Below are positions 1-64,000 of a stretch of 64,000 nt of DNA, piece after piece. The notes under the pieces are model-generated. The model made no database searches. It was not told where the DNA came from and was given only the letters and a program-made list of their open reading frames with translations. The stretch is from the NCBI GenBank assembly GCA_964509195.1, contig CAZDWJ010000001.1, forward strand, positions 30,311 to 94,310. The letters run 5' to 3'. The position numbers were made by a program, and so were the translations under genes. Source of the stretch: an uncultured Leptospira sp. (GTDB taxonomy: Bacteria; Spirochaetota; UBA4802; UB4802). Numbering within the stretch: position 1 is the first letter of the stretch; every line of letters starts with the position of its first letter.

Positions 1-649
1 ACAAAAAGCAGTTCAAAGGACCTTGCAATGGGCAGCTATCTCACATGATTACTGGATTAACAATTTTAATACCGAAAGGCAGGCACTCTTTGCTATAGTA
101 CAGGGGAGCACCTATCCTGATTTAAGGAAAATGTGCATTGAAGAGTTGTTACACTATGACTTTTCAGGATATGCCATCGGTGGGCTATCTGTTGGTGAAC
201 CCAAAACTGAGTATGCCCAAGTAACAGCCTTGACCGTGCCCTTGTTACCATGGGATAGGCCCCGCTATATGATGGGTGTTGGTAGCCCTCTTGAAATACT
301 GGAAGCAATTAAACACGGTGTGGACATGTTTGATTGTGTAATGCCTACAAGAATTGCCCGCAATGGTACACTTTTTACCTCAAAAGGGCGGGTCAATATT
401 AAATCCGCAATATACGCAACTGACTTCAGCCCGCTGGATGAAGACTGCCAATGTTATGTATGCAGGACATTCACAAAAGCGTATTTACGACATATCTATA
501 AAATGAATGAAATTGCAGCACTTGTGTACAATACCTACCATAATCTATATTTCATGAAAAAATTTATGGAAACAATCCAGAGAAGCATACATGAAAATAC
601 ATTTTTGCAGGAATATAAAAAATGGGAAGAGATATATAGAAATAACTGA
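1..649 (+). CDS. tgt: queuine tRNA-ribosyltransferase (tRNA-guanine transglycosylase), 5'-truncated by window edge
   Basis: The frame of ORF 23..649 stays open back to nt 2. It has the Tgt C-terminal half: GYAIGGLSVGEP, MMGVGSP and the zinc site CQCYVCRTFTKAYLRH. Confidence 0.9.
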   Translation, partial: QKAVQRTLQWAAISHDYWINNFNTERQALFAIVQGSTYPDLRKMCIEELLHYDFSGYAIGGLSVGEPKTEYAQVTALTVPLLPWDRPRYMMGVGSPLEILEAIKHGVDMFDCVMPTRIARNGTLFTSKGRVNIKSAIYATDFSPLDEDCQCYVCRTFTKAYLRHIYKMNEIAALVYNTYHNLYFMKKFMETIQRSIHENTFLQEYKKWEEIYRNN

Positions 650-762
650 ATTACAATAAGAATATCCCCTGCCATTTGGTATGAAGCAGGTGTTATTACT
701 ATTTCAAAATAGTTTGATGTAACAATTTTTACATTAATTGAAATAATTGACTATTGTAAGGA

Positions 763-1317
763 TTAAGTTGTCATCCCCCCTTTTGATAAACTTCCCCTCT
801 CCCACTCAAGCAAAAACTCCTTTATTCCCGCTCCTCCACTGTAATTACCAATATCTCCATTACTTCGTATTACCCTGTGACAGGGATACACAACAGGGAA
901 CATATTCTTTGCCATTACATTCCCCACAAAGCGTGCACCACCTGAAAAACCACAACGCTGTGCAAGTGCTCCATACGAAATCGTTGTGCCCGTAGCTACC
1001 TTCAGCAATTCACCTAAAACAACTTGTTCTTTTTGTGTATATAGCCAAAGGTCACACGGCGGGGGTTGCAAAATTATTTTTTTTGTATATTTTTCAAAAT
1101 AGTTAATTGTATTATGAATTATCGGATTTGTTCCTTTTTGTGCTGTTCTGGAAATTATCTGCAGTAAATTATTTTCATAGTTACTATCGAACACAATTGC
1201 TTGTAAATATTTTTCATTAGCAACAATGTATACTCTAAAATGAAAAAATTTATATGTTGCATAGACTGAGTCTTTAATTTTATCTCGTATATCTATCAAT
1301 TTGTTCACCATCAGCAC
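763..1317 (-). CDS. ogt: methylated-DNA-protein-cysteine methyltransferase (O6-alkylguanine repair)
   Basis: Active-site PCHRV motif (VVYPCHRVIRSNGDIGNYSGG) and a preceding TISYGALA helix. It overlaps the ribF stop by 7 nt, which suggests an operon. Confidence 0.85.
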   Translation of the reverse strand: MLMVNKLIDIRDKIKDSVYATYKFFHFRVYIVANEKYLQAIVFDSNYENNLLQIISRTAQKGTNPIIHNTINYFEKYTKKIILQPPPCDLWLYTQKEQVVLGELLKVATGTTISYGALAQRCGFSGGARFVGNVMAKNMFPVVYPCHRVIRSNGDIGNYSGGAGIKEFLLEWERGSLSKGGMTT

Positions 1318-2243
1318 TCTGCCAGGATTTTTTCAGAAATCAATTTATCACTATACAGTTGCTCCTTAAGTTCAGCAACAGAACTAAACCGCTTTTCGTC
1401 ACGGATTCGCTCAATAAAATGGACTTCAATAACTTTGCCATAAATATCCGCATTAAAATTAAAGATATGAACTTCTATTGTTCGCTCAGTATTTTCAAAT
1501 GTAGGGTTGGTGCCAATATTAAGCATACCATGGTATGAATTCCCCTCTACATATACTTTTACTGCATACACACCATCCTTTGGGATAATCTTATCAGGAT
1601 CCTCCGGCGAAATATTTGCTGTGGGAAAACCCAAAAGCCTTCCACGCATTTGTCCTTTCACCACTTTGCCACCCAGTGTATATGGTCTTCCCAATAGCAT
1701 GGTAGCCATTGCGATGTTACCATCTTCAATCTCGGTTCGTATCCATGATGAGGAAACAGGTCGCGACTGAACACACACCGGTTCAACTCGCTCAACTATA
1801 AATCCTTCACGTACAGCTAAGCTTTTTAAAAATTCAAAGTCGCCCTGCCTCCCTTTACCAAACGCATGATCATACCCCACCACGATATGCGCTTTCCCGA
1901 TATGATAAAATACAATCTTATATAAAAATTCCTCCGCTGTTAAAGCTGCTACCTCACGGGTAAACGGCATCATAACAATATTGGTAATACCTGCCCGTTC
2001 AATTGCATGAATTTTCTCAGTAGCTGTCGTGAGTATTTTAGGCGGGGTGTGTGGCGTTAGAAGTTTGCGGGGATGTTCACTGAATGTAAAAACCACTGGT
2101 TCACCATTTAGTGACTGCGCGAGCGTTACCATACGATCAAATATTGCCCTGTGCCCGCTATGAACTCCATCAAAGCTGCCTATGGTTATCACAGGATTTT
2201 TAAAACCTTCATCCCTTTCGGATAAATTATACAGTACCGTCAT
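1311..2243 (-). CDS. ribF: bifunctional riboflavin kinase / FMN adenylyltransferase
   Basis: 310 aa. N-terminal nucleotidyltransferase motif GSFDGVHSGH and C-terminal riboflavin kinase motifs (LGFPTANI, IEVHIFNFNADIYG). Confidence 0.92.
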   Translation of the reverse strand: MTVLYNLSERDEGFKNPVITIGSFDGVHSGHRAIFDRMVTLAQSLNGEPVVFTFSEHPRKLLTPHTPPKILTTATEKIHAIERAGITNIVMMPFTREVAALTAEEFLYKIVFYHIGKAHIVVGYDHAFGKGRQGDFEFLKSLAVREGFIVERVEPVCVQSRPVSSSWIRTEIEDGNIAMATMLLGRPYTLGGKVVKGQMRGRLLGFPTANISPEDPDKIIPKDGVYAVKVYVEGNSYHGMLNIGTNPTFENTERTIEVHIFNFNADIYGKVIEVHFIERIRDEKRFSSVAELKEQLYSDKLISEKILAEC

Positions 2244-3879
2244 GCCGCCCTATCCTCTCCTGAAGTAACCACGCATCATATAATACCAGAGCAACCATTG
2301 ATTCAATAACAGGAATAATTCGTGGAACAATGCAGGGGTCATGCCTGCCCTTAATAGATACATCAACAGTATCACCGTGTATATCCATTGTTTTCTGAAT
2401 TTGTGCTATTGATGGCGTTGGCTTCACTGCTATATGGATCACAATATCCTGCCCTGTCGATATGCCGCCCAAAATGCCACCCGCATTATTAGTCAAAAAT
2501 TTTCCATCACTCATCTGGTCATTATTTTCGCTACCTCTTTTACGTGCACTCTCAAATCCACTGCCTATCTCAACACCTTTTACCGCACCAATGGACATCA
2601 CAGCCATAGCAAGCCGCGCATCTAACTTATAGAACACAGGGTCTCCCAGACCTGCAGGAAGTCCTCTTGCTATACATGTAACAATACCACCAACAGAATC
2701 ATGCTGTGCCTGTGCTTCCCTTATAGCCTCTTCCATAGCAGGTGCTTTGTCAGGATCAGCTGCCCGCACAGGATTTTTCTCTATAAAATTTATATCAACC
2801 TTTTCACCTTTAATGCCGGCAATCTCCTCAGCATACGCTATCACATCCACCCCTCTTTCTTTCAGCATTTTTAGGGCGATAGCTCCCGCAGCAACCCTTG
2901 CCACTGTCTCACGCCCGGATGACCTCCCTCCTCCCCGGTAATCCCGTATGCCGTATTTCTGCCAGAATGTGAAATCAGCATGCCCAGGTCTGAATATATC
3001 TTTTAAGGATTCGTATGCTTTAGAATCCTGGTCTTTATTGTACACAATCATACATAGGGGGGTACCTGTTGTTTTACCCTCAAATAAGCCGGAAACGATC
3101 TCAACACTGTCAGCTTCTTTTCGCTGTGTACTCACAGAACTTTGCCCGGGTTTTCTGCGGTCAAGCTGGTGTTGGATATCCTGGACAGATAGCGTAATAC
3201 CTGGTTTCAACCCATCCACAACAGCCCCTAAAGCTTTTCCGTGACTCTCACCAAATGTTGTCACTCTGAGTATCTCACCAAATGTATTGGGAGCCCACAT
3301 CCATTGCGATAGTACAAAAGAAATCTGCTGAATTAATTCCTCATGTGCAATGTCTTCATTTTCTTTTGTTATAGTATAGACAATATCACTTAAATGCTCT
3401 GTGGCTTCATAAAGCTTATCTACTCTTTGTTTATATTTTTCAATTGGATTATCACCCTGTAAGAATGGTGGTATACCCGTAATCTCCATCCTTTCCCATA
3501 AAAAATTAATATCTGCTTTTAACAAAATTAAAACACTTTCTTTTCTCAATGCAATCCGATTTTCATGAAAAAGCATTGCACCACCACCCGTGGCAATCAC
3601 GCACCAATTCAGCAAGGCAGCTTTTGTAATTGCTTCTTTTTCTAAATCTCTAAAAAATGTCTCGCCAAATTCTCTGGCAATTTCTCTGCAGCTTTTTTTG
3701 CTAGTATGTTTTTCTTCAAAAAGAGATTCAATAATTTCATCTGTTTCAAAAAAAGGTATATGTAATAGCTTAGCAATTTTCTTTCCAACAGTTGACTTCC
3801 CCACCCCTTTAGGTCCGGTCATAATTATCTTCATTTTTTTTAACGTCCTCCATACATAGAGCTCATTATTAACCTTCAA
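2227..3879 (-). CDS. aroC: shikimate kinase - chorismate synthase fusion protein
   Basis: The N-terminal ~190 aa has the shikimate kinase P-loop (MTGPKGVGKSTVGK). The rest is chorismate synthase (NTFGEILRVTTFGESHG, GGGRSSGRET, RHDPCIVPR). An alternative start at 3834 (MKIIMTGP, GGAGG 12 nt upstream) is biologically more likely than 3879. Confidence 0.9.
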   Translation of the reverse strand: MKVNNELYVWRTLKKMKIIMTGPKGVGKSTVGKKIAKLLHIPFFETDEIIESLFEEKHTSKKSCREIAREFGETFFRDLEKEAITKAALLNWCVIATGGGAMLFHENRIALRKESVLILLKADINFLWERMEITGIPPFLQGDNPIEKYKQRVDKLYEATEHLSDIVYTITKENEDIAHEELIQQISFVLSQWMWAPNTFGEILRVTTFGESHGKALGAVVDGLKPGITLSVQDIQHQLDRRKPGQSSVSTQRKEADSVEIVSGLFEGKTTGTPLCMIVYNKDQDSKAYESLKDIFRPGHADFTFWQKYGIRDYRGGGRSSGRETVARVAAGAIALKMLKERGVDVIAYAEEIAGIKGEKVDINFIEKNPVRAADPDKAPAMEEAIREAQAQHDSVGGIVTCIARGLPAGLGDPVFYKLDARLAMAVMSIGAVKGVEIGSGFESARKRGSENNDQMSDGKFLTNNAGGILGGISTGQDIVIHIAVKPTPSIAQIQKTMDIHGDTVDVSIKGRHDPCIVPRIIPVIESMVALVLYDAWLLQERIGRHDGTV

Positions 3880-4146
3880 TCACTACAGAGCATATAGTAG
3901 CACAAGTCAATAAAAACTTTTTTATACACTTTCTATCACCTTCAACTATACTAAATGGCTTTATACTAATCTATCGTTTCAATATAAACAAAATATAGGA
4001 ATGCATTACTTATGTTTTTTATAATATTACACATACACATGGTATTGACATACAATCATTCAAATCATATTTTTTTAGATTGTTTGTATAGTAATGATAT
4101 AATATTATAATAATTTTGTTTTTCTTTTAAATATTTTAATTTGTAT

Positions 4147-4171
4147 ATATTGCAAAACTAATTTGCAATAT
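4147..4171. promoter_or_regulatory. perfect 10-bp inverted repeat ATATTGCAAA-N5-TTTGCAATAT, candidate operator
   Basis: Read directly from the sequence. It ends 8 bp upstream of the -35 hexamer (which starts at 4180) of the candidate gntR-family gene promoter. A TTTGCAAT half-site recurs at 5236..5243. Confidence 0.45.
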
Positions 4172-4179
4172 TAATATTG

Positions 4180-4208
4180 TTGACATAAAATATTTAATAT
4201 TATATTAT
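4180..4208 (+). promoter_or_regulatory. sigma70-type promoter candidate TTGACA-N17-TATTAT
   Basis: Near-consensus hexamers with a 17-nt spacer, ~90 nt upstream of the ATG at 4299. Confidence 0.45.
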
Positions 4209-4298
4209 GTATTACGATATTACCAAAAGACACTTTCACAAAAAATAGGGTTTTACAACTATAAAAGGTAACATTAAAAACAAAAGGAGATTCAGTTC

Positions 4299-5048
4299 AT
4301 GGCATCACGAAACAAAGGCATTCAGCTAATGATCAACAAGATTGAGAAAGCTCCTGATATTCCAAGCATGGTGGTTTCACAAATAATTGAACTCATTTCT
4401 TCAGGTGTTTTAAAGCCAGGCGATAGGCTCCCTTCAGAGCTGGAAATGACACGGCGCTTTGGTATCAGCCGTATATCATTACGTGAGGCAATGAAGCTAC
4501 TGGAAGCAAAAGGCTATATTGAATCACAGGGCAGAAAAGGGAAATATGTAAAATCTGTTGTTGACGATGCAATTAAAACTCCAATAGAAGGACTAATCCA
4601 GATTGACCACAAAAAAATATGGGAGTTACTGGAAGTACGACGTATCATCGATGCTGAAGCCGCAGCATTGGCAGCATTACGCGCAAATGAGGAACAACGA
4701 AGGAAACTTAACTCATTCAGAACCCAGATTGAACTTATGGGAGTTGAAAACCTTATCCAAAAACGTGAGGGTGGAAAATTTTATGCTCAATTTTACAATC
4801 ACCTTTATGAAGCCACCAATAATACCATCTTTGCTCACATACTTAACGCTATATCAACCATTTTACGGGGAGTTCTTCCCTATAGCCGTGAAAAATTAGC
4901 CAGAGTTAAAAACACATCACGTGATATCTATGAACACCATATCAAGATCCTGGATGCTATTAACTCACACAAACCTGACCTGGCACGCGAAGCTGTAGTT
5001 GAGCATATAGACTATCTTGAACGCACATTGAAAAAAATATTAAAATAA
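4299..5048 (+). CDS. GntR/FadR-family transcriptional regulator (wHTH + FCD domain)
   Basis: N-terminal GntR wHTH (LPSELEMTRRFGISRISLREAMKLLEAKGYI) and a helical FCD-like C-terminal domain. An AAGGAG RBS precedes the ATG. Confidence 0.85.
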   Translation: MASRNKGIQLMINKIEKAPDIPSMVVSQIIELISSGVLKPGDRLPSELEMTRRFGISRISLREAMKLLEAKGYIESQGRKGKYVKSVVDDAIKTPIEGLIQIDHKKIWELLEVRRIIDAEAAALAALRANEEQRRKLNSFRTQIELMGVENLIQKREGGKFYAQFYNHLYEATNNTIFAHILNAISTILRGVLPYSREKLARVKNTSRDIYEHHIKILDAINSHKPDLAREAVVEHIDYLERTLKKILK

Positions 5049-5063
5049 AATGGTTACCATTAT

Positions 5064-5093
5064 AGTTGGGCGCATGGTAATGCGTCCAACTTT
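5064..5093 (+). terminator. hairpin terminator candidate after the GntR gene
   Basis: 12-bp stem AGTTGGGCGCAT/ATGCGTCCAACT (one G-T pair), GGTA loop, followed by TTT. The T tract is weak. Confidence 0.4.
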
Positions 5094-5206
5094 ACTCAAT
5101 GGTATATATTTTTAATTAAAACCAAATCCCTTAAAATATAAATTTATTTTTTAATATCTTTCTTTAAAACTCATAAATTTTACAGTAACAATACTAAATT
5201 TATTCC

Positions 5207-5235
5207 TTGACGCGTACGAAAATTTTTGTTATTAT
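5207..5235 (+). promoter_or_regulatory. sigma70-type promoter candidate TTGACG-N17-TATTAT
   Basis: Hexamers with 17-nt spacing, ~35 nt upstream of the ATG at 5269. A TTTGCAAT half-site follows immediately. Confidence 0.4.
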
Positions 5236-5268
5236 TTTGCAATAAATTTTCACATAAATGGTGAACCT

Positions 5269-6252
5269 ATGGAATTAACTTTCAATCTACCAGGACTTGA
5301 AACAATTGAGCAACGTACCGTTCCTCTTGACAGTGCCACTTTGTACGATGTTCTGATTGTTGGCGGTGGCCCTGCTGCCATGACTGCTGCAGTATATTGC
5401 ATGCGTAAAGGTGTGAAAACAGGGCTTATTACCCTTGATATAGGTGGACAGGTCGCCGAGACTTCAACAGTTGAAAACTACATGGGTTACCGACATATTG
5501 AAGGCATTTCACTGGTACAACGCTTTAAAGAACAGGTGGAACAATTTGAAATTGGTTTTTTGCAAGGTTACAAGGCCACAAGAGTAATTGATGGCAATAT
5601 AAAAAAGGTAGAGTGTGAGGACGGAAACACCTATCAGGCAAAATCAATAATTATAACCACCGGTAAACGCTGGCGCAGGCTCAATGTCCCCGGTGAAGCT
5701 GAGCTTACGGGTAAGGGGGTTGCATACTGTGCCATCTGTGATGCCCCTCTTTTCAAAGACAAAGATGTTATTGTTGTTGGTGGTGGCAATTCAGCAGTAG
5801 AAGCTGCTATTGATCTTGCAAAGTTAGCCACATCGGTAACCGTTGTTCAACTCCTGCCATCACTAACTGCGGATAAAGTGCTTATCGATGAGCTGTCAAA
5901 ATTTACCAATGTTACAATACTGTTTGAACATGAAATTAAAGCAATACACGGAAACAATGCAGTTGAATCTGTGACAGTACGCAATATAAAAACTAAACAA
6001 GAGAGTACTCTGTCGGTTCAAGGAGTTTTCATTGAGGTAGGTCTTGTTCCAAACACTGAACTTGTTAAGAATGTTGTTGCATTGAATGAATATGGTGAAA
6101 TCATTATTGATTGCAGTTGCAGGACATCGCGTCCTGGAATTTTTGCTGCTGGTGATGTAACAGCAGTCCCTTATAAACAGATAATCATTGCTGCAGGTGA
6201 AGGAGCAAAAGCAGCATTATCTGCCTGCGATTATGTTTTAACCAATAAATAA
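5269..6252 (+). CDS. thioredoxin-reductase-like FAD/NAD(P)H disulfide oxidoreductase (AhpF C-terminal-like)
   Basis: FAD motif VGGGPAAMTAA, redox-active CAIC (AYCAICDAP), NAD(P)H motif VVGGGNSAVEAA and C-terminal GIFAAGDV. Confidence 0.88.
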   Translation: MELTFNLPGLETIEQRTVPLDSATLYDVLIVGGGPAAMTAAVYCMRKGVKTGLITLDIGGQVAETSTVENYMGYRHIEGISLVQRFKEQVEQFEIGFLQGYKATRVIDGNIKKVECEDGNTYQAKSIIITTGKRWRRLNVPGEAELTGKGVAYCAICDAPLFKDKDVIVVGGGNSAVEAAIDLAKLATSVTVVQLLPSLTADKVLIDELSKFTNVTILFEHEIKAIHGNNAVESVTVRNIKTKQESTLSVQGVFIEVGLVPNTELVKNVVALNEYGEIIIDCSCRTSRPGIFAAGDVTAVPYKQIIIAAGEGAKAALSACDYVLTNK

Positions 6253-6273
6253 TACTTTTATAGGAGGTTTTCC

Positions 6274-6915
6274 ATGCCACTTTTTGACGAAAAAGTATCA
6301 GCTCAACTTTCACAGCTGTTATCAAAAATCAAAGATCCAATAATAATTAATTTTTTTACCCAGGAAATTGAATGCCCAACATGCCAGACAACTCATCAAT
6401 TTGTTGAAGAAATAGCACGCCTCAATAACAAGATTACACTTAATATTTATGATCTAATTAGAGATGCTGAAATTGCAAAAGAATATAAAATCGATAAAGT
6501 TCCCGCAATCGTAATAACTGATTCAAAAAAAATTATTAAAGGCGTACGGTTTTTTGGGATACCTGCAGGATATGAAATCAATTCATTCATTTCAGCGTGT
6601 GTCGAAGTGTCAGGGATAAAAGAATCAATGCCCGACTCGGTACTTTCCCGTATAAAAAGCATAGTGAAGCCAATTCACATTCAGGTATTTGTGACACTCA
6701 CCTGCCCCTATTGTCCGGGTGCAGTTGCAACCGCTCATAAACTTGCAATAGAAAATCCAAACATTACTGCCGATATGATAGAAAGCACAACCTTTACGCC
6801 CCTGGCAATAAAACACAATGTTTCTTCTGTGCCAAAAGTAGTGATTAATGATATCTATGAATTTATTGGTGCGCAGCCAATTAACGTATTTTTAGATATG
6901 ATCGAGAAGATTTAG
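6274..6915 (+). CDS. glutaredoxin-like protein disulfide oxidoreductase with two thioredoxin-fold units
   Basis: 213 aa with two CXXC sites (CPTC and CPYC) about 110 residues apart. This is the layout of PDO/Grx-like proteins and of the AhpF N-terminal domain. An AGGAGG RBS is present. Confidence 0.8.
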   Translation: MPLFDEKVSAQLSQLLSKIKDPIIINFFTQEIECPTCQTTHQFVEEIARLNNKITLNIYDLIRDAEIAKEYKIDKVPAIVITDSKKIIKGVRFFGIPAGYEINSFISACVEVSGIKESMPDSVLSRIKSIVKPIHIQVFVTLTCPYCPGAVATAHKLAIENPNITADMIESTTFTPLAIKHNVSSVPKVVINDIYEFIGAQPINVFLDMIEKI

Positions 6916-6927
6916 GTGTGCAAAAAT

Positions 6928-7011
6928 TGCCGCGAGAGGGATTCGAACCCTCACAGGCGTACACCCACCAGACCCTGAACCTGGCGCGTCTACCAATTCC
7001 GCCATCGCGGC
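6928..7011 (-). tRNA. tRNA-Leu (anticodon CAG), class II with long variable arm, no encoded CCA
   Basis: Manual cloverleaf: acceptor GCCGCGA/TCGCGGC, anticodon stem CCAGG/TCTGG with loop TTCAGGG, 15-nt variable arm, T arm GAGGG-TTCGAAT-CCCTC, discriminator A. Confidence 0.9.
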
Positions 7012-7121
7012 TTGTTGATAGTATTGATTTTATCACATCATGTATTTGTCAAATAAAAATTTATTGAATTAACTAAATAAATGCCCTCTGCAACATTGTT
7101 TCGATACACACAGCATTGTGT

Positions 7122-8375
7122 TCATACTCGTTCCAGTTTCACTAACTCTTCATACGTTTCTCTATTACGTATAAGCCGGTGCCTATCTCCTTCTACCAGT
7201 ACCTCAGCAGGCAATGGATGCGAATTGTATCTGGATGCCATTGCCATACCATAGGCTCCTGCTGATAATATAGCCAAATAATCTCCTGGCTCAATATATG
7301 AAATCTCTCGTTCTTTAGCAAAAAAATCACCTGATTCACATATAGGGCCAACGACATCAACAATCTCACTTCCCTCACGTAACGTTACATTTGATATTTG
7401 CTGATAGGCTTGATACAGTGTTGGCCTTATTAAATGATGCATCCCAGAATCAACAATAACAAATGTTTTTGTATCAGCTTTCTTCTTATACTGCACCTGT
7501 GTAATCAATGCTCCACTACTACCTGAAATATACCTGCCAGGTTCAATTATCAAAAAAACATTTTTCTTGTTAACAGTCCTGCGAATAATTTTAGCCCATT
7601 TGTCTATATCAAGCGACTCTTCATTATGATATTGTATCCCAAAACCGCCACCCAGATTCAACGTTTTACATTCAGTTGCACCCATTGCCTTCAGTTCTTC
7701 CATCACTGCCATAGCTTTTTTACACGCTTCCTCAAAGGGCTCCACTTCTGTAATCTGAGAGCCTATATGGACATGAAGTCCTGTTAACTTTACATGTGTC
7801 ATATTCTTTACTACATCTATAACTTTTGGTAATAAATGCATGGAGACGCCAAATTTATTTTCTTTTTTACCAGTAGTAATATAATGATGCGTGTTGGCTT
7901 CAACATCAGGATTTAGCCTTATAGCAATACTTGCAATTTTATTCATCCTACTTGCTATGGTATTAATTCTTTCAATTTCAGGCAATGATTCACAATTAAA
8001 CATCCTAATCCCAGTCGAAAGCGCCATCTCAATTTCTGGCGTAGTTTTCCCAACACCTGCATATACAATTTTTTCAGGTTCAATACCTGCAGCGATAGCT
8101 CTGTATATTTCACCTCCTGATACGACATCCATTCCGCATCCTAACTCATGCATCATCCGTAAAATGTTAATATTTGAATTTGACTTTACTGAATAGCAAA
8201 TCAGATGAGGATAGCCGGATAATGCTTCATCAAGCTGTGTGAACTTATCAACAAAACATCGTGAAGAATACACATACACTGGCGTGCCATATTCTCCTGC
8301 AATTTCTGCTAATGAGACATTTTCGCAATACAGCATTCCATCCCGATAAGTAAAATATTCCCTGAAAGAGTTCAT
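7122..8375 (-). CDS. lysA: diaminopimelate decarboxylase
   Basis: 417 aa PLP-dependent decarboxylase fold (YSVKSNSN, GGGFGI, CESGD). It has a 4-nt ATGA overlap with the upstream greA-like gene. Confidence 0.9.
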   Translation of the reverse strand: MNSFREYFTYRDGMLYCENVSLAEIAGEYGTPVYVYSSRCFVDKFTQLDEALSGYPHLICYSVKSNSNINILRMMHELGCGMDVVSGGEIYRAIAAGIEPEKIVYAGVGKTTPEIEMALSTGIRMFNCESLPEIERINTIASRMNKIASIAIRLNPDVEANTHHYITTGKKENKFGVSMHLLPKVIDVVKNMTHVKLTGLHVHIGSQITEVEPFEEACKKAMAVMEELKAMGATECKTLNLGGGFGIQYHNEESLDIDKWAKIIRRTVNKKNVFLIIEPGRYISGSSGALITQVQYKKKADTKTFVIVDSGMHHLIRPTLYQAYQQISNVTLREGSEIVDVVGPICESGDFFAKEREISYIEPGDYLAILSAGAYGMAMASRYNSHPLPAEVLVEGDRHRLIRNRETYEELVKLERV

Positions 8376-11068
8376 GGCTTATATTTTCCAATTGATTCAA
8401 TAGTATACTGTTTAATCTGTTCATTTTTCCGTATTTCTACCACATCACCTATTTTTTTGCCCAGCAATGCCTGTGCAATCGGTGAACGATACGACAATAT
8501 ACGCTTTTCAAAATCTGCATCCCATGGTCCAAGAATAGCAAACGTTTCCTTTTCGCCATCTCCTGAAATGGTTACCACTGTACCAATACTCACTTTGTCT
8601 GTTGAGACAGTGTTCAAATCAAGTATCTGTGCCTTTTTAATCTCACTTTCCAGTTTATTTATATCTCGTTTGAGTATCGACTGTTTTTCAAGCAATGCAT
8701 TATATTCAACATTTTCACGCACGTCTCCTGTTGCATCCGAAACTTTTGCAAGCTCTTTAGAAATAGCGGCTAATTCAACATTAACAAGCCGGTTGAGTTC
8801 CTCCTGTTTACGGGTAAAACCTTCCTGTGTTGTGATTAAAACCTCAGCATCAACTTTCCACTCCTCTTCTGTGGTCTTCTGCAATGGTTTAAAATCTCCA
8901 AATCGGGATTTTATAATGTCCAGAAATTTCTCCCTCATCGAATCATCAACATAAGATATACCGCTAAATATATCATACACCTTACCTAAAAACTGTATAT
9001 CAAAGGCATTCACCATATCTTTCAGTACAGCTGCATCATTATCAAAGATAATGTCCAGAGCCAGATTTTTAAGCCTGCTTCCTTTTTGCTCAATCTTCTT
9101 AAGTTCATTCATTAATCTGAACAATGTCAGTACCAGTTGTTCACGGGAATAATCCAGCCAATCATAATCCCATGATTTCGATAGCAGATTCTTTGCGACC
9201 CACAGGAATATTTCGGGGAATTCCTTAGCACCAACAAGTGCTTGTTCCACAAACCTGTTAATGATCCCATATTCATGGGAACGAATCAGAATATTAACAA
9301 TATACTTATGTATTCTGACTGGTGTTTCAAAAAGTATTTGCGAATAAATATCAGCCCAGTCTTCTCTGGCTTCCTTAATAAGATTAATTAAATCTTTTTT
9401 GTAATCATAAGAACCTATCTTACGCGATATTGATGGTAGATCCTGTGATTCCTTTACTATAGCAAGCATATTCCTGTATGCCTGATCAAGCTTAAGCTTT
9501 TTAGCATCAATAAACTTACTTAAACCATTGAGAATAAAATATGACAAGATCTTTCTTGTAATCGAATCACCTTTCAGTTCTAAAGAAAAATAATCAACAA
9601 AGAATTGAGCTACTGCAACTCCTTCATTGGCATCGATATTATTTACAAATTCGATTGCAACATCAAGTTTTTCAGTAAACGAATCTGTTTTAAGAAAATT
9701 ATCAAGCAATTCATCTGCAAATGTAAGCGGTTTATCCCGCATTATAACGACATCTTTCTTTTCCGGTGAAATGCCAAACAAAGGTGATTTTTTAATTTCA
9801 GTCCTCTTGTTACTCCACCATTTTGCCCATGCTTTTTCACTTACAAAATCTGGTATCAGTTCTTTTTTGATATCTGCTAATGCAATACTGCCATTGTATG
9901 AACGTATCAGAATCTCAAAAAATTGCAGGAAGTCTTCTTCAAAAAGTTTTTTAAGGCCTTCATAGTCCTCATACTTTAACACCTGTATATGATCACTTTT
10001 AAGAGGTGTTAATGCCTGCAAAGCCATCTGCACAGACATCTGGTGCCCTGGTTTTTCCTTAAAATCAATAATTATATTATTAGGTGTTATATCTACAATT
10101 CTTCCAACACCCCAGCTTCTATGCCGCACATAATGACCTTTATCAAAAATGATACTGTTTTCAAAATCCTGTATAGCATGCTTTACGGGATATTTGAAAT
10201 TGTTAAGCTTTGATAACTTTAAAAATAACTGAAACTGTGAATGTGCTCCATATTTTTTCTCGTATAATTTTACTAAATCCCTGCGAGCAGCTGTATCATT
10301 TGGAGTATATTCAAGTATTTTCTTTAGTATCTGTATTGACTGATCCGGGTGTTCTTCGTCTTTGTATTTGTGAAGCAAGACCTTTAACAAAGAAGCTGTC
10401 AATTCATACTGCCTTGCTTCAATAAGCATCCTTTCAATTCTTTCAAAAAACTGAATATCCTCCCACGATACCTGTACCAGCTTATTCCAGAGATCAGATA
10501 TTTCATCATATAGTCCATTCTTAATATGCCCCTCAATCGAAAGCTTCATGTACTGAATACTTTTCTGTTTATCCTCATCTATCAAAGCCACTGCCAGTTT
10601 TTTTGCGACTTCAGCGTCAAATCTGTCTATTTTTAAAAGATTTTCCCACACCGGGATAGCTTCCTTGCTCCTGCCTAAACGCTCAAGGCTTGTTGCAAGT
10701 GATTTTAAAGCAAAACTGCTTTCTCCATGTTCCAGCACCTTTTCAGAAAGAAGCCCAACGATAACCCATTTATGATATTTTTGATACATATCTATAAGTC
10801 TGCGCATTTCCATCTTATCATCAATAATATCAAGATGATAACCCGTTAAGCCAATAAGATATGATGCGACAATTGAATCAGGATGATTCTGTATATGCTC
10901 CTTGCATATATCCCTTACTTCCTTCACAATGCCGGCAGCCACAACAGAATTAAAGAGATCATCAAGTATTCTGAATCGTGATATACCTACATCTTTAGGG
11001 TCAAGCCTTCCCCACATTTCTTCCTTAAACATTGAATGTACACGTTCAATCAATTTTTCCTTTTCCAT
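8372..11068 (-). CDS. greA: long-form transcription elongation factor GreA (~740-aa N-terminal extension + complete GreA module)
   Basis: The C-terminal ~160 aa has the GreA coiled-coil tip GDVRENVEYNALLEKQ and the C-terminal domain (ILGPWDADFEKRILSYRSPIAQALLGKKIGDVVEI). The upstream part is helical and repeat-like. Confidence 0.8.
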   Translation of the reverse strand: MEKEKLIERVHSMFKEEMWGRLDPKDVGISRFRILDDLFNSVVAAGIVKEVRDICKEHIQNHPDSIVASYLIGLTGYHLDIIDDKMEMRRLIDMYQKYHKWVIVGLLSEKVLEHGESSFALKSLATSLERLGRSKEAIPVWENLLKIDRFDAEVAKKLAVALIDEDKQKSIQYMKLSIEGHIKNGLYDEISDLWNKLVQVSWEDIQFFERIERMLIEARQYELTASLLKVLLHKYKDEEHPDQSIQILKKILEYTPNDTAARRDLVKLYEKKYGAHSQFQLFLKLSKLNNFKYPVKHAIQDFENSIIFDKGHYVRHRSWGVGRIVDITPNNIIIDFKEKPGHQMSVQMALQALTPLKSDHIQVLKYEDYEGLKKLFEEDFLQFFEILIRSYNGSIALADIKKELIPDFVSEKAWAKWWSNKRTEIKKSPLFGISPEKKDVVIMRDKPLTFADELLDNFLKTDSFTEKLDVAIEFVNNIDANEGVAVAQFFVDYFSLELKGDSITRKILSYFILNGLSKFIDAKKLKLDQAYRNMLAIVKESQDLPSISRKIGSYDYKKDLINLIKEAREDWADIYSQILFETPVRIHKYIVNILIRSHEYGIINRFVEQALVGAKEFPEIFLWVAKNLLSKSWDYDWLDYSREQLVLTLFRLMNELKKIEQKGSRLKNLALDIIFDNDAAVLKDMVNAFDIQFLGKVYDIFSGISYVDDSMREKFLDIIKSRFGDFKPLQKTTEEEWKVDAEVLITTQEGFTRKQEELNRLVNVELAAISKELAKVSDATGDVRENVEYNALLEKQSILKRDINKLESEIKKAQILDLNTVSTDKVSIGTVVTISGDGEKETFAILGPWDADFEKRILSYRSPIAQALLGKKIGDVVEIRKNEQIKQYTIESIGKYKP

Positions 11069-11321
11069 ATCTGCCTCTCATAATGAACATATTATTGTAT
11101 ATGTCATCATATTATAAAATATTAATATATGTATACTTTAAACCAATACCTTTGCCCCTACTAAATACTACCTGGCCCTTCAATGTAAATATATAAAAAA
11201 TTTAGCCCATCAATTATAAATATTAAGGAAGGAATAAAAAGATTTCCTGGTAATGTGTAAACTGTATATTTACTATATCAAAAAAGCAAGAACTTTTATT
11301 AGATAACCTACAATTCTTCAT

Positions 11322-11350
11322 AAAAACCAAACACCACGACTCGCGCGGTG
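11322..11350 (-). terminator. rho-independent terminator candidate downstream of flaA pair
   Basis: On the minus strand: GCACCGCG-CGAGT-CGTGGTGT hairpin followed by TTGGTTTTT, ~50 nt after the stop at 11400. Confidence 0.5.
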
Positions 11351-11399
11351 CTTGATTTTTATCAAATTTTCAAAATATATATACTTTATAACTTTATGC

Positions 11400-12233
11400 T
11401 TATTTTGTTCCCCCACTATGTTGTTGCATTAATTGATGCAGATTCTGTCCATCAAAATTAACCTCAAAGGTATCTGTAAGAACCTTTAGCTGATCAAAAA
11501 ACAGGTAAACATTTTCATTCCCAGCTTCAGGTTTTGCGCGTATTACAAAACGCACAATTTTAGTAACACGTGTTTGCGGATAGGTGTTTGCTTCCTGAGG
11601 AACATATTCAGGTATATACGCAATTAAAGGCCTCCACCCAACATATTTCAAAGATCCCATCTTTAAAATATGTACATCGCCTTTATAATCTTTAACCCAC
11701 ACTTCTAATTCGTAATCATGCCCTCTGCTATGCACCCATACTGAAATTGCCTTGGCTCTTCCGGGAAGTTGAATAGCCCTTTCCTGAACATCCTGTCCCA
11801 CCCGCGAATCATATGTCATCACCTTCTTCGTTGGGTCATCCCATTGTACTTCTAATGGAGGTAATAAATGTACTGAATTAAAGCCAGGATATTTAAACCT
11901 GAACTGAATGCCAATACATTTCTTCTTTTCTAATCCTTTATTGATTGGGCTCCATTTTTCAGGGACCAAATCCGCCGGACCGCCATCAACATATTTTAAT
12001 TCCAGCAACGGAACGGGATCCTTTTTTGGGTCCTGATGTTTTTTAGGCACAGTTTCCAAAACCCAATCTCCAGGATTTTCAAAATCTTCAACCACAAGTG
12101 CACTAAGTTGGTGCGCACTTATATCAGGTTGCACATTGGTAACAATTCTGGATTGTGCTTTTTCAGGGAAAATCCCTACACACACCATACCCATTATTAC
12201 AACAAGTACTGCAATACAACGTGTATATTTCAT
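11400..12233 (-). CDS. flaA: flagellar filament outer layer (sheath) protein FlaA paralogue
   Basis: Signal peptide plus the FlaA family pattern ISVWVHSRGHDYELEVWVKDYKGDVHILKMGSLKYVGWRPL and a C-terminal YLFFDQLKVLTD. Compare T. pallidum FlaA ...GLYVMMRDQDGEVHRYFMGYLLFDSWKEL. Confidence 0.8.
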   Translation of the reverse strand: MKYTRCIAVLVVIMGMVCVGIFPEKAQSRIVTNVQPDISAHQLSALVVEDFENPGDWVLETVPKKHQDPKKDPVPLLELKYVDGGPADLVPEKWSPINKGLEKKKCIGIQFRFKYPGFNSVHLLPPLEVQWDDPTKKVMTYDSRVGQDVQERAIQLPGRAKAISVWVHSRGHDYELEVWVKDYKGDVHILKMGSLKYVGWRPLIAYIPEYVPQEANTYPQTRVTKIVRFVIRAKPEAGNENVYLFFDQLKVLTDTFEVNFDGQNLHQLMQQHSGGTK

Positions 12234-12275
12234 ATTATTGCCTCCGAGGTCTCTTATTTGTCAACATAATTCGGT

Positions 12276-13007
12276 TTACCAGTTATCCCTGATATATGGA
12301 TCGCCAGTAAATTCTGACAGGTCAGTGATAACCCTAAAATTATCTAAATAAAAGTAAAAGGTACCAGGGACTTCGTATAAATCACTTTCCACAAAGAAGG
12401 AAACAAAATGCAAATTTTTATCCAGTAACGCATACCCTGGACTCTGAGGTAACCAGCCGGGAATAACTACTGATAATTCTCGCCAACCCCAGAAATCAAG
12501 CCTTCCTATTTTAATTTTATGGATAGCTCCTTTGTAATCGCGAAGCTTTATATAAAGCGTATGCCTGAATTTTCTGCCTAAAGCCCAAACTTTCACTTCT
12601 TTCGCTTTTCCTCGGATAATGTATTCGTTGGGCGGAAAAACTTCAACCCTGTCAAATCCCCGGTCCAGATAATATGTTTTAACACCCAAAACAAATTTAT
12701 TTTCGTGAGTAATACCGTTATCATCAGTAATTGTATCAGGATAGTTGATTTCATTTCCATTGTCATCTATGGGACGCGGTTTTCCTGGAATTTTTCTTAT
12801 TTTGGTATCACCAATAGGGCATGTTGCAACTGCACGCCAGTCCTCACATGCTTCAAAATCATCCATCCAGTCTTCGACTAAACCTGTTTGCTGTTTTTTT
12901 GGTTGCTGCGCTTCCTGCGCCTGCACCATTATATTGCCTCCACCGACCATTAATACCAGACTACCGATGGCAAGCGACAATATAAAAGCTTTGACCTCCC
13001 TTCTCAT
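12276..13007 (-). CDS. flaA: flagellar filament outer layer (sheath) protein FlaA paralogue
   Basis: Signal peptide plus VKVWALGRKFRHTLYIKLRDYKGAIHKIKIGRLDFWGWRELSVVIP and FYFYLDNFRVITD. AAGGAG RBS. Confidence 0.8.
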   Translation of the reverse strand: MRREVKAFILSLAIGSLVLMVGGGNIMVQAQEAQQPKKQQTGLVEDWMDDFEACEDWRAVATCPIGDTKIRKIPGKPRPIDDNGNEINYPDTITDDNGITHENKFVLGVKTYYLDRGFDRVEVFPPNEYIIRGKAKEVKVWALGRKFRHTLYIKLRDYKGAIHKIKIGRLDFWGWRELSVVIPGWLPQSPGYALLDKNLHFVSFFVESDLYEVPGTFYFYLDNFRVITDLSEFTGDPYIRDNW

Positions 13008-13090
13008 TGTCGACTCCTTTAATAAAAAGATTATAAAACAATATCGCTATTATGTTACACTCTTATCATACTGCTATGATATCATATACA

Positions 13091-13118
13091 TAATCGGAAA
13101 AAAAAGTAAAGAAATTTA
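13091..13118 (-). promoter_or_regulatory. sigma28-like promoter candidate TAAA-N16-TCCGATTA upstream of flaA
   Basis: Minus-strand read. It matches 6 of 8 positions of GCCGATAA, and the spacing is one nt longer than consensus. Confidence 0.3.
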
Positions 13119-13140
13119 ATATTAATTTGATATCATAGTC

Positions 13141-13170
13141 ATTATAGCAAATATTTAATACCATTGTAAA
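13141..13170 (-). promoter_or_regulatory. sigma70-type promoter candidate TTTACA-N18-TATAAT upstream of flaA
   Basis: Minus-strand read. Perfect -10 hexamer, ~130 nt upstream of the flaA ATG. Confidence 0.35.
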
Positions 13171-13482
13171 GCCAATGTCACCACTATTAAATACTGTTGA
13201 CTTTCGATAGTATGTGATAACACTTTATGAATGTCAAGAAATTAATATTTATTTCTTTTTTAATAATTTATTTACATACAATTATTATTGATTTTTTTAT
13301 CCATTCATGACAACAATTTATAACTTTAATATTTTTACCATATACTATTCAATGTGATAATAGCATACTAATAAAAGCAATAGTTACTGTAGTACTTTTT
13401 TATTGAAAACACGCAAAATGCAGTTTTAAAACAATTCATTTCATTATCTAAAACTACTATATACTATATGTGAGAGTGCAAG

Positions 13483-14346
13483 ATGGATATTGCTAAACGT
13501 TTACAGCAGAAAAAATTAATGCTATCGTTTGAAGTATTTCCACCAAAAACTCAGAATGGTGAAGAAAATTTATTCCATGAGCTATCGGTCATGGTACGCT
13601 TTAACCCTGATTTTATCTCTGTTACCTATGGAGCGGGAGGTTCAACAAGGGAAAAAACAGTGGAGATAGCTACCAGAATAAAATCCACATTTGCCATTGA
13701 ACCGTTAATCCACTTCACCTGCGTGGGACAAAGCAGGCAAGATATTGCCAGCTACCTTAATCATGTAAAATCACTGGGATTTCACAATATACTGGCGCTG
13801 CGTGGCGACCCTCCGGCAGGGCAATACCAGTTTACACCACACCCTGAAGGATTTCGATATGCCAATGAACTGGTTGAATTTATACGCAGCATGGACCATT
13901 TTACAATTGGTGTTGCAGGTTACCCTGAAGGCCACATCGAAGCACCTGATCTAGATACAGATATTACAAACTTAAAAAGAAAAGTAGATGCAGGTGCGGA
14001 CTTTATCATTACTCAACTTTTTTTTAACAATAATAAATTCTATACATTCATGGAAAAAACAGCAAAAACCGGTATTTCCATCCCTATCATCCCGGGGATT
14101 ATGCCACTGACCAATATGGCACAGCTACAGAAGGTCACCACCATGTGTAATCCTGATATGCCAGCTACATTGCTCCATGAACTTGAAAAATGCACCCTAC
14201 CTGAAGATTGGTGCAAAGTAGGGATAGAATTTACCATTAATCAGTGTAAAGAGTTGCAATCATTTGGAGTACCAGGTTTTCATTTTTATCCATTAAATAA
14301 ATCTTTTGCGGTTAAATCAATACTTGATGAATTCTGGCTTGGATAA
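13483..14346 (+). CDS. metF: 5,10-methylenetetrahydrofolate reductase
   Basis: 287 aa. SFEVFPPKT, ISVTYGAGGSTR, LALRGDPP and ITQLFF motifs. Confidence 0.92.
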   Translation: MDIAKRLQQKKLMLSFEVFPPKTQNGEENLFHELSVMVRFNPDFISVTYGAGGSTREKTVEIATRIKSTFAIEPLIHFTCVGQSRQDIASYLNHVKSLGFHNILALRGDPPAGQYQFTPHPEGFRYANELVEFIRSMDHFTIGVAGYPEGHIEAPDLDTDITNLKRKVDAGADFIITQLFFNNNKFYTFMEKTAKTGISIPIIPGIMPLTNMAQLQKVTTMCNPDMPATLLHELEKCTLPEDWCKVGIEFTINQCKELQSFGVPGFHFYPLNKSFAVKSILDEFWLG

Positions 14347-14368
14347 CTATGGATTCAGGAGGTTTTTT

Positions 14369-15259
14369 ATGAAATCATATCCATTTTATTTTTATACTGG
14401 AATCATCCTTATAGTTTTTATGCACATCTGTTTATTGCTCGATATCCGCATAGTGACAATATGGGCAACGCCAACTCTTTGGACAGGATTAATCCTTTTA
14501 ACAGACGGAATATTGGCAAAAAACAACCATTCATTAATCCGCAATAAAGTAATACTGAAATTAGCCTTACTTTCAATAGTATCCTGGTGGATGTTTGAGT
14601 GGTTTAACATATTTTTTTCAAACTGGCACTATCAAGGACTGGTGCAATCACTCTCTGTAAGATACTTTGGATATTTCTGGGCATTTGCAACCATCTTTCC
14701 TGGAGTACTTCTGGTTTATGGCATTATACTTTCAATTATGCCCAGAATCCTGTACAAACAGTTTCATCTTACTTCTACTTTTCTCATTGTATCTTTTATC
14801 ATTGGCCTTTTATTTATTTTTGTTCCTGTAATACCCTTCTCAATGTATTATACAGGCAGGGCAGCAGATCCTGATCTATTCATTTGGCTTAGATGGTCTG
14901 CAAATACATTTTACAGCGAATTCACTGCAGGTTTTATATGGTTAGGGTTTATTTTCATCCTGGAACCGCTTAACTATCTCCTTAACCGACCCTCATTATA
15001 TGCTGAACTAGTGCTGGGTAAATATACAAAGCTTGTAGCTCTCCTTATTACAGGGCTTTTGTGCGGATACCTGTGGGAATTCTGGAACTTTTGGGCTGCA
15101 ACAAAATGGATATATACCGTTCCCATCCTTCCGCACATTAAATTATTTGAAATGCCCATTTTGGGGTATATTGGCTTTGCAACATTTGCATGGGAAATTT
15201 ATGCAATAACAGCGCTGGTTTATCCTAAAGCCATAACAATCTTAGAAAGAGAGCACTGA
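14369..15259 (+). CDS. polytopic integral membrane protein of unknown function
   Basis: About 8 hydrophobic segments, Trp/Phe-rich (WEFWNFWAATKW). I chose the ATG at 14369 because AGGAGG lies 8 nt upstream. The ORF-track start at 14306 would overlap metF. Confidence 0.6.
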   Translation: MKSYPFYFYTGIILIVFMHICLLLDIRIVTIWATPTLWTGLILLTDGILAKNNHSLIRNKVILKLALLSIVSWWMFEWFNIFFSNWHYQGLVQSLSVRYFGYFWAFATIFPGVLLVYGIILSIMPRILYKQFHLTSTFLIVSFIIGLLFIFVPVIPFSMYYTGRAADPDLFIWLRWSANTFYSEFTAGFIWLGFIFILEPLNYLLNRPSLYAELVLGKYTKLVALLITGLLCGYLWEFWNFWAATKWIYTVPILPHIKLFEMPILGYIGFATFAWEIYAITALVYPKAITILEREH

Positions 15260-15265
15260 TTTCTA

Positions 15266-16894
15266 ATGGAAGAAATTATTGTCATTGGCCATAAAAATCC
15301 TGATACTGATTCAATATGTGCAGCATATTGTTATGCACACCTTAAAAACAAGATCGACCAACATAACCGTTACACAGCGTATCGCTGCGGTAATGTTAAC
15401 AGGCAAACACGATTTGTCTTTGAACAAGTCAATTTATCCCCACCCGAGATTATAAAAGATGTGTACCCAAAAGTCAGTGATGTAATGACCCGTACTGTTA
15501 TCACAGCACAACCTGATGATCCGCTATTTTCAATAATACACCACATTGAAAAAGACAGAATACGCATAATTCCTGTTGTCAGTGGCGATAGTTACTATAA
15601 AGGAATCGTAAGTTTTGCTGAACTTGCTGAATTTTACTTTTCTGCTACGTCTACTGCACAACCACTCTATTACTTTAAGCCCGATAATTTCACAGCTACC
15701 ATACCCGGACATTTCATAACGAAGGGGCAGGTAGAGGAATTTCAGGGGCATATTATAATTGGTGCCATGGAATCAGCACAATCACTTAAAGTGTTACAAA
15801 ACGTTAGCCCAGAAAAAACAGTGCTCATCGTTGGCAACCGGAAAAAAATAATTGAATTTGCATTACATTATAATTTTGCTGCAATTATTGTGACAGGGAC
15901 TCAAGATTTTGATTATGATACCAGCACCTATTCAGGCTGGATATATTGTTCACAATTAGATACATTCAATACATTGCGTTTGCTTACCTTAAGCATTCCC
16001 TGCCACTACATCATGAAGCAATCAGATACAATTTCGCCTGATAGCACAGTACAGCAGGCACGAGAAAAGCTTATAATGAGTGAGTATCGGGGACTGCCAG
16101 TATGTGACAATGGCAAACTCACCGGTATTATCACCCGTTCTGACCTAATCAAGCACTATGCAAAAAAAATGATACTTGTTGATCACAATGAACTGTCGCA
16201 GGCAGTTGAAGGTGCTGAGACTGCACATATCATTGAAATTATTGATCATCACCGTTTAGGGGCAATCAAAACAACAATGCCAATTTTTGTGTATTCAAAA
16301 CCAGTAGGCAGTACATGTACACTGGTATATGAGCTATATAAATACAATGGAATTCAGCCAGAGCCACATATAGCGTTACTTCTGTGCAGTGGAATATTAT
16401 CAGATACCGCAATGCTACTATCACCCACAAGCACTGATATGGACAAAAAAGCGTTAGAAGAATTATCATCTATAGCAGGTATAGATTATCACGAATATGG
16501 AAAGAAACTCCTGTCATCAACTGAAAGCCTGAAAATCATGGATCCAATGAATGCAGTCAGCAATGATTGTAAGATTTATCAGGAATATGGGGTTTCAGTT
16601 GCCATTTCTCAGGTTGAGGTTATCACGCTTGATGATATTGGAAGTGTTAAAGACTCATTGCTTGCTGCACTTTCAGAATTTGCAAAAAATAAAAATGTAC
16701 ACTGGGCATTATTACTGGTAACCGATATCACAACCCAGAACAGCATGCTCTTTTCAACTGATTTTGAAGGTGAAAAAAAGATAAGTTATACACAGATTGC
16801 ACCACATATGTATACCCTGCCAGGAATACTTTCCCGCAAAAAGCAGTTATTACCCGAAATATTGCGCATTCTTGAAGAGCTATCGCACAAATAA
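15266..16894 (+). CDS. CBS-domain family II (DHH/DHHA2) inorganic pyrophosphatase
   Basis: DHH motifs (GHKNPDTDSICAA, DHNE, DHHRLG). There is a CBS pair with a DRTGG-like insert (VLIVGNRKK...AIIVTGTQD) and a DHHA2 C-terminus. Confidence 0.85.
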   Translation: MEEIIVIGHKNPDTDSICAAYCYAHLKNKIDQHNRYTAYRCGNVNRQTRFVFEQVNLSPPEIIKDVYPKVSDVMTRTVITAQPDDPLFSIIHHIEKDRIRIIPVVSGDSYYKGIVSFAELAEFYFSATSTAQPLYYFKPDNFTATIPGHFITKGQVEEFQGHIIIGAMESAQSLKVLQNVSPEKTVLIVGNRKKIIEFALHYNFAAIIVTGTQDFDYDTSTYSGWIYCSQLDTFNTLRLLTLSIPCHYIMKQSDTISPDSTVQQAREKLIMSEYRGLPVCDNGKLTGIITRSDLIKHYAKKMILVDHNELSQAVEGAETAHIIEIIDHHRLGAIKTTMPIFVYSKPVGSTCTLVYELYKYNGIQPEPHIALLLCSGILSDTAMLLSPTSTDMDKKALEELSSIAGIDYHEYGKKLLSSTESLKIMDPMNAVSNDCKIYQEYGVSVAISQVEVITLDDIGSVKDSLLAALSEFAKNKNVHWALLLVTDITTQNSMLFSTDFEGEKKISYTQIAPHMYTLPGILSRKKQLLPEILRILEELSHK

Positions 16895-16896
16895 AA

Positions 16897-16921
16897 ATAC
16901 CCGCCAATAAATGGCGGGTAT
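16897..16921. terminator. bidirectional hairpin terminator between convergent pyrophosphatase gene and flaB
   Basis: ATACCCGCC-AATAAAT-GGCGGGTAT, flanked by an A-run upstream. It sits 3 nt after the stop at 16894 and ~45 nt after the flaB stop. Confidence 0.65.
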
Positions 16922-16967
16922 ATGGTATTGGGCGGGTATTCCCTGCTTAATTTTAAGCGTTTTTATA

Positions 16968-17819
16968 TTATGTTCCTAAAAGCTGTAAGATTGTCCGTGG
17001 TCGTAAATTTGCCTGAGCCAGCATCGCAGTACCACTCTGCACAAGGATCTGATCCTTGGTTAATTCGACCATTGTTTCAGCCATATCAGCGTCTCGTATA
17101 CGGCTTTCAGATGCCTGGATGTTTTCATATGCATTCATCAAGCCTTTTGCAGCATGTTCTAACCTGTTATAGTATGCACCTAAGTCAGCACGCTGTTTGG
17201 ATATTTTCTGCAAAGCTTCGTCTACTATCCCAATAGTTCTGTTGGCACCTTCTGCAGTTGAAAGATTTGCCAAAAACTTCCCGGTTTTTTCCCTCAGATT
17301 CAATCCCAATGAGGTCATGGTTCCAATGTATACGCGCTCTCTCTGATGCATATTGGGGCCCATATGGAACCACATACTTGCTTTTGGATTGGTTCGCGAG
17401 AAATCACCAAGCAAGAGTTTGAACTTGTTGAATTCAGCCTGGGATGCAATTCGGTCGATCTCATCAACTAGTGCTGACACTTCAACCTGAATGAGCTGTC
17501 TGTCTTCAAGAGTGTAAATACCATTGGAAGACTGTACAGCCAGAACCCTGATTCTCTGAAGTATTGTTGCAGTCTGGTTCAAATACCCTTCAGCTGTCTG
17601 CACAAACGACATACCGTCTTCAGTATTTCGTTCAGCCTGCCGCAACCCTTGAATCTGAGTTCTCATCTTTTCTGAAACAGCTAACCCTGAAGCATCATCC
17701 CCTGCTCGGTTTATTCGCATACCAGAGGATAGCTTCTCCATTGATTTGTCAACATCCCAGTGCTTGAATTTAAGCACTTTATTAGAGTTGATGGCTGTTA
17801 GATTGTGGTTAATAATCAT
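16968..17819 (-). CDS. flaB: flagellar filament core flagellin FlaB
   Basis: Typical spirochaete FlaB N-terminus [12 protein letters not shown]...[24 protein letters not shown] and C-terminus [26 protein letters not shown]. The start is taken at the MIINHN Met, with AAAGGAG upstream. The ORF track starts 2 codons earlier (17825). Confidence 0.93.
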
Positions 17820-17845
17820 ACACACACTCCTTTGTGTTAATTTTT

Positions 17846-17865
17846 CCCTGATCTCCCTATCAGGG
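17846..17865 (-). promoter_or_regulatory. 5'-leader hairpin presenting AGGGAG loop (CsrA-type GGA site candidate)
   Basis: Minus strand CCCUGAU-AGGGAG-AUCAGGG, ~25 nt upstream of the AAAGGAG Shine-Dalgarno of flaB. Confidence 0.4.
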
Positions 17866-18362
17866 GTTTTAAACCGGGTTGGTGATCTTCAAAAAGGGAA
17901 TACCCTTTTGTATTTCACTACAACCCCCTGTCCCTCATTTTGCTTAGAACAAAATGCATAAAAAAAATGAAGAACACGGCGTTGTAGTTACTTCAATTTA
18001 AGTTTTCAAAGAACCTTACAGCTTATAGTGATGTTCGGTAGTATTATTTATATTATTAAAGGCAATAATGCACTAATATAGTCATTATAAGCCGTTTATT
18101 TCAAATTATAGAGTATTATGACTCAATTTTATCTATTTTTTGAATTTTTGAGCATATTAACCCTTAATCATCATTTCGGAATATAAAATTCTGGCTTTAG
18201 AATTTTTTTAAAATTTTTCATCAGTTTATATGCTATACTATTTTAAATTAAATTATTAGGAAGTTTCATTGCTCTCTTTACATCATTAAAATAATGCTTG
18301 TGGCATATTCTAATGTTTATTTTTGAATATTGCTCCAATATTACGTAAAAAAAAGAATAAAC

Positions 18363-18390
18363 TTGACAATAATTGGTCGAATATTAAAAT
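18363..18390 (+). promoter_or_regulatory. sigma70-type promoter candidate TTGACA-N16-TAAAAT
   Basis: Consensus -35 hexamer and good -10 hexamer, ~105 nt upstream of the ATG at 18495. Confidence 0.35.
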
Positions 18391-18494
18391 ATGCAGGTTA
18401 TGTCTATTTTTTTATTGCATATATCTTTTTACATATACCACTATATTGTTAAAATTAGATTATAAAGGATAAAATAAACAGGTTGTAGCCATCT

Positions 18495-19502
18495 ATGGGA
18501 TTGAATCCATTCAAAGAATCAAACATAAGTGACCTCCAGAAACAAATTCAGGAACTGGTGTCTGAAAAGTGGGGTTATATTCGGCAAAGGCTTTTAGACC
18601 AGTGGGAGTATATCAAAAAAAGAGGCAATGAACGTTTAACCATAATGGTTATACCACATTCAGAGAAAAAGATTATTAATCTGCATGTGACCCTTTTTAC
18701 ACTTACTGGAATTATTGTATCATTAATACTTATTCTCACGTTAACATCTATTTTTATTATTAATCATACATCAACTATTAAAGAAGTTTCCCGCCTAAAA
18801 ATGTATGGTTCAAATTCCAAGATACAGATAGCAAAATATAAAGAAGAAATTAATAAGTTATATGATATTTTCCAGCGCTTAAAACCTGAATTATCATACC
18901 TTTATTCATTAACACCAGGAAACAGGGCGGACACCCTCTGGGCAAAGGGTGGAGTGTCCGAAAATATTGACGTTGAAGAACAGTCTTCACCACCTATTGA
19001 AATCCTAAATATTGAAGAGATGGTACAGGATTTAGAAACTGCAAAAGATGTTCTTAAAGATATAAAAAAATTTATGCGGGAGCGGCGCAAGGTTATTGAA
19101 AATACACCATCTATGTGGCCAGTTGATGGTTTTGTGATTGCTCGCTACGGTATTCGTACATCCCCGTATACATTCCAGAAAGAATTTCATGAAGGCGTTG
19201 ACATTGCTTCATTTCCCGGCGCTCCCATCAAAGTAACTGCACCTGGTGTTGTAGAATCAATACGATGGGACAGTCAATTAGGATTAACAGTTTCGGTAAA
19301 ACATAAATATGGCTTTGTTACAGCCTATTCCCACTGCCAGAGAGTAACTGTTGAAGAAGGACAAAAAGTAACAAAAGGTGAAGTTATTGGTTACGTTGGG
19401 AAAACTGGGAATGCCACCCGTCATATTTGCTTCTACCAGATCAAGATTGGTACAGAATTTGTTGATCCGCTACCTTATCTGAACAAGGTTGTAAACCAGT
19501 AA
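18495..19502 (+). CDS. membrane-anchored M23 (LytM-type) metallopeptidase
   Basis: One N-terminal TM segment, a coiled-coil linker and an M23 domain (HEGVDIA, YSHCQ, GKTGNATRHICFYQIKIG...VDPLPYL). Confidence 0.85.
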   Translation: MGLNPFKESNISDLQKQIQELVSEKWGYIRQRLLDQWEYIKKRGNERLTIMVIPHSEKKIINLHVTLFTLTGIIVSLILILTLTSIFIINHTSTIKEVSRLKMYGSNSKIQIAKYKEEINKLYDIFQRLKPELSYLYSLTPGNRADTLWAKGGVSENIDVEEQSSPPIEILNIEEMVQDLETAKDVLKDIKKFMRERRKVIENTPSMWPVDGFVIARYGIRTSPYTFQKEFHEGVDIASFPGAPIKVTAPGVVESIRWDSQLGLTVSVKHKYGFVTAYSHCQRVTVEEGQKVTKGEVIGYVGKTGNATRHICFYQIKIGTEFVDPLPYLNKVVNQ

Positions 19503-19505
19503 ATA

Positions 19506-20528
19506 TTATTCTTCTTCACTTCGTTTGCTGACAAGTAATTCATCAGGTATTTCTTCTATCTTTTCGCCAATCTGTACTGCAACCCTGTTCCCGATAACAC
19601 CTGGACGGCATTTATATTTCTTTCTTCCACCAATTTTTACTGTCATGTCCGAATTTATTTTTGTATTAGGGAGCTTAATCACATCTCCCACCTGTATTGC
19701 AAGCAATTCTTCCATGGTTATTTCCACTTCACCTACTTCAACAACGATAGGCAATTCAACTGATTCTAAACGGCTTTGAATAATGGCAGCATTTTCATCA
19801 GTTGCGCCTTTCCGGATGCTTGAATACCAGTACTGAGCTGAAAGCTTGGAAATAACCGGTTCTATGGTAATATAGGGAATACATAGGTTTATCATACCCT
19901 CAACTTCGCCTACCTTTGTTTCAAGCGTAACAAGCACCACCATATCATTGGGGGGTACAATCTGAGCAAACTGTGGATTTGTTTCTATATTACCAAGACG
20001 CGGGCGCAAGTCAATTACGTTTGACCATGCTTCACGGAGATTGCCAAGAATTCTTACAATAATGCCTTCCATAACCGATAGCTCAATATCTGTAAGTTCA
20101 CGGCTTATTTTGGTGGATTCGCCGGTCCCACCAAAAAGCTTGTCAATTATGGTAAAGGTAATTGAAGGGTCTATCTCCAACACGGCTGAGCCCTTCAGAG
20201 GGTCCATATTAATAACAGCAAGGGTAGTTGGGTTGGGAATAGAACGAATGAATTCCTCATAGGTTAGCTGGTCAACCGATGCTACGTGTACACTTACCAG
20301 TGCCCGTAACTGTGCCGAAAGAGCTGTGGTGGTCAAACGCGCAAAGGTTTCATGCATCATCTGCAGGGTTCTAATTTGGTCTTTGGAGAACTTATCAGGG
20401 CGCCTGAAGTCATAAATTTTAACCTTACGCTGCTCTTTTACAGCAGTATAGTCTGTTGTATCCGCCTCTCCTGTTGAGATGGCAGTTAACAGGGCATCGA
20501 TTTCATCCTGTGAAAGTATCTCTGTCAT
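19506..20528 (-). CDS. fliM: flagellar motor switch protein FliM
   Basis: 340 aa. N-terminal CheY-P binding peptide LSQDEIDALL, a FliM middle domain and a C-terminal SpoA/FliN-like domain. Confidence 0.9.
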   Translation of the reverse strand: MTEILSQDEIDALLTAISTGEADTTDYTAVKEQRKVKIYDFRRPDKFSKDQIRTLQMMHETFARLTTTALSAQLRALVSVHVASVDQLTYEEFIRSIPNPTTLAVINMDPLKGSAVLEIDPSITFTIIDKLFGGTGESTKISRELTDIELSVMEGIIVRILGNLREAWSNVIDLRPRLGNIETNPQFAQIVPPNDMVVLVTLETKVGEVEGMINLCIPYITIEPVISKLSAQYWYSSIRKGATDENAAIIQSRLESVELPIVVEVGEVEITMEELLAIQVGDVIKLPNTKINSDMTVKIGGRKKYKCRPGVIGNRVAVQIGEKIEEIPDELLVSKRSEEE

Positions 20529-20531
20529 AGA

Positions 20532-21443
20532 TTATTCCTTAACTATTGATGCATCTAAATTAACTATCACCCATAAATCTTTATGGGGTTCCAAAGTATC
20601 CCTGTATTTCATTATTGCTGGGAACCGCGGACCCCACCGCTTTACCTTAACATCCACATATGCTACATTCGTCTGGGGTATTATCTGTTCACCAATTATT
20701 GAAAAGTCAATCAAATAATCAGGCCTCTGCTTTGTAATAAAATTAATAAAATCCTGCTGCACAATCAAGCGTTCGTAATCATTTGTTGTGGAATAGCGCT
20801 TGGCAAATTCTGAATATGCATAAATAAACTTTTCTATATTGATATATTTAATCACATTCTGCCATTGTTTGTTCTTCTCGGCCATTAATGCTAGCATGAC
20901 TACTTCTGAAGGGGCAATCTTTCGTTCATGCTTTATAATGCCAGTACGCATGGCAAATTCGGGTACAGGTAACACTTTAATAGTCAATTCATTAGCAGAT
21001 TTGATTACGTATGCATCTTTGGCATCAGGGTAAAAATATGCTTTTACCCTGTATTTTTCATTCTTTGTTAATGAATAGAAGTTATTGCAAAATGCGGTAT
21101 ACACAAATTTTTCATCAGGCTGTAATATTATTGTGCGCCCCTGTTCATTACCAAGGATTTGTGCGGTTGGTATATTTTTTAAGCGGTATTCTACTTTTAA
21201 TGGGGCTTCTTTGCCTTCCATTGAATATACTACGGGCTGGAACGTGGTATATGGCACATCATACACTGTAAATTCGACAGGTACATCTGCAGTATTGTGA
21301 ACAATACAGTATACGATTATATCATCGTTTTCATCATAGGAAACTTTTGGGCTGACTACTGTTACTTTAAGATACTCACCGCCCTCAGGATAAATAGCAA
21401 CAGCAAGTAGTATGAAAACAACTGTCAATACTATTTTTTTCAT
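20532..21443 (-). CDS. secreted protein of unknown function
   Basis: Signal peptide MKKIVLTVVFILLAVAIYP. The N-terminal half is beta-rich and the C-terminal half looks NTF2-like. Its stop lies 3 nt before the fliM ATG. Confidence 0.55.
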   Translation of the reverse strand: MKKIVLTVVFILLAVAIYPEGGEYLKVTVVSPKVSYDENDDIIVYCIVHNTADVPVEFTVYDVPYTTFQPVVYSMEGKEAPLKVEYRLKNIPTAQILGNEQGRTIILQPDEKFVYTAFCNNFYSLTKNEKYRVKAYFYPDAKDAYVIKSANELTIKVLPVPEFAMRTGIIKHERKIAPSEVVMLALMAEKNKQWQNVIKYINIEKFIYAYSEFAKRYSTTNDYERLIVQQDFINFITKQRPDYLIDFSIIGEQIIPQTNVAYVDVKVKRWGPRFPAIMKYRDTLEPHKDLWVIVNLDASIVKE

Positions 21444-21509
21444 ATTAATATCTATCGTACAAAGAGTAAAAATCCTTACTCACTTTATCGACGATACGGC
21501 TACTATTCG

Positions 21510-23387
21510 TTACCAAAATATATGCTTTGCTAATGCTTTTTGCATTATGGGTAAAAGTTTTGCTTTTGGTTTACGGTCAAATGAAAATACGCCATTGGTT
21601 TCCTGAAAGGTATCGGTAAACTGTGTGTAGCAAAATCCCTGAATCTGGGAAAACTTTGCAAGGATGGCGCAATGTTTTTGAAAACTTTCTTCCAGAGTGT
21701 TTGCTTCAGACTGATACATACCAAAGCCAAATCCTCCCATTTCACTTATCACAAGCGGCGCTTTTGTATCGCCATATCCTTTTAAATAAGGAGTCTGAAC
21801 ATTCTCCTTGCCCATAATCATGGAAATAAAATTTGCCCACAGTGGTGCTTCACGAACGCCTGCTACAAGCCTGCGGTAAAATTCTTCAATATCATCAAAC
21901 CTCTTTAGATAATGATGAATATCGGCAATATCACTTTTAACATGATGGAATCCACTGTTATCAATTACTAAATAACCAGGGTAATCTGCCTTTACCGTCT
22001 CATACACAGAAATAAGTTGATCCCGCACCCGTTTTGAAAAAAACATTGAATACAACCCCCAGCTTTCATTATAGAGCACAATCGTAATGATGGACGGATG
22101 CATACAATCACGCTTCATCACTTCATGTAGTTGAGTATACAACTTCTTCATATTTTTTTGTAATGGGAGATAGTAACTGGGCATTTCTTCCCACACCAGA
22201 AAACCCAGAAGATCAGCCCAATATAAAAACCGTGGATCCTCTATCTTCTGGTGAATACGGCATCCGTTAAATCCCATCGATTTCATATTTTCAATATCAG
22301 TTTTATACATGGAGTTATCGGCAGGTCTGTATAACCCTTGCGGATAATATCCCTGATTTAGCAGAAGACGCTGATACAGATTTTTTTTATTAAGCATTAT
22401 AGTGCCGTCTTTAATTTCAATATCTCTTTTCCCAAAATAACTGTAAATGCAGTCTATCTCTTTTGTTCCTTTTTTTAAGACTATTCGAATTGGATGAAGT
22501 GCAGGATACTGGGGACCCCATACAGCAAAAAGAGATTCAGGCAATTCAAACACAACCTCACCTTTTTTAAACACATCAAACATCACTATGTCGCGGAATA
22601 CCTTGATTGGTGTTTTCAGTACACTTTTTTTCCCATGTACCTGCGATGCATAGACTAATAATTCTACCCTGAAATCATTAACTATATTTTCACTGCTTTC
22701 AACATTGATGATAAAACGTATAGTGCTAGCAGCCCTCTTAGCTACCACTGAACTGATGTATGAAGACCCAACCTTCTCAATCCAAACATCCTGCCATATA
22801 CCTGTTATATTGGTATACCATACCATAAATGGTTTATTAAGAAACGTCTGTTTTCCTCGTAGTTGTGATGGCGAGAGGCTATCCTCAACCAGTACTGCCA
22901 GATAGTTAACATCCTCAAAATTAGCAAAAAATGAAAATGGAGTATATCCACCTTCATGTGTGCCAAGAAGCTTGCCATTGAGCCATACAGTACTTTTATA
23001 ATCGCAAGCGCCAAAATGAAGTAGTCCACTTTTACAATCGTCAATGCTGAAAGAACAAAAATACCAGAATTGCTTGTACGATATAACCTGCTCGGGTTGT
23101 ATACCACTTTGCATTTGAAAGTCTTTGTTTATCTCTGCCTCTAACGGGAATGGAACATTAACAAAATATGACTCAAATTCATCTATATTATACCATTGAT
23201 GCACAATTTTCTGAACATTTGTTTTAGAATACCATTGTAACGTTTTACCACGGTTTTTTTTATCAGGCACCACTACCCACTGTCCATTAAGGCTGTATGA
23301 TGGTATTCGTATACAATCTGGCCTTGGGAAATTCTGCCGCTCTTCAATACTGATTGGATTTTTCAATCGTAACTTAACTGGAATCAT
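21510..23387 (-). CDS. glycoside hydrolase family 2 enzyme
   Basis: GH2 sugar-binding N-domain (VWLNGKLLGTHEGGYTPF). The TIM barrel has the acid/base motif LYNESWG and the nucleophile region VISEMGGFG. Confidence 0.8.
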   Translation of the reverse strand: MIPVKLRLKNPISIEERQNFPRPDCIRIPSYSLNGQWVVVPDKKNRGKTLQWYSKTNVQKIVHQWYNIDEFESYFVNVPFPLEAEINKDFQMQSGIQPEQVISYKQFWYFCSFSIDDCKSGLLHFGACDYKSTVWLNGKLLGTHEGGYTPFSFFANFEDVNYLAVLVEDSLSPSQLRGKQTFLNKPFMVWYTNITGIWQDVWIEKVGSSYISSVVAKRAASTIRFIINVESSENIVNDFRVELLVYASQVHGKKSVLKTPIKVFRDIVMFDVFKKGEVVFELPESLFAVWGPQYPALHPIRIVLKKGTKEIDCIYSYFGKRDIEIKDGTIMLNKKNLYQRLLLNQGYYPQGLYRPADNSMYKTDIENMKSMGFNGCRIHQKIEDPRFLYWADLLGFLVWEEMPSYYLPLQKNMKKLYTQLHEVMKRDCMHPSIITIVLYNESWGLYSMFFSKRVRDQLISVYETVKADYPGYLVIDNSGFHHVKSDIADIHHYLKRFDDIEEFYRRLVAGVREAPLWANFISMIMGKENVQTPYLKGYGDTKAPLVISEMGGFGFGMYQSEANTLEESFQKHCAILAKFSQIQGFCYTQFTDTFQETNGVFSFDRKPKAKLLPIMQKALAKHIFW

Positions 23388-23391
23388 AGCT

Positions 23392-24960
23392 TTACATCCT
23401 CTCTAATAGCATTAATATTTTTTGTGCAGCGCGAATGCCATCAACTGCAGAACTTACAATACCGCCGGCATATCCTGCACCTTCACCAACAGGATACAGC
23501 CCTTTACAATTAATTGACTGAAAACTTTTATCACGAACTATCCGTACTGGTGAAGATGTACGCGTTTCAACCCCCACCATAATACCTTCATCAGTTAGAA
23601 ACCCTCTCATCATTAAATCAAAATGGGCGATAGCTCTTTTTAAAGGTTCTTTGATTATATCAGGAAGAATTTCATTAAAATTATTCTCCACAACTCCAGG
23701 TTTATACGTACATACAGGTAGAGAAGAATCAACTGAATTTTGCAAAAAAGATGTCAACCGCTGAGCAGGAGCTATAAATTTTCCACCACCAGCTGTATAT
23801 GCCTTTTCCTCTAATGAAATCTGAAAATTAATACCATCCATTACTTCATCCACATCATCTGGTGCAACAGTTACCACCAATGCAGCATTTGAATTGGCAC
23901 CATCACGTTGTGAATAACTCATCCCGTTTACACAAAGCCGCTTTTTTTCAGATGAAGAATTAATAATATACCCACCCGGACACATACAAAATGAATATAC
24001 GCCTCTGCCTGTAATATCCTTATATGTCAGTCTGTATTCAGCACCACACAATCCATACCTGTCTTTATCTTTACCATACTGTATCTCATCAATAAGCTCC
24101 CGTGGATGTTCAACGCGTACACCTACCGCAAACCCTTTTTTTTGCAATGCAACACCTCTTGTGTGAAGCAACTGGTACACATCACGTGCAGAATGCCCCG
24201 TGGCAAGGACCAGTATATCAGTAACTATCTCACAATCTTTATTAATATAAAATCCTTTTAATTTATTATCTTTTATTACTATATCAGAGAGTCTTTGACC
24301 AAATCGTATTGTGGAATTATGCTTGAGGATATAATTTCTGATATTTTCTATTATGCCAATTAGTCTGTCTGTTCCTATGTGTGGCTTAGCCTCATAGACA
24401 ATTGATGCCGGAGCACCAAACCGTATCAGTAAGTCGTAAAAAAGTTTTATTTCTTTTTTATCTATGCGTGTTGTCAGTTTGCCATCAGAATAGGTGCCTG
24501 CACCACCCTCGCCAAACACTACATTGCTTTCTGTGTTAAGAACCCCCTTTTCCCGCAAAAGAGCTACATCCCTGTGCCGTTCAGCCAGAACCTTGCCTCT
24601 TTCATATATGTCAACCGCTACTCCAGCTTCAATGAGGGTCAAAGCACAAAACAACCCTGCTGGGCCGCAACCAATTACAGGCACACGCATGTTTGTTGTA
24701 ACTTTTGGTATTATTATTGGTTCTTCTTCACAGTAAGGCAATGCTCTGCCAGTAGATATAAGCTTTGTAGCAACCTCTTCAGAGATGTCCACCCAGCAGC
24801 GATAATGATATACTAATGCCTTGCGTGCATCCAGTGATTTGCGAATAATTGAATATGATGTAATGCTGCATCCACAGATATGCGACAGCGTAGTGACTAA
24901 TTCTTCTTCTCTGAAATCTGGTGTAACTGTAAAATCAATAATAACCTTCATATAAACCAC
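23392..24960 (-). CDS. FAD-dependent oxidoreductase (COG2509-like uncharacterised dehydrogenase)
   Basis: Rossmann motif VIGCGPAGLFCAL...ERG and C-terminal GLYPVGEGAGYAGGIVSSAVDG. The stop is 4 nt from the GH2 start. Confidence 0.75.
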   Translation of the reverse strand: MVYMKVIIDFTVTPDFREEELVTTLSHICGCSITSYSIIRKSLDARKALVYHYRCWVDISEEVATKLISTGRALPYCEEEPIIIPKVTTNMRVPVIGCGPAGLFCALTLIEAGVAVDIYERGKVLAERHRDVALLREKGVLNTESNVVFGEGGAGTYSDGKLTTRIDKKEIKLFYDLLIRFGAPASIVYEAKPHIGTDRLIGIIENIRNYILKHNSTIRFGQRLSDIVIKDNKLKGFYINKDCEIVTDILVLATGHSARDVYQLLHTRGVALQKKGFAVGVRVEHPRELIDEIQYGKDKDRYGLCGAEYRLTYKDITGRGVYSFCMCPGGYIINSSSEKKRLCVNGMSYSQRDGANSNAALVVTVAPDDVDEVMDGINFQISLEEKAYTAGGGKFIAPAQRLTSFLQNSVDSSLPVCTYKPGVVENNFNEILPDIIKEPLKRAIAHFDLMMRGFLTDEGIMVGVETRTSSPVRIVRDKSFQSINCKGLYPVGEGAGYAGGIVSSAVDGIRAAQKILMLLERM

Positions 24961-25201
24961 TATTGTTATGATATGTGATAATAATTACCTGATCCACTGT
25001 TATATTTCCCACTTTACTCTCTATGGGCATATCATATACAACAATTGTGCACATATCCCCATAAAAAAAGATAGACATTTTATAAAATTATTCTCTAATA
25101 GTAAATATTAATTTCATGATAGTTCTTCTGCACTAATTGCTGCATATTCCGTGATTAGAGATCTGGGACACTAGCATTTTGAAGGTAAATGGTGAAAGTG
25201 C

Positions 25202-26950
25202 GTGTTACATAATGATATTGAAAAATTCAGTGCCATAAATAAAAGAATAAATTCAAATCTGAAACTATCAGATTTATTAATGCTTATTCTTGATATAACC
25301 AAAGACATGTTGCGTACAGAAGGTTGCTCAATTCTTCTTACCGACCCGGTTACTGAAGATCTTTATTTTTACATTGTAAGAGGAGGAAGCGATTCTCTTA
25401 TTAAAGGGGAGATAGTGCCTAAAGGGAAAGGTATTGCCGGACATGTTGCGTTAACCGGGACCCCCTGTATAGTCAATGATCCACAGAACGATGAGAGATT
25501 TTATAAGGAAATCGACAATAAAGTTCACTTCCATACCCGCAACATTATCTGTGCTCCGATGGTACTTGTTGACAGACTTGTTGGAGTTATTGAGGCAGTC
25601 AACAGTATTGGCAGGGATGCATTCACACAGGATGACCTCAAAGTTCTCATGTATATAGCTGATTCAGCAGCTATTGCCATTTCTCACCGCCAGCTTTATC
25701 AGGATCTGTCTACACGGCTAAAAGAACTTGAAATAATGTATGAGATTTCACAGGCTATTGCACATTCAAGTCCTTCAGAAAACATCTTTTCAAAGATCAT
25801 ACAGCCACTTGCATCGTCAGTGGGCGTTAAGCGGGCATCTATATTATTATACAATACATCAACTGGTAAATTTTCCATTGCATCATCATATAATCTCCCT
25901 GAATCTATACGTTCGCCATTGACAAAGAATCAGGCACCCATAGCCTATCATGTTTATACCAGTGGAGACCCATTACTGGTAAATAATATTATAGCCGATC
26001 CATCTCTTGCTTCTTTTGCAAAAATTCATGAATATATCACACCCTCTTTTATATCTATACCACTGCGATATAAAAACAGCATAATAGGTGTTTTAAATCT
26101 GGCTGATAAATTGGACAAAACAAGTTTTGATGCATATGACTTAAGGGTTGCAACTACCATAGCAAATCAAATAGTTGAAGCGTACCAAAATTCTATCTAC
26201 CTGCAACAAACAGAAGAACAACGCAGGCTTGCTCAAGAAATTGACATTGCTGCAGAAATCCAGAAAAGAATACTACCAAAAATCCCTCAATCAATCAATA
26301 ACCACCGCTTAGCAGCATTTAACAAATCTGCTAAAGAGGTAGGAGGCGATTTTTATGACCTTTTCCAGTTTGACAATGAAAAATTTGGATTACTCATTGC
26401 TGATATATCAGGGAAAGGCATCCCTGCAGCGCTATTTATGGGTACAGCCCGTAATGTGTTACGAGCAGAATCGCGTATTAACAATCAGCCAGGCCAGCTA
26501 CTTACACATGCAAATAAATATATTTACGAAGATTCGGAATATGGGATGTTTGTGACCGTATTTTACATGCTTATAGATTCACACAATAAACTTTTAACCT
26601 ATAGTAGTGCAGGCCATAATAATCAACTTCTGATACGTTCAAAAACACTTGAACCTATCCGCGTTAATGCAAAAGGAGTTGCACTTGGTATAACAAATAA
26701 TGCAAAATATGAAGAAAAAGCATTATTTTTTGACGATGGTGATCTTGTTGTCCTTTTTACTGATGGCGTTCTTGATCTTTTAGGTAATGGGAACATGGAT
26801 GCGGGCGAAAAACAGCTTATTGACATCGCGCTTAACTCAATACAAAAAGGACCTGATTATCTTATAACGCGTCTTCAGGATAATCTTATTACTCTTGATG
26901 TTGACAAAGAATTTCTTGATGATTTTACTGTCCTTGCCATTCAATTCTAA
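25202..26950 (+). CDS. GAF-GAF-PP2C (SpoIIE/RsbU-type) serine phosphatase
   Basis: Two GAF-like sensor regions followed by a PP2C domain (VGGDFYD, LLIADISGKGIPAALFM, VLFTDGV, DDFTVLAI). GTG start. Confidence 0.85.
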   Translation: MLHNDIEKFSAINKRINSNLKLSDLLMLILDITKDMLRTEGCSILLTDPVTEDLYFYIVRGGSDSLIKGEIVPKGKGIAGHVALTGTPCIVNDPQNDERFYKEIDNKVHFHTRNIICAPMVLVDRLVGVIEAVNSIGRDAFTQDDLKVLMYIADSAAIAISHRQLYQDLSTRLKELEIMYEISQAIAHSSPSENIFSKIIQPLASSVGVKRASILLYNTSTGKFSIASSYNLPESIRSPLTKNQAPIAYHVYTSGDPLLVNNIIADPSLASFAKIHEYITPSFISIPLRYKNSIIGVLNLADKLDKTSFDAYDLRVATTIANQIVEAYQNSIYLQQTEEQRRLAQEIDIAAEIQKRILPKIPQSINNHRLAAFNKSAKEVGGDFYDLFQFDNEKFGLLIADISGKGIPAALFMGTARNVLRAESRINNQPGQLLTHANKYIYEDSEYGMFVTVFYMLIDSHNKLLTYSSAGHNNQLLIRSKTLEPIRVNAKGVALGITNNAKYEEKALFFDDGDLVVLFTDGVLDLLGNGNMDAGEKQLIDIALNSIQKGPDYLITRLQDNLITLDVDKEFLDDFTVLAIQF

Positions 26951-26966
26951 TTGTTATGGATAAATC

Positions 26967-27947
26967 ATGAAAAAGGCCCGTTACATTTTTTTACTAATAG
27001 GAATAGTAATACTTTTTTTTCTTTTTAAAACGTTTGGTTTTCAAAAAACAATTTCACAAATAATTTCCGTTGGCTGGGGTTTTTGGGTTATCGTTAGTAT
27101 ATTCATTTTCAGCCATATATTTCTTACTTTAGGATGGAAGGTTTTAATCAACCATCCCATTAATTTTAAAACATTTATCATTCTAATACTTGCCCGTATA
27201 GGTGGCGACTCAACATCTTCAATAAACGCATTTGGTTCTCTTGCTGGGGAACCGTTAAAAGCAATGTATATGAAAGATTACATCCCTTTACAGATAGGGC
27301 TAGCCTCCGTAGTTCTGGACAGGACCGCACATTCGCTTGCAAACGCATTAATGTTTTTAACCGGGATTATATTGAGTTTATTTATTCTCAATCTACCATT
27401 ATACATAACCATTATTGCATTAGGATTTTTTTTGCTTACCCTGATCGTTACTGCCCTTATTATAAAAAAACAAAGGGAAGGTTTACTTGATTTTATTATT
27501 TCAATACTTCCATCACGATTGCATAAAAAAATAATAACGGAGGAAAGGCAAAAAAAAATTGAAGAGTTAGATGAAGAAATTAAATATATTTTTAGCAGCA
27601 AATCGCATATACACAAGTTCATCCTATCAATACTGCTTCACTATTTTGCAGTAACCATATCCTGTACTTTAGAAATATATCTTATAGTATATTTTCTCAA
27701 TATACCTTTTAATATCTACCATGCACTTTTTCTATATGTATTTGGGCTCTTTTTAACTTCAGTCATGTTTTTCATGCCAGCAAATTTAGGTACCAGTGAA
27801 GGTTCATATTCATTAGCCCTCAAACTGTTAGGCTATGATCCATCATTGGGGCTTACTATTGGTATTGTACGCAGATTACGGACTTTTGTGTGGTCAATAA
27901 TTGGTATTATAATACTTATGCTTGCCGGCTTGAAAAAGAACGAATAA
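26967..27947 (+). CDS. flippase-like / lysylphosphatidylglycerol-synthase-TM-region family membrane protein (UPF0104-like)
   Basis: About 8 TM segments with a central basic loop (KKQREG...RQKKIEELDEE). This is resemblance by eye only. It starts 17 nt after the phosphatase gene. Confidence 0.45.
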   Translation: MKKARYIFLLIGIVILFFLFKTFGFQKTISQIISVGWGFWVIVSIFIFSHIFLTLGWKVLINHPINFKTFIILILARIGGDSTSSINAFGSLAGEPLKAMYMKDYIPLQIGLASVVLDRTAHSLANALMFLTGIILSLFILNLPLYITIIALGFFLLTLIVTALIIKKQREGLLDFIISILPSRLHKKIITEERQKKIEELDEEIKYIFSSKSHIHKFILSILLHYFAVTISCTLEIYLIVYFLNIPFNIYHALFLYVFGLFLTSVMFFMPANLGTSEGSYSLALKLLGYDPSLGLTIGIVRRLRTFVWSIIGIIILMLAGLKKNE

Positions 27948-28401
27948 TGGCATCTATCATTGTTTCAGGGATATATGCTTTGCAATACAGCATATCACCG
28001 TCACTGAAAATAAAAACGGGCGAAGCATTTGCTATAGTTATAAGCCCAGTTTGAGAAGTTGAAAGCACTTTTGCAACAAGTACATCAATAAAGGGTTTAT
28101 GGGTTACTACAATTATATTTCTTTTTTCCTGTATTAAATACTGCATAATAGAATCGGGGCTATCTTTAGGATTTATTGATTTGTTGACAGCAACTTCGCA
28201 ATTAAATTTTTCAGCAACTATCGCCGCACTTTCATAAGACCGCAATATCCCGCTATGAATAACAATATCAGGTTTCCAATTAATTATATGCAGAAATTGA
28301 GCAAATTTATGAAACTGTTCTCTTCCTTTTTGAGACAAAGGCCGTTGTTGATTTATTGACGAATCCACTGCGTCACCATGTTGTATAATTATTGCTTCCA
28401 T
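27916..28401 (-). CDS. sixA: SixA-type phosphohistidine phosphatase (histidine phosphatase superfamily)
   Basis: N-terminus MEAIIIQHGDAV...RPLSQKGREQ matches the SixA RHG-type motif. The start is taken at this Met (the ORF track extends to 28422). Confidence 0.7.
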   Translation of the reverse strand: MEAIIIQHGDAVDSSINQQRPLSQKGREQFHKFAQFLHIINWKPDIVIHSGILRSYESAAIVAEKFNCEVAVNKSINPKDSPDSIMQYLIQEKRNIIVVTHKPFIDVLVAKVLSTSQTGLITIANASPVFIFSDGDMLYCKAYIPETMIDAIIRSFSSRQA

Positions 28402-28673
28402 TGTGGCCTCCATCAAAAACAAAAGACTTTATGTAAAAAACTCTACTGATATTTAGATTTATCATATATCATCAAATATTATTAATCAATTACTATTTAT
28501 TTATAAAATCATATTATCACACTTTTATAATATCCCCCGTCAGCATTCTGATTATGCAGATGTTCATTATTTACTTTTAAAGTTGACTTCATAACTATTT
28601 CAGATTAGAATACTACACACTATAACATTACCAGCCATAATCGCTATTTATTATTATTTATTATTGGATTATT

Positions 28674-29585
28674 ATGATGTTACTATCACCACTTATCAGA
28701 TACCTGAATAAGCAACGCCAGAAAAGATTATTCCCCAAAAAGAAGGTCCTTATTCTTGAAGGCGGTGGAATGCGAGGAGTTTTTTTAACTGGAGTTTTAC
28801 AAGCTTTTACGGACAGAGATTATTTCCCTTTTGAATTAATCATAGGATCATCAGCTGGCGCACTAACAGGAGTGGCATACTCTGCTGGTCAGATTTATCT
28901 GGCCAGGGATGCTTTTTTCGGAGTTCTATTGAGCGAGAGTTTTATAAAAATTTCAAATATACTACGGCCAACAAAGCATATACTAAATTTAGACTGGATG
29001 GTTTCAACAGTAATTGAAGGCAATGAGACATTAAACTTTCAATACCTTAAGCACTCAATACCAGTGTTGATAACCGCAACCGAATACAGTGATAATAACC
29101 CTCCTGAAACGGTATATCTTCATTCAAAGAAGGATGATATAATACCATCATTGAAAGCTTCTGCTGCAATCCCTGTATTGTATAGGGGCTTTATTGAATA
29201 TAACAACCGCAAACTCTGTGATGGAGGATTGCTTGATCCAATCCCTTACAAAAAAGCATTAAGCCTTGGCTATAAGGAAGAAGACATCCTGGTTGTTGTT
29301 ACCAGAAAAAAAGGGTATCGGAAAAAGGAAGAATCATTCTGGATAAGATATCTTATTGAAAATTATTTTAAGGACACAAAATACCGTTACTTAACTCAAG
29401 CTCTTGAAAATCGATATCTTATGTACAATGCAATCCTTGATGAGCTTGAACACAAGTATAAAAATATACGCATTATCTATCCACCTGATAATTTTATAGT
29501 AGACCGATTAACGCGCGACCCTAAAAAAATCCTGGAAGGATTTGAACAGGGTGTTCAGTGCGGTAAAAATTTCTTATTATCATAA
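28674..29585 (+). CDS. patatin-like phospholipase
   Basis: Oxyanion GGGMRG, nucleophile elbow GSSAG and catalytic Asp motif CDGG. Confidence 0.88.
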   Translation: MMLLSPLIRYLNKQRQKRLFPKKKVLILEGGGMRGVFLTGVLQAFTDRDYFPFELIIGSSAGALTGVAYSAGQIYLARDAFFGVLLSESFIKISNILRPTKHILNLDWMVSTVIEGNETLNFQYLKHSIPVLITATEYSDNNPPETVYLHSKKDDIIPSLKASAAIPVLYRGFIEYNNRKLCDGGLLDPIPYKKALSLGYKEEDILVVVTRKKGYRKKEESFWIRYLIENYFKDTKYRYLTQALENRYLMYNAILDELEHKYKNIRIIYPPDNFIVDRLTRDPKKILEGFEQGVQCGKNFLLS

Positions 29586-29592
29586 AACTATT

Positions 29593-30642
29593 TCACTGAA
29601 CCTGCACTTTATTAACTTCTTCTTTGATTTTTTCAATACTTTGCTTATGTTTCCCTTTAATTTCTTCATAGCTTTTTCTATATGCTTCTTTAATTGCCAT
29701 TATTGCTTCATAATTAGCTTTTTGCTGTTGAACAACCTTATCAGCCTGCTGTTTTACCTTATTAAAGGTGTTAAATATTTCCTGTCTTTTTTCCTTATAA
29801 CTCTGCAAAACATGGTCTACTGCTGCGTTGGCACAATCGCCTAAAAAATAATCATCAGCTATTAACGCTACCTTAGTTTCCAGCTCACTCATATCTTTTT
29901 CTAATTTTTTAGAATCCTTTTTCTTAGTGGATGATTGTTTAAATTTTTCTATCTCAGCTGATTGCATTGAGCTTCTTTGCTCCAGCATTCCCAGATATTC
30001 CTCATAACTTGCAGCAAATTTTTCAGGCTCAAGTACAAAATCTTTATCAGCAGTATTTTTCCACACTTCAGGGTTTTTGGGGTTTTCATCAAGCAATGGC
30101 TTTTGTGCAAGTTCAGCAGTAGCTTGCTCATCTCCACGTATATTTATTTCCCCATATGGATTAACTAATGCAAGCGCTCCCTCTTCCATATTAACTCTGG
30201 AATTTGAGCTATCACTAACCGCAACAAAAAACTCTGTTCCCCTGATTGCACATACAGTGGTTGGAGTATATACTTTCTTTGATTCACCCTTTTGTAATTT
30301 TGAAATTTTTGCCTTGATGACACCATTTATTACAGAAACATTCTCTTCTTTATCTTGTATTGCGGCAACCTTAACCTTTGTATTTTCAAAAATCCTCACA
30401 GTACTTTTGTCTGCAAACTGAAATTCAGTTATACTTGCGTTCTTTGTTACAACAATATCTCCCTGAGCCAGCTGCATTCCCACCACTGCAAGTGTCTGTT
30501 TACCATCACGTTCAATTACTACATCGCCAACCACAAAGCTTATTTCCAGTGCAAAAACACACTTGGCCGACAACAAAACAGTAACAATACATACTAAATA
30601 TATTATTATAATTGATAAAACTTTTTTCATTCTATCCTCCAC
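29593..30642 (-). CDS. secreted FecR-domain protein with C-terminal coiled coil
   Basis: Signal peptide, then a FecR-like beta region (FVVGDVVIERDG...AIRGTEFFV). The C-terminal ~150 aa is Lys/Glu-rich and helical. Confidence 0.65.
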   Translation of the reverse strand: MEDRMKKVLSIIIIYLVCIVTVLLSAKCVFALEISFVVGDVVIERDGKQTLAVVGMQLAQGDIVVTKNASITEFQFADKSTVRIFENTKVKVAAIQDKEENVSVINGVIKAKISKLQKGESKKVYTPTTVCAIRGTEFFVAVSDSSNSRVNMEEGALALVNPYGEINIRGDEQATAELAQKPLLDENPKNPEVWKNTADKDFVLEPEKFAASYEEYLGMLEQRSSMQSAEIEKFKQSSTKKKDSKKLEKDMSELETKVALIADDYFLGDCANAAVDHVLQSYKEKRQEIFNTFNKVKQQADKVVQQQKANYEAIMAIKEAYRKSYEEIKGKHKQSIEKIKEEVNKVQVQ

Positions 30643-30892
30643 CCATATTTTTTATAATATCTTTTGCCTCTATTATTCTTTGAATGTAAATAATTAATCT
30701 TTTTTAATAAATAAGTACTATTTTTATTCACGAAAGTGCAACATTTAATATCTTTGTTTTATTAAAATTATATATTGTACACATTATTTAGCCCTACACT
30801 ACAAACACATGGACAGAAGTAAATAAATATCTATCTATACCTCAAACACACTTTTTGGTTGAAGTATGTATACCCTTATTTATAAATATTTA

Positions 30893-32095
30893 CTAAGGAT
30901 TAAATTTCATCCCCAGCATTGTGACATCATCAACAAAGCGGTCCGCTCCACAAAACTCCTGGATTTTATCAAACAAAAATTCTATTAATTCTGGTATCTC
31001 AAGTTCCCTGTGTTCATCAATTAATTGCTGAAACCGCTTTTCACCAAGAATTCTATCAACCCTATCAGGGCACTCAAAGGCCCCATCAGAAAAAAATAGC
31101 AATTTATCACCAGGCAAAAGCTCAATACTTTTTGTTGCATACAGTGACGTATCAAATATTCCGACAAAGGGTCCTGTTGTTTCCATCCTTATAACCTGTC
31201 CATCAGAATGCACTACAATAGGTGCAGGCAAGCCGGCATTTACATACTCAAGGCGGGATTTCTCCAAATCAAAATGTGCAAAAAATATCGTTGCATAATT
31301 GTAGCTCATCATCTTTTGCGTCTGTATAAGGAACTGATTCATTTCTTTCAAAATGTCAGAAGGAGGCTTTGTTACATCTACAAATGTTGTGATAGCTGTC
31401 TTTACTATTGCTGAATAAAGTGCAGCAGGTACTCCGTGACCAGATACATCCGCAAAAATAAAAGAAAAATGCTTTTCGTCATGAATAATAAAATCAAAAA
31501 AATCACCACTTATTTTTTCTACGGGTTTGAATTTTAGATAGAATGTAAACTCTTTGATATCAGGAAAAACAACAGGGAAAAGACACTGTTGCAGGTTGCT
31601 AGCAATATCAAGCTCATTCTCAATCTGAATGGAACGTGCTTGTATTTGTGCATAGAGCCGTTCTAGTTCCTGGTTTTTTAATTTAAGTTCCTCTAGCAAT
31701 TTTATATTTTCTTTTATGAGTTTATGGCGTTCATAAGCCCTATGCACTGCAAGTGTTATCTGATCATTTTTAAAAGGTTTCAGTATAAAATCAAAAGCCC
31801 CTGCCTTTAGCGCTGATATTGCCACTTCAATGTCATTATACGCAGTGATAACAATTATGGGAACATTCTCATCAATTTCATGTACTTTGTGTATAAATTC
31901 CAATCCATTAATACCCGGCAGGTTCACATCGGTTATTATGACATCTGCAGAAGTAATAACCCCACTTTTCAATGCATCTTCGGCAGTATAAAAATTGCGT
32001 ACTTTATATTCATTTTCAAGAATAAACTTCAATACTTCATTAACCATCTCATCATCATCGATGATTATTGTAGTTGGCATTTCTATTTCTTTCAT
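30893..32095 (-). CDS. response-regulator receiver - PP2C (SpoIIE-type) phosphatase
   Basis: REC domain (IIIDDD, VIITDVNLPGINGLEF, ILKP), a coiled linker and PP2C motifs (SGDFFDF, FIFADVSGHGVPAA, LFFSDG, DDVTMLG). Confidence 0.88.
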   Translation of the reverse strand: MKEIEMPTTIIIDDDEMVNEVLKFILENEYKVRNFYTAEDALKSGVITSADVIITDVNLPGINGLEFIHKVHEIDENVPIIVITAYNDIEVAISALKAGAFDFILKPFKNDQITLAVHRAYERHKLIKENIKLLEELKLKNQELERLYAQIQARSIQIENELDIASNLQQCLFPVVFPDIKEFTFYLKFKPVEKISGDFFDFIIHDEKHFSFIFADVSGHGVPAALYSAIVKTAITTFVDVTKPPSDILKEMNQFLIQTQKMMSYNYATIFFAHFDLEKSRLEYVNAGLPAPIVVHSDGQVIRMETTGPFVGIFDTSLYATKSIELLPGDKLLFFSDGAFECPDRVDRILGEKRFQQLIDEHRELEIPELIEFLFDKIQEFCGADRFVDDVTMLGMKFNP

Positions 32096-35000
32096 CTATC
32101 GAACACCATCATATATACCTTTTAATGTGCGACTATATAAACGAATTCCCATCCAGTAGGCAGGATGTTTAAAACGTTTGTCTTTCTTCAAATATTGTTG
32201 CGCTGATATTAATGAATTAACAATGCTTTCTAATGTAACAGCTTTGCAAAATTCCCTTATGAAAATTATTCTGTTAACATCTGCAACTGAAGTATTCAAC
32301 AGAATATACTTCCCCATTTCTTTTTGAATCATGAACAACAAATAATTATATGGAATCTGTAATGTATTGCTCAAATTGATAAATAAAAAGTTTGTTTGTA
32401 ACATATAATCATTAATCATCAACTCTTTTTTAAGATTATTATACTCAACAGGCACATCAACAATCATTATTCCTTTTGCTATCGTATCAAATGTAAACGC
32501 TAAACCCGATTGTTTGAGCGCTGACACAATCAGTGGATTTCTGGTGTTGTCCACATTAATCCATGTAATAGGGGCAACAGTCCCGTTCTCATCCAGCGCT
32601 GTTACCAGACAGGGCATAAAATTGATAGCCATATCACTTTTATTAAATTGAATTATTTCATACGGTATAGATTCAGTATATGCATCAGGAATAACAACAA
32701 TGGAAGTATAGCCACTGAGTTCCCTAATGACTGGTTTCATGATATCACTGATTGCCGCTTCTGTATCAAATGTCTGCTGCAATAATCCAACCCGGTTATA
32801 AAAATCAGCAACAATACCATATAATTGTGTATAAGCATTTTGCAACCGCACTGGTTGTATAAATGTTTTTGTTATTATCCAGGCAAAAATATCATTTTCA
32901 TTTTTTGTTATGTATAATAAGGCTGTCTGTCGGGGAATATTTTTTTGAATATCAATAATTGGGAAATTTTTTGCGATGAGTTCATTATAAATACTTTTAT
33001 ACCTGTTATTTTCATTAAATGTTGCTATGCCGATTATCATCCTTTGCAATTCAGCATACCGCAGTGCCTCACGTTGATTCCCTCTGCTCATTGCATACGA
33101 TATTGCATAATTGATAAGTTTATCCAGCAAATACTTATATTCAGCATAATACCACTGTATGACATCCCCTTGCAAGCTGCCTACCAGTACATCAATATTC
33201 TTGGCGATAATTTGTAACAAAGTACTCTCAGCAGTTTTTTCTGTAGAAATTTTTTGGAGTTGTATGTTCAGATCAAAAAGTGTATATAATGGTGCATCCC
33301 AGGTAGCCATCTTGCTTTCATTTAAAAGTTTTTGCGCTTCACCAGTTTTTCCTGTCATTATCGCCGAATAAATATAATTTGCATACCATATCTTTTCCAA
33401 TTCAAATGGCACCTGTTTCAAACTTTTGCAGGAATCATATGCCTGAACAAAATTATTTGTTTTTTGATATGCATTGATTTTATTGAGAGCTACAATATGA
33501 GATACAATCATACCCTTTTGTGTAGCAACTGCATCGATATACTGCAATGTTCTTGAAGGAATAGCACTATTTAGTATTGTGGCCAATTTTGCAGTTGTGA
33601 ATTGTATATCAAGCCAGCACATTTTATTGCTTTTTTCAGCAATGAGCATGATGTGCTGCCATTCCTCATTGCTTATAGCTGGCTTTTGTGTTATAATTTC
33701 AAGGATAGCAAAAGGATATATAGTACTGTATTCTTCGACTACATTTGCAGGGTTGGCACTATAATTTTCTAGCTCTGTTGTTTTTATCATTTTATATGCT
33801 ACTGTGTTAGTATGAAAATCAATAGAATATCCTAAATTGTGAGCAACTAACAACTCTCGCTGAGAGGGAATATAATCTGCTTTATACAGCTTCATTATTG
33901 TTTTAGCTTTCTCACTTTCACCTAAGAGGTAAGCTCCCTGTGCATACAGTAATAGCAATTGACTAACAGGTAAAATTGAAATGCTTTGCTTTGGGATTTC
34001 AATACTGTCAGGAAGTTTTTCTTTATACTTATTTGCTTTAATTAATGCTTTATACACAATGTAATCAAAAGTCTGTGCCAGTCGTGAATCAGCAATTATT
34101 TTCTCTGCACTATTACTATCACCTTTTAAAAGGTACACATACGCACTATATGATATAGCATTTGTACTATCTTGAGATCGTATCAACTCTAATGCTTCGT
34201 CTAATTTATTCATATAAATCAAAACTTGAATTTTTTTCTCACTATACTCTTTTAAGGTTAAGCCAGCTCTCCTCCACCGTTGCAAAGCTGATAGTGCTTC
34301 ATCATACTTCCCACTCACCAGAGCATCATTAAACTCTTTTTGCTTTTTCTGAACAACCTTCTGTACATTGTCATCTCTTACTTTTTTTGAATCTGGCACT
34401 TTTCCAAGCACTATTACTTTTTCTTTCAGAGAGTCAACCAAACTCAAATCATTATTAAGAAACGACACTACAAGATTTTGAGTATCCTTTCCCGAATATA
34501 GTATAACAGTAGCTATATGTGAATATAAAGCGGCATCTGCTAAAAGCATTAATTCATCAGCTTTAATTGTTTCCATATATTTTAAAAGTGCAGAGCATTC
34601 TGTTTTGTTTGCATAACAGTAATGTGGTGTAATAGCAATAACAGGTTTATCCGTATCAACAATATATTCAGATTCATTTATGTTGCTGGTGACATTTTCA
34701 AAATTTGGAAGCTTTGTGTCTGTAGCAATCTTACCCTCTGGCAACCACACTAACCGTTCAGCATCAGCTACCCGTGAAATAGAGGGCACACACCCCAGCC
34801 CGTTTAACACAGAATTACTAATATTGGTATGAACTGCAATGAATGCATCATTAAGTATACAATATATTTTACCACCCAATGGTTGTAGAAATTTTCTCAC
34901 ATCTTCAGATAATTCCTTTGACCATGGTGATTTTGAAATTAATTTCCAGTCAATTGTATTTTTATATACCACCCAGCCATAGAGTGCATTGTTCAAAAGA

Positions 35001-38000
35001 TAAAAATGTACTACAGGCAATTCAGAAGCTTGGGGTGCATACACACCCAAATAGGGTGACAAGTATACAGAGACAGAAGCTTTATACTCAGAAAGTTTTT
35101 TGTACTGCGATGTAATTGATGCTTTATATTTTTCAACACTATCTTCTTCAAGAATTGCTTTTGTAAGTTTTTGCTCTAAATCCTGTATGGTAAAACATGT
35201 TTTTAAATATTTGTTGTAAAGAATAGTATCACTTTCATTATAAAAATAAGGGATAGATAACGCATTAAAAGCCATTGTTACTATTTGTTTGCGCTCCTGA
35301 ATTGCATACGCCTCTTTATAACGTTTATTGTTTATTAATTCATCTGTATAAGAATCATAAAGTTTTTGTATAAACTCTTTTTTCATGGCATAAAGAGGTG
35401 GCAGCAATTCAACTCGTTGCAATACTCCAGCTATGAGCTTATCTGTATTCTCTATAAGCTGCTTGATTTCTTTATACATGTGTGCCAAATCCCACAGCGT
35501 TGCTTCAGCAGTCCACAGCAAATCCTTTGACTGGATTTTATTAGCCTTAAACCGTGCACTGATGATATCATCATATCCTTCCCTAAACTTGCCAGCACGT
35601 ATTCTGCATATTCCTCTATTAATGAGCAGCTTAACAACATATTCCTGATGTAAAGCATCATTCCCATAGTAGCTAATAGCTGTAGAAAATAATTTTTCAG
35701 CATCCCTGTAATATTGAATGATTACATTAACTTTTGAAGAGTAGCTGGCATCGCCAGTTGATTCTAGACTCTGCTCCATGATTGCAGCTTTATGCATGTA
35801 CAAAATCGCAGATAAAGCATCAAATTTAATGCTATAAGCTTCTACCTGCTTGGTTGCCTGTTCCTTTAACACAGCTATATCTTGGTCAGATACCTTTTTC
35901 TTTTGAGCCTTCATCTTATTTGTATACTCATCGACAAGTGCAGTATACACTTTTTCATACATATTGCTTTTTTGCTGCGCAATTATCTCAAGAGCGTCAT
36001 CAAGGCCTGCATTCTGTTGTATAGAATTTTTCAGGCTGGAAGTATAACAGTATGACCATTGAACCAGGATTTGATATATTTTATCAATTGTTATGTTTTT
36101 ATCTTTTGCAACAGTCAGTGCTCTATCGTATAATTCCAGAGCTTTACTCATAGACCCTGCTTGGGCATAACAGTACCCTGCATTATAGAGGGCAGTAAAG
36201 TGCGCATCGGCCATTAATGAAGTTTTTTGTTTTTTTGTTATTTCAGCTACTGCTAAATAGTGCGCTACCGACTCCTGAAATCTGCCACCCTTTGCATATA
36301 TATCTGCCTGCATATTATTGATAAGGACTTCCATTTCTGTACCCGATAGCTGGGAGACTATTTTCCCTTCACCAATAACAACAGTGTCCTGTCCAAGGTC
36401 ATAGAAGTAAACAGGCCCAAGCCCGGCAAATTTCCAGCCAATTTTATACTGCACTGAGGTTTCCTTTTGTAATGAGCGTCTGGCAAGTTCAAGATATACA
36501 AGCGCCTGGCTATCATTATCCATTCTGCGATAACATTCGGCTATCTCTATATATAGACGGGAAGGGCTTTCACCAATTTGAAAACGCGTTATTTGTATCA
36601 AGGCTTTACTATACCACTCAATGGTCTTATCATAATTTCCCTGCATCCGTTCAAAAAGGGCAAAATACTTATACAATGTGTACAGTGTCTCTGCAATTGC
36701 AGACTCATTTTTCTGAGCTATCGCCCTATAGACAGCATAGGCTTTTTGCATTGATGAATGTGCACCTGCATAATTGCCCTGTTGCCACAAGCAATAGCCG
36801 TAATGATAATAAAATAACGCTTCTTCTTTTAAATTTGAAAAAACCTTTTTAAATTCAATCGCTTTAGCATAATTGCGTGCAGCTAAATTAAAATTTTTCA
36901 AAAGAAAATAGATATTGCCTGTATTACAATAAATATCAGCTTCTCTTTGAGGGTTGATGTTTTCATCATTTGCAGCCAGTGCCTTCTCATACATGGGTAT
37001 AGTTTTCTCCCACAGATACTCAGGGAAATATGCATCAATTACACGTTTCTTAGATGGGAAAAGAACTCTAAGCTCATCAATATACTGATATATCCACCCT
37101 TTGAGTAAATATGCATCCACAAACATATCATCTATGAAAAGTGACCAATCAATATGTCGCAAAGCACTTGAAAATAATCCAAGAAGTGTTTCAAATTCCT
37201 GTGAAGATCTGCCATCCATGGCTTCTGGGGAAGGTGCCAGTTCTTGCGCCTGTTTTACATAGATATATCCCAGTCCATATATGTGAGCCTTATCAAAATC
37301 CATCCGCGCAATAGGCAATCGTTCCAAGTATTCCTTTTCAATATTGTTTATTGAGCTGCTCTGCAATAATGCCAGCATTGCATTAATATACCCTGTGTGA
37401 GCATCTGGTGCGTGTGCACTGTATATATCTCTATATCGCCGTTTGAGATGCAGTAGTGTATTCATGGTTATGTAGCGCTTATATAATGCTGCTGCATCTT
37501 TGAAATTACCTTCAGCGCCGAGTCTTTGTCCGGTGTTTTCAAAATATTCAATGAGTTGCTCTATAATAGAACGTATATCCTGCTTCCACTGTGCCTGATA
37601 ATTATTGACTGCAGCTTCATAGCACACAACCCACTCATCATTTTTTTGGACATAGTATAATTGCCCCAACGTTACATTAATTAAAAAATATGCAACATCA
37701 AGCTTCTTGGTATGTTCCAGCCCCTGTTTCAAAAGCGTTATTGCTTCATCATTGCGTGACAGTTCAATTAATCCTGCTGCTGCTACATAATTCATGATGG
37801 TTTTCACAATTGGCACAGTATATCGCCCGGCGGCTTCCAACGCTTTTGTATATCTTTCCTGAGCTGGGATATTTTTTGTATTTTCTATGATCTCAACAGT
37901 AATGGCATTTTTCAGATAGGTGTATGAAGATTGCAGTACAGCAATCCATTCTTCTGGTATGGTAAATGTGTTATACGCTAGTAACCCCGCCTTATAACGT

Positions 38001-39475
38001 ACATACATTAAACGGGTGTAATTGGGGTATTTTGCGATAATGTTGCTGTATATGCTCCTGGCTCTGTCATACATTTTTTCGTTTACATATACATCAGCCA
38101 GCTCTTCCATAAAGAATGGTGCTAGCTTTTCATCATTTTGCGCCGACAGTTCCTTAACACTATTCTCAAGCAAGGATATCTTTTCCCTGTCTTTCACAGT
38201 TTTTATTCGTGAGTAAATGAGCGCAGGCTTACTGTCAGATGCCATATCAGCAAGAATAGATGAAACAAATGAATACTGCTTTACGTACGATAGCTCATAC
38301 AATGCTTTAGCAATAACTATCTTAGAATCAGCATCATTTGCTTCTTTGAAAAAATGATATGTTGCAAACAGGCATCGCAGGTAGCGCTCTTCATCGTCAA
38401 AATCCTCTTTATACTTCAATGCAAGCTCATACTGCCGCTGTGCATTCTTTTGTTTTGGTATTATCCCGGTATGGGGGATCATGGCAATGTTAATAAACTT
38501 ATCCTCAACAATGCTGTACACAATCACACCTTCAGCATACGGCACCCAGCGTGGTGTTGCAGAAGGCTCTTCAATAAGCGTCAGGGGATATTCTTCATTT
38601 TTGTTTACATTATACCCATACAGCATACCCCTATCATTGGCATCCACTATACCATCGTTGTTGGTATCATACTGAATGCGTATGAAATAAATTTCATTAC
38701 TGCTTTTCCCAAAGCTGGGCGATAGCTCTACATATTTGTTATTGGTGATCTGATTAATTTCACCTGTCACAAGATTAATTGTGAATACATTGCTTCCCAT
38801 GCGGCTTTTTTTCACAAATATAAGTTCTTTGCCATCACTGGAAAAGCGTGGCTGCATTCCCTCTGTAATCTTGCGGATACCAGTACCTTCCCTCCCCATA
38901 ATATAGATGGATTCTTCACCATCACGGGTGGAAGAAAACGCAATGAATTTGCCATCAGGCGAAAAACAGGGAGAGGCATCACGTACCGGCCTGACAGCTC
39001 CCGAAAGAGGATCTTTTATGACAGTAATATTTTTTGATGGCACTTCCTGATCGCCCTGTGCAATTATCTTTTCTGGATCAAGTTTTATGATAAAGATATC
39101 GCCTTCAGGGTCATCACGTGTGGAAACAAACGCACACCATTTGCCATCCATTGCTATATCTGGCGAGAAATCACGTGCAGGATGCATGGTCACACGAACC
39201 GTAGTAATGTCATTAAGTGCACGCAGGTAGATATCAAAATTATTTCGTTCTTTATTTGATGCATAAATAAAAAACTTTCCATCAGCTGTTATACTGCCAC
39301 TAACATTAACCGACCGCTCAAAGGTAAGTGGAATAGAACGGCCTGTCCCAAAACGGTATTCCTTTGTCAATACCTGTGAATAATCAAATGGTATATCACG
39401 GTATGCTGTTGATGCACATCCCATGAAGACGAATAACAGCAGTACAAATGGCACTCTTTTCATTTTTTTACCCAT
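32096..39475 (-). CDS. 2459-aa lipoprotein: TolB-type beta-propeller + extended TPR array + degenerate CHAT-like C-terminal modules
   Basis: Lipobox LFVFMGCAS and PD40-type repeats (SPDIAMDGKWCAFVS, SPCFSPDGKFIAFSS, PRFSSDGKELIF). Many TPR-like units follow. The C-terminus has CHAT hallmarks IVVIPDAYTESIPYEII and FKHPAYWMGIRLYS. Confidence 0.7.
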   Translation of the reverse strand: MGKKMKRVPFVLLLFVFMGCASTAYRDIPFDYSQVLTKEYRFGTGRSIPLTFERSVNVSGSITADGKFFIYASNKERNNFDIYLRALNDITTVRVTMHPARDFSPDIAMDGKWCAFVSTRDDPEGDIFIIKLDPEKIIAQGDQEVPSKNITVIKDPLSGAVRPVRDASPCFSPDGKFIAFSSTRDGEESIYIMGREGTGIRKITEGMQPRFSSDGKELIFVKKSRMGSNVFTINLVTGEINQITNNKYVELSPSFGKSSNEIYFIRIQYDTNNDGIVDANDRGMLYGYNVNKNEEYPLTLIEEPSATPRWVPYAEGVIVYSIVEDKFINIAMIPHTGIIPKQKNAQRQYELALKYKEDFDDEERYLRCLFATYHFFKEANDADSKIVIAKALYELSYVKQYSFVSSILADMASDSKPALIYSRIKTVKDREKISLLENSVKELSAQNDEKLAPFFMEELADVYVNEKMYDRARSIYSNIIAKYPNYTRLMYVRYKAGLLAYNTFTIPEEWIAVLQSSYTYLKNAITVEIIENTKNIPAQERYTKALEAAGRYTVPIVKTIMNYVAAAGLIELSRNDEAITLLKQGLEHTKKLDVAYFLINVTLGQLYYVQKNDEWVVCYEAAVNNYQAQWKQDIRSIIEQLIEYFENTGQRLGAEGNFKDAAALYKRYITMNTLLHLKRRYRDIYSAHAPDAHTGYINAMLALLQSSSINNIEKEYLERLPIARMDFDKAHIYGLGYIYVKQAQELAPSPEAMDGRSSQEFETLLGLFSSALRHIDWSLFIDDMFVDAYLLKGWIYQYIDELRVLFPSKKRVIDAYFPEYLWEKTIPMYEKALAANDENINPQREADIYCNTGNIYFLLKNFNLAARNYAKAIEFKKVFSNLKEEALFYYHYGYCLWQQGNYAGAHSSMQKAYAVYRAIAQKNESAIAETLYTLYKYFALFERMQGNYDKTIEWYSKALIQITRFQIGESPSRLYIEIAECYRRMDNDSQALVYLELARRSLQKETSVQYKIGWKFAGLGPVYFYDLGQDTVVIGEGKIVSQLSGTEMEVLINNMQADIYAKGGRFQESVAHYLAVAEITKKQKTSLMADAHFTALYNAGYCYAQAGSMSKALELYDRALTVAKDKNITIDKIYQILVQWSYCYTSSLKNSIQQNAGLDDALEIIAQQKSNMYEKVYTALVDEYTNKMKAQKKKVSDQDIAVLKEQATKQVEAYSIKFDALSAILYMHKAAIMEQSLESTGDASYSSKVNVIIQYYRDAEKLFSTAISYYGNDALHQEYVVKLLINRGICRIRAGKFREGYDDIISARFKANKIQSKDLLWTAEATLWDLAHMYKEIKQLIENTDKLIAGVLQRVELLPPLYAMKKEFIQKLYDSYTDELINNKRYKEAYAIQERKQIVTMAFNALSIPYFYNESDTILYNKYLKTCFTIQDLEQKLTKAILEEDSVEKYKASITSQYKKLSEYKASVSVYLSPYLGVYAPQASELPVVHFYLLNNALYGWVVYKNTIDWKLISKSPWSKELSEDVRKFLQPLGGKIYCILNDAFIAVHTNISNSVLNGLGCVPSISRVADAERLVWLPEGKIATDTKLPNFENVTSNINESEYIVDTDKPVIAITPHYCYANKTECSALLKYMETIKADELMLLADAALYSHIATVILYSGKDTQNLVVSFLNNDLSLVDSLKEKVIVLGKVPDSKKVRDDNVQKVVQKKQKEFNDALVSGKYDEALSALQRWRRAGLTLKEYSEKKIQVLIYMNKLDEALELIRSQDSTNAISYSAYVYLLKGDSNSAEKIIADSRLAQTFDYIVYKALIKANKYKEKLPDSIEIPKQSISILPVSQLLLLYAQGAYLLGESEKAKTIMKLYKADYIPSQRELLVAHNLGYSIDFHTNTVAYKMIKTTELENYSANPANVVEEYSTIYPFAILEIITQKPAISNEEWQHIMLIAEKSNKMCWLDIQFTTAKLATILNSAIPSRTLQYIDAVATQKGMIVSHIVALNKINAYQKTNNFVQAYDSCKSLKQVPFELEKIWYANYIYSAIMTGKTGEAQKLLNESKMATWDAPLYTLFDLNIQLQKISTEKTAESTLLQIIAKNIDVLVGSLQGDVIQWYYAEYKYLLDKLINYAISYAMSRGNQREALRYAELQRMIIGIATFNENNRYKSIYNELIAKNFPIIDIQKNIPRQTALLYITKNENDIFAWIITKTFIQPVRLQNAYTQLYGIVADFYNRVGLLQQTFDTEAAISDIMKPVIRELSGYTSIVVIPDAYTESIPYEIIQFNKSDMAINFMPCLVTALDENGTVAPITWINVDNTRNPLIVSALKQSGLAFTFDTIAKGIMIVDVPVEYNNLKKELMINDYMLQTNFLFINLSNTLQIPYNYLLFMIQKEMGKYILLNTSVADVNRIIFIREFCKAVTLESIVNSLISAQQYLKKDKRFKHPAYWMGIRLYSRTLKGIYDGVR

Positions 39476-40056
39476 CGTCCATCTTCTTTTTGGATCCAGT
39501 CGCCTTTTTTTGCTTTAGCATGTTGCTCTTTTGCAAAATCATATCCAAACTGTATGGCTTTAGGATCTTTAGCATCCTTTGAATCAGAACTTTTGATAAA
39601 AATTATCTGACGCGCATTGTTCTCATCATTTATAACAGAACGAATAACTTCATTATCCTTTATTGACTGCAATTTTTTTTCATCAACAATACCTATATAG
39701 CCATTATACATTTCACCAACAATCCCCATGTCTTTATATTGACGTATCCTGTCAAGGTTAAGTTCGCGCATTTGTATTGCACGTAGCATTGATTCATCAA
39801 TAGCTCCAAGTGCACGGCGCTCACCTTTTGACGGCACCATAACGGTTGAAGTCACCCACGCATCTTTTTCGATTTCTTTATATTCACCAATAAGCTGTCG
39901 CTCCAATGCGGTTTTTTCACCGGTGATGTTGATAGCGGGAGGATGTATTTCAATACAGCTAGGAGCCCCTTTCAGGCATCCTGATGAACTGCAGCCTGCC
40001 TGCGAATACAGTATACCGGCAATGACAGCAAGTGCTATCGCTTGTATATGTTTCAT
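39460..40056 (-). CDS. lipoprotein with YdbL (DUF1318)-like domain, possible YnbE-YdbL fusion
   Basis: The Cys-containing N-terminus (LYSQAGCSSSGC) fits a lipoprotein signal. The YdbL-like core is MGIVGEMYNGYIGIV...VINDENNARQIIF and the tail is KKGDWIQKEDGRWVKK. I compare these with the E. coli YdbL segments recalled as GRVGETFYGYL and GEYVQGINGKWVRK. Confidence 0.65.
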   Translation of the reverse strand: MKHIQAIALAVIAGILYSQAGCSSSGCLKGAPSCIEIHPPAINITGEKTALERQLIGEYKEIEKDAWVTSTVMVPSKGERRALGAIDESMLRAIQMRELNLDRIRQYKDMGIVGEMYNGYIGIVDEKKLQSIKDNEVIRSVINDENNARQIIFIKSSDSKDAKDPKAIQFGYDFAKEQHAKAKKGDWIQKEDGRWVKK

Positions 40057-42776
40057 AGCGTTTCCTCCCTTACTCTATTAAAAAATTCAATGACAGGTAT
40101 ACGTTCATAGCGCACTCTTTCATTATTGACAGTAACAAAAACACCAAGCACCTTTTTTCTGAACAACACCGTTGGATACACCAGCCCTTTATCTATATAA
40201 AAATCAAAACCGGTAATAATGAGCGAATTATCCACCGCAAACTGCGCCATTCCTAATTTAGACTTTCCACGCTCTTCATTTATTCCCTTAAATAGCCTGT
40301 TTGCAAATTGCTCCCCAACCTTATATATGTTCACCGAACCTGAAATATCAAAATCCTCTGCAATGTTGAGATTTTTTCCCGCAACCTGTGCATTAAGCGA
40401 TAACAGCGAATCTTTATTAATTTTTACAGATTCTGGCTTATCTAACGTGCCTATATCAATATCATTGGCATTGAGCATCATCCTGAATTCCATATTTTTT
40501 GGATTGAGATCTGCTAAATTAAAATTTAATTCTTTAAGAGTAATTGTCCCCTTTAGGACCCGGGCACGCACATCTTTAATTTCTACCATGTTACGATTAA
40601 AGCCAATATACCCGTGCAAATTGCTAAGATATTCAAATGGGATATTGCGTGAAGGGTGCTGCGCAACAATTTTACCAACTGAAAAATTTGCCTTCTGTTT
40701 GAAAAGCTGAATGTTCAATACATCAGCTGAATCAAATGGCATCTTAAAGCTCTGACCCATAGAATAGGCTATGGGTATATCCATATCAACAGGACCAACA
40801 AAAAGCCTGGTGTTGTTACTCAGTGTTAATATATGTGCCTGTAAACTCCCTTTCGCAACTAATGATTGCATTGTACCTTTAAGTCGCAAAAATACATTCA
40901 GTACGCCGCTTAATGTATAGTCACCAAAATTAACCGGTGCCCTGGGGGCCACGTTTACTCCTGCATCAACATCAAGTGCAACATCTTCTTTTGTAATTAC
41001 TGTGCCTTTTGCATACATCCTGGCATGATGCTTTTTGCTCGAAATATCAAATGAGGCTATATCAATTTTACTTTTTTGCGGTTTCTGCGTAATTGCTACT
41101 TTCACTGTTAAATCATCAATAGAATAATCCGGTATTTTACAAAGTGCTTTGAGATTTATTTTATTTGTTTCATCCGAAACACTTACATCTGTGAGTATAT
41201 TCAACGTCACCGGCTTTGTAATAGGAGTTGATTCTAAGGATTGCTTTAACTGAACAGGCAAAGCATACGCTATTGAAGGGATATCAAACTTCAATGTAGA
41301 CACATTAATAGTAGCATCCATAGTATTACCTACTATTACTGAACCAGCTGCTTCACATCGTAGTGTCTCGGCTGCTATCTCTGGGGCTTTGTGTACCAGG
41401 ATTAACTTCTTGATGTTCAGTGATTTTGTATTCATTGTGTACACTACATCACATTGTACACTAATAGCGTTATCCCGCGACCTGTTTTCCTCAAGTGTAT
41501 ACACAAAATGCGGAAGGCCAACATTTATAGATGCTTCAATGCTATTGTTGAGCAACACAGCAGAATAGGGTATATCAACTTGTGGGATAGAGATCGCAAA
41601 TCCATCTGTGGCAAAAGCCAGCCGATTGCCCCGTATTGAACCCTTTATTGTTAGCCCGTATTTATCACCCGCAATCATAAGAGGAAAAATTGAAATCGTT
41701 CCATTAAAATACGGCTGTTTACCTAAAAGTACACTGGTATAGCGGTACACTTCATTGAGGCGAATATTGCTGTCAATCATACCCAACTGTATCCGGGGCT
41801 GTGAGTTTACGTGTGCGATAGTACCTGCAAATGAAATCCATGTCGATTGTCCAAAGACAATCTGTACTTTATTGCAGCGTAATACATCTTCTGCTGGATT
41901 ATACACAATATCATATTCCACATTAGCATTGAGTGGTGCCAGGTGTTTTTTGGTAAACCTAACTGGGGTATTGTGTGTGCCACATTTGAAGTTGCTTGAC
42001 AGATGCTTTTCATCAGGATCGTACAAAAGAGTGAAGGTAAATAAAAGGGGGGGCCCTGCAATCACATCCTTTGATACAAATGAAAGATGCAACGTTTCTT
42101 CAGGATTAACTGTAATGTGTAATTTATCAAATAGCATTATTGCCAGCATATTCAATGGGATGTGGCGTACCCTGGGAAGGTGCACAGAAATGCCAGTTGA
42201 AAAATTATCCAGGTTCAGATTGTAGGTGCTGCTGGTAATCTTTAATGACAAGTTTTCCAGCACAAACCCAAAAAGAATTTCTACGGGAACTGGAAAGGAT
42301 AGTTCGCCTTTTTCTTCCTTTTTTCCTTTTTCAGCTTCTTCTTTTTCTTCTTTCTCTTCTTTTTCAGAGGGCTTCACCAGTTTTTGTACATTCCATACAC
42401 CTTTCTGCTCTTCAATAAATATTTTTGGATTATACAAACCAATCTCATAAATCTTTATCTTACCTATCAATAGTGAGAAAAAACTATAGTGCACTTTCAA
42501 TTGATCAAAATGGATTACAGGCTTTGAATTAACGTTATCTGTAAGTGTGAAATTTTTAATTTCAAACCCATTGAATAATGAAAAATGCGTTACCTGGCAT
42601 GAAGCACGTGCATTTAAATTGAACTCTATCTGACTTGTAATAATTTTTTCTACTCTGCCGTTTGTTAATACTATGTTGGCAATAAAAAGAATAATCACTA
42701 TCAGAACAATCAAACTACAGAGTACTATGCCAATATAAGAAATAATTTTAATGATATATCGCAGTAATTCTTTCAA
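40053..42776 (-). CDS. AsmA-like / YdbH-like large membrane-anchored envelope protein
   Basis: 907 aa with a single N-terminal TM helix, then a long beta-rich sequence. Its position directly upstream of a YdbL-like gene mirrors E. coli ydbH-ynbE-ydbL. The family assignment rests on context and architecture. Confidence 0.5.
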   Translation of the reverse strand: MKELLRYIIKIISYIGIVLCSLIVLIVIILFIANIVLTNGRVEKIITSQIEFNLNARASCQVTHFSLFNGFEIKNFTLTDNVNSKPVIHFDQLKVHYSFFSLLIGKIKIYEIGLYNPKIFIEEQKGVWNVQKLVKPSEKEEKEEKEEAEKGKKEEKGELSFPVPVEILFGFVLENLSLKITSSTYNLNLDNFSTGISVHLPRVRHIPLNMLAIMLFDKLHITVNPEETLHLSFVSKDVIAGPPLLFTFTLLYDPDEKHLSSNFKCGTHNTPVRFTKKHLAPLNANVEYDIVYNPAEDVLRCNKVQIVFGQSTWISFAGTIAHVNSQPRIQLGMIDSNIRLNEVYRYTSVLLGKQPYFNGTISIFPLMIAGDKYGLTIKGSIRGNRLAFATDGFAISIPQVDIPYSAVLLNNSIEASINVGLPHFVYTLEENRSRDNAISVQCDVVYTMNTKSLNIKKLILVHKAPEIAAETLRCEAAGSVIVGNTMDATINVSTLKFDIPSIAYALPVQLKQSLESTPITKPVTLNILTDVSVSDETNKINLKALCKIPDYSIDDLTVKVAITQKPQKSKIDIASFDISSKKHHARMYAKGTVITKEDVALDVDAGVNVAPRAPVNFGDYTLSGVLNVFLRLKGTMQSLVAKGSLQAHILTLSNNTRLFVGPVDMDIPIAYSMGQSFKMPFDSADVLNIQLFKQKANFSVGKIVAQHPSRNIPFEYLSNLHGYIGFNRNMVEIKDVRARVLKGTITLKELNFNLADLNPKNMEFRMMLNANDIDIGTLDKPESVKINKDSLLSLNAQVAGKNLNIAEDFDISGSVNIYKVGEQFANRLFKGINEERGKSKLGMAQFAVDNSLIITGFDFYIDKGLVYPTVLFRKKVLGVFVTVNNERVRYERIPVIEFFNRVREETL

Positions 42777-42908
42777 GCCTTTTCTCCATATTCCCTTTTA
42801 CACACATGAATTAATATTACGCCATGAATGTATCAAAAACTTTTTTTCATTGACATCTCAATAATTAGCTTTGTACCATGACATTAATTTTATAAGTAAG
42901 GGTAACGT

Positions 42909-43283
42909 ATGAGTACATTAAATGATCTTTTTTCTTCCGAATATTTAAAAAGTGACGCTATTCTCATTGGGAAAATTAAAAAGCCGTCCCTAACCAAAGA
43001 AGAGGCTACTCAAATCTTAGAATTTGTCAAGCAAGATATACAGAACTACGCTGACCATCAGCATTTCATTCTTGATGTGTTGGCCGTACAGGAAGTTTCC
43101 AACCCTATCATTGGTGTTTTAATGAAAGCACTGCAGTTCTGGAAAAAAACACGAGGATATGCCCTTCTGGTGATGACTGATGATCTTTTACAAAAAATAA
43201 TGATTGAGCAGCCTGCAATGTTTGATTTCTTTGCGGTATTCCACACTGTTGATGAGGCAATAGCTTTTACTAAAAAGGGATAA
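42909..43283 (+). CDS. STAS-domain protein (anti-sigma-factor-antagonist-like)
   Basis: 124 aa. FILDVLAVQEVSNPIIGVLMKAL resembles the SpoIIAA DLSxVxFxDSSGLGxL region, and the C-terminal FHTVDEAIAF is typical of the family. Confidence 0.55.
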   Translation: MSTLNDLFSSEYLKSDAILIGKIKKPSLTKEEATQILEFVKQDIQNYADHQHFILDVLAVQEVSNPIIGVLMKALQFWKKTRGYALLVMTDDLLQKIMIEQPAMFDFFAVFHTVDEAIAFTKKG

Positions 43284-43286
43284 TCT

Positions 43287-46200
43287 TTATAAATCTTTAA
43301 TTATCTTCCTATCGATTGCAACTGCTGTGTGAGCAGGATGTTCAATAACCTCATTCATTTCAGTCTTTTCCTTAAAGCGTAAGACATTTAACATGAATAT
43401 TTCAAGTTTGTTCAATGTTGTAGGTGGCAGAGTATTGCCATCAATTTCAACTGACAAAACAGGATAACCTTGAGCACGTGCCCATGGAGTAAGAATGCCT
43501 TCAATGACACGGCCAATCAAACAGGCAAATGGTGAAATATTGACAATGCCTGAATAGCCATCCTGCATTGCCATTGCTGCTACTCCACTTGAAACAGTAA
43601 TCTCAGATTGAAGCTCCAGATCCACAAAATGTTTTTGTGACATATTCATGATATGGTACATATCATGAGGTGTTTCTGGAATCAAACGGGTTTTCTTAAA
43701 TGCATCTTTAACTTTTTTCTCAACATAATGTTTATACCACTGCTCAATATAAAACTTCAACAGAAATCTGAACTCAGGGATGATAATCTTTTTATACCAT
43801 GGTACCAATGTAATAGCCTTCTTGTATTCATACTGGCGTACGAAATCACAGTAATATATCCATTCACTTACGCCTGAAACTTTTGCAATAATACCTTTTC
43901 TGCTGAAGTGCTTCACCAGTTCATCAACCGCAAAATCATCCCTGCGAACATAGATTTCACCCACTATAAGTACTTTTGGGCATTGTTCGATAGCTCTCTG
44001 TAATGGAATATTGCTGATAGTATTCGCAATCTTTTTCAATACCGGTATAACCTTAGTGACATCCTTCTCGGCAACTGAGATTAACTCCTGCCACAACTGA
44101 TCATACAGTGCCAGTGCACTAACAGGATCCTTGGCACATGCTCTGAGTGAGGTTTCAATGTCCTTCATATAATCACTGATGACAACGCCCCACCAGGCAT
44201 GCTTTGAGAAGTGTGGTCCTAATTCAGTATATGAATGCGATGAATCCAGTGTCACCACACAGACATTTTCAAGGCGCAAATCTTTAAATAGGTTTTCATA
44301 AAACACATAATATTGCCCCGTACGGCATGGCCCTTGTGTTGTAGGTATAAATAGAAGATATATTTCATCCTTTTTATATCGTGGTGAAGCAAAGTACTGC
44401 AATGCGCTTCCCAACACAAGATGTGAGGGCAAACACTCTTTTCCTGATACAAATTGCCGTGCTATTTGTAACGTCCTGGCATCCGGCACTTGCATCGCCT
44501 CAGCGTGTATGCCAGCAGATCGCAAAGAAGCAGCCAAAAGCTCTGCACCTAAACGACCCATACTAGCTAAAAGCAATGTTACTTTATTGTTATTGCGCAC
44601 CGTAATTTTTTCATTTGTAATAATGTTGCGTACATACAGTTCATCATCCTCAATCACAAAGCGCAAACCGTTATCATAACGCTGGGACTTTTCATCCACA
44701 CATTTCTGCCGGTAGCCTTCTATAATATCCAGAAATGCTTCAATGCGCGTATCAATACCTGCATCAGCCGTGTGGGAATCAAGCTCTAAGATGAGAAAAG
44801 GCTTTGAGCCCATAATCCATTTAAGATAGTGCAGCATGAATGAATCAGGAGCACACGAAAAATTTGAAATAAACGTCACATAGATATTATCTTCTTTTGC
44901 AAGCATAACGCTTGCTTTCATATCCTGCTGGCCATAAAACCAGTACATGTTGGAAAATATTGTTTCATCCTCAAATGGCAGTATGTCAAATGGAATAACT
45001 GTATACCCAATGCTGGTAAATTTTTTGGGAATACCCATATTTGCATCTTTAGTAAACGCATTATATGGCCTCCCTAATAGCGCAATTACAGGCTTTTGCA
45101 ACATCCGCGCAAACTCCAATGCCTGCATACCAAGGTTTCTGGCTTTTTCAAAATACTCTTTCTGCTTTTCCAGCGCTAACCTGAAAGCTTTTTTCCCTTC
45201 TTTTTTTGAAAATCCTAATGTTACTGCAACTTTTACAAATGAGTCTTCAGTAATTTTATCCGATAGTTTAAAACTAATAACCGGTGAAAGTATTTTTTCT
45301 TTAGGGATTTCATCAAATGCCTTTTTAATATAATATGGCAATCCCTGAGTGATCGGACAAAATGTAGCACGTGCATCATCCTGGTAGCTCTCCATCTCTT
45401 TGATGTGCGGCAGGAAGATATAATCAACATGTTTATCAAGAATATTTTTAACAGCACCGTGAGCTATCTCAGCAGGGAAGCAATAGGCACTTTCAACTTT
45501 AGCCATTCCCTCTTCTGAAATTTTATCAGAGGTAACTGTCGCCACACCCAATTCATTAAAAAACCATGAATACAGTGGCCACAGTGTATATGTAGAAAAA
45601 CACAGGGGAATACCCACCGTTATTGACGCATCCCGTGGTGTTTCCTGTGGTGCACATTCACAGAATAATAACTCATTTCTCTTTTCAATAAAATCAACAA
45701 CTTCATTTTCATTGATAATTCTTTTTTTGCGCTTATTAGCATACTTACTGCACCTGCCGCCAAACATATATTTATTGCCATTGACGTTAAGCATTCTGAT
45801 ACTACAGTAGTTATCACATGCTTTGCAGGTAAACTCTCGTTCATAGACAATTTCAGTATTCAGAATTGCATCAAGAGAATAATATTTTTTTTGCATCAGA
45901 CCATCCTGTAACTTCTGCAGTGCAACTATCGCCACACCAAAACACCCTAAAAGTTCAGGATCTGGTGGTACAGTAATATGCTTTCCCAGCAACATGGCAA
46001 ATGCAAGTGGTACTGCCTTATTTTTTGCCACACCACCCTGAAGTACAATAGAATTACCAATAGTTCTGTTTCCCACAACACGATTGAGATAGTTAGCAAC
46101 AATAGACGTTACAAGGCCTGCAGTTATATCTTCCTTGCTAGCTCCCTGCTGAATAGCCTTGCGTATGTCTGAATTAATAAACGCTGAACAGTGCTCACCA

Positions 46201-47588
46201 AACTTGAGTGGCTTCTGTGCCTTAAGTGCAATTTCACCAATTTCCCATGCGTGGGCTATATTCAAATCACCCTGAGCAGACTCTTCCAAAAATGATCCAG
46301 TTCCTGCAGAACAGGCTTCATTCATTGCATAATCAATAGGCACACCATTTTTTAAATACACATACTTGGCATCCTGCCCGCCAATCTCAAATATTGTATC
46401 AATGTCGGGCTTGAAATACGTTGTTCCAACCGAATGTGCAATGATTTCATTATAGATAGCCGGTGTTTCCAGAAATACTCCCAGTATTTCACGTGATGAA
46501 CCAGTAGTGGCAGTAAGCGAAATGGTAATGGGACTATCGCCTATTTGTTCTTTCAGCTGCTTTTGTATCTCAGCTATGCACTTTTTCAACGCTTTTACCG
46601 GATCACCATGCGTGCGCCCATAATATGCTGCCACAATTTCATGGGTTTCTATATCAACAAGGCATGCCTTGGTAGTAGTGGACCCTCCATCAACGCCCAG
46701 AATGTATTCACCACCTGGTTTTGCAACACTACGTTTTGAAGGGATATAGGTAACTTTATCACATGCTGTTTGTAAACTGTTAAACCGGGGAAAGCTTATA
46801 CAATGTGTTTCAAATATATTATCTCCAAGTGGTTCACCATACTGCTGTGCCAATAGCGCTGCACCATAGGCCTCAAAATATGAAGCTTCATCTGGAATTA
46901 TAAACGTAACATCAGGCACCTTTTCTTGTATAAATTGCAAAATATATGGATTATGTGTTATGCCTCCAGTCAAAATAACAGTACCCTGCCGTATTTTTGC
47001 TTTTTTTAAAAAATCTACAACTTTAATTGCCATAACATTGGAAAGCGAGAGGACAATATCACCTTTGGACGCCTCACCTTTATTCAATCTGTGTGTACAG
47101 TCACTTTTCATAAACACAGAACAGCGCGTTGATAGTTTTAACACCTTACTATTTTCTGGAATTTTATGTATATCGCCCAGTACCATATCCATGCGGGCTA
47201 ACTGCTGCTTAAAAAACTCACCTGTGCCAGCAGCGCATTTGTTCCCGGAAAAATTATTTTTTATCTTTTTATTTTCATCGATAGTATATACTACAAGGTC
47301 CTCTCCACCCATGGACACCACTGCATCGGGATAACAATCCATATGTTTCAATGCTTCTTCTATGCACACGGATTCTATAACACGGGGCAGATGAAGCAAA
47401 AACCGGCCTTCATTACCGGTAACTATCGCTTTTGGATTCCCTGGTATTTTTAATTGAGTAAGCATTGAGGTAAGTGTACCAGGCACATTACCTTCATGTG
47501 GCATGATACTAAAACATTCCATTTTTTTATTATTTAAAATGACGACCTTAACACTGGTAGAACCAATATTAATACCCACAGTAACCAT
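43287..47588 (-). CDS. 1433-aa BadF/BadG/BcrA/BcrD-type double ATPase (acyl-CoA dehydratase activase-like) fused to two activase-associated (DUF2229-like) domains
   Basis: Two actin-fold ATPase units (GINIGSTSVKV..NKCAAGTGEFF and GVDGGSTTTKA..NEACSAGTGSFLE). These are followed by a Cys cluster (CKACDNYCS...GGRCSKY) and a ~750-aa C-terminal region. Confidence 0.75.
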   Translation of the reverse strand: MVTVGINIGSTSVKVVILNNKKMECFSIMPHEGNVPGTLTSMLTQLKIPGNPKAIVTGNEGRFLLHLPRVIESVCIEEALKHMDCYPDAVVSMGGEDLVVYTIDENKKIKNNFSGNKCAAGTGEFFKQQLARMDMVLGDIHKIPENSKVLKLSTRCSVFMKSDCTHRLNKGEASKGDIVLSLSNVMAIKVVDFLKKAKIRQGTVILTGGITHNPYILQFIQEKVPDVTFIIPDEASYFEAYGAALLAQQYGEPLGDNIFETHCISFPRFNSLQTACDKVTYIPSKRSVAKPGGEYILGVDGGSTTTKACLVDIETHEIVAAYYGRTHGDPVKALKKCIAEIQKQLKEQIGDSPITISLTATTGSSREILGVFLETPAIYNEIIAHSVGTTYFKPDIDTIFEIGGQDAKYVYLKNGVPIDYAMNEACSAGTGSFLEESAQGDLNIAHAWEIGEIALKAQKPLKFGEHCSAFINSDIRKAIQQGASKEDITAGLVTSIVANYLNRVVGNRTIGNSIVLQGGVAKNKAVPLAFAMLLGKHITVPPDPELLGCFGVAIVALQKLQDGLMQKKYYSLDAILNTEIVYEREFTCKACDNYCSIRMLNVNGNKYMFGGRCSKYANKRKKRIINENEVVDFIEKRNELLFCECAPQETPRDASITVGIPLCFSTYTLWPLYSWFFNELGVATVTSDKISEEGMAKVESAYCFPAEIAHGAVKNILDKHVDYIFLPHIKEMESYQDDARATFCPITQGLPYYIKKAFDEIPKEKILSPVISFKLSDKITEDSFVKVAVTLGFSKKEGKKAFRLALEKQKEYFEKARNLGMQALEFARMLQKPVIALLGRPYNAFTKDANMGIPKKFTSIGYTVIPFDILPFEDETIFSNMYWFYGQQDMKASVMLAKEDNIYVTFISNFSCAPDSFMLHYLKWIMGSKPFLILELDSHTADAGIDTRIEAFLDIIEGYRQKCVDEKSQRYDNGLRFVIEDDELYVRNIITNEKITVRNNNKVTLLLASMGRLGAELLAASLRSAGIHAEAMQVPDARTLQIARQFVSGKECLPSHLVLGSALQYFASPRYKKDEIYLLFIPTTQGPCRTGQYYVFYENLFKDLRLENVCVVTLDSSHSYTELGPHFSKHAWWGVVISDYMKDIETSLRACAKDPVSALALYDQLWQELISVAEKDVTKVIPVLKKIANTISNIPLQRAIEQCPKVLIVGEIYVRRDDFAVDELVKHFSRKGIIAKVSGVSEWIYYCDFVRQYEYKKAITLVPWYKKIIIPEFRFLLKFYIEQWYKHYVEKKVKDAFKKTRLIPETPHDMYHIMNMSQKHFVDLELQSEITVSSGVAAMAMQDGYSGIVNISPFACLIGRVIEGILTPWARAQGYPVLSVEIDGNTLPPTTLNKLEIFMLNVLRFKEKTEMNEVIEHPAHTAVAIDRKIIKDL

Positions 47589-47648
47589 GATAATGCCTCC
47601 GAAGCCTAAACAGCTTTTTTTTAATTACTGTCTTTGTATGTAGTGTTT

Positions 47649-48569
47649 TTATTTTTCTTTATATTCGGGGGTATATATAGAAGTTACTATTGAAATTGTC
47701 AATACAAATGCAATCACACTAAGCGAGATTTCAGTTGGGATATGATATCCCAGCTGGGCGGCAATCATCTTAGAGCCAACATAAATCAGGATAACTGACA
47801 AACCATAATGCAAGAACCTAAATAATCGCATAACGGCTGCCAGTGCAAAGTAAAGTGCCCTAAGTCCCAGAATTGCCATAACATTTGATGTATACACAAT
47901 AAAGGGGTCATGACTTATTGCAAGTACTGCAGGGATTGAATCAACCGCAAACACAACATCGGTTGATTCTATAACCAGCAATACTATGAAAAGTGGAGTA
48001 ACAAATCGCTTGCCATTTTCTTTCACAAATAAATAGCCATTGCGATAGTCACCTGTAACTGGCAACATTTTCCGCGCTAACTTAAGAACAGGATTTTTCT
48101 CAGGGTGTATTTCTTTATCTTTTTCCTTCATCATCTTATAGCCAGTGTAAATTAAAAAAGCCCCAAATATATACAGTATCCAATCAAACTTTTCTATTAA
48201 CGCTATGCCTGCAAAAATGAAAATGGCTCGCATAATCAGAGCACCCAGCACACCCCAGAAAAGCACTTTATGCTGATATATTGGATTTACCTTAAAATAT
48301 GTAAAAAGCATCAGAAATACAAAGATGTTATCCATGCTCAAAGACTTTTCAACCAGGTAGGCAGTGAAAAACAATAATGCTTTCTGATATCCTGAGTAAA
48401 AATAGATGCCTGCATTAAATATAAGAGATAAGACTATCCAGAATATTGTCCACAGTACAGCTTCTTTTACCTTTATTTCATGTGCTTTTTTATTAAATAC
48501 ACCCAAATCTAAAAGCAGCATGAGCAAAACAAAAACATTAAACCCCACCCATAAAAGAGTTGTGGACAT
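47649..48569 (-). CDS. terC: TerC-family integral membrane protein
   Basis: Nine hydrophobic segments and the TerC signature SLSMDNIFVFLMLF / VESTDVVFAVDSIPAV. Confidence 0.85.
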   Translation of the reverse strand: MSTTLLWVGFNVFVLLMLLLDLGVFNKKAHEIKVKEAVLWTIFWIVLSLIFNAGIYFYSGYQKALLFFTAYLVEKSLSMDNIFVFLMLFTYFKVNPIYQHKVLFWGVLGALIMRAIFIFAGIALIEKFDWILYIFGAFLIYTGYKMMKEKDKEIHPEKNPVLKLARKMLPVTGDYRNGYLFVKENGKRFVTPLFIVLLVIESTDVVFAVDSIPAVLAISHDPFIVYTSNVMAILGLRALYFALAAVMRLFRFLHYGLSVILIYVGSKMIAAQLGYHIPTEISLSVIAFVLTISIVTSIYTPEYKEK

Positions 48570-48641
48570 TTATTTTTCTCCTATTAAATTGGACACCTTC
48601 GCCACCGAAAGGAGCGAAGGCGTACTGTATTCTATCTAATA

Positions 48642-49310
48642 TTACTTGCCAACTTTATTTTTAATACGAGAGCGCAGCGCCTTTAAAAATACTTCCATTC
48701 CCTCACCAGTTTTTGCACTGACTTTGTATATCTCCATCTTTGGATTTGTACGCTTTACATTTTCCAACAATTCATCCATATTAAAATCCAAATATGGCAA
48801 TAAATCTATCTTATTAATTAACAGCGTATGGCAAGAGTTAAACATCAGTGGATATTTTACCGGTTTGTCTTCTCCTTCCGTTACACTTAAGACTACAATT
48901 CGCTCATCATCACCTAATTCAAATTCTGCAGGACATACCAGATTGCCAATATTTTCAATAATGACCACATCAATTTGGTCCAGATTAAATTTTTCAAGGC
49001 AGCCCATAATCCATGAACTTTCAAGATGGCATGCACCACCAAAAAGTTTTGTTTCAATCTGTACAATGGGAATATTATATTTTGCCAATTTCCGGGCATC
49101 ATTTGTTGTTTCCATATCCCCTTCAATGAGTGCAATAGCATAATCTGCCTTTAAATCTGCAATAACCTTATCCGTAATTGTTGTCTTCCCCGAACCAGGT
49201 GAACTCATGATATCCAGCATGTAGACTTTTTTCTCTTTTAAAAGTTTTCTGATTTCATCAGCTTTCTGGATATTGGATTCATAGATATTTTTTAAAACCT
49301 GAATTTCCAT
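48642..49310 (-). CDS. hypB: hydrogenase nickel-incorporation GTPase HypB
   Basis: P-loop SSPGSGKTT, GGACHL, ENIGNLVCPAEF, TEGEDKPVKYP and NKIDL. There is no His-rich or CXXCGC N-terminus. Confidence 0.92.
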   Translation of the reverse strand: MEIQVLKNIYESNIQKADEIRKLLKEKKVYMLDIMSSPGSGKTTITDKVIADLKADYAIALIEGDMETTNDARKLAKYNIPIVQIETKLFGGACHLESSWIMGCLEKFNLDQIDVVIIENIGNLVCPAEFELGDDERIVVLSVTEGEDKPVKYPLMFNSCHTLLINKIDLLPYLDFNMDELLENVKRTNPKMEIYKVSAKTGEGMEVFLKALRSRIKNKVGK

Positions 49311-49586
49311 ACTATATCTCCTCTTAAAATATTTGTACTCTTAATTGTCTGTTTTTTATCAAAAGATTCGTTATGTATTTCCATACTATTTTAACTACTA
49401 TATCACTTTTTTAAAATTTATATAATTTTTGATAATTCCCTTCTGACTTTTGCGCTATAAACCTGTATATCGAATGGGATATATAGAAACTGGATTTGAT
49501 TTTGTTTTAAGTCAAACAAAGTTGTGAAAATTCTATAAACAAAACCATTACAATAAAATTGTGGTAGTATGGTCAATTATTTATAA

Positions 49587-49625
49587 CAAAAAAACGGGAT
49601 TGCTTTTACAGCAATCCCGTTTTTT
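49587..49625 (-). terminator. strong rho-independent terminator after hydrogenase large subunit
   Basis: 10-bp perfect stem ACGGGATTGC/GCAATCCCGT with a 7-nt loop. It is flanked by A7 and T5, so a T-run follows on either strand. It lies 20 nt past the stop at 49645. Confidence 0.85.
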
Positions 49626-49644
49626 ATATCCACATTGAAAAATA

Positions 49645-51210
49645 TTAGCAAATCTTAAAGGTACCAATCTCCCTGTCACCTTCAACAATATGAACAGCAC
49701 AGGCTATACATGGGTCAAAGGAGCGAACTACGCGAGCAGCTTCAATTGGATTTTTAGGATCAGCTATAGGTGTGCCAAGTAACGCTTGTTCAACAGGCCC
49801 CAATTTGCCATCATCACCGCGAGGACCACAGAACCATGTTGTTGGAACAACACACTGGTAATTTGCAATTTTCTTGCCTTCAATTACTATCCAGTGCCCT
49901 AATGCACCACGAGATGCTTCGGTTAATCCTTCGCCCTGGCCTTTTTCAGGGATTTCATAGGTTGAACGCGGCATTGCTCCAACTTCAAGCTCATCCAACC
50001 ATTCATATGCCCTCTGGCAGAGCAGCTTACATTCAATAACGCGTGCAGCATGACGCCCTAATACTGAAAATACAGCATCAATATCAGCATTAAATACTTT
50101 GAGCAACGCATCAACTTCTTGTTTTATTTCCTTATGTCCACTTAAATAGTTTATTGCAACGCGCGCAAGTGGCCCCACTTCCATTGGCATGCCATCATAT
50201 CGTGGCGCTTTAAGCCAGGTGTATGCACCGGGTTTATGTGGATCTGGATTTGTCTGCCCCTGGTACGGATGTAGGTTAGTGCCTGAGTTATAACGTGCAA
50301 ACCTTACCTGTTCACGGATTTTTGATGAATCAAATTCTAAAACTTTCTTACCATCAAATACTCCACGTTTGAAGAAAAACTCTGTGAGTTCATCATTCTC
50401 TTCAAATACACCATATGACAGGAAGTTAGTATATTTACCTATTTTAAAATAATCACTGTAGGCTTTAGCCACTGCGATAATGTCGTTGTAATACACTTCA
50501 TTGACAAACTCTTCTACCTGTTTTAACAACTTCCTATACTGTCGTATTGCACTTCTTGTTGGAACCTGCGTTACACCACCTGGTACCAAGCCAACCATAT
50601 GAGGTGTTCTCCCACCAAAAATGCCTATCATCTGCTGAGCTTTTAAACGTACATCTAAAGCTTCAAGATAATGAGCAATAGCAGCAATATTCAGGTCCTG
50701 ATCCTTGATGTAAAAATCTCCTTCATATCGTGGTAAAAATGGTGCCACTGCAGTAATGGCATCCTGTCTGTTCTTCTTGACCTCAAGTTCATTCTTCGCC
50801 CAATCACGCACCGCTAATAGCTTTTTATCGCTGCCGTTGTATTTTAATATTGAAGTAATATCAACATAATCAAGGGCACAGAGATGATAGAAGTGTAAAA
50901 TGTGTGACTGCAGATAGTCAGCTGTCAGAATCAAATTCCTGAGCAATCTGCCATTCTTATTAGCCCGTATGCCAAATGCAGCATCTAAGCATTTACTTGA
51001 TGCAATGCCGTGTGGTGCAGGGCATACGCCACATATTCGCTGTGTTATCTGATTTGCATCAACGGGATTTCTCCCTTTTAGAATCATTTCATACCCGCGG
51101 AACATGTCGCCTTTGCTTTTTGCATCGACAACTTTTCCGTTCTGCACATCAACCTCAATTGATAGATGACCTTCTATTCTGGTAATGGGATCCAATAATA
51201 CCCTAGCCAT
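49645..51210 (-). CDS. periplasmic [NiFe] hydrogenase large subunit
   Basis: RIEGH, RICGVCP and the C-terminal DPCIACAVH Ni-binding motif plus a cleavable tail. The start is taken at the Met of MARVLLDP (51210), 6 nt after GGAGGTG. The ORF track starts at 51225. Confidence 0.93.
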   Translation of the reverse strand: MARVLLDPITRIEGHLSIEVDVQNGKVVDAKSKGDMFRGYEMILKGRNPVDANQITQRICGVCPAPHGIASSKCLDAAFGIRANKNGRLLRNLILTADYLQSHILHFYHLCALDYVDITSILKYNGSDKKLLAVRDWAKNELEVKKNRQDAITAVAPFLPRYEGDFYIKDQDLNIAAIAHYLEALDVRLKAQQMIGIFGGRTPHMVGLVPGGVTQVPTRSAIRQYRKLLKQVEEFVNEVYYNDIIAVAKAYSDYFKIGKYTNFLSYGVFEENDELTEFFFKRGVFDGKKVLEFDSSKIREQVRFARYNSGTNLHPYQGQTNPDPHKPGAYTWLKAPRYDGMPMEVGPLARVAINYLSGHKEIKQEVDALLKVFNADIDAVFSVLGRHAARVIECKLLCQRAYEWLDELEVGAMPRSTYEIPEKGQGEGLTEASRGALGHWIVIEGKKIANYQCVVPTTWFCGPRGDDGKLGPVEQALLGTPIADPKNPIEAARVVRSFDPCIACAVHIVEGDREIGTFKIC

Positions 51211-52207
51211 TGATGACACCTCCATTCTTAAGTTTTACTACAGTGCTGGCAATCTCAGGATGTAACTGCTGCAAATCATCATTGCTGGCAACAAGATGCT
51301 TGTAAATACCTCTGTTACCATAATCTGGGAATGGAGGTTCTGTACATCCAATACATCCCGAACCACAGCCAGTACAGGTATTCATTCCGCCAACCCATTT
51401 TCGGCTGGGGATATCACACCCTGTATCCATACCTAAGCAGCCCAAAAGATACAGACATCCTTCTTCACCCCAGTGTTTAGCAAAACGACCACGTTTATAA
51501 TCAGGTAACCGTTCGCACTTTTCATGTACAGTGGTGCCAAAATACATCAGTGGTCGGTTGTATTCATCAAGCTCTGGTATGCCCTTAAGCAACACATGTA
51601 ACAGTGTCCCCACCATCCAGTCTGGATGTGGCGGGCATCCTGGAATATTTATTACTTTCTTGTCAGGGAACATTTTTTGCAGCGATGTTGCACCAGTGGG
51701 GTTGTCTCCCGTTGCCCTGATTTTTGCACCAGGGATACCACCAAAAGCAGAACAGGAACCAACTGCTACCAATGCAATGGCATTTTTACCAAGCTTTTCT
51801 ATCCATTCACGGGCACCAATAAATCTTCCATCCATCTCACCAATGGTGCAATACTCATCAGATTTTGTTGGGATAGATCCTTCAACAATAAGTACAAAGT
51901 CTTTACGATTAGTTTTAACTGCATTTTCAAGAACCTGTATGGCGGCGTGTCCCGTACCACCACATAATGTCTGGTGATAGTTCAGGCTTATATACTCAGT
52001 AATAACAGTTGCAATATCAGGCTCCAGTTTATTCAAAAGCGAAACCGAACATCCTGAACAGGACTGCGCCTGGATCCATATAACATTGGTTCGCTCCGAA
52101 GCTTTCTGTAATGCCCTCTTGCAACCCTGAATGAGAACACTGGGGAATGCTACTGTTGCGGTTGTAGCCCCCATTATTTTTAAAAACTCTCTTCTATTTA
52201 GCGACAT
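51203..52207 (-). CDS. [NiFe] hydrogenase small subunit with Tat signal
   Basis: Twin-arginine signal NRREFLK and FeS cluster cysteines (CSGCS, GSCSAFGG, CPPHP, CxxC clusters near the C-terminus). There is no C-terminal TM anchor. Confidence 0.92.
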   Translation of the reverse strand: MSLNRREFLKIMGATTATVAFPSVLIQGCKRALQKASERTNVIWIQAQSCSGCSVSLLNKLEPDIATVITEYISLNYHQTLCGGTGHAAIQVLENAVKTNRKDFVLIVEGSIPTKSDEYCTIGEMDGRFIGAREWIEKLGKNAIALVAVGSCSAFGGIPGAKIRATGDNPTGATSLQKMFPDKKVINIPGCPPHPDWMVGTLLHVLLKGIPELDEYNRPLMYFGTTVHEKCERLPDYKRGRFAKHWGEEGCLYLLGCLGMDTGCDIPSRKWVGGMNTCTGCGSGCIGCTEPPFPDYGNRGIYKHLVASNDDLQQLHPEIASTVVKLKNGGVING

Positions 52208-52228
52208 GTAACAACCTCCTAATGTATG

Positions 52229-52696
52229 TTAATAAACAGTAACACTATCAAGAATCAAATCCACAACTTTTGGTATTGATTCTTCCACCGAAGGGCTTAG
52301 CATACTATCAAGTGACGATATATCCTCAGGGACAATTCCGATTACTTCAACTTCCGGCTGATATCCCTGAATCTTCAAAATCTTCAACACTTCAGCTATG
52401 CCCATTTCATGCAATGAAACCTGTGGTGATTGTGCTTTCAGGTGCTGTCCATTAAATTTATATATACTGCCGGGTCGGTCATTAACCTTTAATGCATCGA
52501 TAATAACAAGTTTATCATATCCCACCATATATGGAATGAGATTAAAACCAGCAGTACCTCCATCCATCACATCTACGCTAGCAGGGAGATGGATGTTTTG
52601 TTGTTGCAAATACTGCACCACATGTACTCCAACACCATCATCTTTTTGAAATACATTTCCTATACCAAGAATTAATGTTTTTTTACCACGTTTCAT
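52229..52696 (-). CDS. hydrogenase maturation endopeptidase (HyaD/HybD family)
   Basis: 155 aa. ILGIGNVFQKDDGVGVHVV, IIDA and the SLHEMG region. Confidence 0.88.
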   Translation of the reverse strand: MKRGKKTLILGIGNVFQKDDGVGVHVVQYLQQQNIHLPASVDVMDGGTAGFNLIPYMVGYDKLVIIDALKVNDRPGSIYKFNGQHLKAQSPQVSLHEMGIAEVLKILKIQGYQPEVEVIGIVPEDISSLDSMLSPSVEESIPKVVDLILDSVTVY

Positions 52697-52716
52697 TGCA
52701 CCTTAAATATATACCA

Positions 52717-53121
52717 TTAATTTTTAGCAATGTGACATTCGTTACACAACACAGGGCCTTTTTTAGACTGAGCATGACAATTAATGCACAAGCTATGAAT
52801 GGTATCCTCACCTTTTGCACCCTTATGACATTCTGCACACTGTTTTATCCTGTCATCATTTCCAACTTTGTGATGGCATACCACACACTTTATCCCTGCA
52901 TCTTCATGTATTTTATGTGACATTGGAACAGGATCCATTGCATTCATTGTTGCACTAATCCCCGATTGTTTGTCTTTTTCAGAAATAAACTTATTAACAT
53001 CGGTTACCGTGACAACATCGGTTGGGCTGGGATTAAAATCGGTTGTTCCTTGAGCACAACCAAATAGTATTGCAACGGATAGCATCCCTACACAAAACAC
53101 TAACAATCTGATTTTACTCAC
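52717..53121 (-). CDS. tetrahaem cytochrome c3-type lipoprotein
   Basis: Four CXXCH motifs (CVVCH, CAECH, CINCH, CNECH) in 134 aa. It has a lipobox ILFGCAQ and a GGAGG RBS. Confidence 0.85.
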   Translation of the reverse strand: MSKIRLLVFCVGMLSVAILFGCAQGTTDFNPSPTDVVTVTDVNKFISEKDKQSGISATMNAMDPVPMSHKIHEDAGIKCVVCHHKVGNDDRIKQCAECHKGAKGEDTIHSLCINCHAQSKKGPVLCNECHIAKN

Positions 53122-53699
53122 ATTTTACCTCCTTGATCGTTTAGTATTATCGCATACATAATTTTTAGTTACGCAATATTGATTTTAGGCAAAAAGCCAA
53201 TTAATGAGTAATTTTTATAACAATAGCATATAAGTCAATCATTAAATTTTCATATACGGCTTCTTCAAAGAAAAGTACTTACCCATGTTCCTGATTGCGG
53301 CACATGTAGAAAAAACTGCTTTTTCTTACTGCATTTTTTAAGGATAAAAGCAATTTTTAGATGTGCCCGTTACATTATAAACTTGCACGATTAGACTTTA
53401 ATCATCTGTTTGCAAAATATATAACTAATTAAACTCACTTTAGTGTTATCCTACAACATAACCATTATTTTGTCAATCGATTTTTAGTAATAAATAAAAT
53501 ACTTAATATCTTGCTTCAATTTACAAAGGTGAGTTTGGCACAATTTGACAGAGTTACTGTCCACTCACAATGAGGTGTTTTTGTTGCAAGGATTTTCTCA
53601 ATTATTATTCCAAAACCTCTTTCATTGATATTACTTTTTACAATTAAAAATAGTTTTTAAATGTACATATCATAAACACAATGTGCTACACTGTTTTTT

Positions 53700-55964
53700 A
53701 TGATAAGCCATTACTTCATACAGGTAAAAGGTATTGTTCAGGGTGTGGGATTCAGGCCATTTGTATACAACATTGCGCTATCCCACAACCTGTGTGGCAG
53801 TGTATCAAACGATACAGAAGGAGTTACTATCCACTTTGAGGGACCAGAACAGGAAATTCAAAACTGTATTAAAATTATACGTACAAATCCACCACCTCTG
53901 GCACAGATTATTGATATAAAAATTGAAAAACTACCTCCTGATGGTTTTACTAAATTTTCCATACTGCAAAGCTCCACCACCACAATCAAAGATGTGTTCA
54001 TCCCTCCTGATGTAGCAATTTGCCATGAATGTCTTGATGATTTCTTTGATGTTCACAACCGCCGATATCACTATCCATTCACCACATGCACGCACTGTGG
54101 TCCTCGTTTCAGCATCATTGATGATATTCCGTATGACAGACACAACACCGCAATGAAGGATTTTGTTATGTGCAGTCAGTGTCAGGTTGAATACAAAAAC
54201 CCTGCCGACCGCCGTTTCCACACACAACCCAATGCATGTGCCACATGTGGTCCTCATATTGTGCTGCGCGATAGTTCCGGCAACATACTCCAATCTGCCT
54301 TTGATGACGTCATCAGCCATTTGCAGATGCTTTTAAAACACCACATTGTTGCCATCAAAAGCGTCGGCGGTTACCATTTAGCCTGCGATGCCACCAATGA
54401 TAAAGCTGTTCTACTGCTAAGAGAAAGAAAGTCACGGCCTTTTAAGCCCTTTGCGATTATGGTATCATCTGTAGAATTTTTAGAAACCTTTTGCTCTGTC
54501 AGCCCAAAAGAAAAAGAACTGCTTCAAAGCAAAGAACGACCCATTGTCCTTGTGAAACTAAAAAATAATATCCTGAGCACTCACGTTGCACCAGGACTTA
54601 CCTACATTGGCGTAATGCTTCCATATACACCACTACAGTATATGCTGTTTCACAACAACGCTAAAAGCATTTATATAATGACCAGTGCCAACATATCCGA
54701 TGAACCTATTATCTACAACGACGATGATGCGCTGGAGCGTTTGCACTCAATTGCCGATTATTTTGTCACCTACAATCGCCAGATACTATCGCACACTGAC
54801 GACTCTGTTATGTATGTCGTTGACCACACACCATACTTTGTACGGCGTTCACGCGGTTTTGTGCCAGCACCCATTTTCATCAAAGCCACACCGGTTCACA
54901 TCCTTGCAACAGGCGGTGATTTAAAAAATAGCTTTGCACTGGCACGCAATAACTTCACCGTAGTAAGCCAGTATTTAGGAGATCTTTCCACCCCATGGGG
55001 CAATGAGTTATACCGAAAGACTATCGCCCACTTTTGTAAAATTTTTGATTTTTATCCCGCACTGGTAGTACACGATTTGCATCTCAATTACTTTACCACT
55101 ATGATTGCTTCTGAATACCAGCAGCAGGGAATACCGGTAAAAGCAGTACAGCACCATCACGCACACATAGCATCAGTGTGTGAAGAGCATAGAATCTATA
55201 CACCTGTTATTGGCATTGCATTTGATGGCACAGGATACGGCACTGACCATACACTGTGGGGCAGCGAATTTTTAATAGCTGATACCGCTTCATTTACCCG
55301 TGCAGCGCATTTTGACTATTTTGGGCTCCCTGGTGGAGAAAACGCCATCAAAGACCCATGGAAGATAGGCCTGTCATTGCTTTTGGCAGCTGGTATTGAT
55401 GACACACACTTTTTTCCTGAAAAGCGCGAAAAAGATTTTGTAAAAGAGATAATCCAAAAAAGTGTTAACTGTCCTGTCACCTGCAGCATTGGAAGGCTTT
55501 TTGACGGAGTTGCTGCTATTTTGGGAATTGCGCATCACATAAGCACAGAAGCAGAAGCTGCGATGTTACTTGAAGAAAAAGCTTTCAAAGCACCACACAC
55601 CACAGAAGCATTCCCTGTGCACATAAGGGAAAGCAGCGGTCTCATTATCGATACAGGCCACCTCATACAGGAAATTGTTTCTATGCGCAAGCTACAGGTG
55701 CCAGTTTCTACCATAGCGATGCGCTTTCATAAGGCAATAGCTGAAGTAACTATCGCCACAGCAGAAAGGTTAAGAGATTCATTTAAAATTAATACCGTTG
55801 TACTATCTGGCGGAGTGTTTCATAACAGGATACTGTTACACCTCATTACAACGGGATTACAAAAAAAATCGTTTGACGTAATTACTCCGCACAAACTACC
55901 ATGCAACGATGGAGGAATTGCACTGGGCCAGATTGCTATAGGAAGGGACACGTATGGACATTAA
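53700..55964 (+). CDS. hypF: [NiFe] hydrogenase maturation carbamoyltransferase HypF
   Basis: Acylphosphatase domain (VKGIVQGVGFRPFVYNIA). There are two zinc-finger pairs (CHECLDD..CTHCGPRF; CSQC..CATCGPH), then YrdC-like and Kae1-like domains. Confidence 0.93.
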   Translation: MISHYFIQVKGIVQGVGFRPFVYNIALSHNLCGSVSNDTEGVTIHFEGPEQEIQNCIKIIRTNPPPLAQIIDIKIEKLPPDGFTKFSILQSSTTTIKDVFIPPDVAICHECLDDFFDVHNRRYHYPFTTCTHCGPRFSIIDDIPYDRHNTAMKDFVMCSQCQVEYKNPADRRFHTQPNACATCGPHIVLRDSSGNILQSAFDDVISHLQMLLKHHIVAIKSVGGYHLACDATNDKAVLLLRERKSRPFKPFAIMVSSVEFLETFCSVSPKEKELLQSKERPIVLVKLKNNILSTHVAPGLTYIGVMLPYTPLQYMLFHNNAKSIYIMTSANISDEPIIYNDDDALERLHSIADYFVTYNRQILSHTDDSVMYVVDHTPYFVRRSRGFVPAPIFIKATPVHILATGGDLKNSFALARNNFTVVSQYLGDLSTPWGNELYRKTIAHFCKIFDFYPALVVHDLHLNYFTTMIASEYQQQGIPVKAVQHHHAHIASVCEEHRIYTPVIGIAFDGTGYGTDHTLWGSEFLIADTASFTRAAHFDYFGLPGGENAIKDPWKIGLSLLLAAGIDDTHFFPEKREKDFVKEIIQKSVNCPVTCSIGRLFDGVAAILGIAHHISTEAEAAMLLEEKAFKAPHTTEAFPVHIRESSGLIIDTGHLIQEIVSMRKLQVPVSTIAMRFHKAIAEVTIATAERLRDSFKINTVVLSGGVFHNRILLHLITTGLQKKSFDVITPHKLPCNDGGIALGQIAIGRDTYGH

Positions 55965-57012
55965 AAGGGAAGCAGCATTGCTGTCACACTACATCATTAA
56001 TAATCACGTTGCCATTATGGAAGTTTGCGGCACTCATACCACCGAATTTTTTCGCACCGGTGTAAAAGATATATTCCCACAAAACCTAAAACTCATTGAT
56101 GGGCCTGGCTGCCCCGTATGCGTCACCTCCAATGAGTATTTAGATACCGCGATTGCTATTGGCTGGCAGCATAATTGTATTATCGCAACCTTTGGCGATA
56201 TGATGAAGGTGCCATCTTCGTACAGTTCACTTGCAAAGGAAAAATCAAAGGGATTGCAGGTTGAAGTTGTGTACTCGCCTATGGATGCTGTTGAGATGGC
56301 TGATAGAAATCCTGATAAAAAATTTTTGTTCTTAAGCATTGGCTTTGAAACAACCGCACCAGCTGAGGCTGTGTGTATTCTTGAGGCAAAAAAAAGAAAT
56401 CTTAAAAATTTCTTTTTGCTTCCCGGCAATAAACTCACAGTACCTGCCGTAAAGGCATTGCTTGATTCCGGTGAGGTCAACATAGATGGCTTTATCCTGC
56501 CAGGGCACGTGAGTGCAATCATTGGCAAGAAAGCATGGGATTTTATTGCTACCGATTACGGCAAACCAGCGGTGGTTGCTGGCTTTGAAGACCATGACCT
56601 TATCCGCGGTACATTAATGTTACTTGAGCTTATACAAAGCGATACGCCAAAGGTTGTAAATGAGTACACCCGTGTTGTGCGCGACGAAGGGAATCCAAAA
56701 GCGCTTGAAATACTGTACAGCGTGTTTACAAAAGGCAATGCTCACTGGCGTGGCATAGGGATAATACCTGGAAGTGGCCTTGACCTTAAAGAAGAATTTG
56801 CTGACTTTGATGCAGGTATACAATTGAAAGCCGAAGTTCCTCCGCCAAAAGAACACCCTGGATGCCGTTGCGGAGAGCTTTTGCGCGGTGTAATAATACC
56901 CACTGAGTGCCCACTGTTTGGCAAAGCATGTACACCAGAACGTGCAGTTGGCCCCTGCATGGTTTCATCAGAGGGCCCATGTTCAGCATACTATAAGTAT
57001 GGGAGAAAGTAA
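55954..57012 (+). CDS. hypD: hydrogenase maturation protein HypD
   Basis: IMEVCGTHT, GPGCPVCV and GFETTAP motifs. 11-nt overlap with hypF. Confidence 0.92.
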   Translation: MDIKREAALLSHYIINNHVAIMEVCGTHTTEFFRTGVKDIFPQNLKLIDGPGCPVCVTSNEYLDTAIAIGWQHNCIIATFGDMMKVPSSYSSLAKEKSKGLQVEVVYSPMDAVEMADRNPDKKFLFLSIGFETTAPAEAVCILEAKKRNLKNFFLLPGNKLTVPAVKALLDSGEVNIDGFILPGHVSAIIGKKAWDFIATDYGKPAVVAGFEDHDLIRGTLMLLELIQSDTPKVVNEYTRVVRDEGNPKALEILYSVFTKGNAHWRGIGIIPGSGLDLKEEFADFDAGIQLKAEVPPPKEHPGCRCGELLRGVIIPTECPLFGKACTPERAVGPCMVSSEGPCSAYYKYGRK

Positions 57013-58011
57013 ATGGATATCATAGTTCCTGCTCACGGCAGTGGCGGCAAGCCAATGAATGACCTTATTGCCAATCTTATTACATCTATACTTGGCAGCC
57101 AAACCATCCAGTTAGATGACGCTGCCTGTCTTACCCTGCCGGGTAATTCCATTGCCTTTACCACTGACAGCTACACTATTACTCCAATTGAATTTTCAGG
57201 CGGCACTATTGGGAGTCTTGCCATTAATGGAACTGTCAATGACTTAGCCGTTATGGGAGCCATTCCTTTATATATCTCATGTGCACTTATCCTTGAAGAA
57301 GGCCTTGAAATTGAAACGCTACGGCGCATTCTTGTTTCTATGAAACAGGCAGCAACAAAGGCAGGTGTGGCGATAGTTACCGGTGACACCAAGGTGGTGC
57401 CAAAAGGAAAAGGTGACCGTATGTATATAAACACAGCGGGCATCGGAGTATTTAACAATCCACCGCAGCGAAGAACGATACAGCCTGGCGACAGCATCAT
57501 TATAAACGGAACTATTGGTGACCACGGCACTAGCATAATGGCACTGCGTAACAATCTTACATTCTCAAAAGGTCTTTCGTCTGATTGCGCTGCACTCAAT
57601 CACCTGATTTCAGATGTTATCGAACACTATCCTGATAGTATTAAATTCATGCGCGATGCAACGCGTGGCGGTGTAGCATCAATACTCAATGAAATTACGA
57701 AAAATGCACCATTTGGTGCTAAACTTATTGAAGACAATCTACCCGTAAAAGATGAAGTACGTGGCGTTGCCGAAATTTTAGGTATTGACCCATTATACAT
57801 AGCAAATGAAGGCAAGGTTGTTATGATAGTTGACAGCCGCTATGCAGATGGTATTGTGAAAGTGCTGAAAAAGCATCCTGAAGGCAAAGATGCTAACGTC
57901 ATAGGGCAGATAACCAGTGAATTTCACGGTAAAGCATATATAGAGACCAAAATTGGCGGCAAGAGGATATTACCTGTACTAATAGAAGAACAACTGCCCC
58001 GTATATGTTAA
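57013..58011 (+). CDS. hypE: hydrogenase maturation protein HypE
   Basis: AIR-synthase-like fold, DATRGG and the invariant C-terminal PRIC. It starts 1 nt after the hypD stop. Confidence 0.92.
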   Translation: MDIIVPAHGSGGKPMNDLIANLITSILGSQTIQLDDAACLTLPGNSIAFTTDSYTITPIEFSGGTIGSLAINGTVNDLAVMGAIPLYISCALILEEGLEIETLRRILVSMKQAATKAGVAIVTGDTKVVPKGKGDRMYINTAGIGVFNNPPQRRTIQPGDSIIINGTIGDHGTSIMALRNNLTFSKGLSSDCAALNHLISDVIEHYPDSIKFMRDATRGGVASILNEITKNAPFGAKLIEDNLPVKDEVRGVAEILGIDPLYIANEGKVVMIVDSRYADGIVKVLKKHPEGKDANVIGQITSEFHGKAYIETKIGGKRILPVLIEEQLPRIC

Positions 58012-58029
58012 TATAATGAGGAGAGAACC

Positions 58030-58263
58030 ATGTGTCTGGCTATACCAATGACAGTAAAAAAGATAGACGGAACAAAAGCTATCGTTGAGTCAATGGGAGT
58101 TGAGAAGCTTGTTGACATTGCTCTGACCCCAGATGTTAAAGTTAACGATAAGGTGATAGTTCATGCCGGTTTTATCATTGAAATTCTTGATCCTGAGGCT
58201 GCACGTGAAATAGAAGCAACCTGGGATGAATACACAACACTTCTTAAGCAAGAACACAAATAA
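58030..58263 (+). CDS. hypC: hydrogenase assembly chaperone HypC
   Basis: 77 aa with the N-terminal MCLAIP signature. GAGGAG RBS. Confidence 0.9.
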   Translation: MCLAIPMTVKKIDGTKAIVESMGVEKLVDIALTPDVKVNDKVIVHAGFIIEILDPEAAREIEATWDEYTTLLKQEHK

Positions 58264-59100
58264 ATGCGCACAATTTCGCCCGATGAGATTTACACTGCTG
58301 TAGCAGACCTTGTGGAACAGGCCAATTTTAATTTACCTGACCACGTGTATCAGGCACTATTAGCAATGCATACCGCTGAACAAAAACCATTAGCAAAAGA
58401 AACCCTTGATATACTGCTGCAAAACGCGCATATTGCTGCAACAAAGCACATTCCGCTGTGCCAGGACTGCGGCTCTGTTATAATATTTTTACAGATAGGC
58501 ACCGGCGTCATTATTAATGGCAACCCTGAAGAGATAATAAACAACGCAGTTGCCAACACCTACAAAAATCATTATTTGCGGCCTTCAATTGTGAAAGATC
58601 CCTTATTTGAAAGAACCAATACAGGCACCAACACACCTGCATTTATCCACACCGAAATTGTTGAAGGGGACTCTGTTTCTATTACTGTGTACCTGAAAGG
58701 TGGTGGATCTGAAAATATGACCGTATTAAAAATGTTTACACCAACAGCAAACACTGAAGAAATTATTGATTATATAGTCACCACTGTAAAACAGGCTGGT
58801 CCCAATCCCTGCCCACCGCTTTTTTTGGGTATTGGTATTGGTGGCACAGCTGACGTTGCCATGCTTAATGCAAAGAAGGCAGTGTTACAAACACAACCCC
58901 ATCACAACAATGACTATCGTATGCTTGAGGAAGAAATATTACTGCGCTGCAACAAAACCGCTATTGGCCCATTGGGATTTGGTGGGCACCATACAGTTGC
59001 CATGGTACGGATAAAAGAGGCCCACACACATATTGCAACGCTTCCCGTTGCTCTCAACCTTAACTGCCATTCTTTACGTTTCAGGTCGGCTACACTATGA
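58264..59100 (+). CDS. class I (Fe-S) fumarate hydratase / tartrate dehydratase, alpha (N-terminal-domain) subunit
   Basis: 278 aa. IPLCQDCG, LKGGGSEN and GIGIGGT motifs. Its ATG directly abuts the hypC TAA (TAAATG). Confidence 0.85.
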   Translation: MRTISPDEIYTAVADLVEQANFNLPDHVYQALLAMHTAEQKPLAKETLDILLQNAHIAATKHIPLCQDCGSVIIFLQIGTGVIINGNPEEIINNAVANTYKNHYLRPSIVKDPLFERTNTGTNTPAFIHTEIVEGDSVSITVYLKGGGSENMTVLKMFTPTANTEEIIDYIVTTVKQAGPNPCPPLFLGIGIGGTADVAMLNAKKAVLQTQPHHNNDYRMLEEEILLRCNKTAIGPLGFGGHHTVAMVRIKEAHTHIATLPVALNLNCHSLRFRSATL

Positions 59101-59630
59101 ATACAATCGATATACACACTCCAATAACTGATTGGCACATTCAGCAATTAAAAACGGGTAATCTTATTACTATTAGTGGTACCATCTATACCGCCCGTGA
59201 CAGGGCGCACAAAAAAATTGCTGAAATGGTGACGCAGCAACAACCGCTTCCTATAGATTTTTCTAATGCAGTAATCTACTATGCAGGTCCAAGCCCTGCT
59301 CCACCAGGGATGCCTGTTGGAGCTATCGGCCCTACAACTTCATACCGGATGGATGTTTATACAGACATAATGCTGTCGCTTGGAGTACGTATCTTTATTG
59401 GCAAAGGTTCTCGGAGTGATGAAGTCAAAAAGCTTTTAATGAAGTATAAAGCAGTATACTGCTCATCCTTTGGGGGTGCTGCTGCGTATCTTGCCCAACG
59501 TGTAGTGGATGCGCAAATCATTGCCTTTGAAGAATTTGGCCCTGAGGCTATCTATAAACTAACTGTTGAAAAATTTCCAGTTATTGTTATCAATGATATA
59601 TTTGGCGGTGACCTGTATGCTGACGTTTAA
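59097..59630 (+). CDS. class I fumarate hydratase / tartrate dehydratase, beta (C-terminal-domain) subunit
   Basis: 177 aa. GTIYTARDRAHKK, YYAGPSP and IGKGSRS motifs. ATGA overlap with the alpha subunit. Confidence 0.85.
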   Translation: MNTIDIHTPITDWHIQQLKTGNLITISGTIYTARDRAHKKIAEMVTQQQPLPIDFSNAVIYYAGPSPAPPGMPVGAIGPTTSYRMDVYTDIMLSLGVRIFIGKGSRSDEVKKLLMKYKAVYCSSFGGAAAYLAQRVVDAQIIAFEEFGPEAIYKLTVEKFPVIVINDIFGGDLYADV

Positions 59631-60219
59631 TGATTATAACGAATTTTTTGCATTTTGTGACAGGATAAAACACGCATTACATCAGCGTCCACCTCGCGCA
59701 ATTGAACGCAAAAGCCTGAAAGATGCCGCAGTACTTATTCCCATTCTTTTTAAAGATAACGAGCCTCATGTGCTTGTTACTAAACGCACAAATAATGTTG
59801 GCACTCATAAGGGGGAGGTCTCATTGCCTGGTGGAGGGATTGATGAAGATGACGAAACGCCACTTGAGGCCGCACTACGCGAAAGCTATGAGGAAGTAGG
59901 CATAAAGCCTGAGGACGTTACTGTTCTAGGCGAGTTTGATCATTTTATTTCAATATATGGCTTTCATGTGTACACCTTTGTGGGAGTTATACCATATCCA
60001 TATCAGCTTACAATAAACCATGATGAAATTGAATCCTACACTGAGGTTCCCCTTTCTTTGTTTGTAGAAGAAAAATATGACAACCTGGAATATTATACCT
60101 ACGAGGGTAATCAGTATGCAATTTATTACTATCATTACAATTGCTATACCATCTGGGGTTTGACTGCACGTATTCTTACTGATTTTTCACGAAAGGTGAT
60201 AAGAAACATAATGTGTTAA
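59617..60219 (+). CDS. NUDIX hydrolase, CoA pyrophosphatase-like
   Basis: Nudix box GGGIDEDDETPLEAALRESYEEVGI, preceded by the LVTKRTNNVGTHKGEVSLPGG signature of the CoA pyrophosphatase subgroup. The start is taken at the Met of MLTFNDY. The ORF track begins at 59566, inside the upstream gene. Confidence 0.75.
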   Translation: MLTFNDYNEFFAFCDRIKHALHQRPPRAIERKSLKDAAVLIPILFKDNEPHVLVTKRTNNVGTHKGEVSLPGGGIDEDDETPLEAALRESYEEVGIKPEDVTVLGEFDHFISIYGFHVYTFVGVIPYPYQLTINHDEIESYTEVPLSLFVEEKYDNLEYYTYEGNQYAIYYYHYNCYTIWGLTARILTDFSRKVIRNIMC

Positions 60220-60603
60220 CCTTTTTTCCATATAAAATAAACATAAAACAGTCTTCAGGTACCACAAATGTGTCATTGGCATTTCAAAAAAATCAGAATA
60301 ATGCTGTTCTTCAAGTTTGTAAAAATAATTATCCCTATTTTTTCTATATACTGAAAAAACCTTTACCCGCCTATTCTTTTGTATCCTTTACATAATACTA
60401 TAAATCAATGATGTTGCGTTCACTGTATATTTTTCGTAATATCCCATTTTCATAGTATTCAATTGGATGTTGACATAATACACATACTCTAACTTTTTAT
60501 GCTCAGGTATGTCTCAGGTTAAGATGTATAGCTAAAAACGAAAGGCTCCAGCAACATTTTAATACATCATCACTATGGCTCACTGTTCTAAATAAAATAT
60601 TTT

Positions 60604-61797
60604 TTATATATTATTATCAGATGCCAATTCATCTGTTTTTTTCCATTTCGCATAGTAAAACATACATATTCCTGTTACCATACCAATAACATACCCATAC
60701 GGTATTGTTACAATTAATCCAGCAACAATCAATGATATCTTTAAATCAATACTATTATGAATAATATCTGAAATAAGTCCTAATAATGTAAGTGCTTCAA
60801 AAAATAAAATCACACCCAACAAAGGAAGAGGGAACATTCGCAAAATATAAATCCCATTTGATCCGAAAAATATACCTGTCATGATCATTATTACACCAAA
60901 CATTATAACTGAACCACCCGTACGAGCACCAAAAGCATAATGGCCGGCCATACCTCCGCTACCATGGCAAACAGGAATGCCACCTATAAATGGATTAACA
61001 ATATTCATGATGGCATAGGTGAATGCTATTTTATTTGGGTTAACATATTTCCCACCAAATAAATCTCTGCTTAGCTGACTTGTAGCAAAAATTGAATTTC
61101 CCAGCGACAGAGGAATTTGCGGCAGTGCAAGTATAACAAAACCTTTTATTATATTTTCTATTTTTAACGAATTGAAAATTGTAGTATTGTGCGATAGCTC
61201 ATTAACATTACCCTCATTATTAAACACAATACCATAAAAAATGCCAATTGGTATCAATACAAGTGCAGGAGGAATTCGCCTATTTTCTAGTAATACTACA
61301 GCAATTGAAAATGCCATAAACACAAGTATATAATCTGAAAACCGCTCTGAAGGAATGTACTCTTTTACTGATAACATAATTAGCTGTAGACCAAGTCCAA
61401 ATTGAATTCCTCTGATGACCGCTTTTGGGATTATTTTTGAAAAAATATCTATTACACCACATGCTGTTAACACTAACATTAATACACCAATAGCCATGCC
61501 ACCACATAACATTATATCAGCACTTAATTTTTGTGTTATCACAATCAATGCAACTGCCTTTAACGGCTGGACAGGCATCGGAATGCGATATATAAACCCT
61601 GTCATTATCTGCAACAGTCCATATGCAATAAATACCATAACGGCATCCATCCCGGTTGTCGCCAAAACTCCAACAAGCAAAGGAACAACTGTTCCCATAT
61701 CACCAAACGCGCCGGAGAGCTCATTTCTATCAAATGTTATATCCTTGATAGCGCGTTTAATTGTTATGGCTAAAAAATGTCTATTTTTACTATTCAT
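60604..61797 (-). CDS. MOT1-family putative molybdate/sulfate transporter
   Basis: About 10 TM segments. The N-terminal ELSGAFGDMGTVVPLL resembles the MOT1 signature. Adjacent Mo-enzyme genes fit this call. Confidence 0.5.
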   Translation of the reverse strand: MNSKNRHFLAITIKRAIKDITFDRNELSGAFGDMGTVVPLLVGVLATTGMDAVMVFIAYGLLQIMTGFIYRIPMPVQPLKAVALIVITQKLSADIMLCGGMAIGVLMLVLTACGVIDIFSKIIPKAVIRGIQFGLGLQLIMLSVKEYIPSERFSDYILVFMAFSIAVVLLENRRIPPALVLIPIGIFYGIVFNNEGNVNELSHNTTIFNSLKIENIIKGFVILALPQIPLSLGNSIFATSQLSRDLFGGKYVNPNKIAFTYAIMNIVNPFIGGIPVCHGSGGMAGHYAFGARTGGSVIMFGVIMIMTGIFFGSNGIYILRMFPLPLLGVILFFEALTLLGLISDIIHNSIDLKISLIVAGLIVTIPYGYVIGMVTGICMFYYAKWKKTDELASDNNI

Positions 61798-62356
61798 ACA
61801 GTTTTAGTCCCTGACACACAATGCATATTACTCCATCTTTAGCCGGATATGCCTCGCCGCAATTACCACATATTCCCACTGTCCCAAGCTTATTTTTGCC
61901 AATAAGATCCTTGCATACTCTTACTTTTTGCACTGATATAATATCTTCTCCAGCGTTAATAATTTGATTTATAAGAAGTTTCTTATTCTGTTCATTTTTA
62001 GGTTTTATTTTAAAAAACCAATTTTTAATTTCTTCATATCGTTCCAGTTTTTTTGCATCCATATATACACGAGTACCTTCACCCGTATATTTTTCAAACA
62101 TGGTCATAGCAAAACGCCCCGTATGGATTACCTTGAGCCAACCATTGCCATACGTGCAGGGCGTGAGCAGCTGAATTGCATCAGGTAAACACACCTGCGT
62201 TTCACATAAAAAATCGTAAAATTTTTCCTTATCACGATGTGTCCATACTGTATCAACCATAAAACCACCAATTAAAACTCCTGGAGCCACATTTCCATGT
62301 AATTTTTCTACCATGTGCACATACTCCTCGATGGGATAACTGCATATTGTTTTCAT
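61790..62356 (-). CDS. FmdE-domain protein with C-terminal zinc ribbon
   Basis: LHGNVAPGVLIGGFMVD (FmdE-type core) and a C-terminal CGNCGE...CIVCQ. 8-nt overlap with the transporter gene. Confidence 0.7.
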   Translation of the reverse strand: MKTICSYPIEEYVHMVEKLHGNVAPGVLIGGFMVDTVWTHRDKEKFYDFLCETQVCLPDAIQLLTPCTYGNGWLKVIHTGRFAMTMFEKYTGEGTRVYMDAKKLERYEEIKNWFFKIKPKNEQNKKLLINQIINAGEDIISVQKVRVCKDLIGKNKLGTVGICGNCGEAYPAKDGVICIVCQGLKLYE

Positions 62357-62417
62357 ACTGCTTCCTTTTTATATTCCTGTCATTTCATCCATTGAGCTAT
62401 CGCACATATACACTGAT

Positions 62418-64000
62418 TCATAAAGCCTTTTCAACTCTGCATGGGATATACCTATGGAAAGGAGTTCCCGCAAGTCTGTCACGGTGAGTATTTTTAGCAA
62501 GATAATTGACATTAACCCCATGTACTTTTCCACCGTATTCAAGCCCAAATCCATGCGGAATCATTATATACTTTTTGGTTGTTTGTTCTGTAATTTCAAG
62601 TTCCAGCTCCACAGATCCCGCTTCAGTAATAACTCTTACTCTGTCACCATCATGTAAATGCAGTTCCTGTGCATCTTCAGGGTGCATTATGCATGTACAT
62701 ACTCGCTTTCCCTTATTCCATTCAGGGTTCCTCATTAATGTATTTGCATTATAAGGATAATGTCTCCCTGCTGAAAGGATAAAAGGGTATTCCTTATGCG
62801 ATGTTAATTCTCGCAACTCATTTTCAACATTCACCTCACTACACCACTGTTCCATCTCGGGTATAAAGATATTGATTTTTTTATCTTCAGTACTTAACTC
62901 ATCAAAGTTATTAGATGGATCAGATTTCCCTATCCACAGTCCCTGAGGATTATTAAGTATTGCATTAAATATCTCATCGCCCATAAGAGGACCTTTTGAA
63001 AAACCAATACGCTGGGCACATTGTTTAAAACTTTTTGGTGCATTCATAAGCAGTGCCCACAAATTAGCCAGGTGAACTGAACCCATTGCTTTGCCCAGTG
63101 TTTTGCCAATAATAAATGGGATAAATTTAAGCGCCTGCGGATTTTGTTGTATATAATTCATTAACTCCATTCCAAAGGAAATCCTGTCTTTCTCTGCTGC
63201 CGTATACAGTGATTGCGGTATTTCAGGAATAAAACCCATTTTTTCAGCTATCAGTAAATGAATTTCACCAAGTTCTTTCTGTTCTCCGTCAGGTTCAACA
63301 ACCGGTCGACGCATCTGAAAATAAATTTCAGGCCAGGTCCATGTAAAGAAAGTCCCGTCCCAGGATTCATAGCCAGACCGTGCAGGTAAAACATAATGTG
63401 CAAATTGTGCTGTTTCGGTCATTGCAATTTCTGCAACTACCAGAAGCTCAAGTTGTGAAAATGCTTTTTCATATTGACTGGTATCTGCAAATGAGCGCAA
63501 TGGATTACACTGGGTACACATCACAGCCCGTATTCTTTCAGGATTTCCATTTAATATTTCTTCTGGAAGGACATTTGGGGGGAATATACCAGCAATAGCA
63601 GGGTATCCTGTAACAACTGTTCTCCATGTTTTCTCATTCCTTTCATCGCTGTGGGAAATTATTGGCATGAGAGTTCCAGGTATAACATTGCCACCCTGTA
63701 CACACATATTGCCAGTAATAGCAAAAAGAATTATCTGTAAATACAATGCCAGTGTACTGTGCCGATTCATATATACACCCAAATCAGGATGCACACACGC
63801 CTTTTTAAATCGCAAATGTTTGCATACTTCTTTTACATCATCATAGTGGAGTCCACATGCCTGGATAGTTTTTTTTACATCAACATCCATAAACCAGTTC
63901 TTAATCTGTTCAAAACCACTTACATGATCTTTTATATACTCACTATCAACCCAACCCTCCTGTATAATAAGTGCAATCATAGCTTTTGTAAGTAAGGCAT
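62418..64000 (-). CDS. molybdopterin (MopB-superfamily) oxidoreductase, N-terminus outside window
   Basis: The frame stays open to the window edge. The C-terminal molybdopterin-dinucleotide-binding beta-barrel is present (HPEDAQELHLHDGDRVRVITEAGSVELELEITE...IMIPHGFG). Confidence 0.75.
   Translation of the reverse strand, partial: ALLTKAMIALIIQEGWVDSEYIKDHVSGFEQIKNWFMDVDVKKTIQACGLHYDDVKEVCKHLRFKKACVHPDLGVYMNRHSTLALYLQIILFAITGNMCVQGGNVIPGTLMPIISHSDERNEKTWRTVVTGYPAIAGIFPPNVLPEEILNGNPERIRAVMCTQCNPLRSFADTSQYEKAFSQLELLVVAEIAMTETAQFAHYVLPARSGYESWDGTFFTWTWPEIYFQMRRPVVEPDGEQKELGEIHLLIAEKMGFIPEIPQSLYTAAEKDRISFGMELMNYIQQNPQALKFIPFIIGKTLGKAMGSVHLANLWALLMNAPKSFKQCAQRIGFSKGPLMGDEIFNAILNNPQGLWIGKSDPSNNFDELSTEDKKINIFIPEMEQWCSEVNVENELRELTSHKEYPFILSAGRHYPYNANTLMRNPEWNKGKRVCTCIMHPEDAQELHLHDGDRVRVITEAGSVELELEITEQTTKKYIMIPHGFGLEYGGKVHGVNVNYLAKNTHRDRLAGTPFHRYIPCRVEKAL

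Follow-up and report, generated by a model that had tools for sequence, protein, structure and literature searches.

A conserved three-gene module of AsmA-like, YdbL-type and giant lipoprotein genes in an uncultured Leptospira

Introduction

The closest described counterpart of the locus analyzed here is the E. coli ydbH-ynbE-ydbL cassette. YdbH reportedly lacks the length to bridge the periplasm by itself, and is capped by YnbE through beta-strand augmentation (PMC11126948). YdbL binds the C-terminal helix of YnbE, and YdbL R61 was reported in contact with that helix (bioRxiv 10.64898/2026.03.16.712125). We compared with this cassette a block of four genes located in a 64-kb stretch of DNA from an uncultured Leptospira sp. 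of the Spirochaetota (hereafter the window; positions are counted from its first letter). An earlier note had read the block as a YdbH-like protein, a YnbE/YdbL-like lipoprotein, a giant TolB-TPR-CHAT lipoprotein and a receiver-PP2C phosphatase, in a combination that it believed to be undescribed. Our search of a literature library agreed on this last point, returning no paper on the combination of an AsmA-like protein, YdbL and a giant lipoprotein, and none joining 'AsmA-like' and 'CHAT domain'.

Results

Layout of the block

The four minus-strand ORFs lie head to tail and encode proteins of 907, 198, 2459 and 400 aa. The coordinates and overlaps first given for them were borne out by the sequence. 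The block and its flanks contain the following features.

42909-43283, plus strand: possible STAS-fold protein, 124 aa, divergent neighbour of gene 1 (Pfam STAS 18.7 bits, below cut-off)
42777-42908, no strand: divergent intergenic region of 132 bp, presumed operon promoter region (sole untranslated gap upstream of gene 1)
40053-42776, minus strand: gene 1, AsmA-like protein, 907 aa, TTG start, predicted to be inner-membrane-anchored (Pfam/NCBIfam, AF2 model, Foldseek)
39460-40056, minus strand: gene 2, lipoprotein, 198 aa, with YdbL/DUF1318 domain (Pfam, hhalign, Foldseek)
32096-39475, minus strand: gene 3, giant lipoprotein, 2459 aa, with PD40, TPR and CHAT-like modules (Pfam, NCBIfam, alignment)
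30893-32095, minus strand: gene 4, cytoplasmic receiver-PP2C (SpoIIE/RsbU-type) phosphatase, 400 aa (Pfam, NCBIfam, motifs)
29593-30642, minus strand: FecR-domain envelope protein (LipL45/Lsa-like), conserved downstream neighbour (Pfam FecR 50.9 bits)

Genes 1 and 2 share an ATGA overlap at 40053-40056, just before which the sequence reads AGGGAGGA. With ATG 39475 as the start of gene 3, its overlap with gene 2 is 16 nt. Close relatives of gene 3 use the second Met (MKR...), which is ATG 39463 in the window, and a start at this position would create a second ATGA overlap (39460-39463) at the junction. At the boundary of genes 3 and 4 (32096/32095), the TAG of gene 3 is followed by the ATG of gene 4 without a gap. 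Among related loci, the gap between genes 1 and 2 was -4 for 22 loci and between 0 and +2 for 26, and that between genes 3 and 4 fell between -4 and +5 in 15 of the 24 loci carrying gene 4. Close packing by itself is ordinary for operons; in the present block the packing is conserved. A promoter consensus scan found 64 sites against 59.4 +/- 8.5 in shuffled sequence. Since this count shows no excess, it is uninformative in either direction on internal promoters. We infer that the four genes are co-transcribed.

An AsmA-like rod is predicted for gene 1

The N-terminus of the gene 1 product, and only this part, matched Pfam AsmA (PF05170) just below the cut-off (28.6 vs 29.8 bits) and DUF748 at 35.2 bits against a cut-off of 50. 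Both models were matched at E<=0.01 by 15 of 17 family members (best 2.1e-9), and the score against NCBIfam LIC_11026_fam was 292.7 bits (cut-off 325). The N-terminal anchor is a hydrophobic stretch at residues ~10-36, which the AF2 model (pLDDT 70) rendered as a helix spanning residues 2-36, followed by 42 strands that take up 57% of residues 40-907. A Foldseek search of the PDB with this model gave a sole match below 1e-3, the bridge-like lipid transfer protein LPD-3 (9cap_A, E 3.3e-5), with low TM scores as expected of long rods. The modelled strands were mildly amphipathic (30 of 42 above the shuffle mean, mean z 0.72), which may be an indirect sign of a groove. Profile and structure searches thus strongly support an AsmA-like protein, modelled as an inner-membrane-anchored periplasmic rod consisting mainly of beta-strand.

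The narrower reading of gene 1 as YdbH-like was not supported. Similarity to E. coli YdbH was undetectable by hhalign (probability 0.2), and the C-terminal half had no Pfam match at E<=10, DctA-YdbH included. With no YdbH-specific feature found and its operon partner as the only link, we did not assign gene 1 to the YdbH subfamily.

Gene 2 joins a YdbL domain to a conserved lipid-anchored segment

Three independent tests agreed that the C-terminal half of gene 2 (residues ~100-198) is a true YdbL domain. Pfam DUF1318 (PF07027) scored 52.2 bits (cut-off 27); hhalign aligned it with E. coli YdbL over the full mature length of the latter (probability 96.4, E 1.1e-9); and the sole Foldseek match was the YdbL crystal structure 28oj (probability 1.00, TM 0.73, rmsd 2.6 A). 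Arg149, the counterpart of YdbL R61 in the alignment, does not vary within the family. The lipobox Cys22 is likewise invariant, so that the YdbL and lipoprotein parts of the original assignment both held.

The YnbE part did not. The N-terminal segment (residues 22-~85) carries the pattern PSC-IEI-PP-I-ITGEKT-LERQ-IGEY-E-E-DAW, nearly invariant in 74 orthologues, and was disordered in the monomer model (pLDDT below 50). It had no Pfam match at E<=10, the YnbE-like lipoprotein family included. Against profiles of this segment, E. coli YnbE reached 1.2 and 0.3 bits, values equalled by 198 of 2000 and 452 of 3000 shuffles. As YnbE scored no better than its own shuffled copies, we rejected the segment as a detectable YnbE homologue. 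An exhaustive phmmer search found it almost solely in proteins of 180-240 aa, 49 of 68 with DUF1318; a handful of matches were 80-138 aa long.

Three genes, not four, form the conserved unit

AsmA-like and YdbL-like (DUF1318) genes lay directly upstream of the giant in all 61 evaluable species-level loci anchored on the giant. The same gene order was found in three look-ups at about 30% identity. A receiver-PP2C gene followed the giant in 24 of 56 loci (about 40%) and was absent from more than half. The expectation of a conserved four-gene order was therefore correct for the first three genes and failed for the fourth; the conserved unit is AsmA-like, YdbL-like and giant. The triad was also seen on one contig whose neighbouring genes carry T9SS-type sorting tails.

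When metagenomes were scanned from gene 2, the giant lay downstream in 40 of 49 loci, and no locus had an adjacent AsmA gene but lacked the giant. Of the 34 metagenome loci that could be evaluated on both flanks, 12 had gene 2 and the giant but no adjacent AsmA gene, and in these the upstream position was taken by DUF948 or formiminotransferase. Such pairs suggest that the giant's primary partner may be gene 2 and that lipid bridging is not a required role of the giant. They lend weight to an explanation in which gene 2 and the giant are the functional unit, an envelope scaffold unrelated to lipid transport. The YdbL domain would then be a chaperone or adaptor for the giant, and the AsmA-like gene a later neighbour or a TAM-like factor for the assembly or export of the giant. 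In keeping with this, E. coli YdbL is a helix-binding modulator and not a transporter (bioRxiv 10.64898/2026.03.16.712125). However, across the window lineage and relatives as distant as about 26% identity, none of the 61 loci lacked the AsmA-like gene, which usually overlapped gene 2 by 4 nt. Moreover, the AsmA profile used in the scan was built from close relatives and may miss distant copies, and the AsmA-like gene of the remaining loci could sit elsewhere in the genome. We consider a unit of gene 2 and giant alone unlikely, although deserving of serious weight.

Signalling genes near the triad

Gene 4 exceeded the Pfam cut-offs for Response_reg (94.3 bits) and SpoIIE (153.5 bits), in line with its original assignment. 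By inspection, the acceptor motif IITDVNLPG and the DVSGHG, SDG and DDVT motifs were all present. Judged by these motifs, gene 4 encodes an intact receiver-PP2C phosphatase. It is not an RssB equivalog, since its best NCBIfam match, Pseudomonas RssB, reached 148.8 bits against a cut-off of 700.

The divergent 124-aa neighbour had been called a STAS protein, an assignment that fell below threshold (Pfam STAS 18.7 bits vs 22.6; TIGR00377 16.1 vs 53.45). The top three PDB matches of its family profile were SpoIIAA-type antagonists with E values of 0.049-0.34, and hhalign against a Turneriella STAS protein gave probability 30. Ser64 is invariant and lies near the position expected for a phosphorylatable Ser. 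The STAS-like gene was found at this divergent position beside gene 1 in 10 of 77 giant-anchored loci, 9 of them outside the window contig, and the metagenome scan added six close relatives with the same arrangement. All eight STAS-like loci with a fully readable region after the giant carried receiver-PP2C, and one further locus (L012) carried at least its receiver start. These loci form two related subclades and are not independent observations.

Other signalling genes also recur directly after giants. The distant Turneriella-type giants are followed by a GAF-PP2C, an RsbW-like kinase and a STAS protein, and the window's own GAF-PP2C (25202-26950) scored 349 bits against the Turneriella-type GAF-PP2C. 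Elsewhere, another PP2C (L083) or a Ser/Thr kinase (L062) follows the giant. With two PP2C genes in the window and extra copies in many related loci, PP2C genes appear common in these genomes, and part of the gene 4 adjacency could therefore be chance or shared ancestry. Neither an RsbW-type kinase nor a histidine kinase was found within the 64-kb window. The FecR-domain gene, with a likely start at ATG 30630 (MKKVLS...), comes after receiver-PP2C in 18 of the 24 loci that have this regulator and directly follows the giant in 12 others.

The recurrence of signalling genes and the pairing of receiver-PP2C with the STAS-like gene could be explained by a four-gene sensing machine along the lines of the earlier note's hypothesis, in which the periplasmic giant signals the state of the envelope or of lipids to the cytoplasmic receiver-PP2C, and STAS partner switching controls a sigma factor. 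Such a machine would lack a transmembrane component joining its periplasmic proteins to the cytoplasmic phosphatase, and the histidine kinase that the receiver requires is absent from the block. The sub-threshold STAS assignment, the absence of any adjacent PP2C from more than half of the triads and the non-independence of the STAS-like loci also speak against it, and we regard it as improbable. The partner-switching output proposed in the earlier note is weakly supported, because the STAS call is below threshold, the gene is confined to few loci and the window contains no RsbW-type kinase. The PP2C/STAS signalling link of the operon is suggestive but weak.

The giant lipoprotein has CHAT-like modules without catalytic residues

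Gene 3 combines a PD40 beta-propeller (residues ~30-340; Pfam PD40 57 bits), a long TPR/alpha-solenoid (TPR_12 81.6 bits) and degenerate CHAT-like modules at ~1500-1790 and 2165-2459. Its lipobox Cys is kept in most relatives. We tried gene 3 as TolB and rejected it: the equivalog TIGR02800 scored 93.1 bits, far below its cut-off of 343, and there were no tol/pal genes among the neighbours of gene 3. The claims of a lipobox, PD40 and TPR stood, and that of CHAT stood only through relatives. The window protein had no match to Pfam CHAT (PF12770), as a whole or in its C-terminal part. Among the C-terminal regions of relatives, 12 of 15 matched (best E 4.5e-10), the three others belonging to the window clade. 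In scanned full-length relatives the match covered only profile positions ~214-284, the last ~70 of the profile. The family profile had as its sole PDB match the CHAT-domain protein 8tl0 (E 0.6). In the family alignment no aligned member has Cys at the nucleophile position, and members of the window clade have Ile or some other residue in place of the His conserved in more distant relatives (G-x-x-H...YN).

The CHAT assignment thus holds only via homology with relatives and, on sequence grounds, indicates a pseudo-protease module. The relatives' matches and 8tl0 would suit an active CHAT (caspase-like) protease that cuts envelope targets under the guidance of its TPR and PD40 domains, but the truncated matches, the missing Cys and His and the lack of any CHAT match in the window protein make this very improbable. 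Without the catalytic Cys, the CHAT-like modules argue for a scaffold and not a protease. The evidence strongly supports gene 3 as an uncharacterised 2,459-residue lipoprotein with CHAT-like modules devoid of catalytic residues.

Discussion

We somewhat favour the view that the block is an envelope operon built on the conserved three-gene module, a variant of the YdbH-YnbE-YdbL-type intermembrane bridge with an unstudied giant partner, and we infer its functional steps as follows. Gene 1 is close to E. coli YdbH in size; like YdbH, it would move phospholipid in the direction of the outer membrane and would depend on a lipoprotein partner at the distal end. No stand-alone ynbE gene is present in the block, and the YnbE role may fall to the lipid-anchored, conserved N-terminal segment of gene 2. 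This segment is predicted to be unstructured alone, as the YnbE strand is modelled without YdbH, and might dock by adding a strand; the YdbL domain fused to it would act in cis on the segment. The giant would be a non-enzymatic scaffold, a fixed partner of gene 2, and of gene 1 where adjacent, and may serve to place, lengthen or gate the bridge or to anchor it to the cell wall or outer membrane. The receiver-PP2C would be a lineage-variable regulatory add-on, switched by a kinase that phosphorylates the receiver Asp. It would probably dephosphorylate a STAS-type partner, tying expression of the envelope machine to a partner-switching circuit.

A bolder and rather doubtful extension is that the giant PD40-TPR-pseudoCHAT lipoprotein is the obligate structural partner of an unrecognised class of AsmA-like bridge, in which a lipid-anchored YdbL replaces YnbE and the state of the bridge is read via PP2C/STAS partner switching. 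If this were true, spirochaetes and related lineages would own a lipid-homeostasis machine with a built-in signalling arm.

Comparison with known systems

Like the E. coli ydbH-ynbE-ydbL cassette, the block begins with an inner-membrane-anchored AsmA-like protein of similar length (907 vs 879 aa), whose gene shares an ATGA overlap with the lipoprotein gene downstream, and it contains a true YdbL domain that retains the Arg reported in E. coli to contact the YnbE helix. Unlike that cassette, it has no separate YnbE gene, and no similarity specific to YdbH was seen in gene 1. The YdbL domain has a lipid anchor of its own and is preceded by a distinct conserved segment in which YnbE was not detectable. 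The 2,459-aa lipoprotein completes the module as its obligate third member, often joined by a response regulator of the phosphatase type as a fourth.

As in TamB-TamA, TamB-TamL and other AsmA-like systems, an AsmA-like bridge is encoded beside a gene for a dedicated outer-membrane-side partner. Here, however, this partner is a PD40-TPR-pseudoCHAT lipoprotein and not an Omp85-family barrel, and the block has no BamA- or TamA-like gene. In the periplasm gene 3 joins the two kinds of domain found in the Tol-Pal proteins TolB (PD40 propeller) and CpoB/YbgF (TPR). It differs from TolB in its equivalog score (93 vs 343 bits), its lipid anchor, a length about six times greater and the lack of adjacent tolQRA/pal. 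TPR-CHAT proteins, of which Csx29 of type III-E CRISPR systems is an example, likewise join TPR repeats to a CHAT-type domain, as gene 3 does, with Pfam CHAT detected in its relatives. Gene 3 departs from CHAT proteins in that it has no catalytic Cys, has lost the His in its clade, is a lipid-anchored protein of the periplasm, and is not encoded in a CRISPR or defence setting. Gene 4 resembles Pseudomonas RssB/RssC and the RsbU-RsbV-RsbW system in its receiver and PP2C architecture and in the possible STAS gene nearby. It differs from them in its score (148.8 vs 700 bits), in the absence of an RsbW-type kinase from the window and in its place inside a presumed envelope operon.

Results

Four minus-strand open reading frames, which the earlier note had claimed as a head-to-tail block, lie exactly where it had placed them, at the following window positions, listed in the direction of transcription.

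40053-42776, minus strand: gene 1, AsmA-like protein, 907 aa
39460-40056, minus strand: gene 2, YdbL-type lipoprotein, 198 aa
32096-39475, minus strand: gene 3, giant lipoprotein, 2459 aa
30893-32095, minus strand: gene 4, receiver-PP2C phosphatase, 400 aa

Genes 1 and 2 overlap at an ATGA with AGGGAGGA ahead of it, and the reading frames of genes 3 and 4 abut at TAGATG. Genes 2 and 3 overlap by 16 nt if the first ATG of gene 3 is its start; in close relatives the start is the second Met (MKR...), which would give a second ATGA overlap, at 39460-39463. A scan for consensus promoters found such sites to be no commoner than in shuffled sequence. Terminator-like sites were somewhat above the shuffled level (18 vs 8.6 +/- 3.4), lying on both strands and uninterpretable. 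Judged from the sequence, genes 1-4 are likely to form a single transcript. An identical copy of the locus is present in an uncultured-spirochaete metagenome contig (GCA_900096875.1).

The C-terminal half of gene 2 is a true YdbL domain, as established by three independent tests. It matched Pfam DUF1318 at 52.2 bits, above the cut-off; hhalign aligned it with E. coli YdbL over the whole mature protein (probability 96.4, E 1.1e-9); and Foldseek returned a single match, the YdbL crystal structure 28oj (probability 1.00, TM 0.73). Unlike E. coli YdbL, gene 2 has a lipobox Cys and a ~60-residue N-terminal segment. This segment is almost invariant in 74 orthologues and disordered in the monomer model, and an exhaustive search found it in 68 cluster representatives in all, nearly all of them 180-240 aa long and 49 of the 68 carrying DUF1318. 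The earlier note had likened the protein to YnbE as well as to YdbL. Homology of its N-terminus to YnbE was rejected, as two shuffle-controlled profile tests detected none and sub-region scans at E<=10 gave no Pfam YnbE match.

Pfam matches of gene 1 to AsmA (28.6 bits vs a cut-off of 29.8) and DUF748 (35.2 bits vs 50) were confined to the N-terminal ~140 residues; both models are matched by 15 of the 17 gene 1 family members, and the relatives carry the NCBI name 'AsmA family protein'. In NCBIfam the protein lies near the Leptospira LIC_11026 family (292.7 bits vs a cut-off of 325). In its AF2 model (pLDDT 70), 42 beta-strands come after an N-terminal helix, and the sole Foldseek PDB match of this model below 1e-3 was LPD-3, a bridge-like lipid transfer protein (9cap_A, E 3.3e-5). 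The comparison with YdbH in particular was not borne out: no YdbH-specific tie emerged when the gene 1 family was aligned with E. coli YdbH by hhalign, or in Pfam, sub-region scans at E<=10 gave no DctA-YdbH match, and the family profile gave no matches to PDB sequences. Given the strong divergence among AsmA-like proteins, the null hhalign and PDB-profile results are uninformative. A charged low-complexity stretch, EKEEKEEKEEAEKGKKEEKGE, at residues ~135-157 (window 42308-42376) divides the AsmA-matching N-terminal segment from the remainder and was modelled at pLDDT 30-39.

Gene 3 contains PD40 repeats and many TPRs according to Pfam, and its lipobox is kept in most relatives. Its identity as a TolB orthologue was ruled out (93 bits vs a cut-off of 343). 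The window's gene 3 gave no Pfam CHAT match, also when sub-regions were scanned at E<=10. Of 15 relatives, 12 matched CHAT with their C-terminal regions, and in the two full-length CHAT-positive relatives scanned the match covered the last ~70 profile positions only. A second, similar CHAT-like module lies near residue 1500; an orthologue on contig L088 has two Pfam CHAT matches, and comparison of the two modules of gene 3 for internal duplication gave a weak hhalign E of 0.024. In the gene 3 alignment the nucleophile Cys is absent from every aligned family member, and the window clade has other residues in place of the His that distant relatives conserve. On the state of these catalytic positions an active CHAT protease was rejected, and we read gene 3 as a putative non-catalytic scaffold. 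A shorter giant of ~1,780-1,810 aa, which appears to stop after the first CHAT-like module, occurs at ten related loci (L024, L026, L028, L029, L034, L045, L055, L062, L067 and L070), at six of which receiver-PP2C comes next and FecR does not.

The giant family comprises at least 149 proteins, almost all of which measure 2,400-2,700 aa and come from uncultured Spirochaetota. Gene order was scanned around the giant in one genome per species (77 loci, neighbours annotated by phmmer) and around gene 2 in metagenomes (34 loci evaluable on both sides); the triad denotes genes 1, 2 and 3 together. The genomes that supplied the loci are uncultured and carry Leptospirales/Leptospiraceae labels.

Gene neighbourhoods in the giant-anchored and gene 2-anchored scans
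Giant-anchored: AsmA-like and DUF1318 genes upstream, adjacent, same strand: 61/61 evaluable loci
Giant-anchored: receiver-PP2C downstream: 24/56
Giant-anchored: another PP2C downstream: 1/56
Giant-anchored: FecR-domain gene directly downstream: 12/56; additionally after receiver-PP2C in 18 loci
Giant-anchored: unrelated genes downstream, e.g. PP-loop ATPase: rest of the 56
Gene 2-anchored: full triad: 13/34
Gene 2-anchored: gene 2 and giant, no adjacent AsmA (DUF948 or formiminotransferase upstream): 12/34
Gene 2-anchored: neither giant nor adjacent AsmA: 9/34
Gene 2-anchored: adjacent AsmA without giant: 0/34

From the gene 2-anchored counts, the most persistent link is the gene 2-giant pair, and wherever an AsmA gene is adjacent the giant is present too. 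In some distant lineages (L118, L115, L127, L134, L150) one or more genes separate the gene 2 homologue from the giant; the L118 insert (2992-4134), the sole one looked at, is an AAA_21/AbiEii-type ATPase. L088 (JGI contig Ga0568907_0000573) also has the full triad, with LptD and two proteins that weakly match T9SS sorting tails as neighbours; this contig does not look spirochaetal and suggests that the module may occur outside Spirochaetota.

Gene 4 is a canonical receiver plus SpoIIE-type PP2C by Pfam, with the expected motifs intact. In two Turneriella-type genomes a distant giant stands without an AsmA neighbour, and both giants are followed by a GAF-PP2C, an RsbW-like kinase and a STAS protein. 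The window's own GAF-GAF-PP2C protein (25202-26950, plus strand, 582 aa) is closely related to the Turneriella-type GAF-PP2C (349 bits), and many related loci conserve it as a neighbour. The divergent 124-aa gene (42909-43283, plus strand) is a marginal STAS candidate; it is present in 10 of the 77 giant-anchored loci, the window's contig counted, and in six close relatives from the metagenome scan. No RsbW-type kinase was found within the window. Signalling genes therefore recur beside giant genes, but the link is variable and has no evident path through the inner membrane. At L062 the short giant is directly followed by a signalling gene of a different type, which encodes a fusion of a Ser/Thr protein kinase with a NIF-type phosphatase (6857-8854).

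Elsewhere in the window, lipid-related neighbours comprise an LPG_synthase_TM-family membrane protein (26967-27947), a histidine-phosphatase-family protein (27916-28422, minus) and a patatin-like phospholipase (28674-29585), and their order is kept in L005 and L006, relatives at ~30% identity. A 1,433-aa BcrAD_BadFG and DUF2229 protein of the CoA-enzyme activase type (43287-47588, minus) adjoins the cluster in many loci; some have it upstream, and others have it downstream and on the opposite strand. An 898-aa protein (8372-11068, minus) has GreA/GreB domains at its C-terminus only, its long N-terminal extension including a TPR, and a NiFe hydrogenase cluster (49645-55964; large and small subunits, HycI maturation protease, HypF) appears unrelated to the envelope operon.

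Discussion

The phospholipid route to the outer membrane and the outer-membrane-side partners of AsmA-like bridges are open questions, studied mainly in E. coli. The earlier note had proposed an envelope lipid machine feeding a PP2C/STAS output; its observation is confirmed and its interpretation partly supported. Our best reading is that the block would be a YdbH-YnbE-YdbL-type intermembrane bridge in a new form, in which YdbL is lipid-anchored and the giant lipoprotein would serve as an obligate scaffold; receiver-PP2C would be a lineage-variable regulatory addition to it. We found no description of the AsmA-like/YdbL/giant-lipoprotein combination in the literature searched, and nothing relevant on spirochete AsmA-like proteins, LIC11026/TP0324, DUF1318 or AsmA-like proteins with CHAT.

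The locus shows that in a whole bacterial lineage an AsmA-like protein is paired with two partners, a YdbL bearing a lipid anchor and a very large lipoprotein read as non-enzymatic, offering three concrete candidates for the completion and control of AsmA-like bridges outside Proteobacteria. To our knowledge YdbL had until now been described solely as a soluble modulator of small size; a lipoprotein form that has a conserved docking-like segment of its own is widespread. In E. coli, YnbE caps YdbH through strand addition, and YdbL binds the acidic C-terminal helix of YnbE (PMC11126948; bioRxiv 10.64898/2026.03.16.712125). With its lipid anchor, a short strand-like motif at residues ~35-47, an acidic helix-like stretch at ~57-67 and a fused YdbL domain, gene 2 may be a one-polypeptide analogue, rather than a homologue, of YnbE and YdbL combined.

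Follow-up and report, generated by a model that had tools for sequence, protein, structure and literature searches.

CHAT domains are annotated as proteases in databases. Separase joins a helical-repeat scaffold to two copies of a caspase-like domain, one of them degenerate. TPR-CHAT (Csx29) of the type III-E CRISPR Craspase, in which a TPR array is followed by a CHAT domain, resembles separase; it is cytoplasmic, about 700 aa long and bound to Cas7-11, and it possesses an active H585/C627 dyad (PMC9729208). A periplasmic TPR-CHAT part has been described in DdvA, an anti-sigma factor of Myxococcus xanthus that is a single-pass membrane protein, carries a cytoplasmic anti-sigma domain and has kept H862/C907 (PMC11506125). 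In E. coli, the ydbH-ynbE-ydbL operon, which is associated with an AsmA-like lipid bridge, encodes a DUF1318 (YdbL-family) protein together with an AsmA-like protein that is anchored in the membrane (PMC11126948, PMC13464000).

The window, by which we mean the whole 64,000-nucleotide stretch of uncultured Leptospira sp. DNA that was analyzed, contains a giant lipoprotein gene of 2,459 aa with an ATG start and an intact frame (32096..39475, minus strand, as are all features described below). From the N-terminus, the encoded protein consists of a signal peptide with a lipobox, a PD40 propeller, a TPR array, a degenerate CHAT module, a second TPR array, and a C-terminal domain with the CHAT fold. 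Compared with Csx29, this predicted exported lipoprotein has a propeller and two CHAT modules, and it lacks the dyad. Unlike the giant, DdvA has no propeller and is found in a different gene context. Separase is eukaryotic, cytoplasmic or nuclear, and has one active domain, whereas in the giant both copies are dead and lie about 500 residues apart. Literature searches for LIC_11025 to LIC_11027 and for the giant's family returned nothing. The giant's sequence is present only in DNA metagenome runs (soil, hot spring, and sludge), and no cultured host was found among the named members of its cluster.

The giant begins with MGKKMKRVPFVLLLFVFMGC, in which KKMKR and a hydrophobic stretch are followed by the lipobox FMG-C20 (signal peptide and lipobox, 39416..39475). 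The lipobox had already been pointed out in a preliminary description made from the letters of the window, and comparison with orthologues corroborates it: 79 of the 86 full-length orthologues have a Cys there as well, and the residue before it is G, S, or A. The giant is predicted to be exported and lipid-anchored in the periplasm. Given that orthologue N-termini begin with MKR and that the codon of Met5 (39463..39461) overlaps the TGA of the upstream gene as ATGA, Met5 may be the true start.

The best-conserved part of the giant, according to the conservation profile, is the PD40 beta-propeller (residues 48-345, 38441..39334), for which dN/dS is about 0.10. Pfam PD40 matches three stretches with an E value of 1.6e-15 and 57 bits against a cut-off of 20.9, in agreement with the PD40-like strands described earlier. 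The same description had called the propeller TolB-type. TolB is likewise a periplasmic PD40 beta-propeller; however, the NCBIfam TolB model TIGR02800 matches the giant only partially, over profile positions 281-400 and with 93 bits against an equivalog cut-off of 343, there is no tol-pal neighborhood, and the propeller makes up only 12% of the protein. We therefore rejected the assignment of the propeller as a TolB orthologue. The helical-repeat region had been read as a single array of about 1500 aa. TPRs are indeed present, with TPR_12 matching at an E value of 4.7e-23 and TPR_2, TPR_16, and TPR_14 also above their Pfam cut-offs, but they form two arrays that are split by the middle CHAT-like module. 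Array 1 (residues 351-1454, 35114..38425) has its Pfam matches between residues 458 and 1129 and a dN/dS of 0.12-0.15, while array 2 (residues 1697-2179, 32939..34387) is delineated by helical repeats in both AF2 models and by TPR matches in the PDB.

The C-terminal domain (residues 2184-2448, 32132..32926) contains the two strings by which it had been proposed to be CHAT-like, IVVIPDAYTESIPYEII from residue 2258 and FKHPAYWMGIRLYS up to residue 2448. Neither the Pfam CHAT family (PF12770), searched with the whole protein and with the C-terminal 349 aa even at E<=10, nor NCBIfam yielded a CHAT match in the giant. In about 30 orthologues that are more distant, including P0017, P0018, P0059, and P0088, the equivalent domain does match PF12770, with 33-39 bits (cut-off 24). 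In a profile-profile alignment with 46 canonical CHAT modules (hhalign), the domain aligned over 364 columns with 99.9% probability and an E value of 1.8e-34. Its AF2 model has a pLDDT of 91.6 and a pTM of 0.91, and Foldseek retrieved for this model Csx29/TPR-CHAT chains (E 8e-8 to 2e-5, TM 0.52-0.60), the best structural match to both modules of the giant, as well as gingipain R (E 1e-3) and the periplasmic TPR-CHAT of DdvA (8rot_A, E 3e-3). A search of the C-terminal profile against PDB sequences produced a single, non-significant match, the CHAT protein 8tl0_A (E 0.15). Among orthologues, the CHAT core motifs IPD..IPFE, DVN..F, and HPAYWxGxRLY are nearly invariant. By profile alignment and predicted structure, the C-terminal domain is a CHAT homologue with a caspase-like fold, and significant similarity was thus obtained for both CHAT and PD40.

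An earlier and weaker CHAT-like module had also been suspected, and hhalign and Foldseek bear this out. The strings GGKIYCILNDAF and YSHIATVILYSG delimit residues 1534-1662, which fall within a module that we place at residues 1488-1691 (34403..35014). The module aligned with canonical CHAT over 217 columns with 90.4% probability and an E value of 1.4e-6 (hhalign); the column of the catalytic Cys is occupied by Glu, and the His region aligns poorly. It was modeled by AF2 with a pLDDT of 91.5, and Foldseek matched it best to TPR-CHAT chains (E 1.6e-4, TM 0.35-0.40), though more weakly than the C-terminal domain. A search of the middle-module profile against PDB sequences returned TPR proteins only. 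Direct alignment of the two modules with each other is weak (9% probability, E 0.0036, hhalign), and their kinship is seen only through the canonical CHAT profile. On this evidence, the middle module is very probably a second CHAT module, more degenerate than the C-terminal one.

We then mapped the catalytic dyad onto the C-terminal domain. The preliminary description had proposed that IMIVDVPVEYN and LFINLSNT occupy the positions in which CHAT proteases carry His and Cys, and the profile-profile column map agrees: HxxTHG aligns to I2338-V-D-V-P2342-V and LSAC to I2366-N-L-S2369, so that Pro2342 (32450..32452) stands in the His column and Ser2369 (32369..32371) in the Cys column, both codons having been checked. 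In the AF2 model, the two columns sit 3 and 2 residues past strands 2335-2339 and 2363-2367, which is the placement expected for a caspase fold. Among 86 Spirochaetota orthologues, the His column contains P (17), K (15), E (12), Q (11), and other residues but never H, and the Cys column contains D (18), G (15), A (13), and others but never C. A His that appears to be conserved in distant orthologues is the first, non-catalytic His of the canonical lHfAxHG motif. Relative to canonical CHAT, about 16 residues between the dyad positions are also absent from the giant's clade. Judging from these columns, the loss of the dyad is not peculiar to the window's protein but fixed throughout the Spirochaetota family examined, and all dead-dyad versions cluster together in a rough neighbor-joining tree.

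We considered whether the giant could nevertheless be a protease that uses non-canonical residues, for example Ser2369 as the nucleophile together with a nearby base, or whose PD40 propeller feeds a cryptic active site. The Ser in the query's Cys column invites the first version, and for the second there are precedents in the propeller-gated proteases tricorn and DPP-IV, with homologues bearing precomputed Tricorn_N and DPPIV_N matches. However, only 4 of the 86 orthologues have Ser in that column, the closest relatives having Ala, Thr, Asn, or Gly instead; no His, Cys, or Ser is found among the residues of the C-terminal domain that are at least 90% conserved; and the Pfam and NCBIfam searches detected no peptidase family apart from CHAT anywhere in the giant. 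We regard such an activity as highly improbable, and we infer that the giant does not cleave peptide bonds.

The dyad is present in co-linear giants of other phyla. QPJ60538.1 of Candidatus Nitronauta litoralis, MBI2191633.1 of Planctomycetota, and NOZ86864.1 and MCB9228882.1 of Deltaproteobacteria MAGs are uncharacterized PD40-TPR-CHAT giants like that of the window, with signal peptides, a length of 2,400-2,880 aa, a propeller at about 50-360, TPRs at about 770-1130, and a C-terminal CHAT domain. These giants of Planctomycetota, Deltaproteobacteria MAGs, and Nitrospinota retain HxxxHG and LSAC (as [LM]SAC, about 45 residues from the His motif), whereas the clade of the query has lost both residues along with about 16 of those between them. 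A periplasmic scaffold of this size and type had been called unusual. This does not hold for the PD40-TPR-CHAT layout, which occurs in several phyla with the dyad; it does hold for the existence of a whole dead clade and for its fixed place behind AsmA-like and DUF1318 genes. Among relatives with an intact dyad, the giants P0187, P0193, and P0196 also lie behind these two genes, while of the seven giants with a live dyad that were sampled, three (P0175, P0165, and P0162) have neither neighbor and a fourth, P0207, has only a nearby DUF1318 gene.

We also analyzed selection on the two CHAT-like modules. The dN/dS values are 0.23-0.25 for the C-terminal CHAT domain and 0.26-0.30 for the middle module, compared with 0.10 for the propeller; all are rough because synonymous changes are close to saturation (dS 1.0-1.5). 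Conservation is lowest in the C-terminal half of the giant, module dN/dS is 2 to 2.5 times that of the propeller, and 12 of 57 complete orthologues are missing the C-terminal third, so that some lineages can do without the dead C-terminal CHAT domain. These features would be expected if the CHAT-like regions were decaying, functionless remnants and only the N-terminal propeller and the first TPR array mattered. We consider this unlikely, given that the frame is open across about 1,000 codons in most lineages, that dN/dS, at about 0.25, stays far under 1, that AF2 folds both modules with a pLDDT above 91, and that the CHAT core motifs are so well preserved. The substitution rates instead indicate that purifying selection acts on both dead modules.

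The gene order around the giant suggests where it may act. Directly upstream are the gene for a 198-aa DUF1318 (YdbL-family) lipoprotein (39460..40056; Pfam DUF1318, 52 bits against a cut-off of 27) and that for a 907-aa membrane-anchored protein of the LIC_11026 family (40053..42776; NCBIfam NF047499, E 5.6e-87). The latter family is of unknown function, and we call the 907-aa protein AsmA-like on the basis of this match and of sub-threshold Pfam matches confined to its N-terminus (AsmA, 28.6 bits against 29.8; DUF748, 35.2 against 50). PDB searches with the DUF1318 and 907-aa proteins were uninformative. Both genes directly precede the giant in 64 of 64 informative genomes, the loci for the neighborhood counts having been gathered with the propeller alignment, and by this gene order the giant is the third member of a conserved unit made up of the AsmA-like gene, the DUF1318 lipoprotein gene, and the giant. 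A Turneriella-like orthologue has neither neighbor. The unit is similar to the E. coli operon in encoding a membrane-anchored, putatively AsmA-like protein next to a DUF1318 protein. In contrast to the E. coli operon, its DUF1318 protein (about 200 aa) is a lipoprotein, it contains a third gene of 2,459 aa that is missing from E. coli, and it has no YnbE gene: a search of the upstream genes at the window locus found no YnbE-like gene, and since the two upstream genes overlap, there is no space for a small YnbE ORF. Interpretation of the 198-aa protein as a YnbE-YdbL fusion is not supported, its N-terminal half matching no Pfam family at E<=10; the protein is conserved over its full length as a DUF1318 lipoprotein subfamily.

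Downstream, the TAG of the giant abuts without a spacer the ATG of a gene encoding a response-regulator/PP2C (SpoIIE) phosphatase (30893..32095; Pfam), as TAGATG, and a FecR-domain, LipL45-like protein is encoded at 29593..30642 (Pfam FecR; NCBIfam similarity to Lsa19, Lsa33, and LipL45). This arrangement raises the question of whether the giant is a periplasmic sensor, rather than an envelope-assembly factor, that relays ligand binding to the phosphatase and the FecR-like protein or, in Turneriella-like genomes, to a partner-switching set of GAF-PP2C, RsbW-like, and STAS proteins. PP2C genes are found downstream in 23 of 54 loci and FecR genes in 26 of 54, at locus L003 GAF-SpoIIE, HATPase_c_2, and STAS genes come after the giant, and a TPR-CHAT sensor in the periplasm is already known in DdvA (PMC11506125). 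However, the giant lacks any transmembrane or cytoplasmic segment with which to contact a cytoplasmic response regulator, and the downstream genes are absent in 20 of the 54 loci, whereas the upstream pair is invariant. An exclusive sensor role therefore appears improbable to us. Roles in sensing and in envelope assembly could coexist.

Taken together, the dead CHAT modules and the constant place behind lipid bridge-related genes suggest that the giant is probably not a protease but a periplasmic scaffold that has no catalytic role and is linked to an AsmA-like bridge of the envelope. With its propeller, its TPR arrays, and the retained CHAT cleft, such a large scaffold or adaptor could hold partner proteins. 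Judged by gene order alone, the likeliest partners would be the two proteins encoded upstream, a pair reminiscent of YdbH and YdbL in the lipid-bridge system of E. coli. In relatives whose dyad is live, the original task may have been the cleavage of such a partner, in which case spirochaetes would have kept the binding without the cleavage. A more specific proposal, which we offer only tentatively and rate as rather doubtful, is that spirochaetes have an AsmA-like lipid bridge between their membranes whose missing outer partner or regulator is the giant. The giant's CHAT-protease ancestors would have controlled assembly by cutting either the bridge or the DUF1318/YdbL-like factor, and the spirochaetal pseudo-protease would bind the same partner and leave it uncut. 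Under this proposal, the ancestral form survives in a sister clade that has the same operon.

Across a clade of about 130 species-level genomes, then, a giant TPR-CHAT protein predicted to be exported has lost the catalytic dyad. Loss of the dyad together with maintenance of the fold under selection makes it a clear candidate for a bacterial pseudo-protease. The gene order that this clade has in common with live-dyad relatives offers a concrete and testable way to connect a caspase-like module with the transport of phospholipids to the outer membrane, the machinery of which is poorly understood, and the active and dead versions would constitute a natural pair for dissecting the connection between CHAT domains and lipid transport.

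The gene encoding the giant is a single open reading frame of 2,459 codons on the minus strand (window 32096..39475); the window has a G+C content of about 37%, and near-identical DNA is present in soil, hot-spring and sludge metagenomes. The start of its orthologues corresponds to Met5 of the query, whose ATG forms an ATGA overlap with the upstream gene's stop codon, and the TAG stop of the giant directly abuts the ATG of the next gene. At the N-terminus, MGKKMKRVPFVLLLFVFMGC, a basic stretch and a hydrophobic stretch are followed by a cysteine with glycine before it. A cysteine preceded by G, S or A occupies the matching site in 79 of the 86 full-length orthologues, confirming the lipobox noted in the preliminary description.

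PD40 repeats in the query scored 57 bits against a Pfam cut-off of 20.9, and several Pfam TPR families exceeded their cut-offs within residues 458-1129. The NCBIfam TolB match was partial and below cut-off (93 bits versus 343), which rules out TolB itself; the propeller first described as TolB-type is thus a propeller of the PD40 kind. The TPR assignment likewise holds, not as one run of ~1500 aa but with a second array dividing the CHAT-like modules. A protein search recovered about 100 full-length homologues of 2,400-2,700 aa (26-87% identity), all from Spirochaetota MAGs, as are all close relatives of the giant. Family members are named "tetratricopeptide repeat protein", "PD40 domain-containing protein" or "hypothetical" in databases, and a literature search found no papers on the family. 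Conservation along the giant was highest in the propeller and first TPR array and lowest from residue 1450 onward.

Pfam CHAT did not match the query, even with the C-terminal 349 residues alone at E<=10. A precomputed CHAT match exists in about 30 of the more distant homologues, and the C-terminal 320 aa of four distant homologues scored 33-39 bits (cut-off 24), matching the profile ends only. Alignment A1 sets residues 2105-2459 against 37 orthologues, and AlphaFold2 modeled the domain confidently (pLDDT 91.6, pTM 0.91). The first eight PDB matches in Foldseek were Csx29/TPR-CHAT chains of Craspase (E 8e-8 to 3e-6, TM 0.52-0.60); matches lower in the ranking were to gingipain R and to DdvA, an anti-sigma factor with a periplasmic TPR-CHAT. 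When 1.84 billion representative proteins were searched with the A1 profile, 70 matched at E<=1e-30, constituting the giant's family, and 10,063 at E<=1e-3, constituting the wider CHAT superfamily. Among the matches listed outside the family, 46 modules with H..HG and SAC motifs served as a canonical set, with which A1 aligned at 99.9% probability (hhalign; E 1.8e-34, 364 columns). Although Pfam CHAT is silent on the query, the predicted structure and the profile alignment bear out a C-terminal domain of CHAT fold.

Column-by-column reading of the hhalign alignment placed canonical lHfAxHG on I2336-M-I2338-V-D-V-P2342-V and LVtLSAC on F2363-L-F-I-N-L-S2369, so that the catalytic His column holds Pro2342 and the catalytic Cys column Ser2369, at exactly the strings previously quoted for loss of the dyad. 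About 16 residues are absent between these columns in the query. In the model, Pro2342 lies three residues past strand 2335-2339 and Ser2369 two past strand 2363-2367, as expected for a caspase fold. Neither catalytic residue was retained in 86 orthologues: the His column contains P (17), K (15), E (12), Q (11), S (8) and others but never His, and the Cys column D (18), G (15), A (13) and others, including Ser in four, but never Cys. The His conserved in 65 of the 86 corresponds to the motif's first His, which is non-catalytic and is replaced by Ile in the query's own clade. A rival explanation invokes residual catalysis by residues other than the dyad; in A1, no His, Cys or Ser is found among C-terminal-domain residues conserved at >=90%. 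By fold and homology the giant is of the same TPR-CHAT kind as Craspase Csx29, DdvA and separase, but because it lacks the catalytic feature that defines CHAT proteases, it should, judging from sequence, be filed as a CHAT-fold pseudo-protease and not as a CHAT protease.

For the middle module, residues 1455-1790 were aligned with 29 orthologues (alignment A2). The predicted fold was confident (pLDDT 91.5), and its best structural matches were TPR-CHAT chains (E 1.6e-4 to 1.4e-3, lower TM 0.35-0.40). hhalign aligned the module with the canonical CHAT alignment at 90.4% probability (E 1.4e-6, 217 columns in register), with Glu in the Cys column and poor alignment of the His region; direct comparison with the C-terminal module gave only a weak match. 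These fold matches and the hhalign result substantiate the earlier, weaker CHAT-like module that had been proposed, and the giant thus has two dead CHAT-like modules, 1488-1691 and 2184-2448, with the second TPR array between them.

The dead modules could alternatively be functionless remnants. Comparison of the query gene with three genomes at ~70% identity yielded dN/dS values of 0.10 for the propeller, 0.12-0.15 for TPR array 1, 0.17-0.19 for TPR array 2, 0.23-0.25 for the C-terminal CHAT-like domain and 0.26-0.30 for the middle module, all rough because dS (~1.0-1.5) is close to saturation. By these rough values, constraint on the dead modules is present, though weaker than on the N-terminal half. 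Twelve of 57 complete orthologues are only 1,363-1,879 aa long, without the C-terminal third. Short giants (L025, L030, L032, L040, L043, L044, L051, L052, L055, L056 and L057) end near or just past the middle module, and the short-form lineages have neither the second TPR array nor the C-terminal CHAT-like domain.

Among the more distant matches were 46 proteins of 2,237-2,877 aa, 44 of them co-linear with the N-terminal 1,440 residues of the query (propeller ~50-360, TPR ~770-1130). In most, the C-terminal CHAT has HxxxH[GAS] and [LM]S[AG]C, spaced by ~45 residues just as H862 and C907 are in DdvA (PMC11506125). Those with names belong to Planctomycetota, Deltaproteobacteria MAGs, Candidatus Nitronauta (Nitrospinota) and candidate division KSB1. 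In many, the C-terminal profile also matched a second site near residue 1400-1600; both dyad motifs together occur there in none of the 46. When the propellers were placed in a rough neighbour-joining tree, the dead Spirochaetota proteins all fell into a single clade that excludes the live ones, which fits one ancient dyad loss. Outside the dead clade, a simple motif search of the giants P0174, P0185, P0225, P0233 and P0238 likewise failed to find one or both motifs of the dyad, and catalysis may have been lost more than once.

Upstream of the giant, a gene for a 198-aa predicted lipoprotein with a DUF1318 domain (E. coli YdbL family) overlaps both the AsmA-like gene and the giant's start (window 39460-42776, minus strand). 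The AsmA-like protein (907 aa; window 40053-42776, minus strand) has an N-terminal membrane helix, matches AsmA and DUF748 below threshold and matches the NCBIfam LIC_11026 family strongly (E 5.6e-87). Just past its N-terminal membrane-proximal region, residues ~137-160 form a Glu/Lys-rich low-complexity stretch, EKEEKEEKEEAEKGKKEEKGE. In E. coli, the inner-membrane AsmA-like protein YdbH and the lipoprotein YnbE together make up an intermembrane bridge, and periplasmic YdbL, which is degraded by DegP, tunes YdbH-YnbE assembly (PMC11126948, PMC13464000). Whereas E. coli YdbL is soluble, the window's DUF1318 protein (~200 aa) is itself a predicted lipoprotein. No YnbE-like gene was found beside the AsmA-like and DUF1318 genes.

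A locus scan that took a single genome from each species gave 129 loci, of which 80 were kept, all from Spirochaetota or Leptospirales MAGs. In each of the 64 loci whose upstream sequence was long enough, AsmA-like and DUF1318 genes directly precede the giant. The same order occurs at the live-dyad giants P0187, P0193 and P0196, with AsmA-like proteins of 1,230-1,311 aa and DUF1318 lipoproteins that align with the window's across nearly their full length. Live-dyad P0207 is preceded by a DUF1318 gene at a distance of 1.2 kb, and three other live-dyad giants have neither neighbour. By gene order alone, the giant groups functionally with the YdbH and YdbL counterparts of spirochaetes. Genes for a response-regulator/PP2C (SpoIIE) phosphatase and a FecR-domain LipL45-like protein follow the giant (window 29593-32095, minus strand); downstream, the former occurs in 23 of 54 loci, the latter in 26 and either in 34. 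In a Turneriella-like genome (L003 15559-18743), the orthologue has no AsmA-like/DUF1318 neighbours; a partner-switching set of GAF-GAF-PP2C, RsbW-like kinase and STAS genes comes after it. A further rival casts the giant as a sensor that feeds the PP2C module.

Beyond the operon, a 1,433-aa BcrAD_BadFG/DUF2229 (CoA-enzyme activase-like) gene lies upstream (window 43287-47588, minus strand); synteny is kept in many related loci, in some of which the gene has moved downstream to the other strand. A patatin-like phospholipase gene adjoins the operon on the opposite strand (window 28674-29585, plus strand). Its synteny extends to many relatives, and it could be a further neighbour with a link to lipids. 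The sole tRNA gene in the window is tRNA-Leu(CAG) (6928-7011, minus strand). Two MAGs labeled 'Leptospira biflexa isolate SulCav...' (L006 and L044) carry the operon with mutual propeller identity of only 43-80%, and their species label looks unreliable.

Three features appear to be new: the clade-wide dead version, the dead modules in tandem within the giant, and its invariant association with the AsmA-like and DUF1318 genes. We propose that the giant would act as a lipid-anchored periplasmic scaffold whose propeller, TPR arrays and former CHAT cleft bind YdbH-/YdbL-like partners, one of which the live-dyad relatives may cleave.
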